The translations under genes were made by a program, and so were the position numbers. From Pristiophorus japonicus (taxonomy: Eukaryota), in NCBI RefSeq assembly GCF_044704955.1, contig NC_091994.1:27714001-27778000 (forward strand): a stretch of DNA of 64,000 bases, in the 5' to 3' direction. Below are positions 1 through 64,000 of the stretch, one piece after another. Every line of letters begins with the position of its first letter. Positions within the stretch are counted from its first letter, which is position 1. The notes under the pieces were generated by a model that saw only the letters and a list, made by a program, of their open reading frames with translations, was not told where the DNA came from and did no database searches.

Positions 1-1814
1 GAAGCAGCATGTTATAGACAGGGCTAAGCGATCCCACAATCAACGGATCAGATCAAAGCTCTGCAGTCCTGCCACATTGAGTCGTGAATGGTGGTGGACC
101 ATGGTGGTGGTGACGGGAGGAGGAGGCTCCATGAATATTCTCATCCTCAATGATGGCGGAGCCCAGCACGTGAGTGCAAAAGTCAAGGCTGAAGCATTTG
201 CAACCATCTTCAGCCAGAAGTGCCGAGTGGATGATCCATAACGGCCTCCTCCCGAGATCCCCACCATCACAGAAGCCAATCTTCAGCCAATTTGATTCTT
301 TCCATGCGACATCAAGAAACGGCTGAGCACAATGAATACAGCAAAGGCATGGGTCTCAACAACATCCCAGCTGTCGTGCTGAAGACTTGTGCTCCAGAAC
401 TAGCCATGCCTCTAGCCAAACTGTTCTAGTACAGCTACAACACTAGCTGACAATGTGGAAAACTGCCCAGGTATGCCCTGTCCACAAAAAGCAGGACAAA
501 TCCAATCCGGCCAATTACAGCCCCACCAGTCTACTCTCAATCACCAGCATGGAAGGCGTCGTCGACAGTGCTATCAAGCGACACTTGCTCACCAATAACC
601 TGCTCACTGATGCCTAGTTTGGGTTCTGCCAGGACAAATCGGCTCCAGTCCTCAATACAGCCTTGGTCCAAACATGGACAAAAGAGCTGAATTCTGGAGG
701 TGAGGTGAGAGTGACTGTCCTTGACATCAAGACAGCATTTAACAGAGTGTAGCATCAAGGAGCCCTAGTAAAACTGAAGTCAATGGGAATCAGGGGTAAA
801 ACTCTCCACTGGCTGGAGTCATACCTAGCACAAAGGAAGATTATTGTGCTGGTTGGTGGTCAATCAACACAGCCCCAGGACATCGTTTCTCAAGTCAGTG
901 TCCTCGACCAACCATCTTCAGCTGCTTCATCAATTACCATCCTTCCATCATAAGGTCAGAAGTGGGGATGTTTACTGATGACTGCACAGTGTTCAGTGCC
1001 ATTCGCAACTTCTCAGATAATGAAGCAGTCCATGCCCGCATGCAGCAAGACCTGGACGATATTCAGGCTTGGGCTGATAAGTGGCAAGTAACATTCGCAC
1101 CACGCAAGTGCCAGGCAATGACTATCTCCACACACAAGAGTCTAACCACCGCCCCTTGACATTCAACGGCATTACCATCACCGAATCCCCCACCATCACC
1201 ATCCTGGGGGTCACCATTGACCAAAAACTTAACTGGGCCAACCACATCAATACTGTGGCTACAAGAACAGGTCAGAGGCTGGGTAGCCTGCATTGAGTGT
1301 CTCACCTCCTGACTCCCAAAGTATTTTCACCATCTACAAGGCACAAGTCGAGAGTATGATGGAATACTCTCCACTTGCTCCAACACTCAAGCAGCTCGAC
1401 ACCATCCAGGACAAAAGAGCCTGCTTGATCGGCAGCCTATCTACCACCGTGGCTGCAGTGTGTACCATCTACAAGATGCGCTGCAACAACTTGCCAAGGC
1501 TTTTTCGGCAGCATCTCCCAAACCCGCGACCTCTGCCACCTCGAAGGACAAGGGCAGCAGGCGCACGGGAACACTACCATCTCAAAATTTCCCTCCAAGT
1601 CACACACCATCCTGATTTGGAAGTATATCACTGTTCCTTCATCGTCGCTGAGTCAAAATCCTGGAACTCCCACTCTAACAGCACTATGGGAGTACCTTCA
1701 CCACACGGACTGCCGCGGTTCAAGGCTGCGGCTCACCACCACTTTTTCAAGGGAAATTTGGGATGGGCAATAAATGCTGGCCTTGCCCACATCCCATGAA
1801 CGAATAAAAAAAAA
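1..1814 (+). mobile_element. Degenerate non-LTR retrotransposon (CR1/L2/jockey-group LINE), RT region to poly(A) 3' end
   Basis: Frameshifted RT fragments (MFTDDCTV, YKAQVESMMEYSP); ends cacatcccatgaacgaataaaaaaaa; a second copy lies at 22130-23735. Confidence 0.85.
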
Positions 1815-3602
1815 GTTCCATAGCAGCTCTGTAATTAGAGATCTAGAAGTTTCAGCTTCAGAGTTCCAGGATACTTTTCAAAAGGAAAGGCTGAGCCAAC
1901 CAGCATTCTTCAAAGAAAATAAAAACACCCACAAGTCAGAGAACAATGGTGTCTTTCTACCTTTCTATCCAGTAACTCCTAGACCGAATACCACAGCTTG
2001 GTACACAAAAAAAATCTTAGCCAATGTGCAAGTTTACAGAGTGTCAAGTACATCGAACACAGACTTGACATCATTTTGTACTCTAATAGGATGGGATCTA
2101 CTTGCAACAAGCTCTGGGCTATTAAAAATACTGCCACGTTTACTACTTAATAACTGCTAACATGCTGTCTGGTGAGATGAGTATTTTAGTGGTTTATTAT
2201 ACATCTATATATTTATATATAAATATTGCCTCCAACATGTATTTTGTACATCACGCTTTGCTACAAATGCAAAACAATCGCATGGAGAAAGCAGTCACTT
2301 AATGTCCAAAATTTACAAGCATTTTTCACACTGCACAGAAATTAAACTCTAATCGACCCAAGGACAATTTCTTTAACAATAATTATATTTTGTGGCCTTG
2401 AAAGGACAGCAGAATAATACATTATGCATTATATAGTGTACAAGTTTCTGTTCTTACTATGGGCAACACCATAGAAGATCTGCAGCATTATATAAAAAAT
2501 CTCAATAAAACAAAGAATAAAAAGAAATTGTTGAAGCAAAAGTCCCACTAAGAATGAAAAGCTTCTGGAGCACAACAGCACCTCTGAGAAAATGTAGGCT
2601 AATAAGATTTCAGTATCACAAAAACCAAGTGGCCTATCTGCAGTTTGTGACACCCACTCATTCAGACAATTGTACACACAAATTACAATTGCACAGGACC
2701 TTTTACCTTATTCATAAACATTTAAGGCTCAAGATAATGTGACCGTAGAAGAACAATACTTTTAAACATGATTTTGGTCATCTCCTCCAAACTTTCCACT
2801 ACTGCTCAGTGTCTCTATCTCCTCTGAAAGTTTTTCATAAAGGACTGCAGTTTTAAATTCTTGACGACTTCAAACAGAGAAAGATGCTAATCTTTGATAG
2901 TACAATGGCAGCCATTCGCTGGCAGACCTGTTGCAGCATTGGTCAAGCAACGCTCCCCCACCCCACTTATCTGAAGAGTTGATGGGAGGGGCCCCCACAT
3001 ATCTGGAATGATCTGTAGAGTAGATGGGAGGGGAAAGAGGAGAGAAAAAGGTGGCTCTGAATTGTGCTACACCAAAAGTACTTTCTTCCAGTCTACACAC
3101 ACTTCACCTGGTCAATCCCACCTCTATACATCTATCTCCCACTCACTATCTGGGAAATGAGATAAGATGGAGAACAAGGTAAATCTACAAATTGGTGGCA
3201 ATTCACAACAAATTTAGTCAGCCTACCTACATTCAAAAGGCAATTCCAGGCACAACAGCAAGAGCGCTACTCACCTAAAAGGTATTTAACCAATATAATC
3301 TACTGAAAATCTGAAATTCCATTTGAACCCACAATAGAAATCCATGAGCAGCAGGCTAAGGATTAATAATGTAGTTACTTTACAGAATGTTGGTGGTAGA
3401 ATAGCAATGGCAAGTAAGATATAACTAACTTTATCTGGATCCACAAATATTATGAGGGTTAACTTGAACAAGGAACCAAGGAAGAATGAAAGTACATTGA
3501 AGCCCATTAAAGTAAGCAAGGTCATTTTAATCTAGCTCTTAATGTACGAAGATTTATCCCCCAAAATGCCTACAATACTGAGTGCTTTCAACAATAACAT
3601 AC

Positions 3603-3728
3603 ATTTATTCGGTGAAAGTTTATACTCCAGTTTGCTGCTGCCCTCGAAGGAATAAAGCGGTCTCCACTTTTACTTGGTGATGATACTGGTGAATTTGAAG
3701 GCGTTAATGTTCTTCTAACTTCGGATAT
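3603..3728 (-). CDS. FZR1: FZR1 (Cdh1/fizzy-related 1) second coding exon
   Basis: Reverse strand reads ISEVRRTLTPSNSPVSSPSKSGDRFIPSRAAANWSINFHRIN with the C-box DRFIPSR; 126 nt, phase 0, ttttgttcAG acceptor and GTatgt donor; later exons lie left of the window. Confidence 0.97.
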
Positions 3729-3879
3729 CTGAACAAAATCCAGAAAGGGAGAATATTGTTAAATTAAAACAAAGGTTAATTAATACAAAATTTACTATAA
3801 AATTAGAGGGTAGCGTTATTAACTTATTCCACAGTAGCTTCAGATCTCCCAACATTACTTTGTTCTAGGTTTCTTGAGT

Positions 3880-4060
3880 TTCAGCTCATGTTAGAAAAGC
3901 TAGAAATAAAGACAAAGTCCTGGAAATACACAACAGGTCAACATTTGTTTAAAAGAAAACATAGGTTAACATTTCAGGTGTGTTCTAAGTAAACGGGTCC
4001 TATGCCCGAAACATTAACCCATGTGTTTTCCATCTTTACAAATGCTGACTGACTTTTAGA
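3880..4060. repeat. Degenerate palindromic Penelope-like fragment
   Basis: Inverted arms ggttaacatttc...gaaacattaacc followed by ...aaatgctgactgac; related pieces at about 28290-28370 and 28468-28530. Confidence 0.4.
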
Positions 4061-4185
4061 AACCCAGAGCTTTACTCAAAGTTATCCAGTATTTGTCTAC
4101 ATAAATCCAAATTGATCTTCTATGGGACAGATTTGGCAAGATATAATTAGAACACTGTTTATTTACAGACTCAGAAGAGTACAAA

Positions 4186-4310
4186 AGAACATAAGGAGCA
4201 GGTGTAGGCCGTAAAGCCCATCGAGCTTGCTCCGCCATTCAATATCATAGCTGATCTTCTACCTCAACTCCACTTTCCCGCTCGATCCCCCTATCCCTTG
4301 ATTTCCCCAT
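4186..4310 (-). mobile_element. CR1 LINE 3' end fragment
   Basis: aagaacataaggagcagg...gccattcaatatcatagctgatc is the reverse complement of the CR1 3' UTR seen at 17560-17658. Confidence 0.8.
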
Positions 4311-4540
4311 AGGTTGTAGTGGACAACCTTGCTATCTTATTCGACATCAATAATGTTTGGATAGCATCAGGGTGTCTCTTCCAGTCACTTTTGGGGGGGA
4401 ATATTGCAGTGCTCCTTTTGCAGATGATATGGTGTTGCTGGCAGACTCACCTGGGGATATGGTTCACTCTGCTCAACACCTTGGGAAAAAAAGGGTTAGC
4501 AAGTGTGATATGATAGTGATGATGCCCCCTAACTGCAGTA

Positions 4541-5949
4541 CAGGTTGAACCTCCCTTATCTAGCACCACCCCTCGTCCGGCACTATTCGCGGCCACCGGG
4601 TGGCGCATGCGCAGAACTCCGACATGGACAATGTGAAAAAATTAACGATAAACAAGGAAGTTATCAGCTTAAATATGCATAAATGGAGCTATTCAAAAAC
4701 ATCTTAAAAATAAAGAGCACAAGCAGGTTTTCTTTGGAGTTAATTGAATGAGTAGGAGCAGGAAGTAGTCAGGTAATTGCAGAGCTTATAATTAGAATAT
4801 ATATTATGGTGTATGGTTGGGTGTATCGCCTATCAAGTAAAGCTGAATCTCATGCAAAATGACATGTGTACTAAAACTAAGGATCAATTATAGTTTTTTC
4901 ACTTTGAACGTCTTTGTTCTACCTGGCAGATGAAAAGGTTGTGGCGCAACAAATTGAACGAGGGAATGACTGGCATTCAAAAGATCTCTATGCCGCACTG
5001 CCTGCCAGCCCCAGCCAGCTAGGCCCGACAGAGACATCCCCGACCCCGCAATCCACCGCCCGCTCCCCCCACGATCTCCGCGCCGCACTGCCTGCCAGCC
5101 CCGACACAGACATCCTGACCCAGTGATCCACTGCCCACCCCCCCCCCCCCAACGATCTCTCCACCGCACCGCCCGCCAGTCCCCAGCCCACCTTCCCCCC
5201 CCCCAACCGAGGACCTATATATACAAATTTTGGATAACTTCAGAATTGCAAGGATGAAAATAGGTGGTGCCGAGTTGGGGGCTGGCAGGCAGCGCGGCAC
5301 AGAGATCGTGGGCGGGGCGGCGTTGGATCGCGGGTTCGGGGACATCAGTATCGGGGCTGGCCAGCTGGGGCTGGAGGCTGAGAGGCAAAAGTGTTTATTT
5401 TCTCTTATTTATCAAGTATTTACAGTAAATAAACTGCCTATTCAATTGAGACAGCACAGAGATCGCGGGCGGGGAAGCGGTGGATTGCACGGTCGGGGAC
5501 ATCGGTATTGGGGCTGGCCGGCTGGGGCTGGTTGTCTAGCTTCTCTTAATAATTAGTAAAACAAAGCTTCTGTGAGATCCAAAAGTGTTTATTTTCCCTT
5601 ATTTATCAAATATTTACAGTAAATAAACTGCATATTCAATTCAGACAGAAACAGCTACCTGAATACATTTGTGAGGACAAAATATTTAAAATGCCACGTT
5701 ATTAAATGGTTGGGCCCGGCTTCAATCAGATAACAAATCAAAGACAAGGTACAGGTATTTCTCTTTTTATTGAAGGTTTTATGGTGGGTTTGAAATCAAA
5801 GTAAAATGGCTGGGGGTTGGCTGGAAGCTGTAAAAGTGGTTTGTATAATGTTGCTCCCGTTAGAACATGTGATCTCCACTCGTCCGGCAAAATTTCTTAT
5901 CCGGCACAGGCCCGGTCCCGAGGGTGCCGGATAACGGAGGTTCAACCTG
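4541..5949. mobile_element. Non-autonomous Tc1/mariner (Tigger/pogo-like) DNA transposon
   Basis: TIRs caggttgaacctcc(c/g)ttatc at both ends, each flanked by TA (4539-4540, 5950-5951); no transposase ORF. Confidence 0.85.
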
Positions 5950-7704
5950 TATTACGATTTTGTAAAGCTCAATAAATGACCTCAAGATATTGATTGAAAG
6001 ATACAATGGTTGTCTGTCCCAATATTGATTCATATTGGTATCTAGAGCTTAGATAGATGCCAACTGCTGCCTGGACACAGTCCTCTAGACCTCATTGAGA
6101 AGGAATGAAAGGCACTTTTGATCTTCCTCCAATGACAGCAAAATCCAAATGCGGGTTAAACGTTTAGCGTGCTAGAAGTGTCCAAACAGTTCTTCATGGT
6201 GCAGAACTGCTGGGCGTGCCATGGAGAGCTTCCTTCAAGCTATGTGTGAGATTCACAAGTTCATACGTACTAGATCGAAGACCAAACTAGGAGGTAGATT
6301 TATGGCAAAAAGGGAAAGCGGATTCCAGCCTGTACCAACTTATCACCGAGTACGGGCACCTGTCTGTCGACCCCTCATGAAGGAGGACAGGATTAAGCAG
6401 TTGACGAGCAAGTTTGGTACGCAGCATGGCCCTTGGATGTCCAAAATATTTCTTATGATGCAAGCCGTCAACTGATGATAAAAAATGTCTAGGCATAACA
6501 ATTGCTAGAAGATATTACCTGGTGGCTGGGTATGAGAATAGGTTCCCATATATCCAGGGCTTGGTGCCTACCTTGATTGGGTTGTAAAAAGTAAGCCGTT
6601 TCTGCTAAGGTTCTGCACCTACAACTGGCGGAACCACCGTCCAACAGGACATGGCGTGTCCATACGGTAGTCAAGAGGATGGAGGCCATTCTGCCTGTTA
6701 TGCCTGTCCAAGCTCTTTGAAAGAGCTGTGTAATTCAATCCCACACCCAGCTTTTCCCCTGCAGATTAGTCCTCTTCAAATACATGTCCAATTGTCATTT
6801 AAAAGTTCCTATGGAATCTGATTCCACCACTCTTTCAGGTAGTGCATTCCAGATCTGAACAATCCCAGCTTCTCCACATAACTGAACTCCCTCATCTCTG
6901 GTATCAATTTGGTAAACCACCTCAGTACCCTCTCCAGGGCCTTGACATCCTTCCTAAAAAGTGTGGTGCCCAGAACTGTACACAATACTCCAGCCAAGAA
7001 CTAAACTTTGTAAAAGGTTCAGCATGACTTCCTTGTTTTTGTATTAAATGCCTCTATTTGCAGAGCTGAGTATCCTCTATGCTTTCTTAACCACCTTCTC
7101 AACTTGACCTGCCACCTTCAAAGATTTGTGAATATGCACCCCCAGGTCCCTCTGTTCTTGCACCCTGCTCAAAATAGTACCATTTAGATTACACTGCCTC
7201 TCCATGTTGCTTTGCCCAAAGTGCATCACTTCACACTTATCCACATTAAATTGGAAGTGCCACGTGTCTGCCCATTTCACCAGTCTGTCTATGTCCTTCT
7301 CAAGTATGCTACCATCATGCTCACTATTTACTACGTTGCCAAGTTTTGTATTGTCTGCAAACTTCATAAATGTACTCCCTATACCCAAGTCCAGGTCATT
7401 CGTATACAAGAAAAGCAATGGTCCTAATACCGACTCATGGGGGACCCGACGGCATACTCTAGTCAGAAAAACATCTGTTCCCCACTACTCTCTGCCTCCT
7501 ATCCCTTAGTCAATTTTGTACCCAAGTTACAACCGTGCCATTCATACCATGTGCTTATATTTTCCAAACAAGTCTGATGAGGTACTTTATCAAATGCCTT
7601 TGTAAGTCCATATATACAGCATCTACTGCACTACCTTCATCAACTCTCTTACTTCATCAAAGAACTCAAGGTTACTCAGACATGATTTACCTTTAACAAA
7701 TCCG

Positions 7705-8372
7705 GAGTACAAATACACAAATCACTAAAAGTTGCAACAAAAGTTAGCAAAGCCATAAAAAAAAGCAAGCCAAGCACTCGGGTTTATTTCTAGAGTAGGG
7801 ATAAGTAGAGAAGTTATGCTAAACCGGTATCGAACTTTGGTTAGACCACATCTGCGTACAGTTCTGGTCACCATATTGTAAAAAGGATATAGAGGCACTG
7901 CAGAGGGTGCAGAGATTATTTACAAGAATGATACCACAAATGCGAGAGTATACATATCAGGAAAGGATGAACAGGCTGGGTCTCTTCTCTTGAAAAATGG
8001 CGGCTGAGGGGTGACACAATCGAGATCTTTAAAATAATGAAAGGTTTTGATAGGGTGGATAGAGAGAGAATGTTTCCACTTATGGGAAAGAGCAATATAA
8101 GATAGTCACCAAGAAATCCAAAAGGGAATTCAGAAGAAACTTCTTTATTCAGAGTGGTAAGAATATGGAACTCGCTACCACAGGGAGTGGTTGAAGCGAA
8201 TAGTTTAGATGCATTTAAGAGGAGGCTAGACAAGTATGTGAAGGAGAAGGGAATAGAGGGTTGTGCTGTTAGATTTAGATGAGGAAAGACGAGAGGAGGC
8301 TCGAGTGGAACATAAATGCCAGCATGGACTGGTTGGGCCAAAAGGCCTGTTTCTGTGCCGTATATCCTATGT
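7705..8372 (+). mobile_element. 5'-truncated CR1 nested in the older CR1
   Basis: CR1 ORF2 C-terminus and 3' UTR; flanked by a short duplication aatccg (7699-7704 and 8373-8378). Confidence 0.8.
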
Positions 8373-8468
8373 AATCCGTGCTGGCTGTCCCTTATTAACC
8401 CGTGCTTCTCCAAACGAGAAGTAATTTTGTCCCTGACAATGGTCTCCAGTAGTTTTCCCACCACGGAC

Positions 8469-8764
8469 ATAATCTCTGCACCCTCTGCAGTGCCTCTATA
8501 TCCTTTTTACAATATGGTGACCAGAACTGTACACAGATGTGGTCTAACCAAAGTTCGATACCGGTTTAGCATAACTTCTCTACTTATCCCTACTCTAGAA
8601 ATAAACCCGAGTGCTTGGCTTGCTTTTTTTTTATGGCTTTGCTAACTTTTGTTGCAACTTTTAGTGATTTGTGTATTTGTACTCCGGATTTGTTAAAGGT
8701 AAATCATGTCTGAGTAACCTTGAGTTCTTTGATGAAGTAAGAGAGTTGATGAAGGTAGTGCAGT
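8469..8764 (-). repeat. Near-perfect inverted copy of 7625-7919
   Basis: Reverse complement matches by eye except 1 substitution and a 1-nt homopolymer indel; flanked by duplicated tttcccaccacggac. Confidence 0.92.
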
Positions 8765-11700
8765 TTCCCACCACGGACTAATTGGCCTGTATTTACCAGG
8801 TTTACCCCCTCTCTTTTTTTGAACATTTGCAAACCTCCATTTATCTTACACCACTGCCATATCCAAGGAGGATTGAAAGATTGTGGTCAAAGCTTCTGCT
8901 ATCTCCATCCTAGCTTCCCTCAGCAACCAATGATGCATCCCACCTGGACTTGTTCACTTTCAGTGATACCAACCTAGTTAGCACTTCCTTTCCATCTATT
9001 TTTATCCTAATATCTCTACTCACCCCTCCTCTACTCTGACATTAACTTCATCCTCTTCTTTTGTGGAAACAGATGCAAGGTACTCAGTGATGCCCTTTGT
9101 CTCCACAAGATTTCAATTTTTGTCCTTAATAATCCCCATAATTCATTTAACTATCCTTTTAGTTTTTATATGTTTATATAAAAGACTTTTGGGTTCCCTT
9201 ATATGTTACCTCCTAGTCTTTTCTCAGTCTCTTTTTGCCCTTCTTATATCTTGGGGGCAATGCACTTGCATATTTTATGCTGAGTTGTGCTGTTCCCTCA
9301 TTCCATTCAGGAGCTCCTGGTATTGTCATCCACTTAATGAGGGCTAACTACTAACTAACCTCAGGGCCTGGTAATGGATGTTTGAAACCAGGTCAAACCC
9401 CTAGACAACCACAACTTGGGTAATCCAATATTTGAACCCAGGCAGGTCTCCAGTACATTACTGATGATTGGCTAGCCTGCCTAGGTCACTGATGGAACCT
9501 GAAGGCGTAGATCTATCACTGGTACTGGGATTCCTTGCACTTGGTTACAATTAACCCGGCAAGCCTAATGTGTAGAGTGATCCTAGGTAAACAAACAATG
9601 GGAAGCAGCTTTGGTGAGCTGCATGATTTAGCTGGTTAAACTCAAATAATACCCTTCCACACAACCTGCGCTTAGGTTTTCTGGATTTGGGCAGATGAAA
9701 TGTGTCCCTCCAGAGTGTTTGTGTGCACATATCAGACAAGCTCTACCATGTGGATTTCTCAAGTTGGCTTAGATAGTCAAACACCATGGTGGGTTTCATG
9801 TGTATCAGACACCTGGCTAACCAAGCAAAAAAAATCACTTAGCCAAAAAACTGTTTTAACCAAAAATTGCCTTTAGCCATGAACTGTAAAAATCATAACA
9901 TGGGCAGATTGAACTATGCTCAACTTCTGTTAATTCAAAGTCCGTGCTTTCCTGAAGAAAAAAAAAATCAGATTCTCCAGTAATTCAAATCAAGCATTTT
10001 AAATAACTTTTTTTGCTCAAAATCTTTTGAATTAATAAACATGAATTAAGAGTAGATTGCATCCTTAAAGTTATTTCTGGCGAAGCAGCTACATGGCCAC
10101 ACCCAGTTTGACTAAAGCAAAATGTATGAGGAAACGGTAAAGGAATGGGGCTAAGTGGATAACTCATTTGAGTGCCATCACACTCGCTGTGGGCCAAATG
10201 GCCTCCTTCTTTGGTGTAAAATTCTATGACTAATAGATGCAGGGACAATTTGGAATTACATTCTCAGATTTTTTTTCCCTCTCACCGAGGGGAGAGGCTA
10301 CCTTAGCTAAGATTTTTAATTTAGGAGCCACACTCTACAAGTCTCATCCCTGTATTTAAAGAGTGCAATGTGGGGTTGTGGACCATAATGTGGAGTAGTA
10401 GACTACAGCTATGCTTCCAGCATTTGTGTTGGTCTCTGCTCATGGAAAATGGCACTATGCACTTGCTGGTTAAATTTGTGTTATTAAAAATGAAATTTTA
10501 AATGTTCCTAGGCAGTGAAATAGATAGCCATGCAATTTTATTAAAACTGATTTTGCACAGAACTGCTTTTATATCATTGCTGGTGTGAAAACAACGTGGC
10601 TTGAGACTATCCACTGGATACGGTCTCACACTTCTTACCTTAATAAGGGCTGTAGTGAGATTGTCAACCTGACTTCAGAGTTATATAGTGATCTCCATTT
10701 ATTATGTACCTAGTTTTATTGCATGCTTGGCTATGACAAACAGATTGAATTTAATGCAACTTTATGATAATATCTATTTGCAATGATCAAAACCGTCCTC
10801 ATTTAACAAGTAAAACCTACATCCAAGTTGCACACCCAAGATCCAAGTCACTGATCCTCTGCATATTCCAATCTCTTTTGCAGCTGTCCTATTTCTCAAT
10901 GCCATGTAGAATTCCATGATGGAGCTCAGTCATATTCTAACCAAAGATGGAGTCCAGGGCTCCATCTCACTTGTGCCCTGCACATTACGGTTCCACAGTT
11001 TTCATTTTATAGATATATCAACAGCTCTTAGACAAGGTCTCCACAATGATTCTTAACTTTCATGAGAAATAGTCAAGTCAATTTGTTCAGTTTCCAAACC
11101 TCAAGAAGTCGTCCTGCGGTCAAGCTTTCCTTAGTCATTTCACCTCCAAAATTCCAGGTTTTAAGTTTTTTTAATACTTATTGCTATGTTCATGAAATGT
11201 ATTAAGGTTATAACAGACTAATGCCAAAAATGCAGTGGCTTAACACTACACTCACTTACACTATGCTCCCCACACAAAGTAGTTCCTCCTACCTTTGATG
11301 AAAAACTTTGGACATCATTTGAAGATGCAATCAGCCTCACTTTGAACGAAAGTTAATTGTGGCAATATTGTGTACACCACACGTGGGGCTGACATTACTA
11401 CTGGTTTTGTGTCAATACACATCCAAAAATACTTTCTACCTATGCAAAAAATGGTGAAGATCCATAGATAACAACCATTAATTCAACAGGGTCACTATGA
11501 TTTTAGCAAAGTGAAATAGCAGACATGTGAAATTCTCATACTATGTAAACTTGAAATGTGAGAAACACTCAACAGTACAAGTATAAATGTTGTCCTGCAA
11601 AACTTGGGTTGTATATGGAGTCAGTATTTTGATTGGGAACATACATTTGGAGATTTTGGTAATGGAGCTGATATGGAAGAGGAAGCTGAGCTCCAGATCA

Positions 11701-11944
11701 AGCCAAACACCAAGATTTTGCACTTCCTGATTCAGTTTGCGATGACAGCCAAAGAGCTTGATGGACTGGAGGCCAGACGTTTGGAGGTGCTGTACTTCAG
11801 ATTAGCCACAGTTTTGCTGACATTCAACTGGGCGGAATTTTGGCACACCCAGCGAGAGAGGCAGTGAAGCAGAAGAAACAAAAAAGGTGAATCAAAGCGG
11901 AATTTGAAACAGAGATACAACACCAATGAAAAGACAGCACTTAC

Positions 11945-12013
11945 ACAAGGGACTGTGTTTTCATTCTGAACATTAATTTGTCGTAAAAGTCGCCGTTCAT
12001 AGTCTTGATCCAT
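11945..12013 (-). CDS. FZR1: FZR1 first coding exon (exon spans 11945-12059 including 5' UTR)
   Basis: MDQDYERRLLRQINVQNENTVPC matches the vertebrate FZR1 N-terminus; GTAAGT donor at 11944; polypyrimidine tract plus CAG acceptor at 12060-12062. Confidence 0.97.
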
Positions 12014-12847
12014 AGTTAGAGGAGTTGAACTTTATTGAAGTTTAATCAAGATGTCAGTTCTGAAACCAGGAAAGAAAGAAAAGTTTTACATCAGCAATCC
12101 AAGTGTAAACATTTAGCTATCCTGTGTAACCTCTGCACTAATAGTAGCCGTGATAAATACACAATACAACAAAACAATTCTCTAATTCGAACTCAAATAA
12201 ATTACTATTGGATATTTTCAATCAGAATGTTCCGAGACACCGCACTTTTGGTACTGATAGCATTGAATGAGTTTTGGTATGAGTGTGAGAGAGAGAGAGG
12301 GGGTTCAGGTAATATAACTGAAGGTCACTCTCCAAGGTCCCAAACTGTGATGTGAACAGCCCCACAAAAAAAGTCGGAGGCGCAAGAGATGGTTTCCTCG
12401 ACGTCTGTAAAGGTCGGTTTCGGGCAACAATGTGAAATGTTTGCTGGTTGTAGCATCTACCTCCTGCAATATGGGAAGAAATGACTTAAGGTAGGCTTCT
12501 GGTGTTGCCTGGTTTATATTTTGTAGGCATCTTCAGATGCAGTAATATAAACAGATATACACAGTATAAGAGTTTTCATGTAAAAAAATAATTAAAATCA
12601 CATTACAGATACGAAAAGTCCAGTGAAGCATTTTCAAGGCTACAATTCAACCACTCAACATTCAGTTACACTATTTATATTTACACAATGAGCCATTTAA
12701 TGAGATTATTATCTTGTACTAACACACAGACATTCCCAATGCTCTGCAGTTCATCATCATCATAGGCAGTCCCTCGAAATCGAGGAAGACTTGCTTCCAC
12801 TCAAAGTGAATTCTTAGGTGACTGAACAGTCCAATACGGGAATTACA

Positions 12848-14744
12848 GGGGCCAAGTTTCGGCCTGAGTTGCTCCTGTTTTTTTGGAGCAACTGGTTTAG
12901 AATGGAGTATCTTAGAAATTGCAATTCTCGGCATTTAGATTGCTCCAGTTCTAGTCAGTTAGAACAGTTTCAGTTTGGAACAATTTTCTTTTTCCAAAAG
13001 GGGGCTTGTCCGGCCACTTACGCTCGTTTTGAAAGTTTAGGCAGTGAAAACATACTCCATTCTAAGTTAGTTTGGAGTAAGTGTAGATTTTTGTACGCTC
13101 AGAAAAACCTTGTCTACACTTAGAAAATCAGGCGTAGGTTACAAATCAGGCGTAGGGAATTGTGGGGGGGGGGGTTAAAGGGAAGTTTACAAACATTAAA
13201 CACTTCAGTTTTACAAATAAAGAGCCATCATCAATAATAAATGCTAAATACATCAATAAATCAATCAAAAAAAAAAATTTTTTTTTTTAAAATCAATAAA
13301 TAAAACATTTTCTACTTAACAACTGCAGCACCGGGAGTCCTCCAACAGCGTGCTGGGACGGCCCCCCCAGTGTGTCTCTGTCAGTGTCTCTATCTGTCTG
13401 TGTGTGTCTCTCTCACTCTCTGTCTGTCAGTGTCTGTGTTTCTGACAGCGAGGGGAGGGGGAGGGGGAGAAGGGGAGTGGGAGAAGAGGGGTGGGGGAGG
13501 AGGGGGAGAAGAGGGGTGGGGGAGAAGGAGGAGGAGANNNNNNNNNNNNNNNNNNNNNNNNNNNNNNNNNNNNNNNNNNNNNNNNNNNNNNNNNNNNNNN
13601 NNNNNNNNNNNNNNNNNNNNNNNNNNNNNNNNNNNNNNNNNNNNNNNNNNNNNNNNNNNNNNNNNNNNNNNNNNNNNNNNNNNNNNNNNNNNNNNNNNNN
13701 NNNNNNNNNNNNNNNNNNNNNNNNNNNNNNNNNNNNNNNNNNNNNNNNNNNNNNNNNNNNNNNNNNNNNNNNNNNNNNNNNNNNNNNNNNNNNNNNNNNN
13801 NNNNNNNNNNNNNNNNNNNNNNNNNNNNNNNNNNNNNNNNNNNNNNNNNNNNNNNNNNNNNNNNNNNNNNNNNNNNNNNNNNNNNNNNNNNNNNNNNNNN
13901 NNNNNNNNNNNNNNNNNNNNNNNNNNNNNNNNNNNNNNNNNNNNNNNNNNNNNNNNNNNNNNNNNNNNNNNNNNNNNNNNNNNNNNNNNNNNNNNNNNNN
14001 NNNNNNNNNNNNNNNNNNNNNNNNNNNNNNNNNNNNNNNNNNNNNNNNNNNNNNNNNNNNNNNNNNNNNNNNNNNNNNNNNNNNNNNNNNNNNNNNNNNN
14101 NNNNNNNNNNNNNNNNNNNNNNNNNNNNNNNNNNNNNNNNNNNNNNNNNNNNNNNNNNNNNNNNNNNNNNNNNNNNNNNNGGGCCCAAGATTTCGGGCTG
14201 GATACAGGTAGGTGGCGGCGGGTCTCGGGTCGCGGAGGGGGGGGGGGGAAAGGGGAGAAGAGTCGCGGAGGGGGGGTCGCGGAGGTCGGGGGGGGTGAGA
14301 GTCGCGGAGGTCGGGGCGGGGAGGTCGTGGTCGGGTCGCCGGGGCGGGGGGGAAAGAGCGAGAGTCAGATCGGGTCGGGTCCGGGGAGCAGGAGTCAAGT
14401 CAGGTCGGGTGGGAGGTGTGCCTTATCCACGCAGCCCCAGTGAAGCCATTCGGCCAGGGCTCGGGGCTGTGTGCTTCGGGCCCCTCCCACAGTTTTGGGC
14501 GCCTGGAGCTACTGCACATGCGCACCCACTGTAGCGCGCATGTGCAGAGGTCCCGGCACTGTTTTCAGCGCAGGGACCTGGCTCCGCCCCCCCCACAGCT
14601 CATGCTGCGCTGCGCCCAGCCCCAGAGGACCTGCAGAGAGCTGGAGAATAGGTGAGGTTTTTTTTTAGGCGCACTTTGTGGCGCGAAAAACGGGCGTCCA
14701 GGTCCGGACTGTGCCGTTTTAGGCGCGGCCCGAAACTTGGGCCC
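12848..14744. mobile_element. PIF/Harbinger-type MITE with internal GA-rich tract
   Basis: TIRs ggggccaagtttcgg / ccgaaacttgggccc; 3-bp TSD aca (12845-12847, 14745-14747); RTE sequence is continuous across it; spans an assembly gap. Confidence 0.85.
13538..14180. other. Assembly gap (N run)
   Basis: Run of N inside the MITE's G-rich tract. Confidence 0.99.
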
Positions 14745-16211
14745 ACAGTCTCTGTCACAGGTGGGGCAGACAGTCGTTGAAGGAAAGGGTGGGTGGGACT
14801 GGTTTGCCGCACGCTCCTTCCGCTGCCCGAGCTTGTTTTCTGCATGCACTCAACGCCCTCACGGATGCTCTTCCTCCACTTAGGGCGGTCTTTGGCCACG
14901 GACTCCCAGGTGTCGATGGGGATGTTGCATTTTATCAAGGAGGCTTTGAGGGTGTCCTTGAAACGTTTCCTCTGCCCACCTGGGGCTCGCTTGCCGTGTA
15001 GGAGTTCTGACTAGAGTGCTTGCTTTGGGAGTCTTGTGTCAGGCATGCGAACAATGTGGCCCGCCCAACGGAGCTGGTCGAGTGTGGTCAGTGCTTCGAC
15101 GCTGGGGATGTTGGCCAGATCGAGGACGCTGACTGTCCTCCCAGGGGATTTGCAGGATCTTGCGGAGACGTTGTTGGTGGTAATTATCCAGCGATTTGAG
15201 GTGTCTGCTGTATATGGTCCACGTCTCTGAGCCATACAGGAGGGCAGGTATCACTACAGCCCTGTAGACCATGAGCTTGGTTTCAGATTTGAGGGCCTGA
15301 TCTTCGAACACTCTCTTCCTCAGGCAGCGCTGCCGCACTGGAGGCGGTGTTGAACCTCGTCGTCGATGTCTGCCCTTGCTGATAATAGGCTCCCGAGGTA
15401 TGGAAAGTGGTCCACGTTGTCCAGGGCCGCGCAAAGGACGTGTGACCCAAATAGCCAGGAGGAGCAGCAAGGAAACTAGGATGTGCGCTAAGTTGCCACA
15501 ATGGGCTGAAAATTCCAGCCTCGCCGGGTACGTAATGGACCCAGCAAGGCCTCGCAAAAGCCGGTTTTCAGGCCGTGATGCGTTTGCGCCGAAAAGCGGC
15601 TTTTCCGACCTGTCAAGATTTCTCTTGACAGATCCTTTGCATCCCCGCAGAAAGGACAACCGCGGGGCAGAGATTGGGCTATTTGCCTAACTCACGCCCA
15701 GTGAATGTTCTTCAAACTTTTACGCTTGGTAAAAGATTTTTTTTTTTAAAACCAGCATAAGAATTTTAAAACATATAAAAATTAAATTTAAACACTTATT
15801 TTTATATTAAAAACCCTGTCCAGTTTATTTTTTTTAACACTATTCAAACACAAAAAATTCTCCCCAATTTTTTTTTCTAAGACATTTAATTTCAAATGAT
15901 TTTAAATATGTGAGGTGTTTTATTTATTATGCTGTGTTTTGGTGTTTTACTTATTGATAGTACATTTTCAAGGGCTCAATTTTCCCCAGTTATCTGTGCC
16001 ATATTTTTGGCGTGCGCCGTTTTTTTGGGGGGTAACTTTAAATCTCCCAAGTTTCCCCAAAGTTTCTGCGCCAGCGTAACTCAATTAGTTACGATTTTTT
16101 TAGGTTTGGATTTTTCTGTAACCTGATGTCTGTGCCAGCTTTTCAAATTTAGGCAACTTTGGCCAACTTACATTTTTCCTAGGATGGCATATGTGACCAC
16201 TCCCAAAAAAA

Positions 16212-17658
16212 GATTGGAAAACTGCAAATGTAAAAACCCCTATTTAAAAAGGGAGGCAGACAAAAAGCAGGAAACTATAGACCAGTTAGCCTAGCATCTG
16301 TGGTTGGGAAAATGTTGGAATCCATTATTAAAGAAGCAGTATCAGGATATTTAGAAAAGCATAATTCGGTCATGCAGAGTTCAGCATGGATTTATGAAGG
16401 GTAAGTCATGTTTGACAAATTTGCAGAAATTCTTTGAGGATGTAACGAACAGGGTGGATAAAGGGGAAGCAGTGGATGTGGCATATTTGAACTTGCAGAA
16501 GGCATTTGACAAGGTGCCACATAAAAGGTACCCGCACAAGATAAAAGTTCATGGGGTTGGGATAATATATTAGCATGGATAGAGGATTGGCTAACTAACA
16601 AAAAACAGAGTGTCGGGATAAATGGTTCATTCTCGGTTTGGCAATCAGTAACCAGTGGGGTGCCGCAGGGATCAGTGCTGGGACCCCAACTATTTACAAT
16701 CTATATTAACGACTTGGAAGAAGGGACCGGGTATAACATAGCCAAGTTTGCTGACGATAAAAAGATGATAGGAAAAGCAATGTGTGAGGAGGACACAAAA
16801 AATCTGCAAAAGGACATAGACAGGCTAAATGAGTGGATAAAAATTTGGCAGATAGAGTATAATGTTGGAAAGTGTGAGGTCATGCACTTTGGCAGAAAAA
16901 ACCCAAAGCAAGTTATTATTTAAATGGAGAAAAATTGCAAAGTGCTGCAGTACAGTGGGACCTGGGGGTACTTGTGCATGAAACACAAAAGGTTAGTATG
17001 CAGGTACAGCAAGTGATCAGGAAGGCCAATGGAATCTTGGCGTTTATTGCAAAGGGGATGGAGTATAAAAGCAGGGAAGTCTTGCTACAGTTGTACAGGA
17101 TATTGGTGAGGCCATACCTGGAATACTGCGTGCAGTTTTGGTTTCCATATTTACGAAAGGATATACTTGCTTTGGAGACAGTTCAGAGAAGGTTCACTAG
17201 GTTGATTCTGGAGACTTATGAGGAAAGGTTGAGTAGATTGGGCCTATACACATTGGAATTCAGAAGAATGAGAGGTGATCTTATCGAAACATATAAAATT
17301 ATGAGGGGCTTGACAAGGTGGATGCAGAGAGGATGTATCCACTGATAGGGGAGACTAGAACTAGGGGGCATAATCTTATAATAAGGGGATGCCCATTTAA
17401 AACTGAGATGAGGAGGAATTTCTTCTCTGAGGGTTGCAAATCTGTGGAATTCGCGGCCTCAGCTGTGGACGCCGGGACGTTGAATAAATTTTAAGACAGA
17501 GATAGACAGCTTCTTAACCGATTAGGGATTAAGGGGTTATGGGGAGCGGGCAGGGAAGTGGACCCGAGTCCATGATCGGATCAGCCATGATTGTATTAAA
17601 TGGCGGAGCAGGCTCGAAGGGCCGAATGGCCTACTCCTGCTCCTATTTCTTATGTTCT
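16212..17658 (+). mobile_element. CR1 LINE inserted in the Harbinger element
   Basis: PQGSVLGP...KFADD RT motifs, LVRPYLEYCVQFW, 3' end cctatttcttatgttct. Confidence 0.93.
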
Positions 17659-18103
17659 GGGCACTTAAGAAAAACCAGTGCACATTAAAAAAAAAAAAAT
17701 CGGTGCCGAAAGACGCCAGTGTTTTTAGGCGAAATTTTGGAGGGAGTCAAGAAAACAAAGAGTATGCATCATGAAGCTTAATTTTTTCAAAGTCAAAAGA
17801 AGCCTGGGGGGTGAGCCAAGCCTCTGGGTCCGGGAACGGGTGCAATTCTATCGGCTGACCCTCGAGACAACGTTCGGTGGTGGCGTGGTACTTTGGAAAA
17901 AAGAAAAATCAAAAATTAAAGAATTGCATTAGATTTTGTTTCTTCATTGAATGCCTAGTTTCCCATTCTAAGCAAGCCTATTGCGCATGTGCAAACCAGG
18001 GTGTGGTCCATACTAGGTTGTACACCTTGGGTTGAAAGAGAGGAAAGAAGGTGTGAGTGATTTGTCCTGCTGGATGGACTTCTTGCAAAGCTACAATTAA
18101 ATT

Positions 18104-19187
18104 ATGAGGGCAATACTGACAATGTCATACCTCGTGCAAGCCTTCTGCATGATTGTGCTGTGGAGGAGAAGATTGATTAGACATCATCACCTGAGAAACC
18201 TCAGAGCACATTGGATGATGGGTAGGAGGCCTTACCCACATTGGGTATATCGAGACAGGCGTTCATACCTGCACCTGAGTGATGCAGAATGTGTGACAAG
18301 GCTGCGTTTCCGCAAAGAAGTTGTAACCGAGATCTGACAGTTAATAAAAGCAGACCTGCACCCCGGAAGTGTCAGGAGTATGCGCCATTTCTCAACATGC
18401 AATATCTGCATTTGGCAGGTGACTGCTGCACTATATGCCCGGAGGAATAACGACATAAAGTTCCCCATGACCACCCAGGCAATGAGTGACAGGGCTGCAG
18501 GCCTCTCCAGGATTGCTGGCTTCCCAAAGGTCATTGATTGAATGCACATCGCCTTCCAAGATGTACAGGAACAGAAAAGGCTTCCACCCCGTGAATGTGC
18601 AGCTCATCTGTGACAACATGCATCACATCATGGCTGCTTGTTGCGAGGTACCCTGGGAGCACCCATGATGTGTTCATCCTACGCGAGAGCGCTTTATCTG
18701 CCATGTTTCAGGAGCAGCTAGCAGGGCAGAGCTAGTTGCTGGGGGACAAAGGGTATGGCCTCACCACCTGGCTCATGACGCCCCTACGTGTGAACCGGAC
18801 AGAAGCCGACCGAGAATACAAGATGTTGCACATTGCGACGCGCAGCATAAGAGAGAGGACCATTGGCATCTTGAAGCAGCGTTTCCGATGCCTGGACCAT
18901 TCCAGAGGCTACTTGCAATACTCCCCTGAGATTGTCGGTCAGTTCACTGTTGTCTGCTGCATGCTGCACAACTTAGCCATCATGAGGCAGCAGCAGTTGG
19001 TAGTAGAAGACCCATCTGAGATGAGAGTGGCTGATGAGGAGGAAAAAGATGCAGATGATGAGGACGAGGAAGCCATGCAACTGCCTGAACCCGGAGCACG
19101 ATGGCGGAGGAGGGCAGGCCGTCGTGCCCCTTTAACGACTGCTCGAGCCTTGCACCAGTAGCTCACCCGTGAACACTTTGCTGCCTG
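18104..19187 (+). pseudogene. Harbinger DDE transposase pseudogene (HARBI1-like subfamily)
   Basis: Fragments RLRFRKEVVTEI, YRNRKGFHPVNVQLICD, LGDKGYG, ERTIGILKQRFRCLDHSRGYLQYSPE, CCMLHNLA; in-frame stops, deletions and frameshifts. Confidence 0.92.
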
Positions 19188-19550
19188 AAGGCTCAACGGT
19201 AACGATTCCAAATGGACCATGTTTACTGTTTGGACCTGTTCCGTAATGTTGTGTTGATGGAACAAATAATAGAAATTATTCTTCTTTAGTTCAAAAAGTT
19301 ATGTTAATAACGGAACAAATAATATAAATGATTCAGTTATAATTTAAAATATATTTTATTCAAAAGTTTAACACTTGTTTGTACTTAACTTTAATAAAAA
19401 TATTCTTGTATCAAACTTTGAAGTTTTCAGTTAAGATTACTTACAAACTTTTAAACTTGTAAATTTACATCACTTACAAAAAACTTTTAATTTGAGAACT
19501 GTTACAACAGTAACAAAGAAAGGCTGCACCCATATTTCCTCCACCTTATT

Positions 19551-21138
19551 CTAAGACCGCTCGCTGCGCTTGGTCTTGGTGACACCATCCCTGCCCACAG
19601 GCGGTGGCACAGCGTTTCTCGGTGTGGTACCAAGCTTATTCTTTTGAACATCTCGGGCAATGTGCACTTCTTTATGGGGGGGGGCAGCGTGGGCAGGCAG
19701 TAATGTGGAAGGCCCGGCTTGGGCCTGTTCAGAGGCTGATCTGGGGATTGGAGTGGGAGTGACAGTTGATTCTGTCAATGGGCGTGGGGCCTGGGCATCT
19801 TCCCTTATTACAGCAGCTACCTCCGACATTCCTCCCTCATGTGCCCAGACAGCGTCTGAACTACCTGCAACATTCCCTCCCTCATGTTCACCGACAGTGT
19901 ATCAGCTACCTGCGACATTTCCTCCCTCATGTGTCCAGTGTTCCCATTTCTCGTGAGAGTGTTGTTACTCCTCCCGACAGTCCCGATACCTCATCACCCA
20001 CCCCACTGATGGTGTCCAGGAGTGATCGCGTAAGGTCAATGCTCTCCCAACTCAGTGCCATCATCTGAACCACATCTGTTACATCCTGCAACTCAGGAGA
20101 TCGCTGTCGAGCTCTCCTTCCCTTCCTCACCCTGGGTGTGGCTCGCTGCATCCCACTGGGACCCGCAGCCTCAGACTGTATGAGACCATGAAATGTCCCA
20201 ACACTCGTACCACTCAGCAAAGGGGCTGGCACCTCAATGGGCAGCACCAGCACCTTCTCTAGAGTGAGTACAACAGCGGGGGCATCATCCTCATCCTCCC
20301 CCTGCCCCTCACCCCCATGCTCTTGGTATGGAAGGTGGGATTGGAAGATGTTGTCCTCGTCAGGTGCGTCCGCGTCTGAATCTTCCTCTGCATCGGCTTC
20401 AGCCTCATCATGGTTGGCCTCAAGTTCTGCAAAATATAACAGAACAATGGTTAGCAGCAGAGATGGGGGCAGGGTGGCATGAGTAGGCTCACACATCGCA
20501 GGCAGCAGGCTCATTTGAAGGACCATGATGAATGATAGCGCATTGCATTAACCGAAGCGTAACTGACAAGATATCCCCATGAACTGAAGCATGGCTAGCC
20601 CGTGCAGTACTTAACTTTTAGCAATACCAGAATGTGGAATGTTCAGGACTTATCCTCTCCCTCGAGTGTGGGCCCAGCTTGGTGGTTGCTTTTGTCCAGG
20701 CAGGACCCATCAAAGCAGTGACCCTATCTTCCAAGGGTGTCAGTGGGTGAAGATTTGCTGGGCCTCCTCCTGTTCAAGTTCTCTCTCCTTTGTTGTGTGC
20801 CACCTTCCTCTGCAAAGGTGAAAATATAACTTTTTTTTTAAAGAGAGGGTGTCTTTCTGCTGGGTGGGACATACAGATGGTCACATTTACAATTGCAATT
20901 CCAGTGAATAAGTGAAAATATTACTTACACTAACTACTTGACCAAGGTCCTGCCACTTCTTTTTGCATTGGCCTCCAGACCTCGGGGTGGTCACCATTGT
21001 ACAATAATCTTCTGCAAGTTGGTGCAGCATTTCTTCATGACATCTGGCCTCAATTACAGTAACCAGTGCCTCCACTTCCTCGTGAGAAATTCTTGGTCCT
21101 TGAGCCGCGTTGCATATTGCAGCTCTGATTTTTTCCAC
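19551..21138 (-). pseudogene. Harbinger Myb/SANT-like DNA-binding protein (ORF2), multi-exon, degenerate
   Basis: SHEEVEALVTVIEAR...RSGGQCKKKWQDL Myb-like motif followed by a GTAAGT donor near 20927; acidic, low-complexity C-terminal exon; convergent with the transposase. Confidence 0.8.
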
Positions 21139-22129
21139 TGAGAATTAAAGTTTTCACACAGCTCTCAAAACTGGCTCTTTAAAAATGGCCGAATGCAGAC
21201 CGGGAGGTGTACTGGACATGCACACCCATAGCAGTCATTTAAATCAACATCATTTTTTTTTGCACATGCGCAGAATGTGGGGGGGGGCATCCTTCTTTTG
21301 GCACAGACATTAGGCTCCAACCCCCTAAGCTAAAGGACAGGCTGCGCGGTGCCAATTTAAAACATTAGAACGGGGAAACTTTCATGTTTTTTTTTGGAAT
21401 AGCCGGAGCCAAAAAAAGTGTGTAACCCTTGAAATACGCCAAAAAAACAACATTGGGGAAAATTGAGTCCCATCAATGAGAATACTGCATAGTGATTGGT
21501 GTTCCAGGCCCTCGTGACTCCAACTTGGACTTGCGTACTTGAAAGGCATCTTCCCGTACGCTGCGCAGCGAATCTAGGCCTCCGACCTTAAGTTCCTCAG
21601 AGACCACCAGGTACTTCCGCAGATTTTTTCTGGGTCGGAGGCGTTCGTACGAAGCCTCTGACCGCAATTTCCCCACCATTGTCTTTTCACCCCAACCTGG
21701 GTTCAAATCTAACTCTGAACAATAGCATTACAATTTCTCTATCTCGGCTATCTGTAAAGGTCCGACATGAAATGAAATGGAGGTAACCTCATCAGGTTCT
21801 AGTGTGCATGGATTCACAACATGAAACAATCTAAATTTGGTAATCTGATTGAGTGAAAAGGTGCTATGGTATAGAGATAAATTTTCAGTGATGCAGTACT
21901 AAATGCTCTATTGAAATTGGGAAATTTGTTGGGAGAGTGGGGAGAGCTTAAAGCTCGATTTTCAGAATGGGTGCAAAAAAGGGAACTCTGTTTTGCTATT
22001 ATGTACTGACACCACTCATTGTGATCATAATAGATTAGTAGACTCAGAACAACAACAGCATCATTCATTCACAATGTGTTATTTTGCTCTTCACAACTCA
22101 AAGTTCCTAAATTGATCTGAATAGAATAG

Positions 22130-23735
22130 CAACGTGAGCGCAAAGGACAGGCTGAAGCGTTTTCAACCATCTTCAGCCAGAAGTGCCGAATGGATGATCC
22201 ATATCGGCCTCCGCTTGAGGTCCCCATCATCACAGAAGCCAGTCTTTAGCCAATTTGATTCACTCCACGTGATATCTAGAAATGACAGCGCAAAGCCTAT
22301 GGGTCCCGACAACATCCCGGCTGTTAGCTGCGCCTTTAGCCAAGCTGTTCCAGTACAGCTACAACACAAAAAGCAGGACAAATCCAATCTGGAGAATTAT
22401 CGCCCCATTACTCTCAATCATCAGCAAAGTGATGGAAGGTGACGTCGACAGTGCTATCAAGCGGCACTTGCTCACCAATAACCTGCTCACTGATGCCCAG
22501 TTTGGGTTCTGCCAAGACCACTCGGCTCCAGGCCTCTTTACAGCCTTGGTCCAAACATGGACAAAAGAGCTGAATATGCCAGAGGTGAGGCGAGCATGAC
22601 TGCACTGGACATCAAGGCAGCATTTGACCAAATGTGGCATGAAGGAGCCAGAGTAAAACTGAAGTCAATGGTAAGCAGGGGGAAAAATCTCCACATACCT
22701 AGCACAAAGGAAGATAGTTGTGGTGGTTGGAGGTCAATCATCACAGCCCTAGGACATCACTGCAGGAGTTCCTCAGGGCAGTGTCTTAGGCCCAACCATC
22801 TTCAGCTGCTTTATCAATGACCTTCCCTCCATCATAAGGTCAGAAGTGGGGATGTTCGCTGCTGACTGTACAGTGATCAGTGCCATTCGCAACTCCTTAG
22901 ATAATGAAGCAGTCCATGCCCGCATACAGCAAGTCTGGGATGACATTCAGGCTTGGGCAGATAAGCAGCAACTAACATTTGCACCACACCAACTGCCAGG
23001 CAATGACTATCTCCAACAAGCGAGAGGCAAACCTCCGCCCCTTGACACTCAACAGCATTATCATCGCTGAATCCCCCACCATCAACATCCTGGGGGTAAA
23101 CTTAACTGGGCCAGCCACAAATACTGTGGCAACAAAAGCAGGTCAGAGACTGGATATTCTGTGGCGAGTGCCTCACCTCCTGACCCCCCAAAGTCTTTCC
23201 ATCATCTACAAGGCACAAGTCAGGAGGGTGATGGAATATTCTGCACTTGCCTGGATGAGTGCAGCTCTAACAACACTCCATATGCTCGACACCATCCAGG
23301 GCAAAGCAGCCAGTTTGATTGGCACCCCATCCACCATCTTAAACATTCACTCCCTCCACCACCAGCATACCATGATTGCAGCGTGTACTGTCTACAAGAT
23401 GCATTGCAGCAACTCGCCAAGGCTTCTTCAGCAGCACCTCCCAAACCTGCGACCTCCACCACATAGAACGACGATGGTAACAGACGCATGGGAACACCAC
23501 CACCTTCACGTTCTCCTCCAGGTCACACACCATCCTGAATTGGAAGTATATCGCCGTTCCTTCATCATCGCTGGGTCAAAATCCTGGAACTCCCTCCCCA
23601 ACAGTACTTTGGGAGTACCTTCACCACACGGATTGCAGCGGTTCAAGGCAGAGGCTCATCACCATGTTATCTTCTTAAGGGCAATAAATACTGGCCTCGC
23701 CAGTGAAACCCACATCCCATGAACTAATTTTTTTA
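22130..23735 (+). mobile_element. Degenerate LINE, same family as 1-1814
   Basis: GVPQGSVLGPTIFSCFINDLP, MFAADCTV, YKAQVRRVMEYS; same 3' end cacatcccatgaac. Confidence 0.88.
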
Positions 23736-24703
23736 ATTCCCAACGTGAAGGGTGTCATATAAATACAAGTTCTTTCTTTTATTTAATCCAGAATTCTGCA
23801 GGTTAACTCTGACCCAGTTCCACTCTCTCCAAATGCCCCAATGAACTGATCCAGTTTTCAAATTCGTAACCAGCCTCACTATACCCTATTTGTGTCGACT
23901 TCTCCCGCTCCAAGTCTCAATCCATGTCCTCCATTCCTCTCTTCCTATAACTGTTTGTCCATGTCCTACCATCGGAGACCAATGTTTCAGCTTTTATGCC
24001 ACTGTCGTCTTGAACCATCTTCCAAAAACACTATGGCTTGCTCTCTGTGTTAAAGACTCCCAAAAACGCACCTCTTCGTCCCTTTTAAAAAAGTGTTCTT
24101 ATAAGTTTAATTTCATGAAAGTTGATCCATTTAACGTTGCATTGTTCTTCTCCTATGTTCTTAACAAATTCAAATGGATAGCAAGGTTTATCTCTCTTGT
24201 CAAATAAACCCAGTCAATCAGTACTACAATAGTAATCCCATCTATTCAGATAAGAAGTGAGACACAATTTGTAGTTTTGAGAAAAAGTGAAAGTAGCTTG
24301 CAATTTCTAAAAATTACAGATAAAATATTTTGTTGATGCATTTGGCAACATGGATGTTTGCATTGACAACTGAGATGTACTGAACTGTGACACAGAAAAC
24401 ACATCATTCGGAATACTTGGAAGGTAACAATAAGCTACTACAGCAAATGTATGGAGAAAATATTTCAATCTTGCACTGACTGAGATAGTATCTTCTATTT
24501 TTAGGATATATATTGCCGAGTTGGAGTATCATGTTTAAGTTCTTGGGAACATCAACTGTCTTGGCAGGTAAGATCAGTATTGCTGCACGTTAATGTTCAA
24601 ACCAACAGATTAACAATTGCGATGTAATTATTACAACCTTGGAGCAATAATCAACAACTTCTTATAATTTCTACTGGTGTGAAAATTAAAGTAAGAGACT
24701 TAC

Positions 24704-24820
24704 CTCATACAGTGAAGAAACAAATTGCCCTAAATTTATAGAACTGAAGGCGCATGGGGACTGTACCGATTGTTTAGTCCACTCATTAAGAAAGCGGCAA
24801 GTTTACTGTCATCAATGGGT
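24704..24820 (-). other. FZR1: Candidate FZR1 non-coding 5' UTR exon
   Basis: Unique sequence with CAG acceptor (24821-24823) and consensus GAG|GTAAGT donor in FZR1 orientation; no transcript evidence. Confidence 0.45.
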
Positions 24821-25309
24821 CTGTTATAAACTAAGTGATAGAGATAAATTGCTATGATTAATCAACAACTCCATTATCGTTGTATTATGCAACCACCAGA
24901 ATCGCAGAACGCAAGCTAAATGGCCTTATTTTGTCGAGCAATTCCTATGTTTCTATTTCAATAAAGTATAATGGGTGCAAAATATTGGTATTCTGAAAGA
25001 CAGTTAACATTACAGTGCTGGATAAAAAGTTGCAAATTCTGAAACTCAATTTACAAATCAGATTTTGTCCTTCTAAACTAGAGTGGTGTTTGAAGATAGT
25101 TTTTTTGAGCTACATAACATTTAAGTTTGTTGAAAAGATACAGAAGATAGCAACCAGAATGATGGAGGGAATGGAATGCATGTAAATTGGGCATGTTCCT
25201 ATTGGAAAAGAGAAGGCTAGGTGATATAATTGAGAGATTTAGATGTACAAAAAACAGAGATTTAGGTGTCCTAGTACAAGAAACACAGGGTTAGCTTGCA
25301 GATACAGCA

Positions 25310-26653
25310 ATGTCATAGCAGTGCATTTGGAAAGGTGTGACATGATAGGTCCAAGTCAGCATGGATTTGTGAAAGGGAAATCATGCTTGACAAATCTTCT
25401 GGAATTTTTTGAGGATGTTTCCAGTAGAGTGGACAAGGGAGAACCAGTTGATGTGGTGTATTTTGACTTTCAGAAGGCTTTCAACAAGGTCCCACACAAG
25501 AGATTAATGTGCAAAGTTAAAGCACATGGGATTGGGTTAGTGTGTTGACATGGATTGAGAACTGGTTGTCAGACAGGAAGCAAAGAGTAGGAGTAAATGG
25601 GGACTTTTCAGAACGGCAGGCAGTGACTAGTGAGGTACCACAAGGTTCTGTGCTGGGGCCCCAGCTGTTTACACTGTCCATTAATGATTTAGACGAGGGA
25701 ATTAAATGTAGTATCTCCAAATTTGCGGATGACACTAAGTTGGATGGCAGTGTAAGCTGCGAGGAGGATGCTATGAGGCTGCAGAGCGACTTGGATAGGT
25801 TAGGTGAGTGGGCAAATGCATGGCAGATGAAGTATAATGTGGATAAATGTGAGGTTATCCACTTTGGTGGTAAAAACAGAGAGACAGACTATTATCTGAA
25901 TGGTGACAGATTAGGAAAAGGGGAGATGCAACGAGACCTGGGTGTCATGGTACATCAGTCATTGAAGGTTGACATGCAGGTACAGCAGGCGGTTAAGAAA
26001 GCAAATGGCATGTTGGCCTTCATAGCGAGGGGATTTGAGTACAGGGGCAGGGACGTGTTGCTACAGTTGTACAGGACCTTGGTGAGGCCACACTAGGAGT
26101 ATTGTGTACAGTTTTGGTCTGCTAACCTGAGGAAGGACATTCTTGCTATTGAGGGAGTGCAGCGAAGGTTCACCAGACTGATTCCTGGGATGGCGGGACT
26201 GACCTATCAAGAAAGACTGGATCAACTGGGCTTGTATTCACTGGAGTTCAGAAGAATGAAAGGAGACCTCATAGAGACGTTTAAAATTCTGATGGGTTTA
26301 GACAGGTTAGATGCAGGAAGAATGTTCCCAATGTTGGGGAAGTCCAGAACCAGGGGACACAGTCTAAGGATAAGGGGTAAGCCATTTAGGACCGAGATGA
26401 GGAGAAACTTCTTCACCCAGAGAGTGGTGAACCTGTGGAATTCTCTACCACAGAAAGTTGTTGAGGCCAATTCACTAAATATATTCAAAAAGGAGTTAGA
26501 TGAAGTCCTTACTACTAGGGGATCAAGGGGTATGGCAAGAAAGCAGGAATAGGGTACTGAAGTTGCATGTTCAGCCATGAACTCATTGAATGGCGGTGCA
26601 GGCTAGAAGGGCCAAATGGCCTACTCCTGCACCTATTTTCTATGTTTCTATGT
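25310..26653 (+). mobile_element. CR1 LINE (RT to 3' end), nested in an older CR1 remnant (about 25240-26825)
   Basis: SQHGFVKGKSCLTNLLEFF, PQGSVLGP, KFADDTKL; tail ctatgtttctatg. Confidence 0.93.
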
Positions 26654-26829
26654 AAACAATCAGGAAGGAAAATGGCATGATGGCCTTTATTGCTAGAGGG
26701 TTGGAGTACAAGAGTTTGTACAGGGCCTTGGTGAGACCATACCTGGAGTACTGTGCACAGTTTTGGTCTCCTTATCTAAGGAAGGATATACGTGCCTTGG
26801 AGGCGGTGCAGCAAAGGTTCACCAAAGTC

Positions 26830-27519
26830 TTGGGCCCGGCCTGTTCAGCCTCCCTCTCCTTTCTCTTCCTCCCCCCTCCCTCTCTCCCTCCCCTCCCTCT
26901 CTCCCTCCCCTCCTCTTCCACCCCCCTCCCTGTCAGAAACACAGACACTGACAGACAGAGAGATAGAGACACTGACAGAGACACACTGGGGGGGGGGGGG
27001 CGTCCCAGCACGCTGTTGGAGGACTCCCGGTGTTACCGTCGGCAAGTAGAAAATGTTTTATTTATTGATTTTTTAATTTTTAAAAATTTTTATTAATTTT
27101 TTTTGATTGATTTATTGATGTATTTAGCATTTATTATTGATGATGGCTCTTTATTTGTAAAACTGAAGTGTTTAATGTTTATAAACTTCCCTTTAAACCC
27201 CCCCCCCATTCCCAACGCCTGATTTGTAACCTACGCTTGATTTTCTAAGTGTAGACAAGGTTTTTCTGAGCGTACAAAAATCTACTCTTACTCCATTCTA
27301 AGTTAGTTTGGAGTATGTTTTCACTGCCTTAACTTTCAAAACGGGCGTAAGTGGCCGGACACGCCCCCTTTTGAAAAAAAAATCTGATCCAAACTGAAAC
27401 TGTTCTAACTGACTAGAACTGGAGCAAACTAAATGCCGAGAATTGCAATTTCTAAGATACTCCATTCTAAGCCAGTTGCTCAAAAAAAACAGGAGCAACT
27501 CAGGCCGAAACTTGGCCCC
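26830..27519. mobile_element. Partial copy of the Harbinger-type MITE, inverted relative to 12848
   Basis: Reverse complement of 12848-13480; terminal ggccgaaacttggcccc. Confidence 0.88.
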
Positions 27520-27599
27520 TAACTTTTTGTGTTTCATGCACAAGGACCCCTACTTCTGCTCTTAATTCTTATGATCTTAGGATTGCTGTTATTAGTATT

Positions 27600-28090
27600 C
27601 TAAATCAACTAGATAATGTAGACCATGACAATCTATTTCACCTTGTCCAGAACAGTAAAACATGGTGTGCATTTGAAGGGGGGTATAAATTCTAAACTAA
27701 TCTGCAGAAACAATACTTCAGTGAGCAAGTGGTTAATCCATGTAACAGGCTCCCTAGTGAGACAGTGGAAGCAGTTAGTATTAATTCATTAAAATGCAAA
27801 TTAGATAGATTTCTTTCAGAAAATAACACTTTGTGATACAGTATATGAATAATTTGAGACATAACAAGTGTAACCTGCTTAGGAGGAAAAGATGACTTTA
27901 ACCAATGTTTCCCAAAGCTGTCCAGCATTGGGGTTTTCCTCACATCATGCCTGCTCTAGACTAATCAAGAGATTGATTTCTATGATTATTCAACAACTCC
28001 ACTATTGTTGTATCATGCGACTACCAGGATAGCAGAAGACAAACTAGAAGGACCTTGGTCTTTTCTCATCTAGCAATTGCCATGTTTCCA
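27600..28090 (+). mobile_element. Old CR1-like 3' fragment
   Basis: Decayed YFSEQVVNPCNRLP-like C-terminus; its 3' UTR resembles 24850-24955. Confidence 0.6.
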
Positions 28091-28389
28091 AACAAAAAGG
28101 GCTGATAGTTGCAGCAGTCACTTGTAGTGGCAGCAATTTGATGGCACATCTTCGGATTACCCACCATTAAAGTGCATTGGCTCGTTCCAAATGCTATCAG
28201 TATCAATCAACATACTGGTGACAACCAGTTTTCTACAGATAGAGAATCTTGTCTGTTAAATGGAGATAGGCATTAAATGAGTGTTGACCTACATTCTAAA
28301 CGTTAATTCATTTGTTCTCTCCAGATGCTGGCGGATCTGCAGAGCGTTTCCAGCATTTTCTTTTCCGATCAGCATCTGAATTATGTTCA

Positions 28390-28735
28390 TTAAATAAGGC
28401 CTCATTTGCCTGTTCAGGTGTTTAAAAAAAATCCCATGACATTAGAAGAACTGATGCATTCTCCTACAAAAGCAAAATACTGCGGATGCTGGAAATCCGA
28501 AATAAAAACAGAACATTTCCAGCATTTTCTGTGATGCATTCTCCTGCTGCCCTAACCAATATCACGGTAACCGAGTTAACTGGTCAGTTATCGCAGTACT
28601 GTTTGTGGGAAACTGCTGTGCGCAAATTGTGTATATAATAGTGACAGTATTTGAAAAGTAGTTATGTTGCTGTAGCTGTGAAGGGCGTTGGGACGTCATG
28701 AGCACTTGAACGATGCAACATAAATGCAAGTTACC
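28390..28735 (+). mobile_element. Decayed DeuSINE-like SINE fragment
   Basis: aaatcccatgaca, gctgtgcgcaaattg and a 3' tail ataaatgcaag, similar to 54590-55030. Confidence 0.55.
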
Positions 28736-29229
28736 TCGGTTACCTTTGAGAAACAACAAGCACGCAGAAACAACTCCCGCAATAGTACCGAACAATGCAC
28801 TTTTATCTTTGCAGTGAAGTCACGCTATTCTCAATGAGAATAAAAACACAAGCACAATCCCAACGCGCTGCAGCTGGAAGACACTTTTCAAACGATTCAA
28901 AAAGGACCGAAAACAGTAGGTACTGAGGGAGCTTGAATCGGACTCCTTGACAGGACGAATTCCCCCCAGCACCTCAGCCCATGAAGAAACTCATTCAAAC
29001 CAGTCCACTCTACGTGGGCACCGCGTTAGGAGAAATACCGAGGCACTGTGTGGGCATCAGCAGCATCCCCCTGCATGCCCACCACACTGACAATCACCAT
29101 ACCTGCGATGCCGGATTGGCCGCGGAGAGCTGTGCAATGGGAATTAAGGACGCGCCGTTACATACTGTCCAGGATTGCTCTTTTCACTGAGGTGCTGTTC
29201 GCACCCTCCTCTCAGACCTGAAACATTCA

Positions 29230-29850
29230 CCACCCCCACCACACAATATGGCGGCCCGTCCTTCCGGTGCCGGGCTCGGCCGGGCCGACCGTTACCTTTG
29301 TGACGTCACGCAGATTCAAACCACTACAGGAAGTGCCTTGTTGTCATAGCGACGGAATCTCGCCCACCGCGCAGGGGCCTGGCCCCAGTCCCGGGCAACG
29401 CCATCACAATTCAATTCGATGTGGAAGCATAATTCAAATCTCCGATCCGACGGGCGCATTTTTTTTTCCTCACACACGGTAGCCTGGAATGTGGTGCGAG
29501 TTGCCGAAGGACGCACCGAGTGGGCGGGAGTTCCGGGCCAAGGGGGCGAGGGCGGCGCCGGGCCCCGAACACTTCCCGGGTTAGATCTCGCACTCAGGCT
29601 AACATGGCGGACGAGACGGTGGTGCCGCTGATGTTTTTGTTCCTCTTTCTGTTAATGAAACGCCGCGCCGAGTTTGAGAGCGCCAGCATCGAGAGGCGGA
29701 ACGACGCGCAGAGGAGGCTGAGAATGAGGCAGTATTTCCAGCAGCGCCAGAGGAAGATGATCTTGGTAGGGAAGGAGAGCGAGAGAGAAAAAATGTGTGC
29801 AGCGACACAAAGGCGAAAACTTCTTCTGACTGCCGGCCTGGGTTGAGTGC
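29230..29850. promoter_or_regulatory. CpG island, probable bidirectional promoter of FZR1 (-) and the Harbinger-derived gene (+)
   Basis: CpG-rich; YY1-like aatatggcggc (29245), ETS-like cttccggt (29261) and caggaagtg (29327), CRE tgacgtca (29301), RFX X-box-like gttgtcatagcgac (29340), CHR-like TTTGAA on minus (29315, 29433); minus-strand donor CAAAG|GTAACG at 29296 is a candidate FZR1 exon-1 end. Confidence 0.75.
29604..29765 (+). CDS. Exon 1 of Harbinger transposase-derived (ALP1-like) gene
   Basis: Strong Kozak aacATGG; MADETVVPLMFLFLFLLMKRR...RQRKMIL (54 codons) ends at TTG|GTAGGG, phase 0, in frame with the exon at 42775. Confidence 0.78.
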
Positions 29851-30364
29851 TGGGCAAATGTTATAGCTCTAACCCTGGGGGCCCGAACGAACAAGAGAAT
29901 AACCATTCAAAGCGGCCCCTCGGTAGTGCTGTTTTTCCAGCCTTAGCAGCCATAGCTGAAACTCAGCAGGAGTTTATAATCTCAGTCAGATCCGCAGTAT
30001 CAGAATGAATGCTGTAAAGTGAGTGACTTTGGCGGGCAAATATATTTTCTTTTTTTCGATTTTCGCTATTTCAGGGAGGAAAGTCTCAAATTAAATATAA
30101 CATTTTTTAAAAATACGAGGTTTGAAACACATTTAAACCTGTTTTTGAAATATTCCATAATTACGACTGGAATTGAGATGGGATTGTTGATTGCAATCAG
30201 TTTAGGAATTTTTTTTAGGCAGAGGGCTGTTTGCATACGCAATACTTTACCAGAAACAGTGCTGGAAGTAGAGACACCACAATAGTTTTTGAAAAGGAAA
30301 TCGATAAATATTTGAAAGGACACAAATAAAATATATGGGGAGAAGATAGACGAATGGGACTAAG

Positions 30365-31906
30365 TGCAGAGCTCTTTGTGGCAGATTTTAGGGAGCTAAG
30401 AAATAGATTAAAAAGCAGAACCTCAAAGGTAATAATCTCAGTGCCACGAGCTAGTGAGTATAGAAATAGGAGGACAGAGCAGAACAGCTGCAGAGATGTT
30501 GTTGGTGGGAGGGCTTTGGATTCCTGGGACATTGGGACTAGTTCTGGAGGAAGTGGGACTTGTACAGGTCGGACAGGTTGCACCTCAACAGAGCCAGGAC
30601 CAATATCCTCACTGGGGGTTTGCTGGTGCTGTTAGGTGCTGTTAAACTAATTTGGCAGGGGGATGGGCATCAGGATGTATTATTAGATGGGAAAAACAAA
30701 GTGCACAAAGGATTGGGAGAGAGAGATAGCACTGGAATAAGAAATAGTAAAATATTAGATGGGATCAGACTAACGGAATACAAGAAGGGTGTATTCTAAG
30801 ATGGGTTTACAGTGCATGTGTGTAAACATACAAAATATGGTAAATAAGGTTGCTGATGTGATAACGGAGTACCTGGCTCAAAAAAGGGCAGGATTGGGTA
30901 TTAAATGTTCCTGCATATAAGGTGTTCAGGAAAGATAGGGAATAAAGACAGGAGTTGGGGTGGCAGTATTGGTTAAGGAGAATGTTAGTGCTGGCGAGAG
31001 AGGATGTCCTGGAGGCGTCAAGAACAGAATCTATATGGTTAGAATTAAGAAATAATTGCCATTACACTACTAGATGTATCCTATAGGCCACCAACTAGTG
31101 GAAAGGATATAGAGGAGACAATTTTCAGTGAAATTGCAGAGAGGTGCAAGAACTATAGATATTGGGGAACTTCAACTATCCTAATATAGACTGGGATAGT
31201 AATTGTGTAAAGGGCATAGAGGGGGAAGAATTTCTGAAGTGTGTTCAGGTGAACTATCTTGATCAGTGCGTTTCCAGCCCAACGAGGAAGGAGGCATTGT
31301 TGGATCTGATTCTGGGGCATGATGTAGGGCAAGTGTCAGTAGGAGAATATTTAGGGAACTAAATATCATACGGTTTAGATTAGCTATGGAAAAGGACAGA
31401 GGACAATCTAGTGTAAAAATGCTTAATTGGAGGAAGGACAATTTCAGTGGGTTGAGAACAGATCTGGCCCCGGTAAATTGAAATCCAAGATTGGCAGGCA
31501 AAACTGTAATCAAACAATGGGCTACCTTTAACGAGGGGATGGTTGGAGAACAGTTGAGGTACATTCCCACGTGGGGGAAAGGTAGGTCAACCAAAGTCAG
31601 AGCTTCCTGGATGATGAAAGAGAGGCGAGAGTAAGGTGAAGCAGAAAAAGAGTGGGTATGACAGATGTCAGGTTGAGAATAAAGTGAGAATCAGGCTGAA
31701 TATAGCAAGTTCAGAGTGAAAAAGAAAATAAGAGGGGCAAAGAGAGAGTATGAGAATAGATTGGCAGCGAACATAAAAAGGAATTCAATTCTATTGGCAT
31801 ATAAATAGTAAAGCGAGGTAGGACTGATTACGAACCAAAAAGGAGACCTACGCATGGAGGCAGAGGGCATGGCTGAGGTACTAAATGAGTACTTTGCATC
31901 TGTCTT
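30365..31906 (+). mobile_element. CR1 LINE, 5' part (ORF1 remnant and APE endonuclease), split by the ERV
   Basis: DRLHLNRARTNIL (ORF1 esterase-like), GNFNYPNIDW...PTRKEALLDLIL (APE); ...YFASV continues as FTKEE at 40520. Confidence 0.88.
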
Positions 31907-32443
31907 TGTTAATTCGGATTCTTTTTCCCTCAATCTGTTTCAGCGAATACACTGACACACGAACACCAAAGCAGCTTATAACAAAGCAGTCTTTATTAAT
32001 TGTTTCACCGGCCGGGACTTATCAGAACAAAGGAACGCTCTCCCTCAGAGTGCGCCCACTTCCCTCGGACAAGCCCTGTTACAATGTAGGAGCGCAACAG
32101 TTATACACTTTCAGTACGTAATACAATTGAGGGACATTCAGTTCACCCTATCCTTTGTGATCCCACCTTCCTTTTGTCCACTCATGAGTCGATACCTGGC
32201 CTTCCTTGCCCAATTAGGTACGGGCAAGTGGTTATAGCAACTGTTTTGCACAAAGAACTTTCTCACCCATTGCCTGTAAATGTTACAATTTTACTGGCGT
32301 GACTAGTAACTAAGACCTTGAGCAAGTCTGTTATTTGTGCTGATGTTGTAACATTTGCAGTCTGACATTCTTTTAGTTATCCTTCCATGATTCCTTTGTT
32401 CACTTCACTGTCTCTATTGCTTATACATTTTCACACATTCTCA
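31907..32443 (-). repeat. ERV 3' LTR
   Basis: Direct repeat of 39983-40519 (about 13 differences by hand count); preceded on minus by polypurine tract aaatgggggaa; AATAAA on minus near 31992. Confidence 0.95.
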
Positions 32444-32479
32444 TTCCCCCCATTTATCATTCCATGATAACCCTGGTGA

Positions 32480-33845
32480 CTATTCCAGGAGTATCGCATT
32501 CATCCGTTCGCACTCTCTTTCCTGATCCTCCTTGTCGAGTAGGTCTTTAGTTTGCTGGATCATAACTCGGGAGCCCATGGCCACAAGAGGGTTTGCTAAC
32601 CTTGCCATCATGACTTTACAACAAAGGTTAAAGCAACCAATAAGCAACAGGTAATTATTACTACGATGAGAATAATTGCTCCATGCATTAGATACGATCC
32701 CCAGGATCCACCTAACAGCCAATCAAACCAGCCTACTCCTCCTGTAGGGGTGGATAACTTCTTTACCTCCCTTCTTATGTGATCAGCGAGATTGGTTATG
32801 TTTTCTGAATTATCGGGGATGTAAGTGCAACATTCAGATCCTATCAGGGCACATGTTCCGCCTTTCTCAGCTAACAGATAATTGAGGGCCATTCGGTTTT
32901 GTAATGCCACGGTCCGTATTGCTATCATTTCGGCCGTGATGCCCTCCAGAGCTTCAGCAGTATAGTTAGCTATCTGTTCCAATACCCTTTTTAGGTTCTG
33001 TACTTCATCCATGGTGCGTCCTATCCCGAATGGGAACATCATGACCCCAAAGAACCTTTTGGCGGGGGTGAGGGCTCGCCTGTGTCGGCTGGAGGCATGT
33101 GCTTCCGCCAGGGTACGTGTTTGCTGCACAAATGGAACCACATATCCCAAATAGCAGGACCCTGTCCATCGCCTAGGTAACCAGGGGTATGCCCTATGCC
33201 CACACACAAAATACATGCCGTTATACGCTGCCTTTTTATATATTGTGTTGGGGTTCCAAGACTGGGCCCACAGACCTCCACCTGTTTTATTCGGAAGGTG
33301 AGAGAAGATAGTGACTCGTGCACCTGTTGTGATGTTGAGGTTTAGTGGGCAATCGCTGTACCCTATGATATGTCCCTTTCTGCTGGTGTCATTTCGGGTT
33401 AAACATATGGTCCCGCTTGGCCTCCCGATCCCCGAGGTATTGGTCAGGACCAAGAATGGGGGTTCCTTTTTATGGTCATAGGGCGGTTGGTACCATCCCT
33501 GGAACGTTTGACTAATGGGGTAGCCAGCACTCTCCCACTCGGTGACGTCCCCGTGGTTGTCCACGCGGTAACGGTATGATGCTCCTCCTGCCCTCCGTGA
33601 TCCCTCTCTTGACCCGCCTTTCATACAGTCTCAGTTAGGGTCAGTGCAACGGGGCGCAAAGGAATTCCCCCTTTGGAACGTATAGGCATATGTGAGCACA
33701 CCCAGCAACTAGAAAAGTTCCCATTTCGCGCATAAACATAAGACATATATAGAAACGTGTTTACACGGAGTTCCTTTCGTTGTCTTGCCCCCTGTATGTT
33801 ATAAGCCGCCAACGCCATTATACTAAAAAGAATCCACAACCCCAT
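32480..33845 (-). pseudogene. env: Retroviral env (gamma-type), two frameshifts
   Basis: Signal peptide MGLWILFSIMALAA, CWVC (CXXC), furin site RHRR, fusion peptide, ISD LQNRMALNYLLAEKGGTC, CX6CC (CALIGSECC), TM helix; frame breaks near 33622 and 32640; splice acceptor ...atgttacAG near 34012. Confidence 0.92.
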
Positions 33846-34034
33846 AGCTATGGGTTAAGTGGATATCATCCAACGTCCTCTGGGCCCGTCAGGTTCCAAG
33901 AGTCCCAAGGACCCGGTTTGTCCAACGGGGAATTGGAGGTACACAACCTTCAGCAGCTCGTCTTTGCTTGCCCGAATGTTCAACTTATTCAGCTATGGGA
34001 TAGAGGAAGTCTGTAACATAAATATAGAGGATAG

Positions 34035-35156
34035 TTAAGGAGTGATAAGCTTGCAATGATGCAGGTGAACCCAGGCACTTCTCCCTTCAACCTTAGCTGC
34101 AGTGGGGGTAGTGAGTAACACCTGAAAAGGCTCCTCCCATCGTGGCTCTAATCCTTTTCGAATTCATTTCTTAATCAGGACATACTTCCCTGGTGCCACG
34201 AGGGACAATTCGGGCGAAACTGGGAGGTCGAGGTGAGCATCTCGAACTTGGTTGTGGGCTATTCGCAGAGCCTGAGTCAGGGAAAGAACATAGGTGGTCA
34301 TTTCCTCAGTCATGTGGTGGAACTGGACAGTGGAGGGGACATTCTGATTCCATGGGGTCCTAAGGGGCCTACCATAAATGACCTCCGCGGGGGTCAGTCT
34401 AGCCTTGCCGGTGGGAGTAGTTCAGATCTGGAATAGGGCTATGGGAAGGAGTTTGAGCCAATTGAGTCCAGTTGATGCTACCAGTTTTGCAAGCTTGGTT
34501 TTAAGAGTTTGATTAGCACGTTCAACTAATCCCGCAGCTTGGGGTCGGTAGGCACAATGCAGCTGCTGGTTAATGTTCATCTGGGAACAGAATTTTTTGT
34601 TAACTTGGCCAATAAAGTGAGGGCCATTATCGGAACTCAGTCGAGCTGGGATACCATATCTAGGAACAATTTCCCTCATTAACACCTTAACAACAGTTTG
34701 AGCCTTATTGTCCAGGGTAGGGTAAGCTTCGATCCATTTGCTAAACACATATTTGTAACACTGAACTCTTTGCAACTCAATGTCGTCCAACTGCAAGGTC
34801 TCAAAGGGACCTTCTGGTAGAGGCGTCTTACCCCAATCACAGGGGACTCCCTTCCCTGGATTATGCTGCTGGCAAACAAGGCAGCGACTACTGATGTTCT
34901 GGGCCAGCGCCTGGAGTCTAGGGTGCCACCAAGTGGCCAAAAGCTTGTCACTTGTTGTCCTTGCTCCACAATAAGTAGCAAAGTGCATACATTCAATAAC
35001 CCATAGGGCCAACTCTTCAGACATGCAAGTCTGTTCCGCGGGAGTGGTCCAGAGTTTAGAGACATTGTCATAAGTACATCCATAATCTTTCCACAACAGT
35101 TTATCTTTTTCAGGAGCGTCCTCCTGTGCTTTAATTACATCTTGGATGGTTGGCAT
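34035..35156 (-). pseudogene. pol: Retroviral pol, integrase domain only
   Basis: Zn-finger remnant HFATY...CLVC, catalytic core LQLD / SSDNG / GLVERAN, C-terminal [14 protein letters not shown]...WVHLHHCK; small deletion and frameshifts. Confidence 0.92.
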
Positions 35157-36110
35157 TGGTTTTTCCCGAGGCTAACTTATCTTTTGCAAAGTTTTAGTCT
35201 GACTCATCTTTAATCCATGCATGTCGAGGTCACTCCGTGAAATCGGAGGTCAGGGTTAGGTTGGGTTTCTGGATTCCCCACCGTGGATGCATTGGCTCTT
35301 TTGCCACAGGTGATGGTGCTATGGCTGTGCACTGTATTATCTGTCTCTGTCTGGTCCCGTTTTTAAAAAATCTCTTTCAGCTTATTTATCTTAGCCTTTT
35401 AACTCTTGAGTTTGTTTTGTTTGAGTATCTATTTCTTTATTGTATCAGGCAAGTATTATTACATAAGCTAGTTCTATTTTATTCTGACTATCCCACCATT
35501 TCCTTTATCTGTCAGGTGAGTCTTTATTCTATTAAGAAATCCAAATTAATAATGTTCAGTATAAAACGGCTGTCACTGGAAAGGGTAAACTCCTTTACAG
35601 GTTTGTAAGAAGAGCTGATGTCATTGCGTGACTTCACGTAATCATCTGAAAAAAAAGTCTTTGTGCCTTCAAAACTTGCTTAGAAATTAGGAATCCGTTA
35701 AACAGCAGAAATCATTAGTAAAGCCGTCATAATAAAAGTCTTCTCATCAGGAAAGGCAGCATTTTAGATTAAACTCCAAAATTTTTTTTTTAACTTCTAA
35801 TTCAAGTACTTGCCAAATAATTTTTTTTTAAAAAATTGATTTAAAACGAGACCACACATTTTTAATAGCTATTTGTTTACTGAAATTAAATTTCGTCATC
35901 AGCCTCGGTCAATGCAAAGCCAACCATTTGACTACGTAGTCTATCAATACCTTTCTCATTGTTTGCCTTCTCCTTAGAACAGTGGCTCCTGGTGAAAGAT
36001 TAGGTAATGAGTCTGTAACATTGCCTCAAAGCTCATATTGTGACAATAACATTGAAATGTGACTTGCAACATGTGTGAGAAAAGGGTTTCAAACTGAGAT
36101 AAGGGCTACC

Positions 36111-36321
36111 TGTAATATATTTGCTTCATGGGTTCTTTGCTTAAGAATTCATAGCAGCACATTGCTATTAAGAACGAGTTGGTTTATTAGCAAAAGGTTT
36201 AATACTACACATTACCAGTTCATCCACTAGGCTCACAACCACCTGCCTCATCGTGGATCCCCCGAACCCAACTGGCTGGGGTTTTATTGAGTCTTGTGAA
36301 TATCACGTGACTGGCTAAGCC
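36111..36321. mobile_element. Possible truncated LTR of a different LTR element inside the ERV
   Basis: Begins tgtaat; minus-strand AATAAA motifs; composition differs from the flanking ERV; truncated by CR1. Confidence 0.35.
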
Positions 36322-37994
36322 TCTCAACAAGATTGTTAATTCGTCCTTTATCATTACACATCACCCAGTCTAGGATGGCCAGCCATCTAGTTGGTTCCTC
36401 GACATATTGGTCTAGAAAACCATCCCTAATACACTCCAGGAAATCCTCCTCCACCGCATTGCTACCAGTTTGGTTAGCCCGATCAATATGTAGATTAAAG
36501 TAGCCCATGATAACTGCTGTACCTTTATTGCATACATCCCTAATTTCTTGTTAGAAACAAGCCTGAAGGCTCTGAGTCTCAATGCGAGGAGCATTCATAA
36601 TAAGGGGGACGAATTAACTGCGCAGATAGCTGTTAACGAATATGATGTAATTGGGATTACGGAGACATGGCTCCAGGGTAACCAAGGCTGGGAATTCAAC
36701 ATCCAGGGGGATTCAATATTCAGGAAGGATAGACAGGAAGGAAGAGGAGGTGGGGTAGTGTTACTGGTTAAAGAGGATGTTAATGCAATAGTAAGGAAGG
36801 ACATTAGCTTGGATGATGCGGAATCTATATGGGTAGAGCTGCGAAACACCAAAGGGCAGAAAACGTTATTGGGGGTAATGTATTGAGGTGGATAGAGAAC
36901 TGGTTGGCAGACAGGATGCAAAGAGTGGGAATAAACCAGTCCTTTTCAGAATGGCAGGCAGTGACTAGTGGGGTACTGCAAGGTTCAGTGCTGGGACCCC
37001 AGCTATTTAAAATATACATTAATGATTTAGACGAAAGAATTGAATGTAATATCTCCAAGATTGCAGATGACACTAAGCTGGGTGGCTATGTGAGCTGTGA
37101 GGGGGATGCTAAGAGGCTGCAGGGTGACTTGGATAGATTAGGTGGATGAGAAACTGCAGATGCAGTATAATGTGGATAAATGTGACGTTATCCACTTTGG
37201 TGGCAAAAACAGGAAGACAGATTATTATCTGAATGGTGACAAATTAGTAAAAGGGGAGGTGCAACGAGACCTGGGTGTCATGGTACTATATCAGTCACTG
37301 AAGGTGGGCATGCAGGTACAGCAGGCAGTAAAGAAAGCAAATGGCATGCTGGCTTTCATAGCGAGAGGATTTGAGTATAGGAGCAGGGAGGTCTTACTGC
37401 AGTTGTGCAGGGCCTTGGTGAGACCACACCTTGAGTATTGTGTGCAGTTTTGTTCTCCTAATCTGAGGAAGGACGTGCTTGCGATTGAGGGAGTGCAGCG
37501 AAAGTTCACCAGACTAATTCCCGGGATGGCAGGACTGACATATGAAGAAAGACTGGATCGACTAGGGTTATACTCACTGGAATTTAGAAGAATGAGAGGG
37601 GTGAGAGGGGATCTCATAGAAGCATATAAAATTATGACAGGACTGGAAAGGTAAGATGCAGGATAAATGTTCCCGATGTTGGGAAGTCCATTAACATGGA
37701 GTCATAGTCCAAGGCTAAGGGGTAAGCCATATAGGACCGAAATGAGGAGAAACTTTTTCGCCCAGGGAATTGTGAACCTGTGGAATTCTCTACCACAGAA
37801 AGTTGTTGAGTCCATTTCGTTGGATATATTCAAGAGGGAGTTAGATGTGGGTAAGGAGGTCAGGGGGTATGGAGAGAAGGCGGGAGTGAGGTACTGAAGT
37901 TGCATGATCAGCCATGATCATATTGAATGGTAGTGCAGGCTCGAAGGGCTGAATGGCCTGCTCCTGCAACTAGTTTCTATGTTTCTATGTTTCT
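36322..37994 (+). mobile_element. Rearranged CR1 LINE inserted in the ERV (inverted 5' piece plus internal deletion)
   Basis: 36322-36552 is APE C-part on minus; 36553-36882 is APE N-part on plus (NARSI, GITETWL), fused directly to RT (WIENWL, ADDTKL); tail ctatgtttctatgtttc. Confidence 0.9.
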
Positions 37995-39962
37995 CAGAGG
38001 TCCCAGTGGAACTCTTGGTACGTTTCTCTTGCGCGCACTCTTTTTTAAGACGTCTACGGGTTTAACATGTCCTCCTTCTGTCAATGAGAGTCCTAATTTA
38101 GTGGCGTTTTCCTGCCAACTTGACAGAAGTGATGCATCTTTTCAAACTGCAGTGGAACTTTCTCATAATTTCTTTTTCACGGCAAATATTTTTTCAATTA
38201 AGCCAATATCTTTTTCACGGCAAATATCAGCTAGTATTTAATAAGTTATGTCCTTTTCCATCTCAGAACACTTTTTTTTCCTTTCAGCACCTATTTAGTA
38301 CGTTACGTTTTTTTTTAAAGATCTCCTTTCTTCAAATTAGGTTTTGTATTTGTTTTCTTTCAAGGTTGCGTCTTTTTTTTCCGTCTTTTCCATAACTAGA
38401 GGGAAGTCTGGCATGTAGGCTGAGAGGGCTGCTTTTCGTTATCTCAATTGTTCCAGTTTCAAGGTCGTTACCATGTCTCTTAGAAACTGCTAAAGCTTGC
38501 TGTTTTTAACATTTTTCAAAAGTCCCTTTTACACCTTCGCAGATAGCTCGCCACTCGCCCAGGAGTTTGACCTGATCCCTGAAGGTATTTCTAGATTGTT
38601 TCCAAACCTTTTAGTTTTATATCTCCTATTTTCTTTTAGAGATCAGATTTAATATAATTTTTTTTTTAATCCACCTCAGTATTTTGCTGTGCCTTCTCTG
38701 AATATCTCAAAATCCCAATCCAAACTTTGTAATTTCAATCTTTATTTAAAACTTTTTTTTTAAAAGGCATTCTTTATCTCATTCCGAGACTAAATTTATG
38801 TCTTTCAATCCAATGTAATCAATCATTGCATGTTTTCTTTCGACAAGTAAGTGAGCGTGTCAAATAAATTCTTTTTTTTTAACCACCGGGACCATGTATT
38901 TTTTTATCTTTTACTCAACAAACCTATCCTTTGTGCATTTCCTAGCTCTGTAACTTATCATCCGAATATATCCACACCTGCGTTCCTAACTTAAAATGTA
39001 ATTCAATAAGGTTCACACTTTTAAACTTCCCACAAACAGGACAACACTACGAAGGGTTAAAAAAACTTTCACTCTGTTTGAAAAAGTGGGTGGAGCTAAA
39101 ACAAACCACAACTCCCCGGTTTCCCAAACAGGCTTTCATTCTGCAGTCAAAATCACACAAGCACTTCTCATTTAAAACAGACGTTCACAAAAGTCTCTCT
39201 TCTTTCCAATTAATTGTTTTGGCCGGCTCTATTTTTGGATCCATGATCTTTCAGGGAATTCGTAGTTTTATCTAAATTACCCATCCTCGCGTTGCCCCGC
39301 GGAGGATCAGGGTCCTAATTAGTCCCGATTGTCCCCGCGTTGCCCCGCGGTGGAATAAGTAATCTTATCCAGAGCCTAGGTGGACCAAGTGATATACAAG
39401 ATCGACGCCGTACCTGGAATAAGTACAATTTTAAATTTACACAGTCCCGCGTCGCCCCGCGGCTTAATTTTACGTAATTCCCTAACCTCCGCGTCATCGT
39501 GCGGTTCGCGTCGCCGCGCGATTGTCTATCCCTCCGCATCGCCGTGCGGTTTTCCTGTTCGCATCGCCGCGCGATAAGCCTTACTTAATTTGTTCTAGGT
39601 TCCAGATTTCCCTATCCTAAGCCTTACTTAATTTGTTCTAGGTTCCAGATTTCCCTATCCTTCCGCGTCGCGATTTAAATCCAATCAGTGCCTAGACGGG
39701 CCAAGTGATATACAAGGTCGACGTCACACCTGACTTGGACACTTATTTCCTAAGTTTAGACGGTATTCGCCAGATTGACCTGGATCTCGTTCAGACACTA
39801 CCTGAGAACCAGCGAGTGGCCAAACTTTCCTCAGACTTTTGGAACTGAAGGAAACTGAAGTGGTATTTTAAAGGGTACTCACTCCAGTGGCCACTTTCCT
39901 CCCGTCTCGTCCAAGGCTAGTCTGGCTCTTAATTCGCAAGTTTTCGGCAGTCGTCTGTTGAG

Positions 39963-39980
39963 ATCCCACTTCTGACACCA
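39963..39980 (-). promoter_or_regulatory. Primer binding site complementary to tRNA-Leu
   Basis: Minus strand TGGTGTCAGAAGTGGGAT, 2 nt after the 5' LTR, complementary to the 3' end of vertebrate tRNA-Leu(CAA). Confidence 0.9.
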
Positions 39981-39982
39981 AA

Positions 39983-40519
39983 TGTTAATACGGATTCTTT
40001 TTCCCTCAATCTGTTTCAGCGAATACACTGACACACGAACACCAAAGCAGCTTATAACAAAGCAGTCTTTATTAATTGTTTCACCGGCCGGGACTTATCA
40101 GAACAAAGGAACGCTCTCCCTCAGAGTGCGCCCACTTCACTCGGACAAGCCCCATTACAATGTAGGGGCGCAACGGTTATACACTTTCAGTACGTAATAC
40201 AATTGAGGGACATTCAGTTCACCCTATCCTTTGTGATCCCTCCTTCCTTTTGTCCACTCATGAGCCGATACCTGGCTTTCCTTGCCCAATTAGATACGGC
40301 CAAGTGGTTATAGCAACAGTTTTGCACAAAGAACTTTCTCACCCATTGCCTGTAAATGTTACAATTTTACTGGCGTGACTAGTAACTAAGACCTTGAGCA
40401 AGTCTGTTATTTGTGCTGATGTTGTAACATTTGCAGTCTGACATTCTTTTAGTTATCCTTCCGTGATTCCTTTGTTCACTTCACTGTCTCTATTGCTTAT
40501 ACATTTTCACACATTCTCA
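39983..40519 (-). repeat. ERV 5' LTR
   Basis: Direct repeat of 31907-32443, adjacent to the PBS. Confidence 0.95.
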
Positions 40520-42150
40520 TTTTCACCAAGGAAGAAGGTGCTGCCAAAGACATAGTGAAAGAGGAGGTAGTGGAGTTACTGGATGGGATAAAAATTGTTA
40601 GAGGAAAGGTACTAGGAAGGCTGGCTGCACTTAAAGTAGATAAGTCATGAGGACTAGATGGGATGCTGAACAAAGTTCAGGTGGAAATCGCGGAAGTACT
40701 GGCCCATAATCTTCCAATCCTCCTTAGATACAGGAATAGTGCCAGAGGACTGGAGAATTGCAAATGTTATACCCTTGTTCAAAAAAGCGTGTAAGGATAA
40801 ACCCAGGCCAGTTAATTTAACCTCAGTAGTGGTGAAGCTTTTAGACATGATAATCGGGGACAAAATTAATCGTCATTTGGACAAGTGTGGATTAATTAAG
40901 GAAAGCTAGCATGGATTTGTTAAAGGCAAATCGTGTTTAACTAACTTGATTGAGTTTTTTGATGTAATAGAGAGAGGCTTGACAAGGGCAATGCAGTGGA
41001 TATGGTGTACATGGATTTCCAAAAGGTGTTTGATAAAGTGCCACATAATAAGCTTGCCAGAAAAGTTGAAGCCCATAGAATAAAGGGGACAGTGGCAGCA
41101 TGGATACAAAATTGGCTAAGTGACAGGAAACTGAATGGTGATGAACGGTTGTTTTTTGTACTAGAGTGGTGTTCCCCAGGGGTCAGTACTGGGAGCACTG
41201 CTTTTCTTGATATATATTAATGACTTTGACGTGGGTGTACAGGGCACAATTTCAAAATGTTCAGATGACCCAAAATTTGGAAGTATAGTGAACATGAGGA
41301 GGATAGTGATAGACTTCAAGAAGACATAGGCAGGCTGGTGAAATGGGCAGACATGAGACAGATGAAATTTAATGCAGAAAAATGCAAAGTGATATATTTT
41401 GGTAGGAAGAACAAGAAGAGGTAATATAAACTGAAGGATAGAATTCTAAAGGGGGTGCATGAACAGATAGACCTGCGGGTATATGTGCACAAATCATTGA
41501 AAGTAGCAGGGTAGGTTGAGAAAGTGGTTAAAAAGCATAGAGGATATTGGGCTTCATAAATAGAGGCATAGAGTACAAAAACAAGGAAGTTAAGATGAAC
41601 CTGTATAAAGCACTGGTTTGTCCTCAGCTGGAGTATTGTGTCCAATTCTGGACACTGCACTATAGGAAGGATGTGAAGGCCTTAGAGAGGGTGTAGAAAA
41701 CTTAGGAGAATGGTTCCAGGGATGAGGAACTTCAGTTACGTGGATAGATTAGAGAAGGTGTGGTTGTTCTCCTTGGAGCAAAGGAGATTTGATAGAGGTG
41801 TTCAGTATCTTGATGGATCTAGATAGAGAGAAACTGTTCCCATTGGAGGAAGGGTCGAGAACCAGAGGACACAGATTTAAGCTGATTGGCAAAAGCACCA
41901 AAGGTGACATGAGGGAAAACTTTTATTACGCAGCGAGTGGTTAGGATTTGGAATGCACTACCTGAAAGGGTGGTGGAGGCAGGCTCATGGCTTTCAAAAG
42001 GGAATTGGATAAGTACCTGAAGGGGGAAAAAAACGCTTGGCTACTGGAAATGGATGGGGAGTAGGACTCGCTGAAGCGCTGTTGCAGAGAGCCGGCACGG
42101 GCTCGACAGGCTGAATGGCTTTCTGTGCTGCAACCATTCTATGATTCAGA
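40520..42150 (+). mobile_element. CR1 LINE, 3' part (continuation of 30365-31906)
   Basis: RT fragments YMDFQKVFDKVPH, ctggagtattgtgtccaattctgg; 3' end ttctatgattc. Confidence 0.9.
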
Positions 42151-42774
42151 AGACTGGAATAGGTGTCATGGGCCAAATGCCCTCCCATGCTGCACAATTC
42201 CATCATTTTATCTCAAATACCTGCTATGCCCTACAGCTGTAGCATTTCTTCTTTAAGATTATTGAGAAACTGGATCAGTGATGTAGGGAGACTGAGTGGC
42301 ACAGAGTAACTGGCTACTCTCATTTGGGATTGTGGTTTAAATTCATTCTCTACGCGCTGACTGTAAGGGTCCTATGTTAAATGAATCTTGGTTTAGTAGG
42401 GGTGCCCTTAAACTGGATTTAATTCAGTTATTTTTCTTTTTCTTTACCGTATTGTCAGGACAAATGGAGAGAACTTTGTGCTACAGTTAGCTGTACAACA
42501 TGTGACCTGGAATTAATTGATTCTGGCATCGGGTGCCTGAAATGAATAAGTATTCAGTTTCTCTGCATCAGCATTCCCTCTTTTGAATACAGTCGTAGCA
42601 AAGATTTCCTTTTACATGTTATGGTACCAGTACACCTCAGGAAGCAGAAACTAGTTGTAGCAGCAAGCGGCCTTTGTAATATAACTTTTAAATAAATATC
42701 TCTCTTAAATCCTGCAGTATTACTGAATGTTTAAGGAGTACATTTGTAAAGGCATTCTTCTTTGATGTTTTCAG

Positions 42775-43890
42775 ATGGTGATGGCACGTGGAGGTAGTAG
42801 GTGTAACTGTCGTACAAGGATCTGGTGTAAGCCGAGAAGCTCCGATTGGTGGGAACGTGTGGTTATGAAGGAATTTCAGCCAAATGATTGGCTGGAAAAT
42901 TTCAGAATGTCTAAGGGAACATTTTTCCACATCTGTAATAAGCTGAAGCCCATGGTTTCTCGCCGAAATACTCACCTTCGTCCCGCACTGCCCCTGGAAA
43001 AGAGAGTCGCAGTGGCATTTTGGCGTCTTGCTACCAATGTAGAATATAGAACTATTAGTCATTTGTTTGGGATAGGCCGATCAACTGTGTGTAAATGTGT
43101 AAGAGAAGTATGTTATGCCATTGTGTCTCTCTTAAAGCCTCTGTATCTTAGGATGCCTTCTAATCAAGAATTTGAAATTATGGCTCAGACATTGGGTAGA
43201 CGGTGGGATTTTCCCCAATGCGTTGGTGCTATTGATAGTTGCCATATACCCATCATTGCCCCTCCACAATATCACAAAGATTACTTAAATAAAAAGGGAT
43301 GGCATTCAGTTGTGTTACAAGGTGTAGTTGACGACACTGGGAATTTCTGGGATGTCTGTACTGGATTTTCTGGGAGTTCTCTTGATACAAAAATTCTGAG
43401 GAATTCTGATCTATGGCGAACGGCGACCGAAGGAAGGTTGTTCCCTGACTGCTCGAAAAACATTATGGGAACACCAGTGAAATGCCTACTGATAGGCAGC
43501 TGCTCTTATCCATTACAGGAATGGCTCCTGAAGCCATACTCAGAAACAGGAAGACTATCACAGCATCAGCTTGTGTTTAACTACAGATTAAGCCAAGCTC
43601 ACACTGTGATAGATGATGCATTTGGACGACTCAAAGCACGTTGGCAGTGTCTTCTCAAGAGGAATGACTGTAGCCTTGAACTGATTCCAACAATGATCAC
43701 TGCCTGTTGCATTCTTCACAATGTCTGTGAAAAACATAATGATGGTTTTAATAACGAATGGCTGAGTGTTCTTGGGCAGGAGGAATTTCCTCAGCCGAAC
43801 CAAATAGTGACAGATAGAAAGGTTGACAGTCAAGCTGAAGAAATTCGTCAGGTATTGTCTGCTTACTTTATGGGTCTGGAGGAAAGCTAG
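42775..43890 (+). CDS. Exon 2 of Harbinger transposase-derived (ALP1-like, DDE_Tnp_4 fold) gene; about 425 aa with exon 1
   Basis: Uninterrupted 371-codon ORF: RSSDWW, NFRMSKGTF, HTH LFGIGRSTV, GAIDSCHIPI, YLNKKGWHSVVLQGVVD, AFGRLKARW, ACCILHNVC; ttttcAG acceptor immediately upstream; no TIRs seen. Confidence 0.93.
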   Translation: MVMARGGSRCNCRTRIWCKPRSSDWWERVVMKEFQPNDWLENFRMSKGTFFHICNKLKPMVSRRNTHLRPALPLEKRVAVAFWRLATNVEYRTISHLFGIGRSTVCKCVREVCYAIVSLLKPLYLRMPSNQEFEIMAQTLGRRWDFPQCVGAIDSCHIPIIAPPQYHKDYLNKKGWHSVVLQGVVDDTGNFWDVCTGFSGSSLDTKILRNSDLWRTATEGRLFPDCSKNIMGTPVKCLLIGSCSYPLQEWLLKPYSETGRLSQHQLVFNYRLSQAHTVIDDAFGRLKARWQCLLKRNDCSLELIPTMITACCILHNVCEKHNDGFNNEWLSVLGQEEFPQPNQIVTDRKVDSQAEEIRQVLSAYFMGLEES

Positions 43891-44021
43891 ATGTTATCCT
43901 TTAAGTTTTAGGTTGTAATAGTAGCATTTATGGAAACTGTAAATAATGTATGATAATTTTTCAATATGGTTTTCATCACTATGACTAGGAATGCCTCGAT
44001 ATTGTATACTGATGCTATTTC

Positions 44022-44027
44022 AATAAA
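44022..44027 (+). terminator. Candidate polyadenylation signal of the Harbinger-derived gene
   Basis: AATAAA 132 nt after the stop codon, followed by U/GU-rich sequence. Confidence 0.55.
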
Positions 44028-44699
44028 ACACACATTGTCTCCTTTCTTATTGTGATAGTGGTAAAGCTTATTGCAATTGTTACTATACAAATGGCATCTT
44101 GCAATAATTCGGTTAAACTTGCAGCTGCTGAAAGCTGAATAGCAGCTGGCGATTCATGCTTAATGTTTTTTGTTTGTATTCTCTGTTTAAGCTAAATTTG
44201 ATTTAACAGCTGTTGCAGTTGATTAGATGCAGCAGTGATTATTGGAAAAGGCCTTTTATCCAGAAACTTAAAGATTAGAAAATCAAAAGACAACAATAAT
44301 GAATTCTGATGAGGATAAAATGGAAAATAAAAATAAAATGAAGAAACAGAAATGCATAAATAAACTACCAAAGAAAAACACACAAAGCATGGGTAAACTT
44401 AAAATGTTAGAATAAAAACTTTAAAAGCCACCATTAAAGACAAGTAGGGCAAAGAAAAACACACTAGAAAGGTAAGACAGCAAAAGTAGCCTAAAGGACC
44501 AATGGATGAAACAAAGTTGACAGGAAATAATTTATTGATTTGTTAAGGATAGAGGTGATTTCCAACTACAACTAGTGATGGAAGGTAAAATGCAAATTAA
44601 CTATGCTTGTATACTCATTTGAGATCCAACACCGAAGAAGTAAATAAAAACTTGATGTGAGACAGTTCAGAAGAGTAACAGATGTTTCTTTGTGGAATT

Positions 44700-45540
44700 T
44701 GTTTTGGCTCCCTAAGCATTTCTTTTAAATGAAATGCGGAATAAGGTTAAAAAGCACAGAAAGGAGGATGAGATAAATTAAGATTGCAGGAGGACATTAA
44801 TGAACAGTTAAGTGACATGCAGTTCAGTATGGAATTATTGAAATATAATAGAGTAACAGAAAGACCTCGATACATAGATGTTTGAAGGTCTGCATGCAGG
44901 TCGAAAAGGCCATAAAATGCAAATGGCTTCTGGATTTTATGTAGGGGCATTGAATATAAAAGCCAAGAAAGTGATGTTGGCTTTGTGATTGGACCAGAGC
45001 TGGAATATTACATATAATTCTGGGCATCCCATTATAGAAAGGAGCAACGGAAAGGGTACAGCAAAGTTTCGAATGATAAAAATGAAATTTAATAGTTATG
45101 AAAATAGGCTCAAAAATTGGGGCTTTTCCCCTGGATTATAGATTGAGGAATTTTAAGAGGTTTTCAAAATTCTGAAAGGCTTTGAGAGGGTATGTAGTGA
45201 AAGATTGTTTCCATTGGTTGGTAAATCCACAATAAAAGGCATAGACGCAGGATTATCATTAGAAGAATGGGGATGGGGGGGGGGGGGGGGGGGCGGAGAT
45301 GCATGTATTCACTTGGAATTTTATTAGCGCATGGAACACTTTACCAAAGTAGCTGTTAAGGCAATAACAATATCACAATTTAAATGAAAATTGAATAAGA
45401 ACTTGAAAATGTAGAAGGATATGGGGAAAGAGCAGGGGAATAGGATTAGAGTACACTGGTTCATTTGCAGAGCTAACCCTGGCAGAGACACAAGAGGCTA
45501 AATAGCTTAATTTTGTGCTCTAATTTCTATGATTCTATAA
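44700..45540 (+). mobile_element. Highly decayed CR1 LINE
   Basis: Residual RT C-terminal motifs and tail ttctatgattctat. Confidence 0.65.
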
Positions 45541-46284
45541 ATAGTGGTTTAAGTAATACTATGCTTTGTGAGTGTTATTAACGTGTAGATTGTAGAAGAA
45601 AGGGAAGTGAGGTAGGTAACGAGTACTACAGTTTCGAAGTCCCGAGAAAGAATGAGTTAGACTTTTAAAAATTGTATTGAGTCTTGATTTCAATACTCAA
45701 GTGTGTACAGGGAGATGGAAAAGCATACAAGACAACATATATTCAGCTGAGATGCAATAAATGTCCATAGGGACAATGAGCATAGTAGCATCAATAAAAC
45801 AGACTAAAAAGTTTGCAATAGAGATGAGGATCACCTATCAGGATGGCAAACTTTGCAGGAGTGCAACAGAAAGGGTGCCAATTCTTCATGTGTAAACCTA
45901 GATGAGTTTTGGCAGGCTAACATTACAGCTGTCTGATTTCATCATGGCATCTAAGTGTCCTTTCTCATCGGGGTCACTGTACAAAAGCCATGCTGATCTT
46001 TCTCTCCCTAATCCAGGAAAACTGAAGCCAATAGTAGCACCCTCACTGTTGCATTTACACCTTCATGTGGCAATATTACTCAGCAGTACCCATTTCTATC
46101 TGCCCACATAATAACTGATGTGAGTGGTTCAGCATTAGCTGAAACAGACTGCTGAAACATGGTGGCCTATTTAGCTCAAATGCCTCTTGCAAGTTGTAAA
46201 TCTCTCACTGGGTGGTTTACTATAAATGTCCTAAAGTGTACTTTGTTTTTGTACAAATGTTAAGTCTCTAATAAATTGCTTTGG

Positions 46285-46603
46285 TCACCCTCAAAGCCTC
46301 CCTGATAAAAGTGCAACATCCCCGCTGACACCTGGGAGTCCCTAGCCAGGGACTGCCCTAAATGGAGGAAGTGCATCTGGGAGGGCGCTGAGCTCCTTGA
46401 GTCCCGTTGCCGAGAGCATGCAGAAATCAAGCGAGGACGGCGGAAAGAGTGTGCGGTAAACCAGTCCCACCCACCCCTTCCCTCAACGACTATCTGTGAC
46501 AGAGACTAGTTCTCGTTTTGAACTGTACAGTCATTTAAAAACTCATGTTAAGAGTGGAAGCAAGTCTTCCTCGATTCTGAGGGACTGCCTATAATGATGA
46601 TGA
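46285..46603 (+). mobile_element. RTE-clade LINE 3' fragment
   Basis: gagggactgcctataatgatgatga tail, homologous to the ends at 12752 and 62320. Confidence 0.85.
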
Positions 46604-46611
46604 TATAAATC

Positions 46612-47122
46612 TTGCTGTTTTGGTCTCCTTATTTAAAGAGGGATATACTTGCATTGGAGGCAGTTCAGAGAATGTTCACTAGGTTGATTCCTGAGATGAA
46701 GGGGTTGATTTATGAAGAAAGGTTGAGCCTATATTCATTGGAGTTTAGAAGAATGAGAGGTGATCTTATTGAAACATATAAGATACTGAGGGGGCTCGAC
46801 AATGTAGATGCAGAGAGGATGTTTCCCCTCGTGGGAGAATCTAGAACTAGGGGGAATAGTTTAAGGATAAGGGGTCGCCCATTTAGAACTGAGATGAAGA
46901 GGAATTTCTTCTCGGGGTCGTAAATCTGTGGAATTCTCTGCCCCAGAGAGCTGTGGAGGCTGGGTCATTGAATATAAGGTAGAGATAGACAGATTTTTGA
47001 GCAATAAAGGAGTGAAGGGTTATGGGGAGCGGGCAGGGAAGTGAACCTGAACCCAAGATCAGATCAGCCATGATATTAAATGGCAGAGCAGGCTCGAGGG
47101 GCGAAATGGCCTACTCCTGCTC
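46612..47122 (+). mobile_element. CR1 LINE 3' fragment
   Basis: SLEFRRMRGDLIETYKI; tail cctatttcttatgttcttatg. Confidence 0.9.
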
Positions 47123-47124
47123 CT

Positions 47125-47600
47125 ATTTCTTATGTTCTTATGTGTGAGGTTGCAGCCCCGCTGCCATTATTTGGAGGAGCTGCTCCTCAATTTCTGGCTG
47201 CACTTCAGTCCCACACTCCTGATCCTTGGGCACTCGGTGCGGAGGGGAGCGGGCAAGTCAGAGGGCCTCCTCGCGGGACTGCTCCTGGGCCTGGCCAAGG
47301 TGGCCATTGACAGGTCCAGGCAGCGGGCGGTCGAGGGGGCCATTCAGCCTGACTGCCTGTCTCTCTTGCGTGGCTACGTTTGCACCAGGGTATCCCTGGA
47401 GATGGAGCACGCGGTGTCCACGGGTACGCTGGAGGCCTTTCGCGAAAGATGGGCACCGCAGGGACTGGAGTGCATCATCACCCCCTGGCAACCAAATTTT
47501 AATTTGATTGGTAAGGCTTGCTGAAACATTTTTAGTTAGCTTGCAGTTTCTAGTTATGCCCCTTTTAACAAGGGGGCACTTGGTTTCATTGTATAATTCA
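47125..47600 (+). mobile_element. L1/Tx1-like LINE 3' fragment
   Basis: ORF LLLNFWLHFSPTLLILGH...LLLGLAKVAIDRSR...FRERWA resembles the Tx1 ORF2 C-terminus. Confidence 0.65.
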
Positions 47601-47766
47601 AAAGAGTTGTAAATGCCTTAGAATGTGGTTGAACCCTCCCACACATATGATGGGTTGGTCCAACCCCCCCCCCCCCCCCAGTAAAACTACATGGATTGGG
47701 CCAATGGGCCCCGGAGGATTCTGGGTGATCAGTGTCATGTGGCTCCCAGAACGCGGCGGGAAGGAA

Positions 47767-48040
47767 ATGTTTAACGGGATGGCGGTTGAGTCGATCGGGA
47801 GGACGCTGGCGGACGTGTCGAAGCCGCTGAAGGAGCGTTTCCGGGCGCTGTTTACCCTCCGCAACCTGGGCGGCTCGGCCGCCATCGACTGGATCTCCAG
47901 AGCGTTTGACGACGAGTCGGCGCTGCTGAAGCACGAACTGGCTTACTGCCTGGGGCAGATGCAGGACGAGCGCGCCATTCCCGTGCTGACCCAGGTGCTG
48001 CAGGACCGCGGCCAGGAGCCCATGGTCCGGCATGAAGCAG
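47767..48040 (+). CDS. DOHH: DOHH (deoxyhypusine hydroxylase) coding exon 1
   Basis: [14 protein letters not shown]...[14 protein letters not shown]...[15 protein letters not shown]...EPMVRHEAG; HE motifs 1-2; CAG|GTGAGG donor; start chosen by alignment to the vertebrate DOHH N-terminus. Confidence 0.95.
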
Positions 48041-48149
48041 GTGAGGCGCCAGGGCCCTGACCCTGGCAACACCGCCAGGCGGCAAATCTGCTCTTTGAAA
48101 TAGCAATCAACCACATTATAGATGGGCCGTTTTGGGCTTCCTTCCAACT

Positions 48150-49303
48150 ACATTAAGAAAGCAAATGGCATGTTGGCCTTCATAACGAGGGGATTTGAGT
48201 ACAGGGCCTTGGTGAGGCCACACCTGGAGTATTGTGTACAATTTTGGTCTCCTAACTTGAGGAAGGACATTCTTGCTATTGAGGGAGTGCAGCGAAGGTT
48301 CACCAGACTGATTCCCGGGATGGTGGGACTGACATATCAAGAAAGACTGGATCAACTGGGCTTGTATTCACTGGAGTTCAGAAGAATGAGAGGGGATCTC
48401 ATAGAAATGTTTAAAATTCTGACGGGTTTAGACCGGTTAGATGCAGGAAGAATGTTCCCAATGTTGGGGAAGTCCAGAACCAGGGGTCAGTCTAAGGATA
48501 AGGGGTAAGCCATTTAGGACTGAGATGAGGAGAAACTTCTTCACCCAGAGAGTGGTGAACCTGTGGAATTCTCTACCACAGAAAGTTGTTGAGGTCAATT
48601 CACTAAATATATTCAAAAAGGAGTTGGATGTAGTCCTTATTACTAGGGGGATCAAGGGGTATGGCGAGAAAGCAGGAATAGGGTACTGAAGTTGCGTGTT
48701 CAGCCATGAACTCATTGAATGGCGGTGCAGGTTCGAAGGGCCGAATGGCCTACTCCTGCACCTATTTTCTATGTTTCTACATAACTATTGAAAATGAGGA
48801 AAAGGCGATTGGCATGTTGCAAGGGTCTGGAGTGCAGGGGCAAGGAAGTCTTACTTTCATTGCACAAGGCTTTGGTGAGACCACACCTGGGAGGTGATCT
48901 CATTGAAACATATAAGATTCTGAGGGAGATTGACTGGGTAGCTGCTGAGAGGCTGCTTTCCCTGCCTGGAGAGTCTAGAAGCAGGGAGCATGGTCTCAAG
49001 ATAAGGGGCTGGCCATTTAGAATCATTGAATCATAAAACATTATGACTGAGGCTGAGATGAAAAGGAATTTCTCAGAGTTGTGAATCTTTGGAATTCTCT
49101 ACCCCAAAGAGCTGTGGATGCTGAGTTGTTGAGTATATTCAAGACTGAGATCGATAGATTTTTGGGCACTAAGGGAATCAAGGGATATGGGGATAGGGCA
49201 GGAAAGTGGAGTTGAGGTCGAAGATCAGCCATGCTATTATTGAATAGCAGAGCAGATTCGAGGGGCCATATAGCCTATTCCTGCTCCTAATTCTTATGTT
49301 CTT
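48150..49303 (+). mobile_element. Two adjacent CR1 3' fragments in DOHH intron
   Basis: LVRPHLEYCVQFW, SLEFRRMRGDL; tails at about 48783 and 49303. Confidence 0.9.
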
Positions 49304-49949
49304 TAGAGGTCAAATTCTGTTTGATCGCTCCTGTGCAGTGCCTTGGGATGTTTTACTACATTAAAGGCACTAACTAAATGCAAGTTGTTCCTACATTACA
49401 ACAGTGAATATACTTGAAAAGTACTTCATTGGCTGTAAAGCACTTTGGGAATGGAATTGAAAGGTGCTATATAATCTTCTAGTGCGTGTAGTTACACTGT
49501 GTCTGGGGTTGACAGACCTGAGGTAGGGTGATTTTATTTCAGAATATATAAAGGGGTGGATCTGTTGTGAGCAAATATATGTTGTGACTCTGGTTCCTGT
49601 GCAACTATCTATCTATTCACCTGCGTCTGTATATGTACTGGTTACATTTTTAATGTTCAGAATCTCTTGGATTCTCAGTTACCATTAAAAATTCTGATTA
49701 AATGGACAATGTGGGGGACTTCATAGTTTACAACAGATAACATGAGAACTTCCCAAAGTGTTTTCCTGCCCACAAGGTACTTTTTAAAACATAGTCGCTG
49801 TTGTTGTAAAAAAGAAAGAAAGACTTGCATTTTATACAGCGCATGAAGCCGCATCAATTGCAAAATCTGGGCCAATGTGTTTGTTCAGATTGCTAAACAT
49901 ACAAATATATGAAAATGACAGACAAGTAAAGACGCATTAATCAATCTAG

Positions 49950-50680
49950 CCAGTCCCATATAATTGTAGTGCCTGGCGCATCACAATACAGACACTCCCC
50001 ATCTGCCTGGAGCCATGTAATATCCAGGGAGAGGTGAAAAAACAGATACAAACTCTGAGCCAATTCGGAAAAACGCCTGGAAAATTCCTTTGATCCCTTA
50101 AGGTGCGCAAAACTAGTCTAGGAGATCGCATAGACCCTAATCTATATCGGATACCTCCTGCTTGTCATTATTTTATAAACCTCAATCAAATTACCACAGT
50201 CTACACTTGTCTAAAGTATACAGACCCACCTCTTTGAGCCTATCTGGGAAACTAAGGTGTTTCAAACTGAGAATTAATCTTGTGGCCCCCCTCTGCACAT
50301 TTTTCAGAGTCTCAATATCCCCCACAATGTGAGGAGAACAAAACTGGACACACTATTCAAACTGAGACCTAACCAAGGTCTTGTACAAGGACAAAATGAT
50401 TTGCTTTATTTTATAGTGAACTTTCCAATGATTACACCCAAGAACAATTGTTGCTTCAGCTATAGCTTCACAGCATTGGTCACGAACCTTTAGGAAAACA
50501 TACACATCTATTTCTTTCACTATTTATTTGTTTTAATTCTGTTGCCTGTAGAGTGTAAATGTATTTGTTTTTTTATCTGTCCACGTGCATAACACTACTT
50601 TTCTAAGTTAACCAGCATTTGCCAAACATGGACCCATTTTTTTTAACACATCTAGATCTGCTTTCAATAGTTGAGCATCC
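49950..50680 (-). mobile_element. Decayed CR1-like fragment
   Basis: Minus strand reads LYKTLVRSQFE.CVQF-like motif. Confidence 0.6.
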
Positions 50681-50697
50681 TGTAAGTGTCAGCAGTA

Positions 50698-50830
50698 CCT
50701 CAGTGGGTAGCACACTCTCGTCTGAGTCAGAAGGTTGTGGGTTCAAACCCCATTCCAGAGACTTGGGCATATAATCTAGGTTGACATTCCAATGCAGTAC
50801 TGAGGGAATGCTGGGCTGTCAGAGGTGCCT
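50698..50830 (+). mobile_element. tRNA-derived SINE 5' fragment
   Basis: ctcagtgggtagc (A box), gggttcaaacccc (B box), cagtactgaggga; homologous to 54590-54720. Confidence 0.75.
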
Positions 50831-50998
50831 GATAACTGGTCTCCAAGCAGATTCAGATCTTTTGACTACAATTTTCTGCCTGTGGTCATTCAGCCTATTC
50901 ACTATCCACTGCAGCAGATAACCACTGAACATCCAAACTAATTTGTTTTTTCTGGGAACTATTTTCATTGAATTTTTTTTGTTATGCTGTTATTTCAG

Positions 50999-51075
50999 GT
51001 GAGGCATTGGGAGCTATCGGAAAACCAGAGGTCCTTGAAACATTGAGATATTACTCTCGTGATCCTGTGATAGAA
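50999..51075 (+). CDS. DOHH: DOHH coding exon 2
   Basis: (G)EALGAIGKPEVLETLRYYSRDPVIE; tatttcAG and GTAAGA; 77 nt. Confidence 0.96.
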
Positions 51076-51849
51076 GTAAGAATCTTTTACATCATATTAC
51101 AGAGGCCTGTTTTAATTTTCAACAGATCATGCATTGCCAGCATGCATTGCTTTAAAAAGAATGAACTTTAAAATGTACACTATAATTTTCTTGTAAAAAA
51201 AATAGTAAGTCACTGACAGCTTTTTAGTTTGCGTTATTCATGCCTTCAATTTCACTGAGTGGATGGTAGATTAGTTTGCTCTTAATGTAAAGTAAAACTA
51301 ATTAATTCTTCTGAAGCTAATAAAATCCAATAATGCCTCTTCTGTTTAGCTAGGTAGCAGTATAGTATATATTTAAATTGTTGTTTCCTCCCCCCCCCCC
51401 CCCCCCTCCCATGTGCAAATCATGGGCTTGGTCCCATTTATTACCACTCTCTGATGTGTGTAGATCAGAGTGACCAATCTTTCGAAGCTTAAAAGCTGGA
51501 AAAGAAACTTGTTTTTGGGAAAAAGCCACGAGAGTTTCAGCCCTTTTATGTTACAGCTTGGGAAGGTGACTTGGTTATTGGCTGGTTCAATTCATCCCCT
51601 AGCAAAGAAAGGGTACAGGAGATAAAGACCTGATTGCTATGAAATGGGTTTGGTGGTAGGAGTAGCTAATGGGTTTATGGATAGTTTGATGTAAAATGCC
51701 CTCTTGGTATATTATGTCCTCCCCTAGTATTGCAGCCAAGCCGCAGTTCTAGGTCATACATTTGTTGCAGAGTTTGGTGCTTTGTTGAGCCTCACAGCTT
51801 CAGAACTATTTTTTATAGAAAAGTAGTGCTGGAATAGTGATATTTATGT

Positions 51850-52760
51850 AACATAAGAACATAACAAATAGGAACAGGAATAGGCCATTCGGCCCCTTGA
51901 GCCTGCTCTGCCATTCAATATCATGGCTGATCTACCCGCAACTCCACTTTCCTGCACTATCCCCATATCCCTTGATTCCCTTAATATCCAAACATATATT
52001 GATCACGGTCTTGAATATACTCAACGACTGCGCCTCCACAGCCCTCTGGGGTAGAGATTTTTAAAGATTCGCCACCTTCTGAGTGAAGAAGTTTCTCCTC
52101 ATCTCATTCCTAAATGGCCGACCCCTTATTCTGAGACTGTGACCCCTGGTTCTAGATTCTAGCCAGAGGAAACATCCTTCCTGCATTGACCCTGTCAAGC
52201 CCTGTAAGAATTTTGTATGTTTCAATGAGATCACGTCTCATTCTTCTTAACTCTAGAGAATATAGGCCGAGTCTACTCAATCTCTCCTCATAGGACAATC
52301 CCCCATCTCAGGAATCTGTCTGGTGAACCTTTGTTGTACTCCCTCCATCGGCAAGTATATCCTTCCTTGGGTAAGGAGGCCAAAACTGTACACAATACTC
52401 CAGGTGTGGTTTCACCAGGGCCCTATATAATTGCAATAAGACATCTTTACTCTTGTACTCAAATCGTCTTGTAATACAGGCCAACACACAATTTGCTTTC
52501 TTAATTGCTTGCTGTACCTGCATGTTAACTTAGTGATTTGTGTACAAGAACATCCATTTCCCTCAACACCAACATTTTCCAATCTCTCTCCATTTGAAAA
52601 GTACTCTGCTTTTCTACTTTTTCTACCAAAGTGGATAACTTCATATTTTTCCACATTATATTCCATTTGCCATGTTCCTACCCATTCACTTAGCCTGTCT
52701 ATAATCCCCTTGAAGCCTCTTTGCATCTTCCTTACAACTTACATTCCCACCTCTCCTTTG
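51850..52760 (-). mobile_element. CR1 LINE fragment
   Basis: LYRALVKPHLEYCVQFW on minus; acataagaacata tail. Confidence 0.9.
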
Positions 52761-54275
52761 TCTTCTCTTCGCCCACCACACACTATTACCGTTGTTGAAC
52801 TTTCCTACCCAACGGGAACGATTTCACTTCTTAATGGGCTTCAAAAGTGTCATGCTGACCTGTTTGATCTGCCAGCAAGGACCTGATTTAACAGCTGTTG
52901 TCTTTTTGTTACTGGATCCCGATTGGGAGCTATTGATTCAAGTTTCTTACTGGTCAAGTTTACAGCAGTACACAATTGCGAAATGCATGTCCTGATCTGT
53001 GTTCAGTTGGATGATCTCAGCCAGGGCAACATGGAACACTGCCTCAGACTAAGGAGGAAAAATAAATTTAAGCCAGTGTTCCCACATCTGAATGCTATCC
53101 AGTGACCACAGTAAAGCACGAGATCTGAAACCACATTTTTGAATTGCTTGTGTTCAGTGCACATGTTTCAATTTCCAGAAGAATCTTCATGATGTATTTC
53201 AAATTCAGGTGCGTTTGCATCAGCTGGTCCAAATGAATGATGCAATTAGATCTCTAGAATTTGGGAAAGTTATCAGCTTTACACAGTCCTGCTTATTGAT
53301 CTATCTATAGCAATGGCAGAACGTTTCTCTAATAGTAATGTGGCTTTCTAAATAAAAGTTCCAATACAAGGTTTCAAGAATTTCTTTCACAGAGCAGTCA
53401 TCAGACACAGTAAGCAAAAGTACTGCTGGCTGAGGCTTGTGCTCAACATCACAAGACTTCACCAATGTAAGTTTTAAATACATAAGCAAGGAGGCAAAGA
53501 TACATTTATATGTCATTGGTTAGACTATAGTTGGATTATTGTGTCTGCTTTGGTTGACCCATTATAGAAGGGGTATTCGAGCCATGGAAAAGCTGCAATT
53601 TAGATTTACAAGGACAATATCTGTCACAGACTGACAGCACATCATTCTGATGAGAGTCTAGTAAAAAACAAAGCTTTTTAGTATGTTCACTAAACAGAGA
53701 AGGTTAGATCTAATAGCAGCTGTAGGGCAGTGTGCTCACAATTCAACTGCCGAGATCCCATATCTGCATCGACAGGTGATGTTTGAGTTGGGTCTTGTGG
53801 TGCTGCTGGAATCTGAATCTATAGCTATGGATATGAGTGAGTATGAGAGCAAAGCCCTGTTTGTACTCATGTTGGTGGGGGGGGGGGGGGAGAAAGTAGA
53901 AATGGAGAGAGAGAGAACACAACGTATTCTCAAGTTGCTGTTTGTCAACAAAAAGTTGGTGATTTTTATGTTGGGGGGGGAAAAAGTACAAAATTGTGGT
54001 CTTCATCTTGGCAAACGAAGACGACCCCTTTAGGGCTGTTTTACTACCATTACAGAAAGTATCAGCCCCAGCAGTAATATACCCAATAGATCAACAAGGT
54101 GCTGGCCGAATCCAATAACTTATGGCAGTTTATTTTGATGGAATATAAAAAAGAAAGTGAAGACCACTGTTTTAGGGAGACTGGATAGTTTGAATTTATT
54201 TTTGATATCTCACAATCTGATTAAGTGGCTTGCCTACATTTCTTTTAAATGGTTAATTTATATTGCACTTTTTAG

Positions 54276-54510
54276 GTTGCTGAAACTTGCCAGCTGGCAG
54301 TTAAACGAATTGAATGGCTTCAGAACAGCAAAGACCAGAGTGAAAGCCAATACTCTTCAATTGATCCTGCACCCCCAGCTCTGGAGAAGGATATTAAAAA
54401 GTTGAGGGAAACTCTCCTGGATGAATCCTTGCCCTTATTCGACAGATATAGAGCAATGTTTGCCCTGCGGAATATTGGCAGTAAAGAAGCAGTCCTGGCT
54501 TTAGGAGATG
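54276..54510 (+). CDS. DOHH: DOHH coding exon 3
   Basis: VAETCQLAVKRIEWL...YSSIDPAPP...LFDRYRAMFALRNIGSKEAVLALGD; tttttAG and GTACGT; 235 nt. Confidence 0.97.
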
Positions 54511-54589
54511 GTACGTATTATCAAGTTTGTTTGGTCATATCATATCATTAATTACAGTTAGAATTTAGGGCTAGTATATCAAAGTGACA

Positions 54590-55030
54590 TGGTGGATCAT
54601 TTTCTTGCCTCTAAATCAGAATGTTGTGGGTTCAAGCCTCACTTTAGAAACCTGAGCACATAATCTAGGCTGACGTTCCAGTGCAGTACTGTGGGAGGGC
54701 TGCGCTGCTGGCGGTACCGTCTTTCGAATGAGACGTTAAACTGAGGCCTTGTCTGGCTTCTCGAAGACATAAAACATCCCATGGCACTATTCAACAACAA
54801 AAAAGCTGGGGAGTCCTCCCAGTGTCCTGGCCAACATTTATCACTCGACCAACATCCCCAAAACAAATTATTGTCATTTATTTCACACTGTTATTTGAAC
54901 CTAGCTGTGCCCAGATTTGCTGCTATATTTCTGTACATTACAACAGTGACTACACTTCAAATGTATTTTATTGTCTGTGAAATGGTTTGGGATGTCCTGA
55001 GATTGTGAAAGGCGCTATGTAAATGCAATT
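54590..55030 (+). mobile_element. Near full-length DeuSINE (SacSINE1-like) SINE
   Basis: tRNA-like head (gggttcaagcc), central cgtctttcgaatgagacgttaaactgaggcc...atcccatggcacta Deu-like domain, L2-like tail aaggcgctatgtaaatgcaa. Confidence 0.75.
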
Positions 55031-56248
55031 TTTTCCTTGCTTCCTGTCAATATTTTTGCATACTATTTATTTTCTTACCCCATGTCTTACCCCATTATTT
55101 TATCAAAATCTTGGGAATAAGACATAAGATATGATGATTCAACTACTTATTGTAAACATTCCTATTGCTTTTGACAGTTTAGGCATCTTCTGATCAGTTC
55201 CAGGCCACTCTGATCTAAATATATAAGATTCCCTGTTGAGCTGCTCTAAGACGAGGCTATAGTTAGTGGAGCAGCTTTTTCCTACAATGGAGATCTAAGT
55301 GCAAAATAGCAGATCTCCATCAGGCTGGAATAATAACACTTTTACCAGACACAAATTGTGCAGATACTTTTATCAAAAAAATACCTATTTCCCCAAATGC
55401 CTATCCTCTTTAACAAAGTGCAGCATAGTTTAGGTCAGTTGATTTCATAAAATGGTTACAGCACTGAAGAAGGCCATTCGGCCCGTCGAGCCCGTGCCAA
55501 CTCTCAGCTAGTCCCACTCCCCTGCCGTTTCCCCGTAACTCCGCAAATATTTTTCCTTCAGATTTTCCTTGGTTTAAGAATGTTTCACGATTTGAATATG
55601 AAGAATAAAATAGCAATATTTTAATCCATCATGGAGAAGTGGATGAATTAATATGCAGAAACTTTTAATCTGCAATGAGATAGTTGGAGGAGTAATGCGG
55701 ATATGTATTAGTGGAACATTGGACTTGATCTTTTTATGTAAAAAATGGCAACGAAAAATTCAAACTGACACATATTACAGTATCTGAAGTCTAAATTGGG
55801 TTGCAACTTTTAAGGTGAACAGAGTAACGTTGTCCTGTATACCGCTGCCACATTAAAGTAGATGAAGCACCTCAACCAAATTACTAGCAGATGAAAATTA
55901 GGCCAATTTATAATCATTTAATATTAGAGCATTAGTTGTGTGTGTGAGGGGGGAGGAAATCTAGTATTCTTTCTCCCAAGCTACACTAACAGCTACTTAA
56001 GGAAGCAGGATTCTGGTAGGTTCGCTAGCATTCTGGTTTGAAACATTTTAATGTCAGTAGCTATAATCACATTTCAGGGTGCTGTTTACTGTTGCTTGCA
56101 GACAAAATATAGAAAACTTATCTGTTTGCATAGGCTTTAGAAAAATATGCCCACAGTGAAGCAGGAAATTGGCTTATTATTCATGCAGCACTATAGGCGA
56201 CTTTCCAGGCTTAGATGTGCCAGGACTTCTAAATAGGATCTTAATATA

Positions 56249-56627
56249 TAGGTTGTACCTCTCCATTCCGGGACTCTGGTCCGGCATCATTCCCGGCGGG
56301 GGGGTCGCAACCCGCGCTGTGTCCTGGGGCTGGCTGCTCCTCGTCTCCCCGCTGCCTCCAGTGTTCCCTCCTTGGTCGGGTCAGCGCGGAGAGGGAATGA
56401 GGAGCGCGGCGGCTGACTGAGGTGCTGAAGCTGGGCCTGAGAAATGCTGCACAGTAGGCTTCTGCACAGCGCATGCACAGAACGCGGCCGGGTCGTTGTC
56501 AGCAGTACCCGGTAAGTGTAGGATACTGCTGACAACGCTTGGGTCGGCATGACCTCCCGTGGTCTGGAAAATTCTCTGGTCCGGCACTGGTCAGGTCCCA
56601 AGGGTGCGGACTGGAGAGGTACAACTG
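56249..56627. mobile_element. Small Tigger-like MITE in the last DOHH intron
   Basis: TIRs gttgtacctctcca / tggagaggtacaactg flanked by TA; GC-rich interior. Confidence 0.75.
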
Positions 56628-56681
56628 TAATTTGATTTGCGTTTGGATGGTGAACTGTAACTTGTGCATTTTCCCCTCCAG

Positions 56682-56995
56682 GTTTACAGTGTAGCAGTGC
56701 CTTGTTTCGACACGAAATTGGCTATGTCTTTGGTCAGATGCAGCATGATGCCAGCATTCCACAACTAATAACAGCATTGAAAAAACTGGATGAAAGTCCT
56801 ATGGTGCGTCATGAGTGTGCAGAAGCTTTAGGATCCATTGCCAAAGAGCCATGTATGCAAGTATTGAAAGAATACCTACATGATGGGGAACGCGTTGTGA
56901 AAGAGAGCTGTGAGGTGGCACTGGACATGCTTGAGTATGAAAACAGCCCAGAGTTTCAGTATGCAGATGGATTGAGTAAATTGCAAAAAAGCTGA
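56682..56995 (+). CDS. DOHH: DOHH coding exon 4 (last)
   Basis: (G)[19 protein letters not shown]...[14 protein letters not shown]...[24 protein letters not shown]; HE motifs 3-4; the four exons sum to 900 nt (299 aa plus stop). Confidence 0.97.
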
Positions 56996-57610
56996 GTCAG
57001 ATAATTCAACATTGTCTTAACAGAACTTATCTTAAACTGCTGAAAGTCTGTTGAAAGTGAACGGGACTTGACGTTTTGAACACATAATTCCCAGAGGTCG
57101 TAACTTTCTCCAGTATCAAAGTTATGTATTTTCTGATGCCGTTCTTTCTGCAGAGTGTTTAATTCTAAATAATGTAGTAAAATCTGTAATGAAATAGCTG
57201 TACATCAAGCTTTATTTATCTTGTGCCTAACTTATTAATAATCCAAAATGCTTACACTGTATGAAATGCATGGTTCCGGATCAATCTTCTAAAAGGATTT
57301 TATTTGGATTTTGTTATGTTAACTTTAGAAGACTGTACATGTGAAGTCCAAAATCATACTTGCACCAGCAATTTTAGCAATGTTGCGTAAGCTGTCCGAC
57401 CAATCTTGCAGGTGAACACATCAGACCTGCCAAGTGTTGTTCGATGGGAGCATATATCCTCCTTTGGTTTAAAACTGTATTCAAAACATTTTAGAATTCT
57501 TGTTGTTCCTGCTGATCAAGGAAATATTACAAATTATATTTATGATGTTGACAACTCTAACATGGATGTATAAACCTCTTTCTTTTATACTGGTCAGTTT
57601 CTGTAATATA

Positions 57611-60132
57611 GGGCCCAAGTTTCGGGCCACGCCTAGAACAGCGCAGCCCCGACCTGGACGCCCGTTTATCGCGCCACAAAGTGCGCCTAAAAAAAAATTC
57701 CAGATTCTCCAGCTCCCTGCAGGTCCTCTGGCCCTCGGCGCGGCGCAGCACGAGCTGTGGGGGGCGGAGCTAGGTCCCTGCACTGAAAACAGTAGCTCCA
57801 GGCGCCCAAAACTGTGGGAGGGGCCCGAAGCATGCAGACCCTAGCCCTGGCCGAATGGCCTCACTGGGGCTACATGCATAAGGCTGCCTCCCACGCCCAG
57901 CTCCTGCTTCCTCCTGACACGACCCCCGCCCCCGACCGTGACACCAACCTGACCTCCACCCCCGACATGAACCGTCTCCTTTCCTCCCCCCCCACCCCTC
58001 TCCCCCCCACCCCACCCTCTCCTTCTCCCCCCCCCCCACCCACCACCCTCTCCTTCTCCTTCCCCACCCCCCACCCTCTCCTTCCCCCCCCACCCTCTCC
58101 TTCTCCTTCCCCCCCCCCACCCCCACCCTCTCCTTCTCCTCCCCCCCACCCTCTCCTTCTCCTCCCCCCCACCCTCTCCTTCTCCTCCCCCCCACCCTCT
58201 CCTTCTCCTCCCCCCCACCCTCTCCTTCTCCTCCCCCCCACCCACTCCTTCTCCTCCCCCCCACCCTCTCCTTCTCCTCCCCCCCACCCTCTCCTTCTCC
58301 TCCCCCCCACCCTCTCCTTCTCCTCCCCCCCACCCTCTCCTTCTCCTCCCCCCCACCCTCTCCTTCTCCTCCTCCCCCCCCCTCCTTCTCCTCCCCCCCC
58401 CCACCCTCTCCTTCTCCTCCTCTCCCCCCCCACCCTCTCCTTCTCCTCCCCCCCCACCCTCTCCTTCTCCTCCTCCCCCCCCACCCTCTCCTTCTCCTCC
58501 CCCCCACCCTCTCCTTCTCCTCTCCCCCCCCACCCTCTCCTTCTCCTCTCCCCCCCCACCCTCTCCTTCTCCTCTCCCCCCCCCCACCCTCTCCTTCTCC
58601 TCTCCCCCCCCCCCACCCTCTCCTTCTCCTCTCCCCCCCCCCACCCTCTCCTTCTCCTCTCCCCCCCACCCTCTCCTTCTCCTCTCCCCCCCCACCCTCT
58701 CCTTCTCCTCTCCCCCCCCACCCTCTCCTTCTCCTCTCCCCCCCCCACCCTCTCCTTCTCCTCTCCCCCCCCCCACCCTCTCCTTCTCCTCTCCCCCCCC
58801 CACCCTCTCCTTCTCCTCCCCCCCCCACCCTCTCCTTCTCCTCTCCCCCCCCACCCTCTCCTTCTCCTCCCCCCCCCACCCTCTCCTTCTCCTCCCCCCC
58901 CCCACCCTCTCCTTCTCCTCCCCCCCCCCACCCTCTCCTTTCCCCCCCCCACCCTCTCCTTTCCCCCCCCACCCTCTCCTTCCCCCCCACCCTCTCCTTT
59001 CCCCCCCCCACCCTCTCCTTTCCCCCCCCCACCCTCTCCTTTCCCCCCCCCCCACCCTCTCCTTTCCCCCCCCCACCCTCTCCTTTCCCCCCCCCCACCC
59101 TCTCCTTTCCCCCCCCCCACCCTCTCCTTCCCCCCCCACCCTCTCCTTCCCCCCCCCACCCTCTCCTTCCCCCCCCCCACCCTCTCCTTCCCCCCCCCCC
59201 ACCCTCTCCTTTCCCCCCCCCACCCTCTCCTTCCCCCCCCCCCACCCTCTCCTTCCCCCCCCCCCACCCTCTCCCTCTCCCCCCTCTTCCCCCCCCTCTT
59301 CCTTCCCCCCCCCTCTCCTTCTCCCCCCCCCCCCCACCCTCTCCTTCTNNNNNNNNNNNNNNNNNNNNNNNNNNNNNNNNNNNNNNNNNNNNNNNNNNNN
59401 NNNNNNNNNNNNNNNNNNNNNNNNNNNNNNNNNNNNNNNNNNNNNNNNNNNNNNNNNNNNNNNNNNNNNNNNNNNNNNNNNNNNNNNNNNNNNNNNNNNN
59501 NNNNNNNNNNNNNNNNNNNNNNNNNNNNNNNNNNNNNNNNNNNNNNNNCCACCCTCTCTCTCCCCCCCCACCCTCTCTCTCCCCCCCCCACCCTCTCTCC
59601 CCCCCCCCCCCCCCCCCCCCACCCTCTCTCTCCCCCCCCCCACCCTCTCTCTCCCCCCCCCCCCTCTCTCCCCCCCCCACCCTCTCTCTCCCCCCCCCCA
59701 CCCTCTCCTTCTCCTTCTCCCCCCCCCCCCCACCCTCTCCTTCTCCTTCTCCCCCCCCCACCCTCTCCTTCTCCTTCCCCCCCCCCCACCCTCTCCTTCT
59801 CCTTCCCCCCCCCCACCCTCTCCTTCTCCTTCCCCCCCCCCCACCCTCTCCTTCTCCTTCCCCCCCCCCCCCCCACCCTCTCCTTCTCCTTCCCCCCCCC
59901 CCCCCACCCTCTCCTTCTCCTTCCCCCCCCCCCCCACCCTCTCCTTCTCCTTCCCCCCCCCCCCCCCCCCCACCCTCTCCTTCTCCTTCCCCCCCCCCCC
60001 CCCACCCTCTCCTTCTCCCCCTCCCCCACCCTCTCCTTCTCCCCCTCCCCCACCCTCTCCTTCTCCCCCTCCCCCACCCTCTCCTTCTCCCCCTCCCCTT
60101 CCCCACCCCTCCCCTCTCCCCTCCCCTTCCCC
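57611..60132. mobile_element. Harbinger-type MITE copy (one TIR) with expanded minisatellite
   Basis: Starts gggcccaagtttcgggcc; 57611-57870 is the reverse complement of 14430-14744 with an internal deletion. Confidence 0.85.
57980..60132. repeat. Polypyrimidine/polypurine minisatellite, unit approximately accctctccttctcctc(c)n
   Basis: About 2.1 kb of 20-25-nt units, almost only C/T on plus; includes N gap 59349-59548. Confidence 0.97.
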
Positions 60133-62319
60133 ATAAACTGTGCTTAGCTGACAGGGAACATGGTACAATGGGGCAGAATGTTACTAACATTTTATTTCTC
60201 ATTATAAATCATTAAGCATTCTATTTGATTGAACCAGCTCAGGGCTGATTAAGTTCATCACTAGTTCCGTGGGACTTTACTCTATGCATTTTAACTCGGG
60301 TGTACCAGGCTAGTAAATTATTGGTTATCAGAAACAAAATTCTTACCTGAGCTTTGGGCTATTTGGGAAGATTTACCAACCTGCTTTAAGACATACACCT
60401 GTTGCCATGGTGGGGGTGGGGGGAGCATTAATAACATCACCTGTCAAAGTTTCTCCAACTTTGCCAATTACACAATTTCAAAATGACCACTACAGCACTA
60501 AAAATTGCAAGGTTGGTTATTTTAATTGGACTCTAGATCTTGAAAGAGACCAGTGAAAAATGGCACAGATTTATATTGAAATCTGTAAATGATCCAATTT
60601 TCTTTGTGTTGGTGTCATTATTTTCTGCACCAGAATTACCCCCAAAATATCCTTGGAGCTACCAAATCTTGGATTAGGTCCAAACTTTTCTAAGATACTT
60701 TAAAAAAAAAAAAAAATTAAGTTTGAGACTCTTGAGTGCAGCTACTGTACCTTAGCCTTGGCTTCAGAAGAGAGGTTTATTTTGCCTTCAGCTGCTGGGG
60801 TTTTGCCTAAATTGGAATAATCACAGATGAGGGTAACCACTTTTTAATTACCTCCTGCAGTATTTATCTGCGAAACTATTTTGTTGTTTTAGATATCATT
60901 CTAAGTAGGTGATTTATTGTGGCTATTAAGCATCAAATGTTTCTTTTTAAAGAAGGATTTTCTGAAAGTACAGCAACCTTTCATTATCACATACCATAAT
61001 TAGAAACCATATACCGTATATAATATATGCACTATTACTGGAATGCGTGTAAAATGCCCTCTTATATAATATATACTATCAATTAAGGTAGCATTTTTGA
61101 AAAGATAGCATAACTAAATTTCATTTTGTTTAAATAGTTATATAATAGAAAATGTTGCTTGTAGTGAACAATTCAGTTTTCTTATTGATTTGAACTTTTT
61201 TCCCCCTTTTTAATTTAAATTTCTTTATTTATCAGTTGTATTGTTGAAAACGCTTTTTTTTTCCTCCTGCCTCATTTTGCCCAGTCACATTGCAGTAAAA
61301 AAAAAATCTGCGCTACAGGTGCCACACCGTGCCTTACCCAGCCTCAGACTGAGAGGAAATAATCCTCCTTGAGGGGTTGTGGATTATATACTGCTAATGA
61401 GATTACCTGCAGTTATATTTAGAAATGCCGTGTTCTCCACAAGCTTGAATCTCTGCTGTTTAAAGAACTCCATGTACTCCATTGCAGGGGCCACCTGTGT
61501 TCCAGCTCTGCCTCTGCCGCCTCCCTCTTTCATCTATCTGAATTCTCCCTGCAGTTAGTGCTGCAGTTAAATTCTGCTCCAAATCTGGGCGCCATACTCT
61601 GTTTTTAAAAAAAAAATGGTACTGCCAGCCACACCTCTTCCTCACCCTGCAGACATCACTATGGAAAATTTACTGGTTTTCATTTAATGTAGCCATAACA
61701 AACTGTTTAGACACACTTTCCTGCCTCTACAGTAACATCTTTGACCTCAAGTTTATAATTTTGTCCTTGTGCCCATCTGCAATCTTCTTATTATAAATCC
61801 TTAAGTATTCCACCATAAGTATCCAATACAGTTTGATTGTAAATAATGAAAAGTAATCTTGCGTATCACATTGAACAATTTTGAATATAGTGCTGCCTTT
61901 GAAAAGTCTGCCCCCTTTGAAGACCTTATCTGTATAATGATCCCAATTCACTTTTGGTACAGTGTTCAAAATTTCTTTAAAATGCAATTATTTTTAGGTT
62001 ATTTGTGTCATTTCTTAGCCAGAACAACAATTGATGGGCCCTTACCCTTCTCTGTTCTTGGGTCATCCACTAGGCGATAACAACTCCGCTCAGTTTATGG
62101 AGACACTGGCTGAACATTGTTCCTCGGCAGTATATAGCAACGGTCACAAAGTGGTGGAAAATCAGGCATACGAATCTAATTACTTAGAATTACAAAGAAT
62201 GTACAGCACAGAAACAGGCCATTTGGCCCAACTGGTTTACGCTCCACAGGAATCTCCTCCCACCCCTTTATATCTCATCCTATCAGCATAACCTATTCCT
62301 TTCTCCCCCGTGCTTATAT

Positions 62320-63755
62320 CATCATAGGCAGTCCCTCGGAATCGAGGAAAACTTGTTTCCACTCTTAGCATGAGTTCTTAGGTCCAATAGGTCACAGATG
62401 GGACAGATAGTCCTTGAGGGGAAGGGTGGGCAGGAAGCCTGGTTTTCCGCATGCTTCTTCTGCTGCCTGTGCTTGATTTCTGCATGCTCTCGGTGACGAT
62501 ACTCGAGCTCAGCGCCCTCCCACATGCACTTCCTCCACTTAGGGCAGTCTATCGCCAGGGACTCCCAGGTGTCAGTGGGGATGTCGCACTTTATCAGGGA
62601 GGCTTTGAGGGTGTCCTTGGAACATTTCCTCTGCCCGCTTTTGGCTCGTTTGCCGTGGATGAGCTCCTAGTAGAGCGCTTGCTTTGGGAGTCTCATGTCT
62701 GGCATACAAACTCTGGCCTGCCCAGCTGAGCTGATCAAGTGTCAGTGCTTCAATGCTGGGGATGTTGGCCTGGATGAGGACGCTAATGTTTGTGCGTCTG
62801 TCCTCCCAGGAGATTTTCAGGATCTTGCGGAGACATCACTGGTGGTATTTCTCCAGCGACTTGGTGTCTACTATACATGGTTCACGTCTCGGAGCCATAC
62901 AGAAGGACGGGTATTACTACGGCCCTGTAGACCATGAGTTTGGCGACAGTCTTGAGGTACTGGTCTTCAAGCAGTTTTCCTCAGGCGGCCGAAGACTCCA
63001 CTGGAGGCGGTGTTGGATCTCGTCGTCAATGCCTCCTCTTGTTGATAGGAGGCTCCTGAGATAGGGGAAGTGGTATATGTTGTTCAGGGCCACGCCGTGG
63101 ATCTTGATGTCTGAGGGGCTGTGCGATGAGGACAGGCTGGTGGAGGATCTTTGTCTTATTAATGTTTAGCGTAAGGCCCATGCTTTCATACGCCTCGGTA
63201 AATACGTCGATTATGTCCTGGAGTTCAGCCTCTGTGTGTGCACAGACGCAGGCGTCGTCCGCGTACTGTAGCTCAACAACAGAGGTTGGAGTGGTCTTGG
63301 ACCTGGCCTGGAGACGGCGCAGGTTGAACATCTTCCCACTGGTTCTGTAGTTAAGCTCCCCGCTGGAGTAGAACTAATCAACCACTGGGAAAGTCGTCGT
63401 TAGAGTCCTCCTCAACCGTCTTCTCCCCGTGGCCGAGGAGCTCCTCCCAGAGTCGCAGTGCAGATTTCCTCTCCTCTGGGGCACAACAGACATGATTTTT
63501 GCTGCGCAACAGCTGCAGGGAACAGCACCAGCCCTTATACATGGCCTTCTTCGACCTTACAAAGGCCTTGACACTCAACTGCGAGGGTCTACGGAGCATC
63601 CTCCTCCATTTCGGATGCCCTCAAAAGTACGTCACCATCCTCCGCCAACTCCATGATGACATGCAAGCCGTGATCCTTACCAACGGATCCATCACAGACC
63701 CAATTCACGTCCGGACCGGGGTCAAGCAGGGCTGCATCATCGCCCCAACCCTCTT
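62320..63755 (-). mobile_element. RTE-clade LINE with inverted 5' segment
   Basis: Minus 62320-63350: (TGA)n tail, LQYADDAC RT core; plus 63375-63755: LLPESQC, YMAFFDLTKA, TGVKQGCIIAPTL. Confidence 0.88.
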
Positions 63756-63756
63756 A

Positions 63757-64000
63757 ACATAGAAAATAGGTGCAGGAGTCGCCCATTCGGCCCTTCGAGC
63801 CTGCACCGCCATTCAATGAGTTCATGGCTGAACATGCAACTTCAGTACCCCATTCCTGCTTTCTCGCCATACCCCTTGATCCCCCCAGTAATAAGGACGA
63901 CATCTAACTCCTTTTTGAATATATTTGGTGAATTGGCCTCAACAACTTTCTGTGGTAGAGAATTCCACAGGTTCACCACTCTCTGGGTGAAGAAGTTTCT
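63757..64000 (-). mobile_element. CR1 LINE 3' end (runs off the window)
   Basis: Reverse complement of the 3' end at 26400-26650. Confidence 0.9.

Follow-up and report, generated by a model that had tools for sequence, protein, structure and literature searches.

The window, a 64,000-nucleotide stretch of the Pristiophorus japonicus genome, contains a 425-codon, two-exon gene between FZR1 and DOHH. FZR1, the upstream neighbor, is divergent to this gene, while DOHH, the downstream neighbor, lies on the same strand. The features of the locus are as follows.

3603..12010, minus strand: first two coding exons of FZR1 (11942-12010 and 3603-3728), with PDB Fizzy-related protein matches at E 2.5e-6 and 7e-19
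28900..29900, no strand: CpG island with the start codon; CpG o/e 0.73-1.11, GC 0.57-0.59
29604..29765, plus strand: coding exon 1, 162 nt, 54 codons, aa 1-54
29766..42774, plus strand: intron, 13 kb, phase 0, GT-AG, filled by LINE fragments and an ERV-like provirus
42775..43890, plus strand: coding exon 2, 371 codons plus TAG, aa 55-425
43891..44040, plus strand: 3' untranslated region with AATAAA at 44022; the four covering contigs stop at 43996-44040
47767..56992, plus strand: DOHH coding exons, found by tblastn with pigeon DOHH (68-74% identity; HEAT_PBS)

Gene structure and encoded protein

A preliminary description of this DNA had proposed an intact spliced frame with a Kozak start in a CpG island, a 13-kb intron full of insertions and a downstream AATAAA, and our reading of the window sequence confirms each of these. 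The ATG stands in the context AACATGG, exon 1 is followed by GTAGGG, exon 2 is preceded by a pyrimidine tract and CAG, and the junction is in phase 0. The CpG ratio of the island, spanning 28.9-29.9 kb, compares with 0.42 for the whole window, and the island is likely a promoter common to the gene and the head-to-head FZR1. Exon 2 is spanned in a single piece by contigs from four sequencing runs; these contigs start at 42774/42775 and three of them carry 101-127 extra upstream letters, in runs not recorded as RNA and in a comparison whose stretch excluded exon 1. Among the listed holders of the gene sequence there is no run recorded as RNA, the bin at 42338-42591 lacks coverage in the four runs, and none of the contigs listed joins exon 2 to DOHH. 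Peptides of both exons occur together in unnamed Logan proteins on contigs of 1.7-4.5 kb.

The protein derives from a PIF/Harbinger transposase. The exon 1 product forms an N-terminal helix (predicted at residues 6-59) that is hydrophobic at first and then basic. The exon 2 product comprises a helical/HTH region at about residues 128-178, with a weak match to HTH_Tnp_4 (PF13613, E 3e-5), and an RNase H-like domain matching DDE_Tnp_4 (PF13359, E 6e-30). The predicted structure of the 425-residue protein retains an intact transposase-like fold (pLDDT 88.9), for which fold comparison returned piggyBac (Z 9.0, rmsd 5.1, 232 aligned) and also Tn5. A sequence search of the PDB with the family profile found no relative and no solved Harbinger structure. 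Prediction of a homodimer scored 0.58 against 0.68 for the control, and a search for longer fusions gave five matches, of which four are bird models with a long additional N-terminal stretch and the fifth is an unrelated fusion.

Copy number, selection and orthologues

The gene is single-copy in the 5.9-Gb genome. Of 110 scored matches, the best of 48,008 candidates, one exceeds 31% identity and the other 109 lie at 25-31%; they include none of the near-identical dispersed copies that the preliminary description had said would refute its proposal. In line with that description, which saw no terminal inverted repeats (TIRs) nearby, 119 inverted-repeat pairs were found at 27.5-47.5 kb, and of the 25 longest none flanks the gene in a TIR-like way. 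The further claim that no Myb partner frame lies nearby stands for the interval between the gene and its neighbors, where ORFs of at least 100 residues include no Myb/SANT frame; a separate broken Harbinger element at ~17.7-21.4 kb, 24-36% identical to the orthologues, does hold a weak Myb-type frame at 20.9-21.1 kb (PF13873, E 0.0011, below the cut-off).

The gene is under purifying selection. In one pair, formed with one contig from one other organism and using 31 of 41 differences, 255 codons give a dN/dS of 0.095 (p 2e-9) and a worst case of 0.23, neither of them near 1; exon 2 shows 23 synonymous versus 8 nonsynonymous differences.

Orthologues are present in sharks, skates, chimaera, coelacanth, ray-finned fish, caecilians, salamanders, frogs, turtles, gharial and birds, with two copies in teleosts. 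Other chondrichthyans, in which the preliminary description had proposed to look for it, carry the gene, and its proposed retention "in some fish lineages" was too narrow. Identity over exon 1 is 72-93% in seven chondrichthyan orthologues and 45-60% in coelacanth, sturgeon, gar, zebrafish and halibut. Exon 2 is 85-94% identical in sharks, skate and chimaera. The values fall to 63-68% for coelacanth, sturgeon and gar, to 50-58% for zebrafish, halibut, caecilian, axolotl, turtle, gharial and parrot, and to 38% for a frog. The shark and chimaera proteins are 88% identical.

All 21 orthologue rows fall in one clade with 100/100 support, in a tree built from 49 hand-picked rows that contains neither HARBI1 nor ALP1; a further tree used 39 rows chosen by hand, and an earlier one left out 6 of 122 rows. 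Chondrichthyans, tetrapods and ray-finned fish are each grouped, and the gene tree mostly matches the species tree, the exceptions being the coelacanth, which joins ray-finned fish, and the holosteans, which are not monophyletic. Rows from Varanus (P0263), Gekko (P0270) and hagfish (P0085) and the unnamed P0322 and P0364, considered as divergent orthologues, were placed outside the clade. The representative matches P0288, P0315, P0335 and P0355 lie nearer to the orthologues, and their own best matches are teleost rows. Two further candidate clades were seen, one of caecilian, frogs and monitor lizard and one of sturgeon and bowfin.

Gene models from shark, skate, turtle, bird and carp have the intron position in common, with an equivalent junction in 12 of the 18 gene-model pairs compared. 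DOHH lies directly downstream, on the same strand, in Labeo (carp, P0429) and Tinamus (tinamou, P0260); this linkage outside P. japonicus comes from two chimeric annotations that fuse the gene to DOHH and concerns the DOHH side. No mammal-named row occurs in the 120 listed of 464 database matches or in the 71 matches of a second search, both sets judged with unnamed rows present, and the absence from mammals proposed earlier holds within these listings. No squamate-named orthologue was seen among the listed matches either, and the gene has presumably been lost in both groups. Since it is single-copy, is under purifying selection, has a species-like tree, and keeps its intron position and its linkage to DOHH, this two-exon frame is almost certainly a host gene that arose by ancient domestication of a Harbinger transposase, in agreement with the co-option suggested at the outset.

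The presumed catalytic triad

The triad positions are those we take to be catalytic from known motifs and alignment conservation, rather than from a solved Harbinger structure.

43234..43236, plus strand: D208, first presumed catalytic residue, kept in the alignment
43498..43500, plus strand: S296, replacing the second presumed catalytic Asp; Ser in 6/6 chondrichthyan rows
43612..43614, plus strand: D334, replacing the presumed catalytic Glu; Asp in 5/6 chondrichthyan rows, His in one

The triad in P. japonicus is thus D208/S296/D334 and not an intact D-D-E, a degeneration that the preliminary description overlooked, and sharks have lost two of the three presumed catalytic residues. D-D-E is kept in 24 of 93 orthologue rows versus 28 of 33 outside relatives, and position 296 is Asp in those 28. 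None of the six chondrichthyans and three of 63 main-copy teleosts keep it, as do coelacanth, sturgeon, bowfin, gar, all six turtle/crocodilian rows and all five birds; non-catalysis is therefore not family-wide. Conservation is highest at residues 81-100 and 121-160 (0.82-0.86) and 341-360 (0.83), with 0.63-0.74 in the catalytic strands.

The domesticated protein might still be a nuclease where D-D-E is kept (coelacanth, sturgeon, bowfin and gar, and perhaps also turtles and birds), with separate conversions to a pseudo-nuclease in sharks, in most teleosts and in caecilians. Retention of the presumed catalytic sites over hundreds of millions of years suggests constraint, and 11 of the 24 D-D-E rows also keep D258. 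We nevertheless consider this unlikely, because slowly evolving lineages retain most residues regardless and repeated loss of the triad shows that the conserved function can do without cutting. In addition, the flanking residues G209, K228, H257 and R345 are altered in almost all orthologues, D-D-E keepers included; the transposase-conserved H257 survives in 1% and R345 in 0% of orthologue rows. The lineages that keep or lose the triad offer a natural series for comparison.

Proposed function and relation to known Harbinger-derived genes

Our preferred reading, to which we assign a probability of about 0.6, is that a Harbinger transposase gene was fixed adjoining DOHH in an ancestor of jawed vertebrates and that its product now likely acts on chromatin as a non-cutting Myb/SANT adaptor. 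Taken separately, the role as a non-cutting adaptor for a Myb/SANT DNA-binding partner, which is drawn by analogy, is only slightly favored over its alternatives. Transcription would start from the CpG island common with FZR1, and the N-terminal helix/HTH half would bind a candidate Myb/SANT partner, much as a Myb protein binds the transposase N terminus and imports the transposase (PMC9392472). The partner may then carry the protein into the nucleus, as for HARBI1-NAIF1, ALP1-ALP2 and HDP1-HDP2, where it could be recruited into a chromatin complex. ALP1, whose triad is broken, becomes part of PRC2 (PMC4671723), and HDP1-HDP2 is a precedent pair (PMC9710019). The gene product is in this respect a candidate partner for Myb-type MSANTD/NAIF1 proteins; it has persisted from the origin of jawed vertebrates onward, is carried by zebrafish, axolotl and birds, and is open to direct test there.

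A role in defense, in which a dominant-negative transposase damps Harbinger mobility by titrating Myb proteins or poisoning transpososomes, appears doubtful. Harbinger copies are very numerous in this genome (89,387 first-look candidates in a PF13359 search, 150 of them scored), and Harbinger elements are reported to be absent from mammals (PMC9392472), where the gene was also not found. However, the scored resident elements are only 25-31% identical to the gene and fall in another clade, and an arms race fits its slow evolution poorly. Birds, a group poor in DNA transposons, also conserve the gene strongly, and it was not found among the listed squamate matches. Similarly improbable is a broader picture in which non-mammalian vertebrates harbor a whole set of domesticated Harbinger transposases that human-anchored screens could not see, the FZR1-DOHH gene being the oldest. 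In that picture its product would still be a host-controlled nuclease in coelacanth, sturgeon and gar, and perhaps in birds, and would have turned into a pseudo-nuclease independently in sharks, teleosts and caecilians.

We consider it very unlikely that the gene is HARBI1, or a whole-genome-duplication paralogue of it, rather than an independent domestication. Numerous database rows bear the name "putative nuclease HARBI1", and our trees lack HARBI1 itself; these names are judged to be automatic, because the same proteins also appear as "ALP1-like" or "uncharacterized". HARBI1, whose partner is NAIF1, is a protein of 349 residues and adjoins ATG13, while the present gene encodes 425 residues with a long N-terminal helix at the FZR1-DOHH locus. 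Intact-D-D-E fish and invertebrate transposases score among the listed matches, and HARBI1 spans cartilaginous fish to mammals (PMC9392472), yet the matches to our gene include no listed mammalian orthologue. On the best reading, which draws on the absence of mammals from the listed matches and on generally known features of HARBI1, the two are separate genes. As a control we searched this genome for HARBI1: the ATG13 family search matched nowhere, the PF13359 search was dominated by transposon copies, and on contig C14 a 1.2-Mb region, near matches resembling F2, midkine/pleiotrophin and, as we take it, AMBRA1, contained broken elements only and no HARBI1. A dual-specificity phosphatase frame follows AMBRA1 on that contig. 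Finally, a still-mobile or recent Harbinger insertion, for which the intact frame and the transposase length and fold could speak, can be dismissed given the single copy, lack of a TIR-like pair among the longest inverted repeats, degenerate triad, dN/dS of ~0.1, species-tree phylogeny and conserved neighbor.

The literature names no vertebrate gene but HARBI1 as derived from a Harbinger transposase. The systematic screen began from human proteins (PMC9392472), so a gene lost in mammals would have been beyond its reach. The gene described here is best read as a second. Databases carry it under automatic names only, and we found no description of it in the literature; published lists of mammal-lost genes (PMC10208646) may include it.

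Among more distant systems, Arabidopsis ALP1 (with ALP2 and PRC2) and HDP1 (with HDP2) share with the gene a Harbinger transposase origin, a degenerate triad, a single intron close to the 5' end (PMC4671723) and, by analogy, a likely role as a Myb-partnered adaptor. The gene differs in its independent animal origin, the two plant relatives in the tree not grouping with it, and in that its chromatin complex is conjectural. The "ALP1-like" N-terminal region that the preliminary description singled out occurs generally in the Harbinger transposase lineage to which the gene belongs. Among insects, the PIF-like genes (DPLG1-7, APLG, LPLG and BPLG) are likewise transposase-only domestications, for which the defining marks are synteny, purifying selection and the loss of both TIRs and copies (PMC9710019), but the present gene is vertebrate and much older, and no linked MADF/Myb gene was found adjoining it. 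Closest to it are zgc:113227-type transposases from fish and invertebrates; the fish proteins are 42-46% identical to it, with equal length and a like N-terminal layout, but unlike the gene they keep D-G..H-D..G-D..R..E and sit outside the orthologue clade.

Structure, possible splicing and constraint of the gene

The gene lies between FZR1 and DOHH, with the following exons, neighbours and nearby insertions.

29604-29765, + strand: the gene, exon 1; 54 codons, GT donor
42775-43890, + strand: the gene, exon 2; 371 codons and stop, AG acceptor, joining exon 1 in phase 0
Upstream of the gene, opposite strand to it: FZR1
Downstream of the gene, same strand as it: DOHH
31907-40521, - strand: ERV-like provirus inside the gene's intron; two 539-nt LTRs, 97.6% identical
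17700-21400, transposase fragments on +, weak Myb-type frame on -: broken Harbinger element of another family

Both exon placements of the two-exon, phase-0, GT/AG frame in the preliminary description were reproduced exactly, and exon 2 matches DDE_Tnp_4 with an E-value of 6e-30. The other features described for this locus were also recovered: the start codon falls within a CpG island where CpG o/e reaches 1.11 (0.42 window-wide), an AATAAA is present at 44022, and of 119 inverted repeats the 25 longest include no TIR-like pair flanking the gene. The intronic provirus, with env (TLV_coat) and integrase fragments and interrupting LINE pieces, is tolerated by the host exon structure. The broken Harbinger element, which probably sits in the first intron of FZR1, has an inverted subterminal 14-nt pair at 17982/21259. 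Human FZR1 and DOHH are arranged head-to-head, and no comparable gene is known to lie between them. Contigs of DOHH start right after the AG at 47748-47749 (window 47749-47805), no clear CpG promoter was found between 44 and 47.5 kb, and the first exon of DOHH might begin at the 29-kb CpG island.

Contigs from four runs of two studies give unbroken cover from 42774/42775 to 43996-44040, with 101-127 additional letters on the upstream side in three of the runs. These edges at the start of exon 2 hint at splicing, the source runs being without an RNA label and the aligned stretch without exon 1. Unnamed assembled proteins (contigs of 1.7-4.5 kb) hold peptides of both exons together. Set against another organism's contig, the gene shows 31 listed differences over 255 codons, 23 of them synonymous. 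The resulting dN/dS, a check proposed in the preliminary description, is 0.095 (p = 2e-9), far below 1 for this one pair, and would reach 0.23 with every one of the 10 unlisted differences counted as non-synonymous. One of the best-matching organism's three runs differs by three letters at 43502-43506, which gives residue 297 as Ser in place of Cys, the state seen in other sharks; this is either an allele or a related species.

Orthologues across vertebrates

A protein search with the gene's product gave 464 matches, 120 of them listed, including a Heterodontus protein with 94% identity. Cluster look-ups name sharks, skates, sawfish, chimaera, sturgeons, paddlefish, carps, turtles and many birds. 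A profile built from 14 tetrapod and coelacanth rows found 71 matches among 7,999 scored candidates, and the best 150 of an exhaustive HMMER scan comprised 143 new rows, of which 11, the frog genera Ranitomeya and Gastrophryne among them, are nearer the orthologues than the outside relatives. Exon-2 identity declines with distance: chondrichthyans show 85-94%; coelacanth, sturgeon and gar 63-68%; teleosts, caecilian, axolotl, turtle, gharial and parrot 50-58%; and one frog 38%. The exon-1 peptide is likewise conserved. The gene is thus broader than the proposed restriction to some fish lineages, since frogs, caecilian, axolotl, turtles, gharial and birds carry it too. No squamate orthologue appears among the listed annotated proteins, where both squamate rows fall outside the orthologue clade.

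In an IQ-TREE analysis of 49 rows, the 21 orthologue rows form a single clade (support 100/100) that divides chondrichthyans from bony vertebrates and recovers amphibians, turtle plus archosaurs and teleost subgroups, with coelacanth and two holosteans misplaced. Some teleosts (carps, knifefish, salmonids) have a second copy that evolves faster; it is on a separate long contig in Danio aesculapii and branches at the teleost base, as would be expected from the teleost genome duplication. Twelve of 18 model pairs, comparing alternative or short gene models, diverge exactly at the equivalent of the 29765/42775 junction (sharks, rays, turtles, birds, carp, perch-like fish, sturgeon); the other six are uninformative. 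Two chimeric annotations fuse the gene with DOHH, one in Labeo (P0429; residues 1-442 match the second copy exactly and 452-704 are DOHH) and one in Tinamus (P0260). They put the gene directly upstream of DOHH, on its strand, in carp and bird as in the shark. This is a real, ancient domesticated gene. GNA11 proteins share the percomorph orthologue cluster of protein P0052, a hint that a model there is chimeric and that gna11b lies beside the main teleost copy; no record linking the two was found.

Fold, catalytic residues and possible function

The structure predicted for the Heterodontus orthologue (pLDDT 88.9) runs from a long N-terminal helix (6-59) through a flexible linker and a helical/HTH region to an RNase H-like core, and its fold most resembles those of piggyBac (Z 9.0, rmsd 5.1, 232 aligned residues) and Tn5 (Z 8.7). 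Conservation among orthologues peaks at residues 81-160 and 341-380. The presumed DDE triad was placed from known motifs and from the residues that 28 of 33 outside relatives conserve; the window protein has D208/S296/D334 at these sites. An intact triad occurs in none of six chondrichthyan rows, in 3 of 63 main-copy teleost rows, and in coelacanth, sturgeon, bowfin, gar, 6/6 turtle/crocodilian and 5/5 bird rows; D258 is N in these turtle/crocodilian and bird rows, and the transposase-conserved K228, H257 and R345 are substituted in nearly all orthologues. That the product is still a nuclease in some lineages is an improbable reading.

In Harbinger elements, according to PMC9392472, a Myb-like protein binds the transposase N terminus and takes the transposase into the nucleus, an interaction that HARBI1 and NAIF1 retain. 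ALP1, its triad broken, is part of PRC2 (PMC4671723), and HDP1-HDP2 enter an acetyltransferase complex (PMC9710019). Given these precedents, the constrained fold and N-terminal half, and the loss of the catalytic site in several lineages, we favor (probability about 0.55) an adaptor that does not cut and serves a Myb/SANT partner. The product would pair with a Myb/SANT protein and the two would act in a complex; the gene may share a promoter with FZR1.

A dominant-negative brake on Harbinger mobility appears improbable. Harbinger copies abound in the species' own 5.9-Gb genome, but they belong to a different lineage and branch far from the gene in the tree. Copy number, also proposed earlier as a check, gave the gene itself at 100% and 109 other matches at 25-31% identity, none besides self exceeding 31% among the best of 48,008 candidates that were scored.

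HARBI1 and further candidate domestications

Among vertebrate transposase-side Harbinger genes, the literature examined names HARBI1 alone; the systematic screen took human proteins as its starting point and matched them to transposons (PMC9392472), and the accessible portions of PMC9179366 and PMC10027918 describe no such gene. Our search of openly available papers returned no description of it, and its database entries bear automatic names only.

The gene is very probably separate from HARBI1, since no mammal-named row occurs among the listed annotated proteins (a protein-level listing), transposases are among its nearest matches, and the length and locus of HARBI1 set it apart. In the species' own genome, contig C14 at 92.86-93.52 Mb (loci L112, L129 and L151) has putative AMBRA1-like exons, then a dual-specificity phosphatase frame and not HARBI1/ATG13, so the order of genes around human AMBRA1 is probably not kept there.

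Proteins from a caecilian, two frogs and the Komodo dragon (P0277, P0293, P0302, P0263) form a second cross-species clade (100/100), a candidate further domestication, with a degenerate triad in the Komodo dragon. Another candidate is the clade of sturgeon and bowfin proteins P0105, P0281 and P0415 (100/100). Outside the gene's clade, nearly the same protein, with a D-G-E triad, occurs in two hagfish genera (P0085, P0230), possibly an independent cyclostome domestication.

Follow-up and report, generated by a model that had tools for sequence, protein, structure and literature searches.

A domesticated Harbinger-derived gene beside DOHH and its probable role as a non-cutting adaptor in sharks

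Introduction

The N-terminal end of a Harbinger transposase is bound by a Myb-like protein that imports it into the nucleus, as part of PMC9392472 describes, and portions of PMC7282668 place the contact with the nuclease at the Myb protein's C-terminal part in ALP, HDP, NAIF1 and Ping, the Ping nuclease's N-terminal half being enough for Myb binding. Sections of PMC4671723 report that one triad mutation sharply lowers Ping transposition, and that the triad of ALP1, D-G-A in Arabidopsis, is D-D-E in those land plants that are basal to angiosperms. A screen that started from human proteins gave HARBI1 as the sole transposase-derived Harbinger gene of vertebrates, against at least five derived from the Myb-like partner (part of PMC9392472), and no second vertebrate gene of transposase origin is named in the available portions of PMC9710019, PMC8616336, PMC9179366, PMC11893794 and PMC10027918.

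We analysed a stretch of 64,000 nucleotides from Pristiophorus japonicus (the window; GCF_044704955.1, contig NC_091994.1, positions 27,714,001-27,778,000, forward strand) that contains a Harbinger-derived gene between a Fizzy/CDC20-type gene and DOHH. A screen from human proteins would miss this gene if, as is likely, mammals lack it. Database names of its orthologues are 'putative nuclease HARBI1' and 'ALP1-like', with a gar record Si:ch211-133l5.8; 'ALP1-like', as used by NCBI, points to no more than a similar domain. No description of a Harbinger gene linked to DOHH was found in the literature, most subscription papers, theses and supplements lying outside the scope of the search; by name, HARBI2 returned only unrelated entries, ch211-133l5 only another gene (.7), and DOHH with Harbinger none. 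A DOHH-linked domesticated Harbinger transposase is thus apparently undescribed. On balance we favour the reading that this is an old host gene of Harbinger origin whose shark form acts as a non-cutting adaptor with a Myb-like partner.

Results

Gene structure and genomic setting

The open reading frame at 42775-43890 is exon 2 of a two-exon gene of 425 aa in total, exon 1 (29604-29765) having been overlooked in the initial annotation; the best homologue, a Heterodontus protein of 425 aa (94% identity), is 54 residues longer than the exon-2 frame. The features of the locus are as follows.

29001-30000, no strand: CpG-island promoter, GC content 0.56-0.57 and CpG observed/expected 0.89-0.93, covering exon 1
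29604-29765, plus strand: coding exon 1 of 54 aa, Arg-rich after a hydrophobic part, 89% identity with the Heterodontus N-terminus
29766-42774, plus strand: intron of 13.0 kb, GT..AG, containing LINE pieces as well as remnants of retroviral integrase and env (Pfam rve, TLV_coat)
42775-43890, plus strand: coding exon 2, 371 aa, HTH region and RNase H-like DDE_Tnp_4 domain
43891-44040, plus strand: 3' UTR, poly(A) signal near 44022, contig ends at 43996-44040 in 4/4 runs
47767-56992, plus strand: DOHH (deoxyhypusine hydroxylase), the downstream neighbour, four coding exons found by tblastn with coelacanth DOHH (75-80% identity)

Exon 1 is closed by a phase-0 GT donor at 29766, and an acceptor AG lies directly before 42775. 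A contig from run X1 (record 1) splices 29640-29764 onto 42774-43996 at GT..AG ends, without the 13-kb intron; the contigs are RNA-like, the run type being a guess and no run being recorded as RNA. The exon-2 contig carries at least ~100 extra 5' letters, unbroken at the junction, in three of the four runs, and these were identified as exon 1 only in X1. The first poly(A)-type hexamer stands 132 bases downstream of the stop codon. Within the intron, the integrase and env remnants at 32608-35171 (minus strand) are antisense to the gene.

Upstream, a 4436-nt contig spans 29103-29686, with 3852 letters falling outside the stretch, before 29103, and at the point where it leaves the stretch (29103) there is a GT donor on the minus strand. 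CDC20/Fizzy-type WD40 exons, also on the minus strand, are located 10-24 kb ahead of the window. The CpG-island promoter is likely shared head-to-head with this minus-strand gene, which is putatively FZR1, in line with how FZR1 and DOHH are arranged in human. A first exon common to the Harbinger-derived gene and DOHH was rejected, reads at the DOHH acceptor having no loose 5' end. An acceptor-like AG at 47748-47749 precedes the first coding exon of DOHH, yet no upstream exon was recovered.

The gene is single-copy, the remaining 109 of 110 matches in the P. japonicus genome being just 25-31% identical. Marks of an active transposon were not seen at the locus: D-S-D replaces D-D-E, there is one copy, no Myb gene near the locus occurs among the scored Myb candidates, and the flanks at 26.0-29.6 kb and 43.9-47.5 kb share no inverted 13-mers. 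We regard it as almost certainly a domesticated host gene.

A second Harbinger sequence in the window, at ~18.1-19.2 kb, is a broken element in which LGDKGY and ERTIG are present alongside stops, as first described. It was rejected as the origin of the gene, to which it is 27-36% identical over short stretches only, and belongs to a different family. The dead element likely reaches past 19187 (~18059-22384) and includes, on the minus strand, a Myb-like gene that is broken; its ends may be marked by 13 bases that match in inverted orientation at 18059/22384.

Domain assignment and predicted fold

Both the Pfam alignment and the structure prediction proposed at the outset were run, and they show DDE_Tnp_4 membership and a preserved fold. 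Residues 153-316 of exon 2 match DDE_Tnp_4 at E 6e-30, with 104 bits against a curated cut-off of 24.8. The model of the window protein has a pLDDT of 89.7 and an RNase H-like DDE-transposase fold. Its best structural matches are modest, namely piggyBac (Z 9.3, rmsd 5.5, 238 aligned) and Tn5 (Z 8.6, rmsd 5.7, 251 aligned); solved structures searched by sequence gave 0 matches, Foldseek matched nothing at E 0.001, and an ESM Atlas match gave the family name alone. In a model of the full-length Heterodontus orthologue, exon 1 is predicted to be a single helix (residues 6-59) on a flexible linker.

Catalytic residues of the window protein

Three positions of the catalytic triad and one further motif residue were located, in exon-2 numbering.

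43234-43236, plus strand: first catalytic Asp, D154, kept in GAID
43384-43386, plus strand: Asp of SxHD, D204, kept; the His has become Leu
43498-43500, plus strand: second catalytic Asp replaced by Ser, S242, in LIGSCSY; the Ser is fixed in cartilaginous fishes
43612-43614, plus strand: catalytic Glu replaced by Asp, D280, in VIDDAFG; 27 D, 1 H (Heterodontus) and 1 E (skate-type) among 29

All three triad readings of the initial annotation hold: the GAID codon at 43234 is Asp154 in frame from 42775, the Asp of canonical LLGDxxY is Ser242 at 43498, and the Glu of VE/IE-x-AFG is Asp280 at 43612. The register was checked in the alignment, where these three columns are D-D-E in 29/29 outgroup transposases. 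Ser242 is not a chance substitution or a sequencing error, since the same Ser occurs in all 29 chondrichthyan sequences. The reported change of PGSxHD to SGSSLD (43369-43386) is partly right, with the His gone but the motif Asp, Asp204, retained. As for the motifs described as kept, YLNKKG at 43282 and CCILHN at 43705 are present, and the HTH_Tnp_4 match (residues 71-112) scores 24.2 bits, below the 27-bit cut-off. Sharks retain the carboxylates D154, D204 and D280, plus D281 in most, so that acidic residues that might compensate, as raised at the outset, are present (D204, D280, D281). We also observed that H157, N172, C311, H315, N316 and C318 (43243-43728) are near-invariant in orthologues and outgroup transposases regardless of the triad, and this set could possibly form a structural metal site.

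Orthologues, tree and synteny

Orthologues were matched in chimaera, sharks and rays, in coelacanth, in sturgeon, bowfin, gar and teleosts, in caecilians and salamanders, and in turtles, crocodilians and birds. When 46 rows picked by hand, HARBI1 not among them, were analysed with IQ-TREE, 27 rows formed one clade (support 100/100) whose inner order matches the jawed-vertebrate tree and in which teleosts have two copies, a and b; a wider FastTree agrees. Synteny was read indirectly, from database record data and not from aligned genomes, and places DOHH on the same contig as the orthologue in nine of ten comparable species.

Same contig as DOHH: Latimeria, Rhinatrema, Gavialis, Alligator, Crocodylus, Tympanuchus, Coturnix, Lathamus, Opisthocomus
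Exception: Caretta

Accessions of the orthologue and DOHH are at most 12 numbers apart in 6/9 species (e.g. XP_005999530/531, XP_019368820/821), and fused DDE+DOHH gene models exist in Tinamus and for the Labeo b copy. A database cluster, that of P0026, groups bird DOHH with the Harbinger-derived protein, probably via such fused models.

Neither the best 120 of 466 matches nor any of 94/94 matches to the turtle protein came from a mammal, frog or lungfish. Mammal and lungfish DOHH are present in the same database, and the searches were word-seeded; an orthologue is likely absent from mammals, frogs and lungfish. Squamate proteins are doubtful orthologues, with a long branch outside the clade and contigs other than that of DOHH in 2/2 species; the AU test did not reject their inclusion in the clade (p 0.068), and we count them as non-orthologous.

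Other Harbinger-derived proteins were observed around the clade. The lizard proteins P0344-P0347 have lost the triad wholly (G-G/S-G) and are conserved across Varanus, Euleptes and Podarcis, probably as a separate domestication. Hagfish P0085, P0181 and P0182 are Harbinger-derived, read D-G-E and are near-identical between Myxine and Eptatretus, which likely reflects another domestication. The teleost zgc:113227 group (P0101, P0102, P0103, P0106, P0114) keeps D-D-E in a well-supported clade near the Harbinger-derived gene, and may be a further host gene, not a mobile family.

Triad state across lineages

Triad states were counted in lineage groups assigned by hand from names and the FastTree, with isoforms and near-duplicates counted separately, short fragments and one eel sequence gapped at the second Asp excluded, and the shark cluster represented by 15 listed members out of 24.

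Cartilaginous fishes: D-S-D 27, D-S-H 1, D-S-E 1 (n = 29)
Coelacanth: D-D-E 2/2
Non-teleost ray-fins: D-D-E 7/7
Turtles and crocodilians: D-D-E 6/6
Birds: D-D-E 21/21
Caecilians: G-D-E 4/4
Salamanders: D-D-E 2/3
Teleost a copy: D-D-E in basal 1/3, otophysan/clupeoid 0/24, euteleost 0/54
Teleost b copy: D-D-E 7/9

The ancestral state is D-D-E, as the outgroup reads D-D-E in 29/29 sequences. The IQ-TREE clade requires four changes of triad state, and the residues lost differ, sharks having lost the second Asp and the Glu, caecilians the first Asp, and the teleost a copy the first Asp and usually more. The triad was broken independently at least four times. Loss of D-D-E is accordingly not general to the orthologues, the triad being retained in coelacanth, non-teleost ray-fins, turtles, crocodilians, birds and teleost b. 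Such retention had been named at the outset as refuting evidence, and it counts against the claim for the family but not for sharks.

The shark triad state predates the divergence of chimaeras and sharks. Identity between the window protein and that of chimaera is 87.5%, which exceeds the 78% between the coelacanth and gar proteins, with intact triads; cartilaginous fishes evolve slowly in general, which weakens the comparison. Chimaera-to-shark identity of ~87% with the Ser fixed in 29/29 nevertheless argues that selection continues without the triad. The initial claim that selection kept the fold and not the nuclease consequently stands for cartilaginous fishes, in which the triad is broken, the protein conserved and the fold kept, but not for the family, in which D-D-E is widespread. 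The shark protein is probably a pseudo-nuclease.

An unlikely alternative, though the one that fares best, is that the gene was domesticated as a working nuclease that still cuts or nicks in the D-D-E lineages, with sharks, caecilians and teleost a later becoming pseudo-enzymes, or sharks remaining weakly active through D154, D204 and D280. It draws on the intact triads of coelacanth (2/2), non-teleost ray-fins (7/7), turtles and crocodilians (6/6) and birds (21/21), on the 7/9 sequences of the fast-evolving teleost b copy that retain D-D-E, and on a teleost duplication that left one triad-keeping and one triad-losing copy. D-D-E is, however, retained no more often than background: it is invariant in 7/7 non-teleost bony-vertebrate representatives, and the core background invariance of 0.55 per column gives a 16% expectation of this, so that retention there is not significant, yet leans towards some use of the triad. 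The D-D-E-keeping lineages have also lost other outgroup motifs, including the SxHD His (in all; 29/29 in the outgroup), its Asp (in amniotes) and the AFG Gly, and the four separate losses imply that the host tolerates loss.

A bolder version, to which we give somewhat less credence, holds that jawed vertebrates have here a second old gene made from a Harbinger transposase, overlooked through mammalian loss. It would still work as a host nuclease in birds, crocodilians and turtles as well as in coelacanth and gar, and would have become a pseudo-enzyme on at least four occasions (in sharks, caecilians, a newt and one teleost duplicate). If true, it would provide a natural enzyme/pseudo-enzyme series, with zebrafish having both states together.

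A candidate Myb-like partner

The initial annotation had also suggested a Myb/SANT partner of NAIF1 or MSANTD type. Of these, the MSANTD1/2 (Myb_DNA-bind_4) type appears likely and the NAIF1 type is disfavoured, as all ten linked Myb genes are Myb_DNA-bind_4. These come from a set of 80 related loci in metagenomes, often short, of which ten had a Myb gene, always convergent and always matched by Myb_DNA-bind_4-type queries; five PF13873-type queries gave 0 matches in the same 80 loci.

The P. japonicus genome holds ~5-6 strong Myb_DNA-bind_4 matches above a weak background, none near the Harbinger-derived gene, and two of these candidates retain a C-terminal coiled-coil exon. A complex predicted for the full-length Heterodontus orthologue with one Myb coiled-coil exon (one of at least five candidates) scored 0.00 twice with alignments unused, which is uninformative either way.

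Several of the candidates resemble host genes. L007 (G000:C14:134480046-134480309) with L106:8758-9399 combines a Harbinger-type Myb_DNA-bind_4 exon and a coiled-coil exon; in lungfish, eel and milkfish, orthologues of this gene have an ACC-synthase-like (ACCS) enzyme as fusion partner, with a shorter model in Anolis, and it is possibly a domesticated Myb-enzyme fusion. L008, L009 (with L111:6361-6660) and L010 are three more strong Myb_DNA-bind_4 genes, resembling unnamed host genes, and at 4/10 loci it is L009 that the Myb gene of the related mobile element matches best.

These counts also bear on the proposal, improbable in our view and less credible than either nuclease reading, that the protein, as a dead transposase, acts as a restriction factor, titrating Myb-like proteins or the ends of active Harbinger elements and blocking their movement. 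Lost catalysis with a kept fold would suit a dominant-negative role, and no mammalian orthologue was among the matches listed, Harbinger elements being absent from mammals (part of PMC9392472). In this genome, however, mobile relatives are distant (25-31% identical at best) and only a handful of Myb_DNA-bind_4 matches are strong; slow, tree-like evolution and intact bird copies are unlike an arms race, and ALP1 does not bind the mobile-element Myb protein (part of PMC7282668). Finally, the reading that the frame is open by chance, in a pseudogene or a decayed copy of a transposon, has a negligible probability, for although genuine decayed Harbinger copies occur in the window and two mobile-type relatives likewise have two exons, of which the first is hydrophobic and Arg-rich, this reading is refuted by orthology and synteny, with intact jawed-vertebrate orthologues, and opposed by the CpG promoter, the spliced contigs and flanks free of inverted 13-mers.

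Discussion

The reading we prefer, a host gene whose shark form is a non-cutting adaptor, would begin with an ancestor domesticated with its triad intact. The selected function would be independent of catalysis, since different residues were broken in different lineages while the protein was retained. On the predicted structure, the exon-1 helix may serve as the docking site for a Myb-like partner, presumably a single-copy host protein of Myb_DNA-bind_4 (MSANTD1/2) type, which would carry the Harbinger-derived protein into the nucleus and onto DNA. By analogy with ALP1-ALP2 and HDP1-HDP2 in plants, the pair might then recruit or block a chromatin complex; a connection to PRC2 or chromatin, which had been proposed from the start, is suggested solely by likeness to plant ALP1.

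A second vertebrate gene derived from a Harbinger transposase would fill a gap and provide a candidate transposase partner for MSANTD1/2-type proteins. With the triad kept or broken by lineage, and one of each in teleosts, whether domesticated Harbinger nucleases need catalysis can be tested in zebrafish and chicken. The assignment also corrects the database labelling of orthologues as HARBI1 or ALP1.

Among described systems, the nearest relatives of the window gene are autonomous Harbinger transposons (zgc:113227-like and invertebrate; 43-53% identical), which share its fold, motifs and hydrophobic/basic N-terminal exon. They differ in keeping D-D-E and SxHD in 29/29 and in carrying a convergent Myb gene, whereas the window gene has a fixed position, is single-copy and is without a partner ORF or detectable ends. 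Insect DPLG/DPM show that PIF/Harbinger transposases are repeatedly domesticated as host genes (part of PMC9710019), but no Myb/MADF gene was found adjoining the window gene, so that its partner, if any, is unlinked. ALP1 is likewise a domesticated Harbinger nuclease whose triad some lineages keep and others have broken; the plant domestications (ALP1 with ALP2, and also HDP1-HDP2 and HHP1-SANT) are independent, and any contact of the window gene with PRC2, IDM1 or HDA6 would be hypothetical. HARBI1 resembles it in being single-copy, derived from a Harbinger transposase, dated to the jawed-vertebrate base and of the same Pfam domain. Human HARBI1, however, lies with ATG13, AMBRA1 and F2 at 11p11.2 (part of PMC12945570) and the window gene beside DOHH; mammals possess HARBI1 (part of PMC9392472), while no mammal is among the listed matches to the window gene; and the partner of HARBI1 is NAIF1, while mobile relatives of the window gene pair with Myb_DNA-bind_4-type proteins. 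The DOHH-linked gene is not HARBI1, from which its locus and the presence of HARBI1 in mammals set it apart.
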